Numbered from the stretch's first letter, positions 1-33,767 are shown. The stretch: 33,767 bases of DNA from Sphaerochaetaceae bacterium (GCA_041676265.1 JBAYSE010000001.1:1-33767); one strand, 5' to 3'. Notes: generated by a model not told the origin, from the letters alone. Program-made: numbers and translations.

Positions 1-296
1 GCTCACTACTTGATGTGGTAGTTTACAGCAATCGCACCAGTGATAGCGACACCAATTACGCGGGATGGGGTACAAGTAAAGTTTTCAAAAGGGTGAAAGC
101 CCTAGAATCTAGTGGGAAATGGCTCCCCTTACCTTTAAAGCCCGAGGGGGCCGTAAAGAGCGCCGACAGCACTGCCACGCGCTCTTTTTGCCGTTGGGAG
201 AAGCAAGACACCGACACCAAAGATGACTGGTACATTGTTCCCACCGGGAAAGCCAGTTTTGGCTCTCCTAATACAACAGAGATCTATAATCCATAG
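1..296 (+). CDS. hypothetical protein, C-terminal fragment (5' end lies upstream of the window)
   Basis: Frame 3 is open from the window edge (TCA CTA CTT GAT precede the GTG listed at 15) to TAG 294-296. No motif I recognise. GC is higher than in the following block. Confidence 0.45.
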   Translation, partial: SLLDVVVYSNRTSDSDTNYAGWGTSKVFKRVKALESSGKWLPLPLKPEGAVKSADSTATRSFCRWEKQDTDTKDDWYIVPTGKASFGSPNTTEIYNP

Positions 297-300
297 AGAG

Positions 301-326
301 AGGGTGCCAAAAATATTCGGCACCCT
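301..326. terminator. hairpin between convergent 3' ends (possible bidirectional terminator)
   Basis: AGGGTGCC (301-308) pairs with GGCACCCT (319-326): an 8-bp perfect stem with a 10-nt loop. It lies between stop 296 (+) and the trx stop at 335 (-). Only a weak T-run (AATTT) follows. Confidence 0.45.
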
Positions 327-334
327 AATTTGAT

Positions 335-655
335 CTAGATATGTTCGGCTACAAAAGATTCCAAAATGGATAGAGGGACAGCCCCAATCCTTTGGTCGAC
401 AACTTTTCCATCCTTAAAAAGTGTTAAGGTGGGAATGCTGGAAATATTATATCTCTCGGCTAATTCCATCTGCTCATCTACGTTAACTTTACCAACTTTT
501 AATTTACCGGCATGGTTTTCCCCTAATTTAGCAACTGCTGGGCTAACCATTTTACAAGGGCCACACCAGACAGCCCAAAAGTCAACAAGTACAGGAATCT
601 TTGACTTCAAGACCTCTTCTTCGAAATTAGCTTTGGTTAATACTACTTCACTCAT
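335..655 (-). CDS. trxA: thioredoxin
   Basis: 106 aa with the WCGPC active site (VDFWAVWCGPCKMV) and typical thioredoxin length. AGGAGG lies 6 nt upstream of the ATG. Confidence 0.95.
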   Translation of the reverse strand: MSEVVLTKANFEEEVLKSKIPVLVDFWAVWCGPCKMVSPAVAKLGENHAGKLKVGKVNVDEQMELAERYNISSIPTLTLFKDGKVVDQRIGAVPLSILESFVAEHI

Positions 656-718
656 TCAATTCCTCCTAGCTTTAGCTCACACCAAATATACAACGGAGGG
701 AAATAAAAGAAAAGGGAA

Positions 719-1105
719 CTACTCGTCTTGTGTGACTTCTTCACTAACCGCCGGTCCCTCTTTCCAGGCAGGGTCTCCTTGGAACTCAACGTGCTCAGCG
801 ACGATCGTAAAGCGTTCTTTCCGCTCGCCGTCATCATCATTCCAACGCTCCTGTTTGAGTCTACCAACTACCCGTACCCCTCTTCCTTTCCTTAAATACT
901 TGCTACAATTCTCCGCTAAAGCCCCCCAGGCGTCCACATTGATGTAAGTGACTTCGTTAACAAGATCTTTCTCTTTGTTACGGTAGTAGTAATTGGTAGC
1001 AATGGCAAAATTACACACATTTCGGCCACTATCGAGGACGGTTAGGTTAGGGTCTCGTGTTAAATTCCCTTCAATTAAAATACTGTTTAAGTTATTCATT
1101 TTCAA
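719..1105 (-). CDS. ssb: single-stranded DNA-binding protein (short form, no canonical acidic tip)
   Basis: 128 aa with an OB-fold SSB pattern (NSILIEGNLTRDPNL, NFAIATNYYY, VDAWGALAENCSKYLRKGRGVRVVGRL). AAGGAG lies 8 nt upstream of the ATG. The C-terminus is ...SEEVTQDE rather than a D-D-D-I-P-F-like tail. Confidence 0.85.
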   Translation of the reverse strand: MKMNNLNSILIEGNLTRDPNLTVLDSGRNVCNFAIATNYYYRNKEKDLVNEVTYINVDAWGALAENCSKYLRKGRGVRVVGRLKQERWNDDDGERKERFTIVAEHVEFQGDPAWKEGPAVSEEVTQDE

Positions 1106-1302
1106 TTCTCCTTACAAAAGAGGACTCAATTTAACTTAAATTTGATTCAACTGACTGTTGCTAGTGTCTAGCCATGTACGCATTTCCCCCTCTCTTTAAG
1201 CATTCCTCTTTAATTTAGCTCTGAAATTAGCGGCCTAAAGACGAGCTTGATCTTTAACTCCTTCGTAAAAGAATCCTTTGAACGTACAGCCCCGTTTTCT
1301 CA

Positions 1303-1330
1303 TTGATAGATTAGCAATAATATGCATAAT
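1303..1330 (+). promoter_or_regulatory. putative sigma70-type promoter of the DUF362 operon
   Basis: TTGATA (1303-1308), 16-nt spacer, CATAAT (1325-1330), about 58 nt upstream of ATG 1389. It overlaps the direct repeat ATATGCATAA at 1320-1329 and 1340-1349. Confidence 0.4.
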
Positions 1331-1388
1331 GAATTATATATATGCATAACATAGCAATTTCGCTATAAATCTGCTTTAAGGAGTTTGT

Positions 1389-2567
1389 ATGAACAAAGCA
1401 CAGGTTTCAATCCGAAAAACTCATGCACAAAACTATCAAAAAGGGCTGGCGAGGGATCTACAAAAAACACTTGATGATATCGGGGCTCTAGAATATTTAC
1501 GTAGCAAAGGAAACCGAATTCTAATCAAACCAAATATTGCCAGTCCTGAGGCGATTTATAGCACGAGTCCTGCAGTTCTGTTTGTTCTAACTAAGATTTT
1601 AGTAGATGAGGGATTCTCCGTTTCGATTGGCGAGAATCCTTCGATCCCTACTGATGCTGATAGAGCCTATCGTGATTATGGTTTATATGAAATTGCAGAA
1701 GAAGCCGGTGCTGAGGTTTTGGATTTTCGTCGGGGGCCTCATGTTGAGGTCGATGTGCCTGGTGGAAAGCTTTTTCCCAAAATAACTGTAAGTAAATTCG
1801 TATTGGATGCAGATGCTGTAATTAGTTTAGCAACCATGAAATCGGCAAATATTGTGACTGCAACTTTGGCGGTTAAGAATATGAAAGGTTGTATTCCTTC
1901 TCATTACAAAAGAAAATTTCATTGTGAAGGTCTTAATGATGGAATATGTGATTTGATGAAAGTGGTGAAACCTGATTTGGCTCTCATTGATTGCACCTTT
2001 GGCAAAGACATGACGAGTAAAAGTTGTTTCCCCGTTGGTCTGCTGATTGCAAGTACCGATGTTTTAGCTGCAGATTCAATCTGTGCCCGAATCATGGGAT
2101 ACAATCCCTATGAAATTGAGCATTTACGTCAAGTCAGTGAAGCAGGCCTTGGAAAGTTGGATTTGAGTGACATAGAAGTTAGAGGAGAAAAATTAGAGGA
2201 TCATATTGCTCGATATCCTTTCTCCAAACCGATGGACCCGATCAAGATTGCTGAACAGAGTGGAGGCAATCTCAAAATAATTCAAGGAAATCCATGTAGT
2301 GTTTGTCTGAATGAGCTGGGTACGGTATTGCATCTATTCCAGCATCGTATTGCGGAATTAGACGATGTAACCATTCTCGTAGGACCTAATGCAGTTGCAG
2401 ATACTGTTAATTCGGATGATAGTGTAGTTATTGGGTTTGGCAATTGTGTTTCACAGGGGAAGTGTACACACCATATTGCAGGCTGCCCTCCTACAGATTA
2501 TCGAGCAGCTGAAACCGGGTCTCTTATAGATGTATTTCACACTATTCTTGGCGACAAGGAGGCTTGA
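1389..2567 (+). CDS. DUF362 domain-containing protein (function unknown, Cys-rich C-terminus)
   Basis: 392 aa. The N-terminal pattern RILIKPNIASPE...STSPAVLFVLTKILVDEGFSVSIGENPS matches my memory of DUF362. C-terminal cysteines are GNPCSVCLNELG and GNCVSQGKCTHHIAGCPP. AAGGAG lies 5 nt upstream of the ATG. Confidence 0.7.
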   Translation: MNKAQVSIRKTHAQNYQKGLARDLQKTLDDIGALEYLRSKGNRILIKPNIASPEAIYSTSPAVLFVLTKILVDEGFSVSIGENPSIPTDADRAYRDYGLYEIAEEAGAEVLDFRRGPHVEVDVPGGKLFPKITVSKFVLDADAVISLATMKSANIVTATLAVKNMKGCIPSHYKRKFHCEGLNDGICDLMKVVKPDLALIDCTFGKDMTSKSCFPVGLLIASTDVLAADSICARIMGYNPYEIEHLRQVSEAGLGKLDLSDIEVRGEKLEDHIARYPFSKPMDPIKIAEQSGGNLKIIQGNPCSVCLNELGTVLHLFQHRIAELDDVTILVGPNAVADTVNSDDSVVIGFGNCVSQGKCTHHIAGCPPTDYRAAETGSLIDVFHTILGDKEA

Positions 2568-2594
2568 AGCAAACATTAGGGAGGCAGCCAAAAA

Positions 2595-2717
2595 ATGGAT
2601 ACGGCTCTTTTGGTTAGGGAAGATGGGGGTACTCGTTTTGGATGCACTGCCACCGAAGAGATAATGGAGGAGTGTAAACGCAGATTATCTATAGATAATC
2701 AGGTGCAAATAATATGA
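2595..2717 (+). CDS. small ORF, 40 aa, translationally coupled to the HAD gene (hypothetical)
   Basis: Not in the supplied ORF track because it is too short. ATG 2595 is preceded by AGGGAGG (2578-2584, 10-nt spacer). It encodes MDTALLVREDGGTRFGCTATEEIMEECKRRLSIDNQVQII. Its TGA (2715-2717) overlaps ATG 2714 of the next gene as ATGA. Confidence 0.35.
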   Translation: MDTALLVREDGGTRFGCTATEEIMEECKRRLSIDNQVQII

Positions 2718-3559
2718 ATCAGAGTAATATCGATGTTTCGATAGAGCCAAGTGAAATTAAAGCTGTTGTCTTTGATATGGATGGAACTCTTCTGAAGAGT
2801 GATAATACTTTATCCGAACGAACGATCAAAGTTGTTGGAGCTCTTCGAAAAACCGGGAGGAAGATATTTCTTGCTACGGGGCGTAGTTATGACGCTGTAC
2901 ACCCTTTTTTGGAAGCTCTTGCAATTAGAACTCCAATAGTGTGCTTCAATGGTGCCGCAGTAGTGGATGCATTAACAGGACATTCAATTTTTTCGCATTT
3001 CCTTCAAGAGAGTATTGCTCGATTTCTTATCAATCTTGCGAAGATAAATAATGTCTACTACCAAGCTTATAACCGTGAAGGGAAACTTATATATGAACGT
3101 ATCTGCGAAGAATCTAAGTTTTATGAAAAACATTCTGGGATTCAGGGGAGTACATACGATTTTAATGATGAGTCAGCCTTGCAAGTTTACAAAATAGTAT
3201 ATATCGGTGAGTACGATGATTTAAAAATACTGGCAGATGAAGTACAATCCAAGTTTACCATCCATGATATCTACTCTGTCTTTTCAATGCCGTACTTTTT
3301 TGAAGTAATGAACCCGATGGCCGGTAAATTGGCTGCTTTAAAGGAAGCTCTTTCTTCAGAAAAATTGGATTCTAGTGAAGTTATGATATTTGGTGATGGG
3401 CAAAACGATTTGGAGATGTTGCAATGGGCACATGTGGGCGTTGCCATGGAGAATGGATCAAAGGAATTATTTAATGCAGTTCCTCGCAAAACCATTGCTT
3501 CCAATAACGATGATGGTGTTGCCCGCTATCTGGAAGATTTTTTCAAACTTGAACTTTAA
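2714..3559 (+). CDS. Cof-type HAD-IIB family hydrolase (sugar-phosphate phosphatase-like)
   Basis: 281 aa. HAD motif I is VVFDMDGTLL and motif IV is FGDGQNDLEMLQWA. The length and cap region fit Cof/YidA-like phosphatases. Confidence 0.9.
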   Translation: MNQSNIDVSIEPSEIKAVVFDMDGTLLKSDNTLSERTIKVVGALRKTGRKIFLATGRSYDAVHPFLEALAIRTPIVCFNGAAVVDALTGHSIFSHFLQESIARFLINLAKINNVYYQAYNREGKLIYERICEESKFYEKHSGIQGSTYDFNDESALQVYKIVYIGEYDDLKILADEVQSKFTIHDIYSVFSMPYFFEVMNPMAGKLAALKEALSSEKLDSSEVMIFGDGQNDLEMLQWAHVGVAMENGSKELFNAVPRKTIASNNDDGVARYLEDFFKLEL

Positions 3560-3609
3560 AGCAAGGACTGTTATAGACAATTTAAGGTAAAAATGATCAT
3601 ACGGAAGTG

Positions 3610-3634
3610 CCTACACATTCGTAGGGTCATTTTT
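3610..3634. terminator. weak stem-loop plus T-run between convergent HAD and DeoR genes
   Basis: CCTAC (3610-3614) pairs with GTAGG (3621-3625) around a 6-nt loop, followed by GTCATTTTT. The stem is short and the T-run is displaced. Confidence 0.25.
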
Positions 3635-3667
3635 AGTTTACTGATTTATTTTACCAACCAAAAATTT

Positions 3668-4486
3668 TTATTTCAATTTTTTGGCTATGAGAACTTCAAT
3701 ACCAAGAGTCTCCAAACGTTCCTTTATCTGACTAGGAATATTCTCATCTGTTATGAGGGTTGATATATTGGTGAGCTCAGAAAATGAATAGAGCGCAAAT
3801 TTTTGTATTTTTGAGGAATCTACCAGCAGAACCACTTTATTGGCAGATGCAATCATTTCCCTTTTGAGCATAGCCTCAATGCTGTAAGGGGTCATTATCC
3901 CTTTCTCAATAGATAATGCAGCGGTGCCAAGGAAAAGAGTATCCACATTATAATGCTTTATCATATGCAAAGCATCATATCCCATTATGCTTAGTGTCCC
4001 GGAATTTAAATCCCCACCTAATACAATGGTATGGATATCGGGTCGGTTGACAAGTTCATTGGCAATACGAAGGCAGTTTGTGATAATAGTCAGGTCTTGT
4101 TGTTTTTCAAGTTGTCTAATCATTGATAGGGTCGTTGATCCAGAGTCTACCATTATGGTACGGCATCCTCTAACCATATGGGCTGCCAGCTTTCCAATCT
4201 GTTGTTTTTTGTCAAAATTTTTGATAGTAGGGATATCAGCTTCAGCTCTTAATTGAATCCTGGTATCAGCATTTGAATAGCCTTTATCATAATCAAAGAC
4301 TGATGAGTCCTTGTATAAAATTCCGCCTCGTGTTCTTGTTACCAGATTTTCATCGCTAAGCTTAATGAAATCTCTGCGCGCCGTATCCTTGGAGCATCCC
4401 GTTAATTGGATGGCCTCTTCATAGGAAAGGCTACCATGTCTTTTGACTGCAAACATGATTGTTTCAAGGCGCTTTTCAATTAGCAT
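3668..4486 (-). CDS. DeoR/GlpR family transcriptional regulator
   Basis: 272 aa. The N-terminal DeoR-type HTH is HGSLSYEEAIQLTGCSKDTARRDFIKLSDENLVTRTRGG. The C-terminal sugar-phosphate-sensor-type domain is MVDSGSTTL...LFLGTAA. GAGGA lies 8 nt upstream of the ATG. Confidence 0.9.
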   Translation of the reverse strand: MLIEKRLETIMFAVKRHGSLSYEEAIQLTGCSKDTARRDFIKLSDENLVTRTRGGILYKDSSVFDYDKGYSNADTRIQLRAEADIPTIKNFDKKQQIGKLAAHMVRGCRTIMVDSGSTTLSMIRQLEKQQDLTIITNCLRIANELVNRPDIHTIVLGGDLNSGTLSIMGYDALHMIKHYNVDTLFLGTAALSIEKGIMTPYSIEAMLKREMIASANKVVLLVDSSKIQKFALYSFSELTNISTLITDENIPSQIKERLETLGIEVLIAKKLK

Positions 4487-4748
4487 TAGTGTATCCTCAA
4501 CTTAATTTCAATGCATTATATAGCTTAATAGCAAATAAATCAAATAGGCGGGGATACGCCTCCTTTCTGAGCTCTCGGAGGATATTGGAGTTTTATTTTG
4601 TTTGCTTATAAGGCTTCCGTCTTACCTGAATATAGAATCCCCTCTCTCAAAAACATCCTGATTTATACTCTTCATCCGGTGTTTGATAATCCAAAACTTA
4701 GATTTAATATATCTGTTTAACAGTAAAATAATTAAGAACACGTAAAAT

Positions 4749-4758
4749 AGTGCAAAAT
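4749..4758 (+). promoter_or_regulatory. AGTGCAAAAT motif copy 1 (candidate operator, deoR / ABC divergent region)
   Basis: The context AAAATAGTGCAAAATAAAG shares the 12-mer TAGTGCAAAATA with the copy at 9415-9426. Confidence 0.35.
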
Positions 4759-4893
4759 AAAGCTTGACTGATGCAATTATGATGATATGATTAATTAGAC
4801 GAAAGCAATAAAACATAAATTCCCTAATCGTAAAATTAATTCAACTGTATATGTAGAAAGTAAAAAGTGTTAGTTAAGGATAAAACTTAAAAG

Positions 4894-4914
4894 AGTGCAA
4901 AATGTGCAAAAAAA
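4894..4914 (+). promoter_or_regulatory. AGTGCAAAAT motif copy 2 followed directly by the half-copy GTGCAAAAAAA
   Basis: AAAAGAGTGCAAAATGTGCAAAAAAAGT lies about 170 nt upstream of the binding-protein ATG. Confidence 0.35.
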
Positions 4915-5021
4915 GTAAAAGGGGATACATAAAAAGCCGTTTGATTTTGAAATCCAAAGTATTGTTCAGTGCTATAGGTAACTATTTTTTACAAATTTGA
5001 ATGATTTGGTGGTGGTGAGAA

Positions 5022-5042
5022 ATATGTCCATTGTGGACATAT
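5022..5042 (+). promoter_or_regulatory. perfect 9-3-9 palindrome just upstream of the ABC operon RBS (operator or 5'-UTR hairpin)
   Basis: ATATGTCCA-TTG-TGGACATAT ends 22 nt before ATG 5065. A weak candidate promoter, TTGAAT (4997-5002), 17-nt spacer, AAATAT (5020-5025), would overlap it. Confidence 0.45.
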
Positions 5043-5064
5043 AAATTATAAAGGGAGGAGTATT

Positions 5065-6132
5065 ATGAAAAAGAAGGCATTGCTGTTATGTGTGATAATT
5101 CTAATAGTATCCACACTCAGTGTGTTTGCTGCAGGTCAACGGGATGTCACGGTTAAAAAGGAGGGGAAAACAGTCGTAGGTGTCTCGTTACCTTGGCTAG
5201 GAACCCAAAACTGGGCTGAAGGTAACGATATGTTTAAAACTGAATTGGCTGCAGCAGGTTTTGAACCTATTGTCCAGCAGGCTGATAACAAAGTGCCCAT
5301 CCAGCAGCAACAAATCGAGGCAATGATGAGAAGCGGAGCGGAGATTATTGTAGTCGCACCGATTGATGGTTCCCAGCTAGGCGCAATCTTGGAAGATGCA
5401 GCGGCAGCCGGGGTTAAAGTAATTGCTTATGACCGTCTTCTCGAGAATACAACTGGTATCGATTGTGTAGTCCAGTTCGGAAGCGTTAAGATTGGGGAAC
5501 TCCAAGGACAGGCTCTTTTGAACGGTCTGGCTGAGATGAAAGGCAAAGGCCCTTATAACGTCGAGCTTTTTGGGGGCGGTCCCGCTGATCCGAACGCTCC
5601 TAATTTCTTCAAGGGTGCGATGAAGATTCTGCAACCAAAGATCGATGATGGAACACTCGTAGTTGTGTCTGGGCAGACAAGTTTTACTCAGTGCGCAACG
5701 CTTGACTGGGATAGTTCGAAAGCTATGGCTCGTATGGATACCCTGCTTTCCGGTTTCTATAGCAACAAGGAAATTCACGGTGTTTTGTCCCCTAATGACT
5801 CTATCGCCAGAAATATCATCACTGCATGTGAGAGGGCTGGGCAGAAAATCCCGGCTATTTCCGGTCTTGATGCTGAAAACGAATCAATCAAGTGGGTTTG
5901 GGAAGGTAGACAGTATTCAACCGTTGACAAACCAACCTCTGTGCTGGTAGGCAAAACCATTGAAATCGTCAAGTTGATGGATGCAGGTGAAAAGTTGCCG
6001 GCATTTGACAGCATGGTACATAATGGTAAGAAAGACGTCGGGATTTATGAGCTAACTCCGGTTATTGTCACCAAGGCTAACATAAGAGAAGTATATGCCA
6101 ACGATCCTGGTCGTATGGCAATTCTGAAATAA
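5065..6132 (+). CDS. monosaccharide ABC transporter substrate-binding protein (ChvE/multiple-sugar-binding type)
   Basis: 355 aa. The signal peptide is MKKKALLLCVIILIVSTLSVFAAGQ. It has a periplasmic-binding-protein type I pattern (VGVSLP...QNW, IAYDRL) and precedes GguA/GguB-like partners. GGGAGGAG lies 6 nt upstream of the ATG. Confidence 0.85.
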   Translation: MKKKALLLCVIILIVSTLSVFAAGQRDVTVKKEGKTVVGVSLPWLGTQNWAEGNDMFKTELAAAGFEPIVQQADNKVPIQQQQIEAMMRSGAEIIVVAPIDGSQLGAILEDAAAAGVKVIAYDRLLENTTGIDCVVQFGSVKIGELQGQALLNGLAEMKGKGPYNVELFGGGPADPNAPNFFKGAMKILQPKIDDGTLVVVSGQTSFTQCATLDWDSSKAMARMDTLLSGFYSNKEIHGVLSPNDSIARNIITACERAGQKIPAISGLDAENESIKWVWEGRQYSTVDKPTSVLVGKTIEIVKLMDAGEKLPAFDSMVHNGKKDVGIYELTPVIVTKANIREVYANDPGRMAILK

Positions 6133-6242
6133 GGAACTTTCCGAGTTGGCTGTATTGTCAATTCTTTGCCAATAAGTAGGTGAGATTGTATAATGCAGCC
6201 AGCACGTTTGGCAGAACATCGTCAAATGCTGGGAGAAGAGTT

Positions 6243-6271
6243 ATCTGCAAGATTTTGGATATCTTGCAGAT
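6243..6271 (+). promoter_or_regulatory. intercistronic stem-loop between the binding-protein and ATPase genes
   Basis: ATCTGCAAGAT (6243-6253) pairs with ATCTTGCAGAT (6261-6271): an 11-bp perfect stem with a 7-nt loop and no T-run. This arrangement is typical of 3' stabilisers that raise binding-protein expression over the membrane components. Confidence 0.45.
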
Positions 6272-6316
6272 TCAGTGAAATTTGCAAGAGTATATATTGC
6301 AAGATATAAGGTGCCT

Positions 6317-7909
6317 ATGGAAGATAATAATACAAAATCAAGACAACGTCCTGTTATGCTCCAAATGCAAAATATTACCAAATACTTTCCAGGAGTTTGT
6401 GCTCTGGATGATGTAAATCTAAATGTGTTTCGCGGAGACATTCATTCAATATGTGGCGAAAATGGGGCAGGAAAATCAACATTGATGAATATCCTGTCTG
6501 GAGTGCATCCGCATGGCTCTTATGAGGGAAAAATTATATTTGATGGAAATGAAGTTGTTTTCAAAAACATCAAGGAATCAGAAAAAGTCGGCATTGTGAT
6601 TATCCATCAAGAACTTACTATGATCCCTGAGCTTTCCATTACTGAAAATATTTTCTTAGGAAATGAAGTGGTGAAAAAAGGGCTTATCGACTGGGACACC
6701 GCTAGACGTAACACAGTCGAATTGCTTGCCCGTGTAGGTTTGAACGCCTCTCCAGATACATTGGTAAAGAATTTGGGTGTAGGTCAGCAACAGTTGGTAG
6801 AAATAGCGAAGGCGTTTGCTAAAAACGTAAAATTGTTAATTCTTGATGAACCGACTTCAGCCCTAAACGAAGCGGATACTACAAATTTAATGAAACTCAT
6901 GCTAGAGCTGAAGAGCAAGGATATCACTTGCATCATGATATCGCACAAGTTGAATGATATTGCTAGGATATCAGATGCCGTCACCGTGATTCGTGATGGG
7001 TGTACCGTTGAAACGTACCCTGTTGAAGCAGGTAATGTTGATCAAGATCGTATTATATGTTCCATGGTTGGGCGTCCCTTGGAAAACCGCTACCCTTCTC
7101 ACGAATCCAATATTGGAGAGACTATCTTTGAAGTTTCAAATTGGTGTGTAGAAGATCCTGAGATACCAGGAATGTATGCATGCTATAACAACAACTTCTT
7201 TGTCAGATCTGGAGAGATTGTTGGTTTTGCGGGCCTTATGGGTGCCGGAAGAACCGAATTGATGAAATCGATCTTTGGTCGCACCTATGGGAATTACCTC
7301 GGTGGAACCATAAAAATTAGAGGGAAAGAAGTTCAGATCAAAGACGTTAATACCGCTATTAAACATGGCATCGCCTACATACCTGAGGATCGCAAGGTAT
7401 ATGGTCTCAATTTGCTCGACACTATCCGTAAGACCATAGTTTCAGCAAACCTAGGTTCAATTTTACGTCGACGCTTGCTTGATTTGGATGAAGAATTTCA
7501 GGTAGCTAAAAAGTACTGCAAAATGTTGACCGTTAAAACATCTGGGGTTGATTCAAGAGTTACTACCCTTTCTGGTGGAAATCAACAGAAGGTTGTCGTG
7601 GCTAAATGGATGTTTACAGAGCCTGATATTCTGATTCTAGATGAGCCTACACGGGGAATTGATGTTGGTGCCAAATATGAAATTTATCGCCTTGTGCATA
7701 AGCTTGCAGACCAAGGGAAAGCTATAATATTCGTCTCTTCCGAATTGCCTGAATTACTGGGTATGTCGGACAGAATTTACACGATCTTCGAAGGACATAT
7801 TACAGGGGTACTTAATCGAGAAGATGCCGATCAGGTGAAACTTATGAGAATGATGATAAGTACTTCCACATCGAACTCTGAAACTAAAAATAAAGGAATT
7901 GCTTTATGA
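6317..7909 (+). CDS. sugar ABC transporter ATP-binding protein, duplicated ATPase (GguA/XylG/RbsA type)
   Basis: Walker A is GENGAGKST and GLMGAGRTE, the signature is LSGGNQQK, and Walker B is LLILDEPT and ILILDEPT. The start is ambiguous: the ORF opens at GTG 6275, ATG 6317 (MEDNN...) is the first ATG, and a later Met (MLQMQNITKYF) is also possible. Confidence 0.9.
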   Translation: MEDNNTKSRQRPVMLQMQNITKYFPGVCALDDVNLNVFRGDIHSICGENGAGKSTLMNILSGVHPHGSYEGKIIFDGNEVVFKNIKESEKVGIVIIHQELTMIPELSITENIFLGNEVVKKGLIDWDTARRNTVELLARVGLNASPDTLVKNLGVGQQQLVEIAKAFAKNVKLLILDEPTSALNEADTTNLMKLMLELKSKDITCIMISHKLNDIARISDAVTVIRDGCTVETYPVEAGNVDQDRIICSMVGRPLENRYPSHESNIGETIFEVSNWCVEDPEIPGMYACYNNNFFVRSGEIVGFAGLMGAGRTELMKSIFGRTYGNYLGGTIKIRGKEVQIKDVNTAIKHGIAYIPEDRKVYGLNLLDTIRKTIVSANLGSILRRRLLDLDEEFQVAKKYCKMLTVKTSGVDSRVTTLSGGNQQKVVVAKWMFTEPDILILDEPTRGIDVGAKYEIYRLVHKLADQGKAIIFVSSELPELLGMSDRIYTIFEGHITGVLNREDADQVKLMRMMISTSTSNSETKNKGIAL

Positions 7910-9153
7910 AAACCATTAGGGAAATATTTGGCACTGAAATCCGTCAATACACTATGGTGATTGCATTAACTGTACTTATACTAGTCTTTAATATTGCGAC
8001 TAATGGGAAGGTTGTCACCCCTGCAAATTTTCAAAATCTGATCTCTGGAAACGCCTATGTCTTGATTTTAGCGATCGGCATGGTGATGGTAATCGTCATT
8101 GGGCAGATTGATTTGTCTGTTGGATCGGTAGCTGGATTTTCAGGAATGATATTAGCTCTAACTGCGCGAAATTTTAATTTGCCGACGTGGGTTGCCGTAA
8201 TCATTGGTCTTAGTGTCGGTGTTTTGATTGGAGCATGGCAGGGTTTTTGGCTGTCAAAATTCAATATTCCTGGATTTATAACAACATTAGGTGGATGGAT
8301 GATATTCCGTGGTGGTGTTATTTGGATTTCAGGATCCATATCTGTACCAGTTCCAGAAGGGCTTAAGTATATTGGCGCCGGTTATCTACCAGAATGGGGT
8401 CCAGCATTCACAGGTTTGAATAATTCAACATTGTTACTTGGATTATTGGCAATTGGAGCATTTGCTTGGTCAAAAATTTGGAAACGCAACCATACAGCTA
8501 AATTGTACGGCATTAAAGATGCCCTCTGGCCGGTTATAGTTCGAATAGTACTTATAAGTGTTGTTATCGGGTACCTGACGTGGCTTTTTGGTTCAGGCCG
8601 TACCGGTACATCTTTCCCCGTCCCTGGCCTTATACTCGTTGTCTTGGTAATCATTTATCACACAATAACCCAACGAACAACATTTGGCCGCCATATATAC
8701 GCAGTTGGTGGAAACAAGCGGTCCGCTGAATTATCGGGTGTGAATGTAAAGCGAACATATTTCCTCACGATGTTGAATATGTCTTTTTTAGCTGCTTTAG
8801 CGGGAATCATGTTTGTAGGCAGGTCAACGGCCGCGGGACCCTCTGATGGGACAGGATGGGAATTGGATGCAATTGCGTCAGTCTTTATCGGTGGTGCGGC
8901 AGTTTCCGGTGGTGTTGGTACTGTCCTGAATACGATTGTTGGTGGTTTGATGATAGCGGTCCTTAACAATGGACTCATGCTTATGGGAGTTGGAGCGGAC
9001 CAGACTCAGGTCATTAAAGGGTTGGTTCTTTTAGCTGCAGTTGTGTTTGATGTGTACAACAAGGAACATGGTCATGCTTCTATTTTTAGACGCTTGTTGC
9101 CGAAAAAGGAATCGGAAAAAGAAGATAGTCAACAAATTGCCAGTAGTTCCTAA
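7906..9153 (+). CDS. sugar ABC transporter permease (GguB/XylH/RbsC family)
   Basis: 415 aa with about 10 hydrophobic segments and the conserved segment FGRHIYAVGGNKRSAELSGVNV. Its ATG overlaps the ATPase stop as ATGA. Confidence 0.9.
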   Translation: MKTIREIFGTEIRQYTMVIALTVLILVFNIATNGKVVTPANFQNLISGNAYVLILAIGMVMVIVIGQIDLSVGSVAGFSGMILALTARNFNLPTWVAVIIGLSVGVLIGAWQGFWLSKFNIPGFITTLGGWMIFRGGVIWISGSISVPVPEGLKYIGAGYLPEWGPAFTGLNNSTLLLGLLAIGAFAWSKIWKRNHTAKLYGIKDALWPVIVRIVLISVVIGYLTWLFGSGRTGTSFPVPGLILVVLVIIYHTITQRTTFGRHIYAVGGNKRSAELSGVNVKRTYFLTMLNMSFLAALAGIMFVGRSTAAGPSDGTGWELDAIASVFIGGAAVSGGVGTVLNTIVGGLMIAVLNNGLMLMGVGADQTQVIKGLVLLAAVVFDVYNKEHGHASIFRRLLPKKESEKEDSQQIASSS

Positions 9154-9343
9154 TAATACTCTAGCTCTCACATCGCACTAGATTGTGGTAATTATCTTGG
9201 CTGTGCGTGTTGCGGTTTGTATTGCCTATTTCTCTGCGTTAGCCGGCGACTTACGGGAAGAGTTCATAGCCAGAACCAGCTAGGTATTTTCAGGCTTATA
9301 TATCATCTTTCTTTGATTCCAGTAAGCAATCAAAAATCAAACG

Positions 9344-9358
9344 TTTTTTGGGGGGGGG
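9344..9358 (+). repeat. homopolymer tract T6G9
   Basis: TTTTTTGGGGGGGGG. The G run spans 9350-9358, in the intergenic region about 80 nt upstream of the GRE promoter. Confidence 0.9.
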
Positions 9359-9415
9359 CATGTATATGAAAGGGTTCAAAATATGAATTCATAAAAATGC
9401 AAAACAACTTAAATT

Positions 9416-9425
9416 AGTGCAAAAT
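9416..9425 (+). promoter_or_regulatory. AGTGCAAAAT motif copy 3 (candidate operator abutting the GRE promoter)
   Basis: AAATTAGTGCAAAATAGTGT lies 15 nt upstream of the -35 box. A degenerate copy, ATGCAAAAC, is at 9397-9405. Confidence 0.35.
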
Positions 9426-9439
9426 AGTGTTATATATAA

Positions 9440-9467
9440 TTGAATTTAATTGGAAATATGTTACAAT
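9440..9467 (+). promoter_or_regulatory. sigma70-type promoter with extended -10 for the GRE operon
   Basis: TTGAAT (9440-9445), 16-nt spacer, TGtTACAAT (9459-9467), about 60 nt upstream of ATG 9529. A perfect TATAAT at 9435-9440 is an alternative -10 with a poorer -35. Confidence 0.55.
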
Positions 9468-9528
9468 GACCTAGGAATTGGGAAAATAATTTATAATTTG
9501 TCGGATTACATATTTAGGAGAATACAAG

Positions 9529-11814
9529 ATGAACAAAAGACTTGATTTCCTTAAGAAACAGTTATTCAGCGATTTTTTCAAAAAGAAGGATTGGTGGGGA
9601 GATGATTTGTCGATTTTCGATGATAATCCTGACTTGGTTACTGAGCCAATTATATATAGAAAAGCTGTTGCTTTTGAAAAAGTATGCAAAGAGATGCCCC
9701 TTGATTTAAAACCTCAGGAGCTCATCGTAGGTGTTCCCACAATGTCATCCGTAGGTTTTGGTCATACTTTTCCCAAGTATGAGACTGACGAAGAAGCTGA
9801 TAAATTCGAAAAACTTTCCTTGAATAGAAAATCAGTTTGGGGACACCATATGCCCTATTATCCCAAAATCTTGCAGATTGGAATTGATGGCGTGATACAA
9901 GAAGTAAAGGCCGCGCGGGATGCTTTGGCTGGCTCAGATCTAAAAAAAGATGATTTTTATAGGTCGGTTCTCTATACACTGGAATCGGCTAAACTTGTTC
10001 CCCAACGATATGTAACGTTTCTCGAGAATGAAATTAAGGATGAAGCAAATCCGGAAAGAAAGCAAGAATTAGAGCAAATTATCGATATATGTAAAAAAGT
10101 CCCGGCGGGACCTGCGGAAAGCTTTCAGGAAGCACTCCAGAGTGTTTGGTTCATACATCTGATTCTCCATAGTACGCTTTCTTATACCCCTCTTGGCAGA
10201 GTGGATCAGTATTTATGGCCCTATTATAAAGCTGATATTGATTCAGGCGCTATAACCAAAGAATATGCTAGAGAATTGCTTGGATCCTTTTTTATTAAAT
10301 TTAATGAGAGAACTCAATTTTTACAGGAGCACATGGAGAATCACCTTACAGACTATGACTGGTCTCAAGGTGGTGGCAAAAATGAATCTGCTGCGCACTT
10401 CAATATGGAAAATGATGCAGATTATACATATGGGCAGTCTGCTAATCACTGGCTCCAAAGTGCAACAGTCGGTGGATATGGCCCTGATGGTAAAGATGCG
10501 ACCAATGAATTGAGCGAAATGATTCTTGAGGTGATCAATTATCTTGAGTTGATTTCGCCTATGCTCACAGCTCGAGTTCATTCTGAATCTCCAGAAAGTT
10601 ATCTCACGGTAATTGCGGAAGAACTTACTAAGGGTGGAGCCCAACCAACCATATTCAACGATGAGGTAATACTTAAAGGGATGATTGAACGACTCAAGAT
10701 TCCCAAGGAAGATGCACTCGATTATTCATCCGATGGATGTTGGGAAGTTCTTGTCTATGGAAAAACTGAATATAATTATGGCCACATTGAAGTTCTTCCT
10801 GCAATGGAGGCTCTCATAAATAATGGAAAATCCTTGGTAACAGGCCATAAATTAGGAATTGATATTGGGGATGGCATCAAAGAGCTTGATACCTTTGACG
10901 CGTTCTTCAAAGCTTATATGGACCAGATAAAATACAGGGTCGATAGCGCTTTACGGAATAAGCTTGAATATTATGACTATGTCCATCAGATTGCACCTGA
11001 GCCATTTTTATCAGCCTTTGTTCCTGATTGCATCAGCAAAGGTTTGGATCTAACGAACAAGGGCGCCCGATACAGAATGTATGCTCTTTTTCCAACAGGA
11101 TTGTCACATGCTATAGACTCTTTGAATGCTGTGCGGGATGTTGTGTATGAGAAGCAAATGGTTGATTTGCCTACTTTCATCGATGCCGTCAAGAAGAATT
11201 GGGAAGGATACGAGGAGCTACGCCAGTATTGTTTTAACAAGACTCCCAAATATGGTAATGATACGGAGAAAGGCGATGACCTAATGGTGAGATTCTTGGA
11301 TGATTTCTGTAAATATACCGACTACTGGAATAGCCAGATTGACTGGATGCACATCACTGCAGGAGTCTCAACGTTCGAAAACTTCCCCCGTTTCGGGAAT
11401 AATGCATGGGCTTCTTTCGATGGACGCTTTGCCAGAGAAACTGTTTCAAGTAATTACTCTCCTTCTTTTGGACAAGATAAAAATGGGCCGACTGCAGTTG
11501 TCCTATCTTCAATAAAATTTGATCTTTCACGATTGGACAACGGATGTCCCATTGATATGCGTATAAGTTTTAACAAAGGAACCAAAGAGGAGAATGCCAG
11601 TCTACTGAAGAATTTCATAAAAGGGTTCATTCAAGTGGGCGGTAATATCGTTACCATTACGAGGGTTGATTTAGAAACTTTGAGGAAAGCACAGAAAGAA
11701 CCCGAGAAATACCTCTCTCTTAGAGTAAGATTGGGTGGATTAACAGTGTATTTCGTCCAGCTGGTCAAGAAACAGCAGGATGAATATATGCGTCGTACAC
11801 AACATGCAATGTAA
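9529..11814 (+). CDS. glycyl radical enzyme, PFL2/eliminase-like, substrate unknown
   Basis: 761 aa. The C-terminal glycyl-radical motif LRVRLGGLTVYF (Gly737) aligns with RVxG[YF]xxxF, 24 residues from the end. The thiyl loop is SSDGCWEVLV (Cys404, Glu406). AGGAG lies 8 nt upstream of the ATG, and an activase gene is immediately downstream. Confidence 0.9.
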   Translation: MNKRLDFLKKQLFSDFFKKKDWWGDDLSIFDDNPDLVTEPIIYRKAVAFEKVCKEMPLDLKPQELIVGVPTMSSVGFGHTFPKYETDEEADKFEKLSLNRKSVWGHHMPYYPKILQIGIDGVIQEVKAARDALAGSDLKKDDFYRSVLYTLESAKLVPQRYVTFLENEIKDEANPERKQELEQIIDICKKVPAGPAESFQEALQSVWFIHLILHSTLSYTPLGRVDQYLWPYYKADIDSGAITKEYARELLGSFFIKFNERTQFLQEHMENHLTDYDWSQGGGKNESAAHFNMENDADYTYGQSANHWLQSATVGGYGPDGKDATNELSEMILEVINYLELISPMLTARVHSESPESYLTVIAEELTKGGAQPTIFNDEVILKGMIERLKIPKEDALDYSSDGCWEVLVYGKTEYNYGHIEVLPAMEALINNGKSLVTGHKLGIDIGDGIKELDTFDAFFKAYMDQIKYRVDSALRNKLEYYDYVHQIAPEPFLSAFVPDCISKGLDLTNKGARYRMYALFPTGLSHAIDSLNAVRDVVYEKQMVDLPTFIDAVKKNWEGYEELRQYCFNKTPKYGNDTEKGDDLMVRFLDDFCKYTDYWNSQIDWMHITAGVSTFENFPRFGNNAWASFDGRFARETVSSNYSPSFGQDKNGPTAVVLSSIKFDLSRLDNGCPIDMRISFNKGTKEENASLLKNFIKGFIQVGGNIVTITRVDLETLRKAQKEPEKYLSLRVRLGGLTVYFVQLVKKQQDEYMRRTQHAM

Positions 11815-11837
11815 GTCTTCAGGAAAGGAAAAATTAA

Positions 11838-12758
11838 GTGACTAAACCCGATCTTGCGTTGAAAGGAATAGTATTTGATTTTCAACGATTCAGTACTCAT
11901 GATGGTCCTGGTATTCGTAGTATGGTTTTTTTAAAGGGATGCCCATTGCATTGTCCTTGGTGTGCGAACCCCGAATCCCAGAAGCTTGAGCCCCAGTTGG
12001 GGTTTTTTAAGAATAAATGCAGCGGTTGCAATGCATGTACCAATGTCTGCCCACAAGGTGAATATTTTCTGGAGCATGGGGACATTGATTGGGAAACTTG
12101 CATCAGTTGCTTCAAATGTGTAGATGTCTGCGTGTATGATGCACGGAAAGCTTACGGACAGTATCTATCAGTTGAAGAGGTGCTTAAAGAATTACTCAAA
12201 GATAAGCCATTTTTTAAAACTTCAGGTGGGGGGATAACTATAAGTGGAGGTGATGCCACTTTGCAGCATGAATTCACGTATAATATACTTCTGGCGTGTA
12301 GAGAGCAGAATGTGCATACAGCGGTTGAAACAAGTGGGTATGCCTCGAAAAAGATATGTAAAAAAATCGCTGAGCAAACTGATCTCTTGCTCTATGATAT
12401 CAAACATATGGATCCTGTCATTCACCAGAATACGATAGGTGTCTCTAATGAGATAATTCTTGAGAATGCGATTATGTCTGCTGAAATTGCTCCTGAAATG
12501 ATAATTAGATTCCCTTTGATTCCCGGCTTTAATGATACTGCTAAAAACATGACTGAAATGGGAGCATTTATCTCTAAGAAGCTTCCCAAGGTCCAACAAG
12601 TTGACATTCTGCCTTACCATTCAATGGGTGAGTCAAAGTGTATTGCTATCGGGAAAGAATATGGGTATCCCCAAGGAACGGATGTTACCAAAGAGAAAGA
12701 ACATGAAGCGCGACAGATTCTTGAGGAATTTGGATTGAGAGTTAGTATCGGCGGTTGA
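11838..12758 (+). CDS. glycyl-radical enzyme activating protein (radical SAM, two auxiliary ferredoxin-type clusters)
   Basis: 306 aa with a GTG start. The SAM-cluster motif is CPLHCPWC. Two CX2CX2CX3C motifs are present (CSGCNACTNVC, CISCFKCVDVC). The GGGITISGGD glycine-rich motif is also present, and the N-terminus FSTHDGPGIRS is typical of GRE activases. Confidence 0.92.
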   Translation: MTKPDLALKGIVFDFQRFSTHDGPGIRSMVFLKGCPLHCPWCANPESQKLEPQLGFFKNKCSGCNACTNVCPQGEYFLEHGDIDWETCISCFKCVDVCVYDARKAYGQYLSVEEVLKELLKDKPFFKTSGGGITISGGDATLQHEFTYNILLACREQNVHTAVETSGYASKKICKKIAEQTDLLLYDIKHMDPVIHQNTIGVSNEIILENAIMSAEIAPEMIIRFPLIPGFNDTAKNMTEMGAFISKKLPKVQQVDILPYHSMGESKCIAIGKEYGYPQGTDVTKEKEHEARQILEEFGLRVSIGG

Positions 12759-13071
12759 TTATCAGGATGGAGACGTCACAATATTTGCGCCATGCTCTTC
12801 ATTAGCTGCCACACAAACTGCTTTAGAGGTAGTGAGGATTTAACACTTTTTGCAGACTAGACTTTGCTTCGCAGTTCTTTTTTCATGACAACCCGCAACA
12901 CCCTTTCACCGTCCTGTTATTACCCATACAGGGCAAACAAAAAAAAGATATTTTTCGCGTTTGTAGGTAGCTGCTCTACTGAACATTTATTAAATTTTCA
13001 TTAGGTAAACTGCGTAACTATGGTTACACAGGGTAATGAATTAGAGTGTAGGGGGAAGTAGAGGGGTTGAG

Positions 13072-15186
13072 ATGAAAACTTTAAAACAATTAGTAGTATT
13101 GGGGTTAGTATTACTAATACTTTTGGGCCTTTTCATTAGTTGTAATGATGAACTTAGATTGGAAGAAATATGTAGTATTAGTGTGGAGGGCGTAGTTGTC
13201 GTTGGTGAGACTCTGACAGTTGAAGTGATGCCAAGCAGAGCACCAGTTTCTTATCAGTGGCTGAGAAGTAATAGTGCTGATGGCACATATGCCAATATTT
13301 CAGGGGCAACCAATAAGACTTACAAACTTGTTGAAGCCGACAAAGGGAAATGGATCAAAGTTGAAGTAAAAGGGACCGGGAACTTTACCGGAACTGAGTC
13401 AAAAATAGTTGGTCCGGTGACTCAGATTATTCAGATTATTAATGAGAGAAGTAGTAGAGCCTATGATACCATCCAAGAAGCTGTTGCTGAGGCAATTGCC
13501 GGCGATACTATTTTAGTTGGAACAGGGACTTATGTAGAAGAAGGACAAATTGTAATTGCTAAGAATCTAACCATTAAGGGAAATAGCAAAGAAGGCACAA
13601 TTATCAAGCCTAAACAGGACACCGGCAGTGATGGCGATGATCGTGGATGGATATTAGTAGAAGCGAATGTAGAATTTAATTTAAGTAATGTTACACTAGA
13701 TGGTGAAGGAAAGGCTATTTACCAGGCTGTTCGCTCTTATGGCACCGGTAGCGTAGATGACTCTATCATTAAAAATATAAAATGGACCGGTAACTATGGT
13801 GCAGGGCTTGTATTTATGGGCACTTCAAGTGATTTTACCGTAAGCAATACCCTCTTTGAAAATATTGATCGCAATGGAATTGTTGTTTATGGGACAGGGA
13901 TAACCGGCGGAACAATTGATAACAACCTATTTATTGGCAGAAATTCTGAGGCTGATCTTGAATATGGTATAGAAATTAGTGAAGGTGCAACCGATGTTGA
14001 AGTTAAGAATAATAAACTCAGAGGTTATGGCGGAGGTAATGATGATTATTCCTCTGCAGCCATATCGATTGTTAGCCGCCATGACACAACAGCTACAACT
14101 GTAACAATAACTAATAATGTCGTAAAAGAAAATTATATTGGTATAGCTATTGGCAATGTGTATGATAAAAAAATACCGCAAGTTACAGTTACTGATAATG
14201 AGTTTGAAAACAACACATATCATATTTTTGATGACCGACTTAACTGGGACAGTGATAATGGCGAATTATTGAATTCTATTATGGTAGATAATGAATTTGC
14301 TCCCGAAAGTGGAATAGGTGATGGAGTAATTAGAGCAACTAAAGAAGGTGACATACTCAATCTCAATCAAAACAGAAGAAAAATTTACAGTTCCATCCAA
14401 GAAGCTGTTAATAAGGCATATGCTTATGATGATATTTCAGTTAGTGCCGGAACGTATGAAGAAAATGTAACAATTGCAACCAACGGCTTGACCCTCAAAG
14501 GACCGAATGCCGGCATTCCGTACAACGGCGAAAGGGTTGATGAGGCAATTGTAGTAGGCAGCTTTAACTTAACAGGAGACAATATCACGATTGAGGGATT
14601 TACAATTGAGCATGGTGAATCCACACTGAATAATAAACGTGGTATCTATATTAATTCTATTGCTACTAAAAATAGTAAGATTGCCAATAATATTCTCGAT
14701 GGAGGCGATAAAGCTACAGACGGAATATTTGTTTCAGGTGAAGGAACGCTTATCGAAGGGAACAAAATTTTCGGAGGTTCTGGTAGTGGAAATGGTTTTT
14801 GGACTCAACCATCCGGAGACCTAACTGTTGAAGGCAATTCAGTAGAAGGTTATGGAAGTAGTATGTACTTCGACTCGGGCTCAACCGGTGATTTTGAAAT
14901 AATAATTAAAGATAACATTTTCAGCCCAAGTGAGGGGCATGGTATAAGTATTGAAGGTAATCCAAACTTTGACGGGTACACATTCAGTATAACAGGAAAC
15001 ACTTTTGAAGACACAGGTGCCACTAGTATAAGGGACCTTCATAGTGCCACGACAGCAAACCGAGATGGGAACTGGCGTGCTTCTATACTGGTTAATAATA
15101 CTATCCCAGAAGGGCATGTGTGGTACGATGATGGCCAAACACCACCACTCTGGCTTCTGGCAGAAAATCGGGATGATAATCCCTAA
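13072..15186 (+). CDS. putative surface lipoprotein with an Ig-like domain and two right-handed beta-helix (pectin-lyase-fold) modules
   Basis: 704 aa. The signal peptide with a loose lipobox is LLILLGLFISC. The Ig-like repeat is VSYQWLRSN...ISGATNKTYKLVEADKGKWIKVEVKG. PbH1-like turns recur (NNKLRG, ITNNVV, VTDNEF, IANNIL). The cap motif is duplicated (YDTIQEAV...GTGTYVEE and YSSIQEAV...SAGTYEEN). Confidence 0.75.
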   Translation: MKTLKQLVVLGLVLLILLGLFISCNDELRLEEICSISVEGVVVVGETLTVEVMPSRAPVSYQWLRSNSADGTYANISGATNKTYKLVEADKGKWIKVEVKGTGNFTGTESKIVGPVTQIIQIINERSSRAYDTIQEAVAEAIAGDTILVGTGTYVEEGQIVIAKNLTIKGNSKEGTIIKPKQDTGSDGDDRGWILVEANVEFNLSNVTLDGEGKAIYQAVRSYGTGSVDDSIIKNIKWTGNYGAGLVFMGTSSDFTVSNTLFENIDRNGIVVYGTGITGGTIDNNLFIGRNSEADLEYGIEISEGATDVEVKNNKLRGYGGGNDDYSSAAISIVSRHDTTATTVTITNNVVKENYIGIAIGNVYDKKIPQVTVTDNEFENNTYHIFDDRLNWDSDNGELLNSIMVDNEFAPESGIGDGVIRATKEGDILNLNQNRRKIYSSIQEAVNKAYAYDDISVSAGTYEENVTIATNGLTLKGPNAGIPYNGERVDEAIVVGSFNLTGDNITIEGFTIEHGESTLNNKRGIYINSIATKNSKIANNILDGGDKATDGIFVSGEGTLIEGNKIFGGSGSGNGFWTQPSGDLTVEGNSVEGYGSSMYFDSGSTGDFEIIIKDNIFSPSEGHGISIEGNPNFDGYTFSITGNTFEDTGATSIRDLHSATTANRDGNWRASILVNNTIPEGHVWYDDGQTPPLWLLAENRDDNP

Positions 15187-15301
15187 TAGGAGAAAACAAC
15201 CTCAACTACAAAGTATCTGCCAGCTTTACGCATCTGCTTGTTAGATTTGTCATAAGTACAGCTATTTATGGATTATTGGGCTTTCTAAATACCTTGTAAA
15301 G

Positions 15302-15416
15302 AAGAAAATTTGCTGACAATTAATAGAAATATTAATTTAAATGACATATGCTTGTAAGTATTTATATCTTTAATTATTTTATATACATCATTTTATAGAT
15401 TTCAGCAAATTTTCTT
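15302..15416. repeat. 15-bp perfect inverted repeat flanking an 85-bp AT-rich spacer
   Basis: AAGAAAATTTGCTGA (15302-15316) is the exact reverse complement of TCAGCAAATTTTCTT (15402-15416). Confidence 0.85.
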
Positions 15417-15436
15417 TAATATTTTAACTCATAGTA

Positions 15437-15465
15437 TTGACATAAGTGTGTAGTTTCTGTATATT
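15437..15465 (+). promoter_or_regulatory. near-consensus sigma70 promoter
   Basis: TTGACA (15437-15442), 17-nt spacer, TATATT (15460-15465), about 50 nt upstream of the 177-aa ORF. Confidence 0.65.
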
Positions 15466-15516
15466 ACACACGAGCTTCACTATTAGTGGAATGAATTCAA
15501 ATTTTGCAGAGTAAAT

Positions 15517-16050
15517 GTGATGAAAAAAGTGCTAATTATTTTAACAGCCATACTAATCACCGGAGTCCTGTTTGCCGTCGATATTGTCGATAGTACCGAC
15601 TTTTATATGTCAACTAAAATTGAAGAGAAAGGGGCAGTAAAGATTGGAGATAAGGGAAAAACATCAAATTCCGTGTCCACTTTTAATAGTATTGATTCAG
15701 TAGGAACCAGTGATGATCCTATTTTGTTTGATGATGACCGGTTAGAAGCAGAATTCACTGTTTACACCATGATAAACAAACAAGGCTCCTACTCTGTTGG
15801 TGTAAAGGCTTCTCCACTGAGTGCTACCGGCGTTAGCACTAAAATTAACTACACCGTGGCTTATGGTACATCGAGCACCGAAACTATTAACAGCGATAAT
15901 AAAACCTTTACAATTCTGTCGGGAACCAACTCCGGAGGGCTAATATTCCCCAAACAGGACTTTAAAATTACCCTAGACAATACAACCTACACAAATGCTT
16001 CGGCCGGTGAATATAGTACTTCTTGGACTATCGAGCTCACGAGCAATTAA
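15517..16050 (+). CDS. small secreted Ser/Thr-rich protein, hypothetical
   Basis: 177 aa, starting at GTG 15517 or ATG 15520. The signal peptide is MKKVLIILTAILITGVLFAVD. The C-terminal all-beta-looking tail SAGEYSTSWTIELTSN loosely resembles small fimbrial or DUF4402-type subunits, which is a guess. A strong terminator follows. Confidence 0.65.
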   Translation: MMKKVLIILTAILITGVLFAVDIVDSTDFYMSTKIEEKGAVKIGDKGKTSNSVSTFNSIDSVGTSDDPILFDDDRLEAEFTVYTMINKQGSYSVGVKASPLSATGVSTKINYTVAYGTSSTETINSDNKTFTILSGTNSGGLIFPKQDFKITLDNTTYTNASAGEYSTSWTIELTSN

Positions 16051-16073
16051 AATATTTAAAACCGAGAATAACT

Positions 16074-16106
16074 GCTGTTGGCTACAAGCCGGCAGCCGTT
16101 TTTTTT
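16074..16106 (+). terminator. Rho-independent terminator
   Basis: GCTGTTGGCT (16074-16083) pairs with AGCCGGCAGC (16087-16096): a 10-bp stem including two G-U pairs, with a 3-nt loop. CG and then T8 (16099-16106) follow. Confidence 0.8.
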
Positions 16107-16162
16107 GCCTTAAATAGTGTTCTTTTACGGAATATCTGGTAATCTGAGAAAGGAGGCGTGCC

Positions 16163-16852
16163 ATGGAGAAAGTGACTGTTCTCTCTTTAGGGGGCTCTAT
16201 CATTGTTCCTCAAGAGATCGATATTAAATTCTTAAAAACGTTTACGGCAGCTATTAGTAGATATTTAGATGAAGAGCATACAGGGAAACTTATCATAGTT
16301 ACCGGAGGAGGGGCGCCTGCCCGCCTCTACCAAGCTGCCTATAGAGAGATTGCCACAGTGGTAGACAGTGACCTCATGGACTGGCTAGGTATTGCAGCTA
16401 CCCATTTGAATGGAACCCTAGTGCGCTCACTTTTTATAAAATACTGTGAAGAGCCGCTCGTGAGTGACCCTCGTACCACTAACACCTTTAAAGGACGGGT
16501 GTTAGTAGCCGCCGGTTGGAAGCCGGGCTTCTCAACCGACACCGATGCCGTCTACTTAGCCCAGAAGTTTGGCGCTAAAACGATCATAAACCTCTCCAAT
16601 ATCGCTAAAGTCTACACAGAGGATCCCAAGGTGGACCCCTCTGCCCAACCCCTTGATCAGATCTCCTGGGCCGACTTTAGGACTATGGTAGGGGATGAGT
16701 GGGTACCTGGAAGGAATGTCCCTTTCGATCCGGTGGCCTCTAGAGAGGCTCAAAAAGCCAAGCTTAAGGTTATCTGTGCCGATGGGAGGAATATCGAGAA
16801 CACGCTGGCTATTTTAAGAGGCGAAAGCTATGAGGGAACTCTAATTAGCTAA
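16163..16852 (+). CDS. amino-acid-kinase family protein, archaeal-type UMP kinase-like
   Basis: 229 aa with glycine loops VLSLGGSII and IVTGGGAPAR and the segment AGWKPGFSTDTDA. GGAGG lies 7 nt upstream of the ATG. Confidence 0.7.
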   Translation: MEKVTVLSLGGSIIVPQEIDIKFLKTFTAAISRYLDEEHTGKLIIVTGGGAPARLYQAAYREIATVVDSDLMDWLGIAATHLNGTLVRSLFIKYCEEPLVSDPRTTNTFKGRVLVAAGWKPGFSTDTDAVYLAQKFGAKTIINLSNIAKVYTEDPKVDPSAQPLDQISWADFRTMVGDEWVPGRNVPFDPVASREAQKAKLKVICADGRNIENTLAILRGESYEGTLIS

Positions 16853-17803
16853 CTCCATAAAAGCTTGTAAGGGTTTGGCAAAGTCTTCAGGAAAGGGATT
16901 GGGAGCACTAAAGTGGGGAATCCACTCATCTTCATCGCCCAACTCCTGCACAAACCCCTCCTCTATCGACAACTCAGCCAAAAGGTCGATTAACGCTTGC
17001 CACTCTTTTTCTTCTAAAGGGGGAAATTTTCGCTCTCCTGAAGGGTCTACGAACTGGACCATCAGTGAAAGCCAAGCATTATCTTTTAAATTGGCGGCAA
17101 ACCAGTGTAAAAACTCTTTACTAGCATCGAGGCACCCGGGAAAAACCAGATGGCGAACCAGTAATCCCTTAAGGACCCCTTGAGCATCGATGAAGGTAGT
17201 GGGGTGTTTTTCTTTGAGGAATTCAACGGCTTTCAAAACCACTTCAGGATAATCTCGACTACCACAAAACTGTGAGGCCACATTGCGACTTAAAGTTTTT
17301 ATATCAAAGAGGTAGGTGTCTACAAAAGGGTCAATCAAAGCCAAACCCTCAACACTCTCATACCCCGATGTGTTATAAACCACGGGGAGAGTTAACCCCT
17401 GTTCAAGTGCCAAATCTAGGGCCTCCACTATTGAGGGGATAAAGTGGGTTGCGGTTACTAAATTGAGGTTGGCAGCTCCTCCGGCTTGTAGACTTAAAAA
17501 GAGAGAGGCCAACTCCCCAACGCTAACCGCCTTCCCAATTGGCGTAAAACGACGACTAATTTCACGGTTTTGGCAGTAGGGGCAATGAAGGGTGCATCCA
17601 CTAAAAAAGAGGGTCCCGGAGCCCTCTTTCTCTACTAAGGGGGGTTCTTCCCCTTTGTGAAAGCCGACCCAGGCTAGCCTCACCGTGGCGCTCTCTGCGC
17701 AAATTCCCCGTTCCCCCTGCCGGCGGTTCACCCCACACTGGTGGGGACAGAGCATACATTTAAGATAGTTGTCTTGCTTGACCATAGAGGCTAAATATAG
17801 CAT
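16841..17803 (-). CDS. radical SAM protein, PflX-like (COG1313-type putative activase)
   Basis: 320 aa. The N-terminal Cys motif is CMLCPHQCGVNRRQGERGIC. HKGEEPPL follows, and the radical SAM motif is FFSGCTLHCPYCQN. The start is uncertain because there is no clear RBS and it overlaps the divergent patatin start. Confidence 0.8.
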   Translation of the reverse strand: MLYLASMVKQDNYLKCMLCPHQCGVNRRQGERGICAESATVRLAWVGFHKGEEPPLVEKEGSGTLFFSGCTLHCPYCQNREISRRFTPIGKAVSVGELASLFLSLQAGGAANLNLVTATHFIPSIVEALDLALEQGLTLPVVYNTSGYESVEGLALIDPFVDTYLFDIKTLSRNVASQFCGSRDYPEVVLKAVEFLKEKHPTTFIDAQGVLKGLLVRHLVFPGCLDASKEFLHWFAANLKDNAWLSLMVQFVDPSGERKFPPLEEKEWQALIDLLAELSIEEGFVQELGDEDEWIPHFSAPNPFPEDFAKPLQAFMELAN

Positions 17804-18836
17804 GTTTAATCTAGTGATACTACGAAGTTACCGCAAAAAAAGAGCAGAAAAACGCCTCAGGGAAGACCGTTATATCCTCTCATTGGACGGAGGGGGGATG
17901 CGTGGTGTTATCCCGGCAACTATTTTAGAGTACATCGCCATTTTTTTTGACAACCACGCTGACAAAAGACCCCTCTGCTCCCATTTTGACCTTATCGCCG
18001 GCACCTCAACGGGAGGATTAATTGCTTTAGCCCTTAGTAGCGCCTACGAAACCAAACAGATAGTCGAACTCTATTTAGAGCATGGTCACATAATCTTCCC
18101 TAAAGGCTCATCCTTTTTGCAACTCAATATGCTGGGGCAACTTTTTAGTCAAAAATACGACGACCTCTCTTTTAATAATCTGCTGAAAGAAATTTTTGAA
18201 GAGGCCCCTTTGCAAGCACTGCTGAGCCCCACTATGGTAGTCACTTACGATTACACCAATAACCGCCCCTATCTCCTTAGTAGTTACGATACGCCCAAAA
18301 CTTTAGTCAGAACGGCTGCCAGGGCAACCTCGGCTGCCCCTACTTACTTCGCCCCTACCACGGTCTATGATGAAGAGTTGAAGCACCAAATCTCCCTAAT
18401 TGATGGGGGTGTGATTGCCAATAATCCCGTCCTCTACGCCTACAGAGAGGCTAAAAAACTCTACCCGGATGCTAAACGGTTCCATATCCTCTCTTTGAGT
18501 ACCGGAGGAGTTGCCCCTCCTAAAATAGAGGCAGGTAAAGGGATTAACGGCATGATTGGGTGGTTAGATCCGGCTAAGGGAACCCCTATCTACCGCATCT
18601 ATGCCAACTCACAAATGCAAACAGCCGATGAAATCGCCTTCGCCATCGATGATCTGGAGTACATCAGGGTGGATGGCACTTTAGAGCATAAAGTTAAACT
18701 GGATGAGACTGACCCCCTAATCCTCTCTAAAATGATTGCGTGGGCAAATGAAATCTACCGGGAAAACCGGGTAAAAATAGAGGCGTTTTGTAAACCTCTA
18801 GTGCAAAGAGGAGTGGCTAACAGGGGGAGTGCGTGA
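17802..18836 (+). CDS. patatin-like phospholipase family protein
   Basis: The oxyanion hole is DGGGMRGV, the nucleophile elbow is GTSTGG (GxSxG), and the catalytic Asp is in LIDGGVIANNP. ATG 17802 is preceded by AGAGG (11-nt spacer). The track ORF opens earlier, at 17769. Confidence 0.88.
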   Translation: MFNLVILRSYRKKRAEKRLREDRYILSLDGGGMRGVIPATILEYIAIFFDNHADKRPLCSHFDLIAGTSTGGLIALALSSAYETKQIVELYLEHGHIIFPKGSSFLQLNMLGQLFSQKYDDLSFNNLLKEIFEEAPLQALLSPTMVVTYDYTNNRPYLLSSYDTPKTLVRTAARATSAAPTYFAPTTVYDEELKHQISLIDGGVIANNPVLYAYREAKKLYPDAKRFHILSLSTGGVAPPKIEAGKGINGMIGWLDPAKGTPIYRIYANSQMQTADEIAFAIDDLEYIRVDGTLEHKVKLDETDPLILSKMIAWANEIYRENRVKIEAFCKPLVQRGVANRGSA

Positions 18837-18841
18837 GTTTC

Positions 18842-19234
18842 ATGAGCCCCCGACAAAGGGCCTTCGAGAAGAAGATGCGCCACCTCTTTGATGAACTCGA
18901 CCACTACTTGGAAGATAAATTTAAGGACCTCTACCCGCTCCACCCTAACCGTCTTCCGCGGGGTAAAGCTGCCAGAGTCTCCTATGATGGTCTGTTCAGT
19001 ACCGGCACAAAGTTTACCCTCGGGATAGGCAGTGAGTATGGCAGGGGGTATTTAGTCGACGTAGAGGTTTCAACCCTCGCAAAAATCGATAAATCGATGC
19101 GTGATGCCATCGACACAGCCGCCTATGAATTTTTAAAAGAGCATTTGGCAATCCACTTTCCCACCCGTGACCTTGATGTGGTAAAAGATGGCTCTGTTTA
19201 CAAGATTATAGGGGATTTCTCGCTAAGCGGTTAA
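18842..19234 (+). CDS. hypothetical protein, co-operonic with the patatin gene
   Basis: 130 aa from ATG 18842, with GGGGGAG 11 nt upstream. The ORF opens at GTG 18833, overlapping the patatin stop. No motif I recognise. Confidence 0.6.
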   Translation: MSPRQRAFEKKMRHLFDELDHYLEDKFKDLYPLHPNRLPRGKAARVSYDGLFSTGTKFTLGIGSEYGRGYLVDVEVSTLAKIDKSMRDAIDTAAYEFLKEHLAIHFPTRDLDVVKDGSVYKIIGDFSLSG

Positions 19235-19888
19235 AGATTGAGCAATAAGCGCAAAAAGGTCGAGGGAAGCTGCCTCAAGAAATTTAGGATAGTTTTTAGG
19301 GCGATGGCCACGCGAATTGTCGCTGACAAAGCGGACAACTTTGACCTCAACCCCTAGCTCTTGGCCACTTTTAGCCACCGCATAGCTCTCCATATCGAGG
19401 GCATCGATACCCAACTCATCTGTGAGCCAAGGAGTTTTATTGCGCTCTGCTCTGGTAGAAAAAATATCACCACTACCTAACGTCAAGGGGAACCTCACCC
19501 CTCTGCCTGCCCACCTAGGATAATTGTCACACAATATGGAGAGGGGCAAAGCCCCTTCAAGGCTCCCATCTTTTGAGGGAAGCACACCTTTAGGCCAACC
19601 AAAGAGACTCAAGTCAACATCCCATTGGACGATTTTATCGGGCAAGACAAAGTCTCCCACTTCAAGTTCAGCATTGACCCCACCACAGGTGCCGACACAA
19701 ATTACCATTCTAGGCCGGTAGTATTGAATCGCTAAAGTGGCATTGATGGCAGCATTAATTTTGCCTACCCCCAAAGGAGCTACGGCTAACTCCCGCCCGC
19801 AAGGGAGGGAGTGCACCCCTGAGCGCTTTATGGGAAACTGGCGAGCGCCTTGTAGCTCTGCTTCACTGGAAGCCACCACTAGTACCAT
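19223..19888 (-). CDS. mtnN: MTA/SAH nucleosidase-like protein (PNP_UDP_1 superfamily)
   Basis: 221 aa with LGVGKINAA, VGTCGG and ALDMESYAVAK, as in Pfs/MtnN. A related futalosine hydrolase cannot be excluded. Confidence 0.7.
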   Translation of the reverse strand: MVLVVASSEAELQGARQFPIKRSGVHSLPCGRELAVAPLGVGKINAAINATLAIQYYRPRMVICVGTCGGVNAELEVGDFVLPDKIVQWDVDLSLFGWPKGVLPSKDGSLEGALPLSILCDNYPRWAGRGVRFPLTLGSGDIFSTRAERNKTPWLTDELGIDALDMESYAVAKSGQELGVEVKVVRFVSDNSRGHRPKNYPKFLEAASLDLFALIAQSLTA

Positions 19889-20727
19889 TGGGAGCGCTCC
19901 ACTAAAAGGGGGATTATAGTTTCAACTGAAACCCCTAAAGTCCTCTCTCTCCCCCCCTCGTAAGAGAGACGCACAGCTTTACTGACTAAGTTTGAAGCAA
20001 ACCTGGTGGCTTCAAAGAAAGCCACGCCCCGCACAAGTTGCCCCGCCAGAATAGAAGCAAAGAGATCTCCACATCCCGGGTAAGAGATAGAGGTATATAT
20101 CTCTTTGATAACAGCAGTTTCGTTTGTCGCGCTGTCATAGGCTATTACACCCCCCCAAATACTATCCATAACACTGGTAATGGCGACCTTTTGCGGACCC
20201 AGTTGGCTGAGCCGGATAGCCCATCTTTTCGCCTCTTCAACGGAGAGTGCCGGGTTATAAGGTTCTTGTAAGAGAAAGGCCGCTTCGGTAACGTTGGGGG
20301 TAATAACCCGGGCGTGTCTAACCAACTCTTGCATCTTCTTAATCAGCGATTCGCTCACCGGGGCATACGGTTCGCCGTTATCACCTAAGACGGGGTCTAC
20401 GACGGTTAAAAAATCTTTACTCTTAGCCTCTTGCCATTCGAGGGCCGCTAAGACAATGTCTATCTGCTGTTCACTGCCTAAGAACCCGCTGTAAAGGGAG
20501 TCCAAGGTTAAGTCTAGCTTCTTCCAGTGCTTTAGGGTATCAAGCATAAATTGTGTAAGGTCAATGTACTCATACCCTTCAAATCCATCAGTTTGTGTCG
20601 ACAAGAGGGCTGTAGGGAGTATTGAATAGTCTATTCCCAAAGCGCTCAATGCCGGTAGAACTACACTTAAAGAGCTTTTAGAGTGACACGATAAATCATG
20701 AATCGCTAGCATTGTTTTCATCACCAT
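19879..20727 (-). CDS. pdxK: pyridoxal/pyridoxamine kinase (ribokinase superfamily)
   Basis: The N-terminus MLAIHDLSCHSKSSLSVVLPALSALGIDYSILPTALLSTQT and the C-terminal GCGDLFAS fit the pyridoxamine kinase family. The start is ambiguous: TTG 20757, or ATG 20727, 20721 or 20712. The gene overlaps mtnN by 10 nt. Confidence 0.75.
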   Translation of the reverse strand: MVMKTMLAIHDLSCHSKSSLSVVLPALSALGIDYSILPTALLSTQTDGFEGYEYIDLTQFMLDTLKHWKKLDLTLDSLYSGFLGSEQQIDIVLAALEWQEAKSKDFLTVVDPVLGDNGEPYAPVSESLIKKMQELVRHARVITPNVTEAAFLLQEPYNPALSVEEAKRWAIRLSQLGPQKVAITSVMDSIWGGVIAYDSATNETAVIKEIYTSISYPGCGDLFASILAGQLVRGVAFFEATRFASNLVSKAVRLSYEGGRERTLGVSVETIIPLLVERSQWY

Positions 20728-20784
20728 CACACTATCAGTCTTGAGTCCACTGTGCAAGAGAGTTATAATCGCATCAGGTACAAA

Positions 20785-22533
20785 ATGGTCTATATTGATA
20801 AACAGACAAACTTGCCGGTTGCCAACCTGAATCGCTCCCCTTTCGCTACAGATATCCCCTCTATGGAGTTAATTAGGGCCTCTAACGAAACCCTGCTCAA
20901 AGGGGTTTCTGGGTGGCGCAAAGTTTTCGCCCCTTCCCAAGAGAGCTTTCAAAGAGAGCTTTGCCAAGCGGACGCCTATTTGGTGGCTTTTGTTACCCAG
21001 GCCTTTATAGAGGCCTTTAAACCCCGTAAAGTAATTTTAGGGCTCGACACCCGCCCCACAGGAGGGGCTATTGCCGATATCGCTACTCGCCTTTTCTTGG
21101 CCCGTAAAGTTGCCGTTAAACACCTTTTCATTAGCGCCGCCCCTGAGATAATGGCCTACTCGGCCCATGAACAGTCCCTCTTTTTCTATATAAGCGCCAG
21201 TCATAACCCCGTGGGTTATAACGGTTTTAAATTTGGGTTTGCCGGGGGCGTAGTTGATGCAGAAGCAAATGAAAAAGTTTTGGAGCACTACCTAGCTCTC
21301 TTAAAAAAAAGCGAAGCTCTTGGGCAAGTCAAAGAGGCCATTGAGGGCGTTGATAAAGCGGAGTTAATAGCAACCCTCGATGCGATTGAAGCGCACAAAC
21401 TGAGCGCCTTGAAGCACTACGCTAATCTACTCAAGCAAACTTTTAACGCACAAATAAAATTCCACGCACCCCTGGGGATTGTGGGGGACCTTAATGGCAG
21501 TGCCCGCACCCTCTCCATTGATAAAACCTTCTTAACCTCCCTCGGGATAAAAACAGTTTTTTTTAATGCTGAACCGGGGGCGATAGTCCACCAGATAGAG
21601 CCTGAAGGAGAGGCCCTTGAGCCGTGTCGGCGGGCACTGGAAGAGCTTTATCAAGAAGATCAAACCTTCACTTTAGGGTATGTTTGCGATAACGATGGGG
21701 TCCGCGGGAATATTGTCTATATCGAGCAGGGGAGCAGGAAAGCCGCAGTAATTCCCAGTCAAAAGCTCTTGGCATTAATTGCTCTCATCGAGTTATCTTT
21801 AGCCAAAGAAAAAGACTCTAGGCCGGCATTGGTAGTCAACGATGCCACCTCTTTAATGCTCGATGAAGTGGCTGCTAAACTCGGTGTCACTGTTTTTAGA
21901 AGTGAAGTGGGTGAGGCTAATGTAGTTAGTCTGGCCGCAGAAAAACGCCGAGCAGGGTGGCAGGTACGTGTGGCTGGCGAAGGACCCAATGGGGGGAATA
22001 TCATTCACCCCAGCCGGGTGCGCGACCCACTAAACACCCTGGTAACACTTATTAAGCTCTTAGGCTCAAAGGAGAATTTCAAAAAGGTCACTAATCTTAG
22101 CACTAGGGCCTCTCTCAGTGGAGCTCTGGCAATGCTACCGCTACGCACCATCACTGAAATATCTTCGCCTGAAGCAAAGCTAAGCATTAAGGACGGTGAC
22201 CTTTCAAGAGTTAAAACGAACTACCTCAACCGGCTGCCCTCCGAGTTTGCCTCTCGGAAAGAGGTTTTAAACAAAGAGTTTAAGATCTACTCTTATAGGG
22301 TGGAACAAACCGAAGGGATTAAATTGAGAGTTGGCGCAGAGCGCCCACTACAAGGGGGCCTTAAAGTGCTTTTCCTCAATAAAGAGGGGCAAGCCAGCGA
22401 TTTCATTTGGATGCGCTCTAGCCGAACAGAACCTTTTCTACGTATCATAGCCGACGCCCAGGGAACCCACCAGAGACGCCACGACTACCTACTGGCCTGG
22501 CAAAGAGAGCTAATCTTAAAGAGCCAACGATAA
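20785..22533 (+). CDS. alpha-D-phosphohexomutase family protein (PGM/PMM-like), atypical metal loop
   Basis: The phosphoserine loop is ISASHNP, the phosphate-binding loop is MRSSRTEP, and the sugar loop is VGEAN. The metal loop reads DNDGVR instead of DxDxDR. The ORF opens at GTG 20752 and the first ATG is 20785. Confidence 0.8.
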   Translation: MVYIDKQTNLPVANLNRSPFATDIPSMELIRASNETLLKGVSGWRKVFAPSQESFQRELCQADAYLVAFVTQAFIEAFKPRKVILGLDTRPTGGAIADIATRLFLARKVAVKHLFISAAPEIMAYSAHEQSLFFYISASHNPVGYNGFKFGFAGGVVDAEANEKVLEHYLALLKKSEALGQVKEAIEGVDKAELIATLDAIEAHKLSALKHYANLLKQTFNAQIKFHAPLGIVGDLNGSARTLSIDKTFLTSLGIKTVFFNAEPGAIVHQIEPEGEALEPCRRALEELYQEDQTFTLGYVCDNDGVRGNIVYIEQGSRKAAVIPSQKLLALIALIELSLAKEKDSRPALVVNDATSLMLDEVAAKLGVTVFRSEVGEANVVSLAAEKRRAGWQVRVAGEGPNGGNIIHPSRVRDPLNTLVTLIKLLGSKENFKKVTNLSTRASLSGALAMLPLRTITEISSPEAKLSIKDGDLSRVKTNYLNRLPSEFASRKEVLNKEFKIYSYRVEQTEGIKLRVGAERPLQGGLKVLFLNKEGQASDFIWMRSSRTEPFLRIIADAQGTHQRRHDYLLAWQRELILKSQR

Positions 22534-23862
22534 CCCTGCAACCGCGGCACCAATCGTGGGAGAGTCCTCAATTCTTACAAACTGTACATAACGGTGGTGT
22601 TTTTGGTCTAAAAATTCCCTGAGGTACTGTTTGGTGTATGGCAAAAGGTTCTCAGTTTTGTAAAAAGTAGTCCCATCAGCATTCACACAAACAGGGTACC
22701 GGGGATTCTGGCCCCCCTCACCTTTTAAAACTGCAGCGCTGATATTAACTGCCGTGAGTTTAGCTGCCCGCGCAATAATGGCATCTAACAGAAGGTAGAG
22801 CGCTGTGGCGTCTTCTTCATTAGTCACACATTGCACTAAATCGTAATCGCGGTTGTGGGGTTCTTCCAAATAGTGGCTCATACGGGTGGTGTTTAACCGC
22901 TCTATTTGATTAAAGCGTCGTTTAAACTCACTGGAGAGAAGCCCCTCCTCAATTGCCTGCTCTAGAACTACCTGGCTGAAAGCTCCCAAATAGGCACCAC
23001 TAATCATTTTTTCAAAATGGTAGTTGTCGGGATGTTTAGTGGTGTCCATGAAGCGCCGGTCTAACCCTCCGGGAACCAGATAAAAACTCCCCGACTCGAC
23101 GTTAATAATCTGACTCCCCTCGCCGGTCAAGTTGAGCTTACCAATATGACTGTTTTTCTCAACATAGGCGGTGTTGGTCCCTGTCCCTAAGATAAAACCG
23201 ATATAATCGCTGTAGGGGGAGACACCTGTGGCAACTTTTCCCGCTAAAAGGGTCGCTACGGTATCGTTGACCACTGCTACCCTTTTAGCAGAGACATCGT
23301 GCCCTCGGCGCGCTAGCTCTCCTAGGAGGGAACGTCCTACCGGCATCCCTATAACTTCAGGGGCCTTTATCTCTTTTGAAAAAACCAGTGGTATGCCGTC
23401 TAAATCCTCGGTAATTTCGGCAGCGTAAGAGAAACAAAAGCCAATACGGTCGCTCTGGTCGATTAAAGGCTCCACCTGGTCGGCTAGGATAGAGAAAAAC
23501 TCTTTAGCCGAGACCTCTTTTTTAACCCCCGGCATGCCCCGTTTGTTAAAAGAGTCAATAACGGGCTCCATTTTCGCGTTGAAAGAGAGGAGGCAAGTTC
23601 TGAAATTAGTCCCACCGGCATCGAGTACAATGACTTTCTCGTGGCTTTTAACACTATTGCCGGCTTTTGTGTAGGTAGGGATCATGGCTAGGGAACTACC
23701 CCCTTTTTTCTCCAGTCCTTTGGCCATTTCACTTAAAAATGTGTCACAGCACGCTTGCATATCGAGGGTGTGGGGGGCAATTTTCCATCTCTCTAAAAAC
23801 TCTTCACAACGGGTAATAACATCTCTCACAGTAGCCTCCAAAGGGGGATGCTTTGCGTCCAA
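22516..23862 (-). CDS. hexokinase family protein
   Basis: 448 aa with the hexokinase signature VLDAGGTNFR, GFCFSYA and GTGTNTAY. The 3' end overlaps the convergent mutase gene by 18 nt. Confidence 0.88.
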   Translation of the reverse strand: MDAKHPPLEATVRDVITRCEEFLERWKIAPHTLDMQACCDTFLSEMAKGLEKKGGSSLAMIPTYTKAGNSVKSHEKVIVLDAGGTNFRTCLLSFNAKMEPVIDSFNKRGMPGVKKEVSAKEFFSILADQVEPLIDQSDRIGFCFSYAAEITEDLDGIPLVFSKEIKAPEVIGMPVGRSLLGELARRGHDVSAKRVAVVNDTVATLLAGKVATGVSPYSDYIGFILGTGTNTAYVEKNSHIGKLNLTGEGSQIINVESGSFYLVPGGLDRRFMDTTKHPDNYHFEKMISGAYLGAFSQVVLEQAIEEGLLSSEFKRRFNQIERLNTTRMSHYLEEPHNRDYDLVQCVTNEEDATALYLLLDAIIARAAKLTAVNISAAVLKGEGGQNPRYPVCVNADGTTFYKTENLLPYTKQYLREFLDQKHHRYVQFVRIEDSPTIGAAVAGLSLAL

Positions 23863-23895
23863 TATAGGCTAACAAGGCTAATGTGTCCACACTTT

Positions 23896-24555
23896 TTAGT
23901 GAAATAGAGCTTCACCTGTCGACAGGAAATCTTGTGAGTCGGCGCTCACTGCCAAGGGAATTATCTTCCCTTTTTGTACCCCTTCCAGGGGGAACATAAA
24001 TTCTCCTTGAAGGTTAAAGGGAGCTCTAAAGCGGCGCCCGCTAACTTCTAAATCGACGCTCCCTTGGTACCTAAAGGGGTAAGGGGCCGCTTTCCTTTCC
24101 CCCTGTAAAACACCCGTAAAAATTACTTCCCCCTCATAAAGGGCTTGCGGAGCGAGAAATTCAACCAGCTTAGTATAATCGGGGAAGATGGGGATTACGC
24201 TACTGAGAAGTAGCTCTAAAAAGCCCGTTGGCGGGGCTTGGGGCGGGGGGCTTTCTAAAATGATCATCCTCAGACGCCCTAAATCTGCCGCATCCAGCTC
24301 CACTCTAATATTGGTAAAGGCGGCATCCGTTTTTAGTGTGAGGGAGTCATCGCGGAGATCGAGCTTTTGAGCGGCAAGTGAGGTAACCGCCGCTATTACG
24401 ACCGACTGTAAGGCCACCCTAACCTCAGTTTCACTGGGAAAAGCCGCCTGCAAAGGGGCAATCAAGAGAGTGAGTATTGCTAGAGTCAAAACTAAGTATT
24501 TCACCAAAAAATTCCCCCTTAATAAGAGGATACCAAAACACCCTTTTAGTGTCAA
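23896..24555 (-). CDS. hypothetical secreted or membrane-anchored protein
   Basis: 219-aa ORF. The hydrophobic signal-like segment YLVLTLAILTLLIAPLQAAF begins about 20 residues in, so the true start is probably downstream of 24555. No recognisable domain. Confidence 0.55.
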   Translation of the reverse strand: MTLKGCFGILLLRGNFLVKYLVLTLAILTLLIAPLQAAFPSETEVRVALQSVVIAAVTSLAAQKLDLRDDSLTLKTDAAFTNIRVELDAADLGRLRMIILESPPPQAPPTGFLELLLSSVIPIFPDYTKLVEFLAPQALYEGEVIFTGVLQGERKAAPYPFRYQGSVDLEVSGRRFRAPFNLQGEFMFPLEGVQKGKIIPLAVSADSQDFLSTGEALFH

Positions 24556-24584
24556 AATAAACCTAATGTGTTATAGTTACATTT

Positions 24585-26195
24585 ATGAAACAGCGCGAGA
24601 CATTTTTTTGGTACGATTTGGAGACTTTCGGCCTCGATTCGAGAAGCGACCGCGTAGCCCAATTTGCCGGCATTAGGACCGATAAAGACCTAAAAGAAAT
24701 TGATGAACCGGTTGTCCTCTATTGCCGTTTGAGTGACGATTATCTGCCCGACCCGTTAGCCTGTTTAATAACCTATATCACGCCTGACGTGGTGGCTGAA
24801 AAAGGGGTGAATGAAAGTGAATTCTTCGGACAAATCAACGCCATTTTAAGTCAGCCTTACACCTGCGCTGTCGGTTACAACTCCCTCCGTTTTGATGATG
24901 AGTTCATCCGTAACGGATTTTTTAGGAACTTTATCGACCCTTATAAAAGGGAGTACGCCAATGGCAACAGCCGTTGGGATATCTTGGATTTAGTGCGGGC
25001 AGCGCACGACTTACGCCCTGAGGGAATTGTCTGGCCTATCAAAGAGGAGACGGGCAATCCCTCTTTTAAATTAACCGACTTAACACAAGCTAATGCGATT
25101 GCCCACACCCATGCCCATGACGCCTTGAGTGATGTGCGGGCCACCATAGAAGTAGCCCGCCTCATTAAGAGGCATCAGCCGCTCCTCTTTACCTACTACC
25201 TAACCCTCAGGAGTAAACAGAAGGTAAAATCCTTCGTGAATGTCATGGGGGAGCCGGTTCTGCTCACAGCCGCCCCATTCACGCGCTCAGAGGGGTGCTC
25301 AACGCTAGTGATGCCCCTCAGCGGCCACAGCAAGAACCCCAACAGCGTATTGGTCTTTGACCTACGTCAAGACCCGACACCTTTAATCAACGCTGCGAAG
25401 GCTTTTAATGAGGTAGAGCAGCTCGAGTTAATGGAAGACGATTTCAGAAAAACTGCTCAGCAGCTGAAGAGGGCTTCTGAGAGCAGTCTTGGCGTTGAAC
25501 AAGCCCTCCGAGAGGGCACCAGGCAACTTTTAGAGGGGGCTAACCTCCTCTCTAACCTCCCCCGGCTCATCGATGGCAGTAGCCAACTTCTACAAGTCAA
25601 AGGATTGCACCGTGTTGCCATAAACCGGGTCCCCTTCTTTAGTCCCCTTTCGGTAATCGACGACGAGGTAGCCAAAAGGCTAAATCTGGATGTCGGAAAA
25701 TGTATGGAGCACTATGAGAGGTTAAAAGCGGTTCCCACTGTTGCCCTCAATTTACGTAAAGCACTCGATAAAGAGGAGTTCTTAAGTATCGATGATGTCG
25801 ACTACTCCCTCTACAGTGGAGCGTTCTTTTCAGATGCGGACGCTCAGCGGTTTGCAGAAATCCGTGCAACTGATCCCCAAGAGTTGTGGGCAAAACGGTT
25901 TAACTTTGACGACCCGCGATCCTACGAGTTGCTATGGCGCTACCAGTGCCGCAATTGGCCCGAAGTCTTAAGCGATGCAGAGCGCCTCCGTTATAAGAGC
26001 TTCTGTGCATTACGCTTAATCCAACCCCCAGCTAGCGACGCAGTTACGCTCGATTTTTTCGCCCGTAAAATTAGAGAAAAGATGGCTTCCAACTCGACCA
26101 AAGCGGAAGATAAAGAGGTCTTAGCCGCTTTAGAAAAGTGGGGAAGAGCGCTGTGCGAGCGCATCGGATTAAAATACCCTACCCCTCGTCGGTAA
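24585..26195 (+). CDS. sbcB: exodeoxyribonuclease I
   Basis: 536 aa. The DEDDh exonuclease motifs are FFWYDLETFG, GYNSLRFDDEF and HDALSDV, followed by SH3-like and C-terminal regions as in ExoI. Confidence 0.9.
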   Translation: MKQRETFFWYDLETFGLDSRSDRVAQFAGIRTDKDLKEIDEPVVLYCRLSDDYLPDPLACLITYITPDVVAEKGVNESEFFGQINAILSQPYTCAVGYNSLRFDDEFIRNGFFRNFIDPYKREYANGNSRWDILDLVRAAHDLRPEGIVWPIKEETGNPSFKLTDLTQANAIAHTHAHDALSDVRATIEVARLIKRHQPLLFTYYLTLRSKQKVKSFVNVMGEPVLLTAAPFTRSEGCSTLVMPLSGHSKNPNSVLVFDLRQDPTPLINAAKAFNEVEQLELMEDDFRKTAQQLKRASESSLGVEQALREGTRQLLEGANLLSNLPRLIDGSSQLLQVKGLHRVAINRVPFFSPLSVIDDEVAKRLNLDVGKCMEHYERLKAVPTVALNLRKALDKEEFLSIDDVDYSLYSGAFFSDADAQRFAEIRATDPQELWAKRFNFDDPRSYELLWRYQCRNWPEVLSDAERLRYKSFCALRLIQPPASDAVTLDFFARKIREKMASNSTKAEDKEVLAALEKWGRALCERIGLKYPTPRR

Positions 26196-26267
26196 AAATT
26201 CATTAAAAATGGATGGGGATTGCTTTAACCCGAAATTCATGATTTGATACGCAAAAAGGAGATGAAC

Positions 26268-27668
26268 ATGAAGAATAAAGGGAAGGTTGGCGTTGGTGTA
26301 ATGGCTTCTTACGGGGTAGGAAAGTTTCTAGCCGAGTTTTTAACGGGAGCCTTTGGTGCCATTGTCTTTAAGTTTTATGAGACTGAAATTGGTCTTGCCG
26401 CCGGGTATGCTGCTATTGCCACTATCATCTACTCCTTATGGAATGCCGTAAACGACCCAATAATCGGCTACATTACCAACCGGCGGGCCCCTTTTGCCCA
26501 CAAATTAGGACGTCGCTTCCCCTGGATTATTATTGGTTTAATTTTTAGTGCCTTTACCTTTGTCCTCATCTTTGCAGTACCCACTGCTTGGCGGGAACAG
26601 GTGAAGACCAACCCACTACCGGTATTCATCTGGATGGTCATCTCTATTTGTCTCTACGATGGAGCCTACTCCCTATGGGAAGTTAACTACCAATCGGTCT
26701 ACCCCGACAAGTTTAGGACTCAAGAGGTGCGCACTAAAGCGGCCGCTATTAGTACCGCTGTCGGTGTCTTAGGCGTGGCCGCCGGCTTTGTGGTTCCTCC
26801 CCTCTTTTTCTCCTATGGGGACGTTGGTAGCTACCTCGTCAGTGGCTGGGTAATTGCCGCTTTCGCCGTAGGCGGAATGCTCCTCATTATCCCCGGGATT
26901 CATGAAACTAAAGGGATGATTGAGCGCTTCATCAAACAGCAGCAGATGATTAAGACCGAAAAAAAGAGTGAGCACAAGTTTTTCCCCAGTATGAAGCGGG
27001 CTTTAAAACACCGGGACCTGATTGCTTTTATCCTTCTGCTCTTCCTCTACCAGTCGGGAACGATGTGTATGACGAGCTCTATCCACTACGTCGGCAACTA
27101 CATTCTAGGCGTCCCCAGCAGCGGCACTACAACAATCTTCGCCGGCATGTTAGTTGGAACCCTCCTCTCAATTCCCCTCTGGTCCCTTTTATCGAAGAAG
27201 TTAAAGAACAATCAGAGGATGCTCCTCATTACCAGCTTAGTGATGGCCCTTTTTGCCTTCCCTATGACTTTCGGAAGAACCAAAACCTTCTTCACAATCT
27301 TTATGGCTCTGTGGGGAGTCGGCTTCGGTGGTTTTTGGACCTTCATGACCCCTGCTATGGCCGATATCGTTGACTCTATTGTTGTCAAAGATAAGCGCCG
27401 TGATGATGGAGTTTTGATGGGTATCAGGGCCTTCTTTATGCGTTTTTCCTATGCCAGTCAAGCCATTGTGTTCTGGATTATTCACCGTTTAACCCACTTC
27501 GCAGATAACCCCAGTAGTCAAAGTGCCCAGATGGGAATCGGTCTCCATATGGCGGCTATCCCGGCTCTCTTTTTCGTTGCGGGGGCGGTGGTATTTTACT
27601 ACATGAATACCTTAACTCCTCAAAAGGTGGCAGAAAATAAAAAGGAGTTGGCTACGCTGGACATCTAA
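26268..27668 (+). CDS. MFS transporter, glycoside-pentoside-hexuronide (GPH) cation symporter family
   Basis: About 12 TM segments and the GPH-type N-terminus YGVGKF...WNAVNDPIIGYITNR. AGGAG lies 7 nt upstream of ATG 26268. The ORF opens at TTG 26244. Confidence 0.8.
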   Translation: MKNKGKVGVGVMASYGVGKFLAEFLTGAFGAIVFKFYETEIGLAAGYAAIATIIYSLWNAVNDPIIGYITNRRAPFAHKLGRRFPWIIIGLIFSAFTFVLIFAVPTAWREQVKTNPLPVFIWMVISICLYDGAYSLWEVNYQSVYPDKFRTQEVRTKAAAISTAVGVLGVAAGFVVPPLFFSYGDVGSYLVSGWVIAAFAVGGMLLIIPGIHETKGMIERFIKQQQMIKTEKKSEHKFFPSMKRALKHRDLIAFILLLFLYQSGTMCMTSSIHYVGNYILGVPSSGTTTIFAGMLVGTLLSIPLWSLLSKKLKNNQRMLLITSLVMALFAFPMTFGRTKTFFTIFMALWGVGFGGFWTFMTPAMADIVDSIVVKDKRRDDGVLMGIRAFFMRFSYASQAIVFWIIHRLTHFADNPSSQSAQMGIGLHMAAIPALFFVAGAVVFYYMNTLTPQKVAENKKELATLDI

Positions 27669-27722
27669 GGGGACAAATCGTTATACTTACTTTCCACGAA
27701 AGAGCATAGGAGAGATGAGATA

Positions 27723-28787
27723 ATGATAGAGATTCTCCAGAGGTTTGAACCCCAATTCATAGAACTCGAGAAGAAGTTAGCCGACCCCCATATCATGGAG
27801 GACATTGCCAATTACCGTACCCTCATGCAGGAGCGTAGCCACTTAGAACCGATTATTGAGGCGTTAGGCAACCTCCGTAATCTCCAAGAAGAACTCTCAG
27901 CGGCTAAGGAGATGCTGCACGAGACAGACGAAGAACTCGCCGCCATGGCTAAAGACGAGGTAGCCTCTCTTGAGCATGAGATTGAGGAGATTGAGCAAAA
28001 AAGTAAGATGTTCTTAATCCCTCCAGATCCAATGGAGGGGAAAAATATTATTATGGAGATTAGAGCCGGTACCGGGGGGGACGAAGCGGCTCTCTTCGCT
28101 GCCGACCTGTTTAGGATGTATTCCCATTTTGCCGAGAAGAACCGTTGGAAAATAGAGATTATGAGCATGAACGAGACCGGTATCGGTGGCTTCAAGGAGC
28201 TTATTTTCTCCATCTCAGGAAAGGAAGTTTACGGTAATCTTAGATGGGAAAGCGGAGTTCACCGGGTACAGAGGGTTCCTGAAACAGAATCCGGAGGTAG
28301 AATTCATACCTCGGCAGTAACCGTTGCGGTCCTCCCTGAAGCTGAAGAGACCGATATCGAAATTAAGCCTGATGATCTCAAAATTGATGTAATGCGTAGC
28401 AGTGGCCCTGGCGGGCAGCACGTCAACACCACCGACAGTGCCGTTAGACTGACCCACCTACCCACAGGTTTGGTGGTAACTTGCCAAGATGAGAAGTCTC
28501 AAATTAAAAACAGGGCAAAAGCCATGCGGGTATTACGCTCTCGTCTCTACGATTTAGAAGAGGCTAAAAAAGCTTTAGAGCGGGCCGACAATCGGAAGAA
28601 CCAAGTTGGTTCGGGAGACCGCTCGGAGCGTATTAGGACCTATAACTTCCCCCAAAACCGTTTGACAGACCATCGTATCAACCTTACGTTGTACAAACTA
28701 GAGTTAGTTTTAGCCGGAGAATTGGATGAGGTCGTGGAAGCTCTAAAAATAGCCGCCGGAGAGGAGGCTCTCAAGGAGTTGCAATGA
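27723..28787 (+). CDS. prfA: peptide chain release factor 1
   Basis: 354 aa with the GGQ motif ([15 protein letters not shown]) and an RF1-type P-x-T tripeptide ([17 protein letters not shown]). Confidence 0.95.
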
Positions 28788-29635
28788 TGACTGTGCAAGA
28801 GGCTCTTAGCCAAGGGAGTAAAGCCATTTCACAAACACAGGTCTCTGCCACCCCCCTCCTAGATGCTTCACTACTGCTATGTAAAACGACCGATCTTAGA
28901 CATGCAGAGCTTTACAGTCAGTCACTAAAAACCCTCTCAGAAGAAACTGTAGAGGCCTATCATGCGTTGGTAAAACGGCGCTGTGAAGCGGAGCCCGTGG
29001 CTTATCTTGTGGGTTACCGTGAGTTTTATGGGCGCCAATTTTTAGTCTCTCCCTCTGTCCTGATTCCCCGTCCTGATAGCGAGACCCTCGTTGAAGCGGC
29101 TTTGGAGCGGCTCTCCCCTAGTTCAGAGTCTGCCGTATTGGATCTATGTTGTGGCAGTGGTTGCATTGGCTTAACTCTGGCCTGTGAGAGACCCAAGCTC
29201 GACCTAACCCTCTCTGACATCTCTAAGCACGCACTGCTTGTCGCCCAACAGAACAATCTGTCCCTGCTGAAAGGCCAAGCTAAAGTTGTTGAGTCGGACC
29301 TGTTTGAGGCCTTTAGATCAGAAAAATTTGCTCTAATAGTCACCAACCCACCGTACCTCACCTCGCCATGGTATAATGCGTGTGAAAAGCAGGTTAAAAG
29401 AGAGCCTTCATTGGCCCTTTTAGGGGGCGACAGCGATGGCTTAGCCCTTATTAGGAGAATTGTCGATGAGGCGGGTTACTACCTGCTTAACGGAGGGTCG
29501 CTGTTGATTGAGTGTGACTGGCGACAAAACGCCACCGTGACAGAACTCCTCGTGGCGAAAGGGTTCTCAGATGTTAAGAGTTACTCAGATCTCGCTGCTC
29601 TAAAAAGAGTTGTAGGGGGGACATTTTATGTATGA
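28784..29635 (+). CDS. prmC: release factor glutamine N5-methyltransferase
   Basis: 283 aa with the SAM motif [11 protein letters not shown] and the catalytic NPPY (IVTNPPY). It overlaps the prfA stop as ATGA. Confidence 0.9.
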
Positions 29636-30101
29636 GGATTTAGTCAACAGATTTGTCCAAAAAGCCTACCGCTACAGCAAAAAGGAGCAAACTCAAATTA
29701 GAGAAGCCGCTCTCTTTGCCGCCGAAGCACATGGAGCTCAGAAGAGGCAGAGTGGTGAGCCCTATATTATTCACCCCTTTGCCGTGGGGGAAATATTAAT
29801 GGGCCTTAATATGGACATTGAGACGGTAATTGCCGGTATTCTCCACGACACGTTAGAAGACACCCCCACTACTTTTGAGACTTTAGTCGCTAGGTTTGGT
29901 AAAACTGTTGCCGATTTAGTCGAGGGTGAAACCAAGATCAGTGGATTAAAAGTCAAAAATAAGAGCCAGCAAGAGGCGGAGACTATCAGGAAAATGTTCT
30001 TTGCCATGAGTGAAGACATTAGGGTAATCATTATTAAATTGGCCGACAAACTCCACAATATGCGTACCCTGCAACGCCTAGCCCCCGCGAGGGCGCGCTA
30101 G
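29628..30101 (+). CDS. RelA/SpoT N-terminal HD (hydrolase) domain fragment, 157 aa, if the TAG is real
   Basis: HD motif: HPFAVGEIL...GILHDTLEDT...ADKLHNMRTL. It overlaps the prmC stop. Confidence 0.6.
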   Translation: MYEDLVNRFVQKAYRYSKKEQTQIREAALFAAEAHGAQKRQSGEPYIIHPFAVGEILMGLNMDIETVIAGILHDTLEDTPTTFETLVARFGKTVADLVEGETKISGLKVKNKSQQEAETIRKMFFAMSEDIRVIIIKLADKLHNMRTLQRLAPARAR

Positions 30102-30134
30102 ATTGCTAACGAGTGCCTCGATATCTATGCCCCT

Positions 30135-31640
30135 TTGGCCGACCGTTTGGGGATGAGTTGGCTCAAAGGGGAATTGGAAGACCAATCCCTAAAGATCCTA
30201 AAACCCGATACTTTTCAGTACATTGAGGAGTACCTCCTCTCCAAAAAAAGTGAACGTACCGCCTATTTAAACCGTGTAGAGAAGATTCTCTACAGAGCTT
30301 GCGCCGAACAGGGGTTAGTCAATGTAGAGGTCCACTCCCGAACCAAACACACCTACGGCGTCTACCGCAAGATGAAAAAACGGCGTAAGGAAATTGAAGA
30401 GATTGGCGACATTCTCGGCGTCAGAATCATCTGTGACACGGTTAACGAGTGCTACTCTCTGCTCGGCCTAGTCCATAAACTTTGGCCACCCATCGAAGGA
30501 CGCTTTAAAGATTATATTGCAATGCCTAAGGCTAACAACTACCAAAGTCTCCACACCACCGTGATGGCTTTGGATGGAAAACTACTTGAAGTCCAAATAA
30601 GGACACGGGAGATGCATGCCACTGCGGAGTATGGAGTGGCGGCTCACTGGACCTACAAAGCGCAGACCAGTGGTGGAAGTGACCGCTCTTGGCTCCAGCG
30701 CGATAAAGAGCAGTTTAGCCGCATTCTCCATAAACTTAAGAGTTGGAGTTCAGAAATTGAGCAGTCCGAATCTTTTCTCGACGATATTAAAGGGGAACTC
30801 TTAAAGGATACAATCTACGTCTTTACCCCCCAAGGTCATATCGTCGAACTACCGGCCAATGCCACTGCCCTCGATTTCGCCTATCAGATTCACACTGAAA
30901 TCGGTAACCACACAACCGGTGCTAAGGCCGACGGCTCAATTATCCCCTTGAGCCAGCCTTTAAAGAACACCCAGGTGATAGAGATCTTAACGAGCCCCAA
31001 CGCCAGACCCACTCTCAACTGGTTGCGCCTTGCCCAGACAACAAATGCACGGCGTAAAATCCGCTCGTGGCTCAATAAAAACGACGATAGTATTATCGTT
31101 GACAAAAATATTATCGCCAAAAAGAGAGTGGAGGTACCGGTTGAACCGGTACAGCCGGCAGAAGAGGGCGAAATTGTCCGTTCGGTTTTTGACCCTAGTC
31201 GCCTCACTTTCAAAGTGGGAGATGAGAAGAATATGATGATCTCCTTGGCGAAGTGTTGTAACCCTCGCCGTGGAGATGACATCATCGGTTATGTCTCACG
31301 GGGAAGAGGTATCATTGTCCATCGTAAGAATTGCCACAACCTAAAAAATATGGCTGAAATCGAAGAGCGTAGCATTGAGGTTGAGTGGGAAAACGGGGCT
31401 CAGCTTATCACACGGCGTTTCAGGATTGTGAGCAAAATGACCCAAAACTTGTTTGCCGAAATTGAAGGCGCCATTCGAAAATATAAAGGGCACCTGATTG
31501 AAGGACGTTTAGAAGACGATGAACACGACCGGTTGGTGGGGAGTTTTACCATGGAGGTTGACAATGAAGATGATTATAAAAAAGTGGTGCGCTCAATTAA
31601 AGGCATCCCCTCGATCATCTCAATAAATGCCATTAATTAG
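30135..31640 (+). CDS. RelA/SpoT synthetase-TGS-ACT fragment, if independently translated
   Basis: The synthetase motifs are RTKHTYGVYRKM, DILGVRII and YQSLHTTV. The TGS segment is IYVFTPQGHIVELPANATALDFAYQIH, and the ACT-like C-terminus is present. I see no convincing RBS before TTG 30135 or ATG 30153. Confidence 0.5.
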   Translation: MADRLGMSWLKGELEDQSLKILKPDTFQYIEEYLLSKKSERTAYLNRVEKILYRACAEQGLVNVEVHSRTKHTYGVYRKMKKRRKEIEEIGDILGVRIICDTVNECYSLLGLVHKLWPPIEGRFKDYIAMPKANNYQSLHTTVMALDGKLLEVQIRTREMHATAEYGVAAHWTYKAQTSGGSDRSWLQRDKEQFSRILHKLKSWSSEIEQSESFLDDIKGELLKDTIYVFTPQGHIVELPANATALDFAYQIHTEIGNHTTGAKADGSIIPLSQPLKNTQVIEILTSPNARPTLNWLRLAQTTNARRKIRSWLNKNDDSIIVDKNIIAKKRVEVPVEPVQPAEEGEIVRSVFDPSRLTFKVGDEKNMMISLAKCCNPRRGDDIIGYVSRGRGIIVHRKNCHNLKNMAEIEERSIEVEWENGAQLITRRFRIVSKMTQNLFAEIEGAIRKYKGHLIEGRLEDDEHDRLVGSFTMEVDNEDDYKKVVRSIKGIPSIISINAIN

Positions 31641-33274
31641 TCCCCCTCCTCTAACACGCTAATAACTTCAGGCAGTAACTGCTTCTTCCTTGAAAGAACC
31701 CCTTTAAGCAGGTATTTCCCTTTACCCTCCATGGGGTAAAGCAGGGCCCTCTCTTTCTTAGGATAACTCGTCGTCAGGAGGATACTGCTTTCAGCAATCA
31801 CATCGGTGACGAGAAGCATCGCCCAGTCGAGACCAAAGCGTTGTTTGGTAGCTTCCAATTGACGAATATACTTCTCTTTGACCTCATCAACTTTAGTTAA
31901 AGTAGTCACTTCAACCTGTCCGATACCAAAGTGGGTCTCCCCCTCTTGGTAGGTTTTAAAATCCCCTTCAATAACTTGACGGGGGTCGGCCTTATTCAAG
32001 AGAGAGGCGACACTGAAAAGCTCTTCGCCAAACTCATAAATGTTCTCTATTTTGGCTATCTTAGCCAATTTATTGACAGCTCTTAAGTCTTGCGGTGTCG
32101 TTGTTGGGCTTTTGAGGATAACCGTATCACTAATAATTCCCGCTAAAAGTATTAGGGCAGTCAAACGGTCCACCCGAACAGACCAGCGTAAATACTGATG
32201 ATAAACAATCGTACAGGTACTACCCACCGGTTCGCTGGCTATGAAGATTGCCTTTCGGGTGCGCTCTGCGTCGAGGCGGTGGTGGTCGATTATTTCGATT
32301 ATATCGGCCTCCTCCAACCCCTCTATACTCTGCGACAATTCGTTATGGTCCACCATAATCACTTTTTTACGTGGTTTCTCTAAAAAACAGCGCCGGGTAA
32401 CAAACCCCACAAACTTTTCGTTATCAAAGACGGGCAGTCCTCTGTATTCAGAACCCATTAAGAGGCGTTTAGCATCGTCAAATAGGTCGTCCAAAGAGAC
32501 CTTGGGGGGATCTTTGACCACCAGACGCTTTAGGGGCAGACTCATCCGTAAAAGCCTAATGGTCTCTGCCGTATCTTCATACGATTTATAGATAATCCCT
32601 TTATACCCTTTTAGGTCTAAATCTAAAGTTTCGCTAGGCTCAATCCCTGTTAGAATGATAGCGGGAAACTGGTTATCTAACCCGTATTGAATGTGTTTTA
32701 ACCGTTTTCCCACCACCAATACCGGTAAATCGGGTAAAAGGGAGTTAAGACGGCGACGGTAAATGTCGAACTCCATGGCGCCGGTCATGATGTAGGCTTC
32801 AAAGCTCTGCATGTTGTTCTTTTTGAGGAACTCTCCCCTAATCACTTTACTAAAATTTTCAGGTTGGAAGTTGTAGTGAGGGCGCTCCCCAGCATTTTCT
32901 TTGAGAAAGAAGGCGGTAATTTCGTCTAAACTTAAAAGGCCAAAATAGTCACTGCCATCTAAGAGAGGGACCACTGAAGCATGTTTCTCGCGCATGAGGG
33001 TCACTAGACTATAAACGGGGTCTTCGGGGTGCAGAGAGGGGAAGGAGTCGATTACTACATCTCTTACTTTGGCCCTGACATCTTTTATAAACCGGGGAGG
33101 CATCACTCTAGTTTTTCTAAAATGGTGCTTGGTGGTCTCATTAAGATGGCCTATCCTTACCGGCTCATACTTGTACCTTTTATCTATTTTATTCTTTAAG
33201 CGCGCATAACACCAAGCAGAGCAAACCGAATCAAGATCGGGATTGCGATGGCCTGTCACGTAGATAGTTTCCAT
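31637..33274 (-). CDS. CBS-domain-containing family II inorganic pyrophosphatase (DHH-CBS-DRTGG-CBS-DHHA2 architecture)
   Basis: 545 aa. The DHH motifs are GHRNPDLDS, MVDHNE and IIDHHRL. An about 250-aa CBS/DRTGG-type insert follows motif I, and a DHHA2-like C-terminus is present. The 3' end overlaps the rel stop by 4 nt. Confidence 0.8.
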   Translation of the reverse strand: METIYVTGHRNPDLDSVCSAWCYARLKNKIDKRYKYEPVRIGHLNETTKHHFRKTRVMPPRFIKDVRAKVRDVVIDSFPSLHPEDPVYSLVTLMREKHASVVPLLDGSDYFGLLSLDEITAFFLKENAGERPHYNFQPENFSKVIRGEFLKKNNMQSFEAYIMTGAMEFDIYRRRLNSLLPDLPVLVVGKRLKHIQYGLDNQFPAIILTGIEPSETLDLDLKGYKGIIYKSYEDTAETIRLLRMSLPLKRLVVKDPPKVSLDDLFDDAKRLLMGSEYRGLPVFDNEKFVGFVTRRCFLEKPRKKVIMVDHNELSQSIEGLEEADIIEIIDHHRLDAERTRKAIFIASEPVGSTCTIVYHQYLRWSVRVDRLTALILLAGIISDTVILKSPTTTPQDLRAVNKLAKIAKIENIYEFGEELFSVASLLNKADPRQVIEGDFKTYQEGETHFGIGQVEVTTLTKVDEVKEKYIRQLEATKQRFGLDWAMLLVTDVIAESSILLTTSYPKKERALLYPMEGKGKYLLKGVLSRKKQLLPEVISVLEEGD

Positions 33275-33377
33275 AGATGCCTCCCGTTAGTATCGTAATG
33301 AAACATTTTGAATGTAGCAACTGAAAGTTACTTGACCCTTACCCCTTTTACAAAGAGAATAAGGGCGGAGGTCTTCA

Positions 33378-33767
33378 ATGAAACGAGTTGTAGTTGCCAA
33401 TGATCATGGAGCCGTCGAGGTTACCAAGAAGATTGTAAGTCACTTAGAGGGGCGCGGATACAGTGTCGATTACTTAGGTGTTTTCACTGAAGATGCCGTC
33501 GACTACCCCGATAAAGCCGCTGAAGCCTGCGGAAAGTACCTTGCCGGAGGGTATGAGTTTGGCGTCATTGCCTGTGGTACCGGTATTGGTATCTCCATTT
33601 CTGCCAACAAAATTAACGGGATCCGTTGCGCGTTACCCCAAAACAGCTATGCTGCCAGTATGGCTAAAATGCACAACAATGCCAACTTTATCGCTTTTGG
33701 GGGACGTATTGCTTATGGTGAGCCGGTAGAAGAGATCCTTGATGCCTACATCGACACCTCTTTTGAA
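33378..33767 (+). CDS. rpiB: ribose-5-phosphate isomerase B (RpiB/LacAB family), 3'-truncated by the window end
   Basis: Not in the ORF track because there is no stop before the window edge. ATG 33378 is preceded by GGAGG (6-nt spacer). My own translation is MKRVVVANDHGAVEV...GVIACGTGIGISISANKINGIRCAL...MHNNANFIAFGGR, with the catalytic Cys in the CGTGIG motif. Confidence 0.9.
   Translation, partial: MKRVVVANDHGAVEVTKKIVSHLEGRGYSVDYLGVFTEDAVDYPDKAAEACGKYLAGGYEFGVIACGTGIGISISANKINGIRCALPQNSYAASMAKMHNNANFIAFGGRIAYGEPVEEILDAYIDTSFE

Follow-up and report, generated by a model that had tools for sequence, protein, structure and literature searches.

Gene Content of the Locus

The window, that is, the whole stretch of 33,767 nucleotides that was analysed, encodes an oxygen-sensitive glycyl radical enzyme (GRE1) followed by a radical-SAM activating enzyme (AE1), together with a CUT2 sugar ABC importer, a DeoR-family regulator and two possible accessory proteins (Table 1). 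The reading frames of GRE1 and AE1 are intact, and an AGGAG ribosome-binding site is found before the GRE1 ATG. The 375-nt gap that separates GRE1 from the permease gene contains a promoter-like site and a poly-G tract, which is G9 in the window and in L002 and G7 in L001 and L003, the sole indel across 21.8 kb of 99.6-99.9% identical DNA. Gene callers place the start of the ATPase on the same DNA at ~6317 (530 aa).

Table 1. Genes and features around GRE1, in window positions.
Feature	Position	Strand	Evidence
DUF362 protein, possible accessory	1389..2567	+	Pfam DUF362 1e-39
Cof-type HAD-IIB sugar phosphatase, possible accessory	2714..3559	+	TIGR00099 189 bits, cut-off 137
DeoR-family regulator, divergent from importer genes	3668..4486	-	Pfam HTH_DeoR and DeoRC
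ChvE-like periplasmic sugar-binding protein, CUT2 ABC importer	5065..6132	+	NCBIfam ChvE 296 bits, below cut-off 460
GguA-like ABC importer ATPase	6275..7909	+	NCBIfam GguA 777 bits, cut-off 810
GguB-like ABC importer permease	7906..9153	+	NCBIfam GguB 425 bits, cut-off 450
Poly-G tract, 375-nt gap upstream of GRE1	9350..9358	+	Length varies between assemblies
Promoter-like site upstream of GRE1	9440..9467	+	Consensus match only, 9/12, TG extension
GRE1, 761-aa glycyl radical enzyme of the DGCWE clade	9529..11814	+	Translation, Pfam, AF2, Foldseek, motif alignments
AE1, radical-SAM activating enzyme, 306 aa	11838..12758	+	TIGR02494 338 bits, cut-off 174

Across positions 335-16050 of the window the GC3 is 0.29-0.45, against 0.48-0.57 outside, and the release factor 1 (RF1) of the same genome shares 82-89% identity with proteins from Sphaerochaetaceae and Spirochaetales. 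GRE1-AE1 therefore lies in a horizontally acquired low-GC island of ~16 kb within a Sphaerochaetaceae-like spirochaete genome. A hexokinase gene is present at 22516-23862, outside the island.

Fold and Active Site of GRE1

GRE1 matches the Pfam families PFL-like (PF02901, E 1.3e-131) and Gly_radical (PF01228, 3e-13). Its AF2 model is confident throughout (pLDDT 91.4) and, in agreement with Pfam and Foldseek, has the PFL-like ten-stranded barrel, with TM values of 0.80-0.86 to more than 40 solved GREs at 21-27% identity. The top Foldseek matches are glycerol and propanediol dehydratases (GD and PD; 1r8w, 5i2a and 9rco; E 1e-50, TM 0.85, ~26% identity), and CutC is also among the matches with a TM of ~0.85.

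Translation and alignments assign the catalytic and signature residues to His106, Cys404, Trp405, Glu406 and Gly737. When GRE1 is aligned to solved GREs with HMMER, C404/E406 fall on the GCVE of CutC and PD; C404 coincides with the catalytic Cys of CutC, PD, GD, IseG, HpsG, IslA, PflD, YbiW and HypD, and is invariant among 101 homologs. Glu406 is aligned to the catalytic base, GCWE matching GCVE, GCIE or GCTE, with no Cys-Cys pair. G737 is aligned with the radical Gly of PD, PflD, YbiW, HypD and CutC, in a loop (R734-L735-G736-G737-L738, versus R-V-A-G-Y in PD) that is non-canonical, yet kept across the clade to which GRE1 belongs. Gly105 and His106, likewise invariant in the 101 homologs, are aligned with the GH of PD 5i2a and 9rco, and the His106 column contains His in the C-O-cleaving PD, HypD, PflD and YbiW, but Asp in the C-N lyase CutC. 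The His of this GH motif is the proposed acid for the leaving hydroxyl in GD/PD-type enzymes, according to the review from which the definition of the CXE motif was also taken (PMC13450708). By its sequence, GRE1 can be assigned to the PFL-like glycyl radical enzyme superfamily as a CXE-type member, in which radical formation is predicted.

AE1 carries CPLHCPWC at residue 35, CSGCNACTNVC at 61 and CISCFKCVDVC at 88, that is, one CX3CX2C and two ferredoxin-like CX2CX2CX3C motifs. An activase lies directly after the GRE in 84% of clade loci, and AE1 is the dedicated, cognate activase of GRE1. Translation, Pfam and alignment thus bear out the original prediction of a 761-aa PFL2-type, non-PFL GRE with a Cys-x-Glu loop (DGCWEV), a Gly loop (RVRLGGLTVYF), both correctly placed on known catalytic positions, and its own activase with the three motifs described. 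On the other hand, its step from Cys-x-Glu to an eliminase does not hold, since CXE also marks GRE isomerases and the motif alone does not distinguish them.

A Trp between Cys and Glu is absent from the known GREs that could be aligned with GRE1. At this position the aligned enzymes carry Val (CutC, PD, GD, Archaeoglobus fulgidus PFL2 and PflD), Ile (YbiW, HypD and IslA) or Thr (IseG and HpsG), and the small aliphatic residue anticipated for the characterised eliminases thus holds only approximately. GRE1 is indeed shorter than the 780-850 aa given for characterised eliminases, although E. coli PflD, with 765 aa, also falls below this range. In addition, GRE1 has the clade-specific polar residues H107, N306, H307, Q310, E617, N618, H419 and E421, which, assigned without coordinates, may line the active site and would suit a polyhydroxylated ligand.

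Relation to Characterised Families

GRE1 is 21-30% identical to characterised GREs, the closest solved or characterised relative reaching ~30%, and every NCBIfam GRE equivalog scores it below its cut-off, as expected from the original prediction that it matches no characterised family. The scores (bits/cut-off) are 325/1050 for CutC, 346/1100 for HypD, 335/1000 for HpsG, 333/1000 for HpfG, 232/1100 for IAD, 180/1150 for HPAD and 68/994 for PFL, which leads us to reject GRE1 as a choline TMA-lyase, HypD, HpsG/HpfG, IslA-type lyase, aryl-acetate decarboxylase or PFL. Membership of the YbiW/PflD family is rejected on 27-28% identity to the E. coli proteins and 293 bits against a cut-off of 1109 for PflD (PRK09983/NF007437), and that of the GD/PD family on 399 bits against 678 for TIGR01774 (PFL2-3 subfamily) and ~26% identity to 1r8w, 5i2a and 9rco.

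A Deep Clade Marked by DGCWE

GRE1 is not the orphan it was first taken for. GCWE or DGCWE is present in 119 of 120 homologs, and a scan of one genome per species yielded at least 568 confirmed stretches of the DGCWE clade, which extends over hundreds of species in several phyla, forms ~30 clusters at 50% identity and is also represented in human-gut metagenomes. Its signature combines DGCWE on the Cys loop and R-x-G-G-[L/F/W] on the Gly loop with SVWGH, NHWLQ and GTFE; Trp405 is therefore a mark of the clade rather than a peculiarity of a single protein. Identity within the clade goes down to 33%, a divergence comparable to that separating GRE families of differing function, and hence the contexts of distant members may not transfer to GRE1. 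This large and deep group of PFL2-like GREs is uncharacterised, and no mention of it was found in the searchable literature or in a 2026 GRE review.

The departures from canonical GREs could in principle denote a catalytically dead protein or a different radical chemistry, given a Gly loop (R-L-G-G-L versus R-V-A-G-Y) outside the canonical RVxG[FWY], a Trp in place of the small Cys-loop residue, unmatched among alignable GREs, and the low TIGR01774 score. This we regard as very improbable: the deviations are themselves conserved clade-wide over several phyla, little or no variation is seen in the Cys, Glu, His and two Gly residues across clade homologs, the cognate activase is usually adjacent and the model is confident. 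Such clade-wide conservation, together with activase and model, points to purifying selection on a working enzyme.

Linkage to a Sugar Importer

The best PDB match of the binding protein is ChvE (3urm, 6e-68), and its copies beside GRE1 in Bacillota loci (L numbers) are 82% (L014), 79% (L023), 83% (L092) and 74% (L091) identical. The ATPase shares 72-75% identity with its counterparts in L014 and L092, and the permease 72-78% with those of L014, L091 and L092, so that the importer, at 72-83%, is conserved more strongly than GRE1 itself, which is 62-64% identical to its Bacillota counterparts. Moreover, of 63 well-sampled clade loci, 43% have components of a CUT2 sugar ABC system within 10 kb. 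The tie to a sugar importer proposed originally is thus observed across phyla and is real. A DeoR gene stands directly before GRE1 in L091 and is also present in L010 and L025; GRE1-AE1, the ChvE-like importer and the DeoR regulator together form a horizontally moving module. As for the possible accessory genes, DUF362 copies (43-44% identical) border the GRE1 clusters of L014 and L091, HAD genes near GRE1 in L012 and L023 are weakly related to the window phosphatase, and E. coli ybiV, the Cof-type neighbour of ybiW, is 25% identical to it.

If the importer were a mere neighbour, GRE1 could act on a small downstream metabolite, such as 1,2-propanediol or a short diol derived from hydroxyacetone or lactaldehyde. 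The fold and motifs are nearest to those of PD and GD, a Fe-ADH recurs nearby, and the gap before GRE1 has its own promoter-like site. Nevertheless, the pairing across phyla with an importer more conserved than GRE1, the frequency of sugar ABC parts and the polyhydroxylated ligand that the clade-specific polar residues would suit all make such a substrate quite unlikely. Consistent with the original prediction, the window carries neither microcompartment shell genes nor genes for an aldehyde dehydrogenase, a sulfite reductase or a P5C reductase; the lack of microcompartment and of PduP/PduL-type genes also speaks against a short-diol substrate.

A Second GRE and a ROK-like Kinase in Relatives

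Pathway context was judged from the loci of the nine closest relatives. In seven of them GRE1-AE1 lies directly before, or within ~2 kb of, a PflD-like GRE (GRE2), its activase AE2 and a 611-aa protein, in this order in L006, L013, L091, L092 and L093 and nearby in L012 and L023; an aldolase was observed in three loci. GRE2 matches PDB 8yjo with 667 bits and is 43% identical to E. coli PflD, and the 611-aa protein, from an unannotated, widespread family, models as a ROK-type hexokinase. In Vallitalea longa, the 611-aa protein belongs to a cluster that lacks GRE1 and consists of Fe-ADH, PflD-like GRE, AE, kinase, TAL_FSA aldolase and ABC. No kinase, aldolase or second GRE is found beside GRE1 in the window; the set stands beside GRE1 in close relatives, but attached to GRE2.

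YbiW and PflD are GRE isomerases that open 1,5-anhydroglucitol-6-P and 1,5-anhydromannitol-6-P to 1-deoxy-fructose-6-P in "anhydroglycolysis" (Ma et al. 2024, as cited in the review PMC13450708), and the idea that sugars would be substrates new to GREs is accordingly outdated. By analogy, GRE2, AE2, the ROK-like kinase and the aldolase would constitute an ABC/kinase version of anhydroglycolysis, and the ROK-like protein looks like the missing kinase of a non-PTS route. Rather than the unconstrained new chemistry first envisaged, the PflD-like GRE, kinase and aldolase of relatives point to anhydro-sugar or polyol metabolism.

A Proposed Reaction for GRE1

The fold, motifs, clade, activase, conserved importer linkage and tandem arrangement in relatives are established by the analysis; the substrate class, phosphorylation state and leaving group we infer. 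Our preferred reading, still a tentative one, is that GRE1 is a CXE-type radical C-O-cleaving enzyme for an imported, unphosphorylated pyranose-like carbohydrate, e.g., an anhydro-alditol or polyol. AE1 would install the radical on Gly737, from which it would move to Cys404, and the thiyl radical would abstract H from a carbinol carbon of the substrate, most likely a sugar of the 1,5-anhydro-hexitol type or a closely related polyol. Glu406 would then deprotonate the hydroxyl at the abstraction site to give a ketyl radical, while His106 would protonate the oxygen on the adjacent carbon, which leaves. The leaving oxygen could be the ring oxygen, in a ring-opening isomerisation as in YbiW/PflD, or a hydroxyl, in a dehydration. 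The resulting deoxy-keto or deoxy-aldo sugar would feed kinase, aldolase and alcohol dehydrogenase steps, which are encoded next door with GRE2 in relatives and are not encoded in the window.

An unphosphorylated substrate is proposed because the importer accompanies GRE1 without a kinase in the window and in L014, and because the basic residues common to PflD, YbiW and GRE2 (R311, R608 and K708, PflD numbering) are not kept in GRE1, these columns holding L/H/R/N, Q/K/E and G on the GRE1 side; as an argument on phosphate, the lack of these residues is only suggestive. DeoR-family regulators usually sense sugar phosphates, and the DeoR regulator with the adjacent Cof-type sugar phosphatase hints at a phosphorylated intermediate, which counts against a free sugar.

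Accordingly, GRE1 might instead be a non-orthologous analogue of YbiW that acts on a 6-phosphorylated 1,5-anhydro-hexitol epimer, e.g., 1,5-anhydroglucitol-6-P, while GRE2 takes the manno epimer and both deliver 1-deoxy-fructose-6-P to the aldolase. The canonical cluster, in which two GRE/activase pairs are served by a single importer, ROK-like kinase and aldolase, fits the use of two C2 epimers, as with ybiW and pflD in E. coli, and the phosphatase next to GRE1 recalls ybiV by ybiW. In the window, the phosphate would have to come from a general hexokinase, for which the gene at 22516-23862 is available, although it is housekeeping-like besides lying outside the island. With the GRE1-only clusters devoid of a kinase, the basic residues not kept and the low identity and PRK09983 score, we consider this analogue unlikely.

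A GD-like 1,2-dehydratase acting on a pentitol, hexitol, aldonate, cyclitol or other longer polyol or sugar seems to us similarly doubtful. It would form a 2-deoxy-aldose or deoxy-keto sugar, to be processed by phosphorylation and a DERA-type aldolase or by ALDH/ADH, and dehydration in place of an oxidation would get around the redox problem posed by polyol fermentation. GD and PD, the top structural matches, have a His/Glu pair identical to that of GRE1. In L091 the GRE genes are followed by a deoC-equivalog aldolase (235 bits, cut-off 117), DUF4432 and Fe-ADH; ALDH occurs in 29%, Zn-ADH in 27% and a split transketolase in ~22% of clade loci, the ALDH/ADH neighbours at distant members, and IolB/IolC-like, GFO_IDH_MocA and ALS-like TPP enzymes lie beside more distant ones. 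The deoC equivalog and the ALDH/ADH are no less compatible with a dehydratase that makes a 2-deoxy-aldose than with a ring-opening isomerase. However, most of these contexts come from members 33-45% identical, the binding protein is of the ChvE-like, aldopyranose-binding type, GRE1 has a different, shorter segment where PD has SSGHSIS, and GRE2 and the kinase would be left without an obvious role.

Implications and Comparison with Known Systems

GREs carry out anaerobic reactions beyond the reach of ordinary enzymes and, to our knowledge, the assignment of each further GRE clade has brought to light a new pathway of gut or sediment (for choline, hydroxyproline, isethionate and anhydro-sugars). 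As a member of a large unstudied clade, GRE1 is no isolated curiosity but a promising lead towards new sugar chemistry. Its tie to an importer, together with the PflD-like GRE, kinase and aldolase that accompany it in relatives, reduces the candidate substrates to a short, purchasable list. The same clusters hold a second unannotated family, the widespread ROK-like kinase. It is conceivable, if somewhat less so than the reaction proposed for GRE1 itself, that the DGCWE clade as a whole is a new functional class of GREs acting on free, unphosphorylated carbohydrates from ABC importers. Its members would then make up a third type of GRE acting on sugars and give anaerobes a new way to take unusual sugars of the diet or the host into metabolism, either by opening free 1,5-anhydro-hexitols or by dehydrating alditols to 2-deoxy-aldoses, in which case deoxy-sugars would be made by a radical route that needs no reductant. 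Either option would extend or feed anhydroglycolysis, and an altered active-site architecture would then account for Trp405, the GG Gly loop and the invariant Glu617.

Among known systems, A. fulgidus PFL2 (2f3o), a GRE with a solved structure whose function is debated, resembles GRE1 in its DGCVE loop, length (776 aa versus 761 aa) and score (281 bits), but it is archaeal, has Val instead of Trp and is 26% identical to GRE1; we know of no sugar importer context for it. GD (1r8w) and PD (5i2a, 9rco) share with GRE1 the Cys-x-Glu, the GH histidine and an activase with two extra ferredoxin-like clusters, but differ in SSGHSIS, which is shortened to STLSY in GRE1; the importer beside GRE1 is of the sugar type, and the window has no microcompartment or aldehyde-processing genes. 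In comparison with YbiW/PflD, GRE1 shows Trp rather than Val or Ile between Cys and Glu, RLGGL rather than RVAGY on the Gly loop, and an ABC importer rather than a PTS, with neither kinase nor aldolase in the window, while the PFL2-like fold, the CXE Cys loop, the His at the GH position, the carbohydrate context and the neighbouring Cof-type HAD phosphatase are common to both.

GRE1 and Its Activase

The glycyl radical enzyme (GRE) of the window, GRE1, matches the Pfam families PFL-like (1.3e-131) and Gly_radical (3e-13). In HMMER alignments to solved GREs, its GCWE falls on the GCVE of CutC and PD, and R734-L735-G736-G737-L738 falls on the R-V-A-G-Y of PD, so that Gly737 represents the homologous radical site. 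MAFFT alignment with E. coli PflD and YbiW, Parabacteroides HypD and Klebsiella CutC gave the same residue placement. Both the translated reading frame and these alignments bear out the original prediction for Cys404/Glu406 and Gly737, and the activase AE1 carries the cysteine motifs attributed to it, CX3CX2C at residue 35 and CX2CX2CX3C at residues 61 and 88. Gly, Cys and Glu are invariant or nearly so across homologs, and it seems very improbable that GRE1 is inactive or performs a different chemistry.

Features of the window and of related loci
Feature	Position	Strand	Remarks
GRE1	9529-11814	+	761 aa; DGCWEV (Cys404, Trp405, Glu406); RVRLGGLTVYF
AE1	11838-12758	+	GRE activase; TIGR02494 338 bits (cut-off 174)
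704-aa lipoprotein	13072-15186		directly after AE1; signal MKTLKQLVVLGLVLLILLGLFISC
Terminator-like hairpin	16074-16096		within the low-GC3 island (335-16100)
Eukaryote-type hexokinase	22516-23862	-	Pfam Hexokinase_1 and Hexokinase_2; outside the island, ~10 kb from GRE1
~610-aa ROK-like protein family	L091 16373-18208; L094 10001-11845; also L092, L093, L013, L012, L023		after PflD-like GRE/activase pairs

With regard to the residue between Cys and Glu, the tryptophan is indeed unusual, but GCVE is not universal among characterized GREs: in the alignments this position is Val in CutC, PD, GD, A. fulgidus PFL2 and PflD, Ile in YbiW, HypD and IslA, and Thr in IseG and HpsG. The claim that GRE1 falls below known GREs in length holds only in part, since E. 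coli PflD has 765 residues. His106 is invariant in the DGCWE clade (GRE1 and the homologs sharing this Cys-loop motif) and its counterpart is also His in the C-O-cleaving PD, HypD, PflD and YbiW, whereas CutC, a C-N lyase, has Asp. Following the CXE scheme of GRE chemistry described in a review (PMC13450708), the thiyl radical would take a hydrogen from the carbinol carbon, Glu406 would then remove the proton from that hydroxyl, the beta oxygen would depart aided by His106, and the product radical would get a hydrogen back. The leaving oxygen would be either the ring oxygen, giving an isomerisation, or a hydroxyl, giving a dehydration.

Extent and Diversity of the DGCWE Clade

GRE1 proved not to be the orphan it was taken for. 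GCWE occurs in 119 of 120 database homologs, and at least 568 DGCWE stretches were confirmed by a pattern scan of one genome per species, with Spirochaetota, Bacillota, Planctomycetota, Armatimonadota, Chloroflexota and others among the matches listed. Among 1747 GRE clusters (50% clustering; clusters with E 1e-30 or better), about 30 contain GCWE. Further signatures of the clade are SVWGH, a two-residue deletion at H-ST(L), N(H)WLQN, GTFE and R(V/M/L)GG[L/F/W], alongside DGCWE itself. A plasmid search gave no relative above 32% identity, and the closest-clade loci examined (62-66% identity to GRE1) yielded no cultured carrier. More distant members are present in cultured bacteria, namely Clostridium sp. 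E02, Diplocloster agilis and D. modestus, Faecalicatena fissicatena, Clostridium tyrobutyricum FAM25158 and Butyricicoccus faecihominis.

The distance from characterized families is considerable. The best NCBIfam match of GRE1 is the PFL2-3 subfamily model (399 bits, below the cut-off of 678), and all equivalog models score it at one third of their cut-off or less. Its AF2 model (pLDDT 91.4, built on 101 homologs) superimposes on all PFL2-type GREs with TM 0.80-0.86 at just 21-27% identity, with GD, PD and CutC at the top. A GD-like dehydratase acting on a polyol or sugar is an unlikely reading, and a small-diol dehydratase a decidedly improbable one. Identity inside the clade descends to 33%, the depth that separates GRE families acting on different substrates, so its members may differ in function.

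The neighbors of the more distant members (33-45% identical) include GntR regulators, aldehyde dehydrogenase, Zn- and Fe-alcohol dehydrogenases, a split transketolase, SDR, GFO_IDH_MocA, aldehyde:ferredoxin oxidoreductase, an ALS-like TPP enzyme and IolB/IolC-like proteins. This context fits carbohydrate or polyol catabolism via aldehydes, and may also be a sign of other substrates. An inositol or cyclitol substrate was considered because of the GFO_IDH_MocA, ALS-like TPP, IolB- and IolC-like neighbors of members with 41-56% identity. These genes score far below the NCBIfam cut-offs and are missing from the closest clade, and no link between inositol and GREs was found in the literature; the idea is kept solely as a sub-case of the dehydratase reading. 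Levoglucosan was likewise set aside: levoglucosan dehydrogenase is the top match of the GFO neighbor, but its score of 190 bits stays far under the cut-off (650), and no literature link was found.

One locus departs from the general clade pattern. In L009 (8794-15380), a GRE 53% identical to GRE1 and its activase lie between a family-2 glycosyltransferase and a 692-aa hydrolase/glycosyltransferase-like protein, without sugar-catabolic neighbors.

Linkage to a Sugar Importer within a Low-GC3 Island

The attachment of GRE1 to a sugar importer is real. The window binding protein is 82% identical to the GRE1-adjacent copy in L014 (an Oscillospiraceae MAG), 79% in L023 (a Christensenella MAG), 83% in L092 and 74% in L091; the ATPase shares 72-75% with its copies in L014 and L092, and the permease 72-78% with those in L014, L091 and L092. 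GRE1 itself is 62-64% identical across these four loci, and the DUF362 protein 43-44% in L014 and L091. More broadly, CUT2 sugar ABC components lie within 10 kb in 43% of 63 well-sampled clade loci, gene contexts in genome-scan loci being derived from our own ORF calling and clustering.

Genes from 335 to 16050 have a GC3 of 0.29-0.45, and the flanking genes 0.48-0.57. This island (335-16100) carries a DUF362 protein, a Cof-type HAD phosphatase, a divergent DeoR regulator, the ChvE/GguAB-like CUT2 importer, GRE1, AE1 and a lipoprotein with beta-helix repeats, together with a thioredoxin gene, an SSB gene and an uncharacterized 177-aa ORF; outside it the window contains housekeeping genes. The higher conservation of the transporter relative to the enzyme and the low-GC island indicate that GRE1 and the importer form a working unit moved by horizontal transfer. 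RF1 of the window is 82-89% identical to Sphaerochaetaceae and Spirochaetales proteins, which identifies the host, as judged from sequence, as a Sphaerochaetaceae-like spirochaete. The closest relatives of the importer are in Bacillota MAGs, though the host is of this other affiliation.

No Rfam family matched anywhere in the window, hence no riboswitch is recognized in the gaps preceding the importer and GRE1. A poly-G tract (9350-9358), some 170 nt ahead of the start of GRE1, is G9 in the window and assembly L002 and G7 in assemblies L001 and L003; its length is the sole indel in 21.8 kb across four assemblies (DNA 99.6-99.9% identical). Either phase variation close to the GRE promoter or a mistake in assembling the homopolymer could explain the difference. 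A second irregularity concerns the RelA/SpoT gene (29628-31640), with an in-frame TAG at about 30099-30101 beyond which the HD-domain frame runs on (…ARAR*IANECLDIYAPLADRLG…). A pseudogene, a sequencing error or read-through could account for it.

The 704-aa lipoprotein, comprising an Ig-like region and two beta-helix (NosD-like) regions, was considered as a substrate-releasing enzyme. This role was set aside: its sequence matches nothing in the PDB and reaches Pfam families only below threshold, and none of the other loci has a homolog of it next to GRE1.

Tandem GREs and a Candidate Kinase

In five loci (L006, L013, L091, L092 and L093), GRE1-AE1 is directly followed by a second GRE of ~790 aa (GRE2), its activase (AE2) and a 611-aa protein; in L012 and L023 the same set lies nearby, not directly behind. 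It thus accompanies GRE1 in seven of nine closest-clade loci; the window and L014 have GRE1 without it. Further downstream, L091 carries a deoC equivalog, DUF4432, Fe-ADH and DUF362. With canonical GCVE and RVAGY motifs, matches to PDB 8yjo (667 bits) and PRK09983 (780-791 bits) and 43% identity to E. coli PflD, GRE2 is classified as PflD-like on its sequence.

The ~610-aa family has no Pfam domain or PDB sequence match, and every one of its homologs, over 1200 in number, carries the label hypothetical. The AF2 model of the 611-aa protein (pLDDT 88) displays a ROK-type hexokinase core (2qm1, E 1e-10, TM 0.72 on target) and an extra N-terminal domain. Judging from this model, the family looks like an unannotated kinase of non-PTS anhydroglycolysis.

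Substrate of GRE1 and Comparison with Known Systems

GRE1 occurs with an importer but without a kinase, and lacks basic residues common to PflD, YbiW and GRE2; for both reasons an unphosphorylated substrate is favored. The closest solved relative of the binding protein is ChvE, a pyranose binder (6e-68). We tentatively prefer, while holding it short of probable, that GRE1 cleaves a C-O bond in a free pyranose-like carbohydrate, linked to an anhydro-sugar pathway. The DeoR regulator and HAD phosphatase beside GRE1 point towards a phosphorylated substrate instead, and the window hexokinase could phosphorylate the sugar if this were required; given the missing basic residues and kinase, a YbiW-like analogue acting on a 6-phosphate appears unlikely.

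In E. coli, YbiW and PflD turn anhydro-hexitol-6-phosphates into 1-deoxy-fructose-6-P, which an aldol cleavage then splits (PMC13450708). The ybiW-fsaA and pflD-fsaB loci are mirrored in Vallitalea longa, where Fe-ADH, a PflD-like GRE, activase, kinase-like protein, TAL_FSA aldolase and ABC importer follow one another and GRE1 is absent. Because of this arrangement, GRE2, AE2, the kinase-like protein and the aldolase would constitute a self-sufficient ABC/kinase version of anhydroglycolysis, and GRE1-AE1 with the ChvE-like importer an add-on beside it, placed directly in front in five loci. The Cof-type HAD sugar phosphatase gene ybiV (L095 4214-5029) adjoins ybiW in E. coli, a parallel to the Cof-type HAD that GRE1 has in its vicinity in the window, L012 and L023, although ybiV and the window protein share only 25% identity.

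According to the June 2026 GRE review, YbiW and PflD are the sole sugar-acting GREs and whole clades are still unassigned (PMC13450708). The review does not mention a tandem of DGCWE-type and PflD-like GRE/activase pairs, and nothing on the DGCWE clade was found in the full-text literature on GREs with sugars, polyols, transporters or aldolases. On these grounds the clade is not a categorically new system, but an uncharacterized branch of a well-known enzyme kind and a strong, testable lead.
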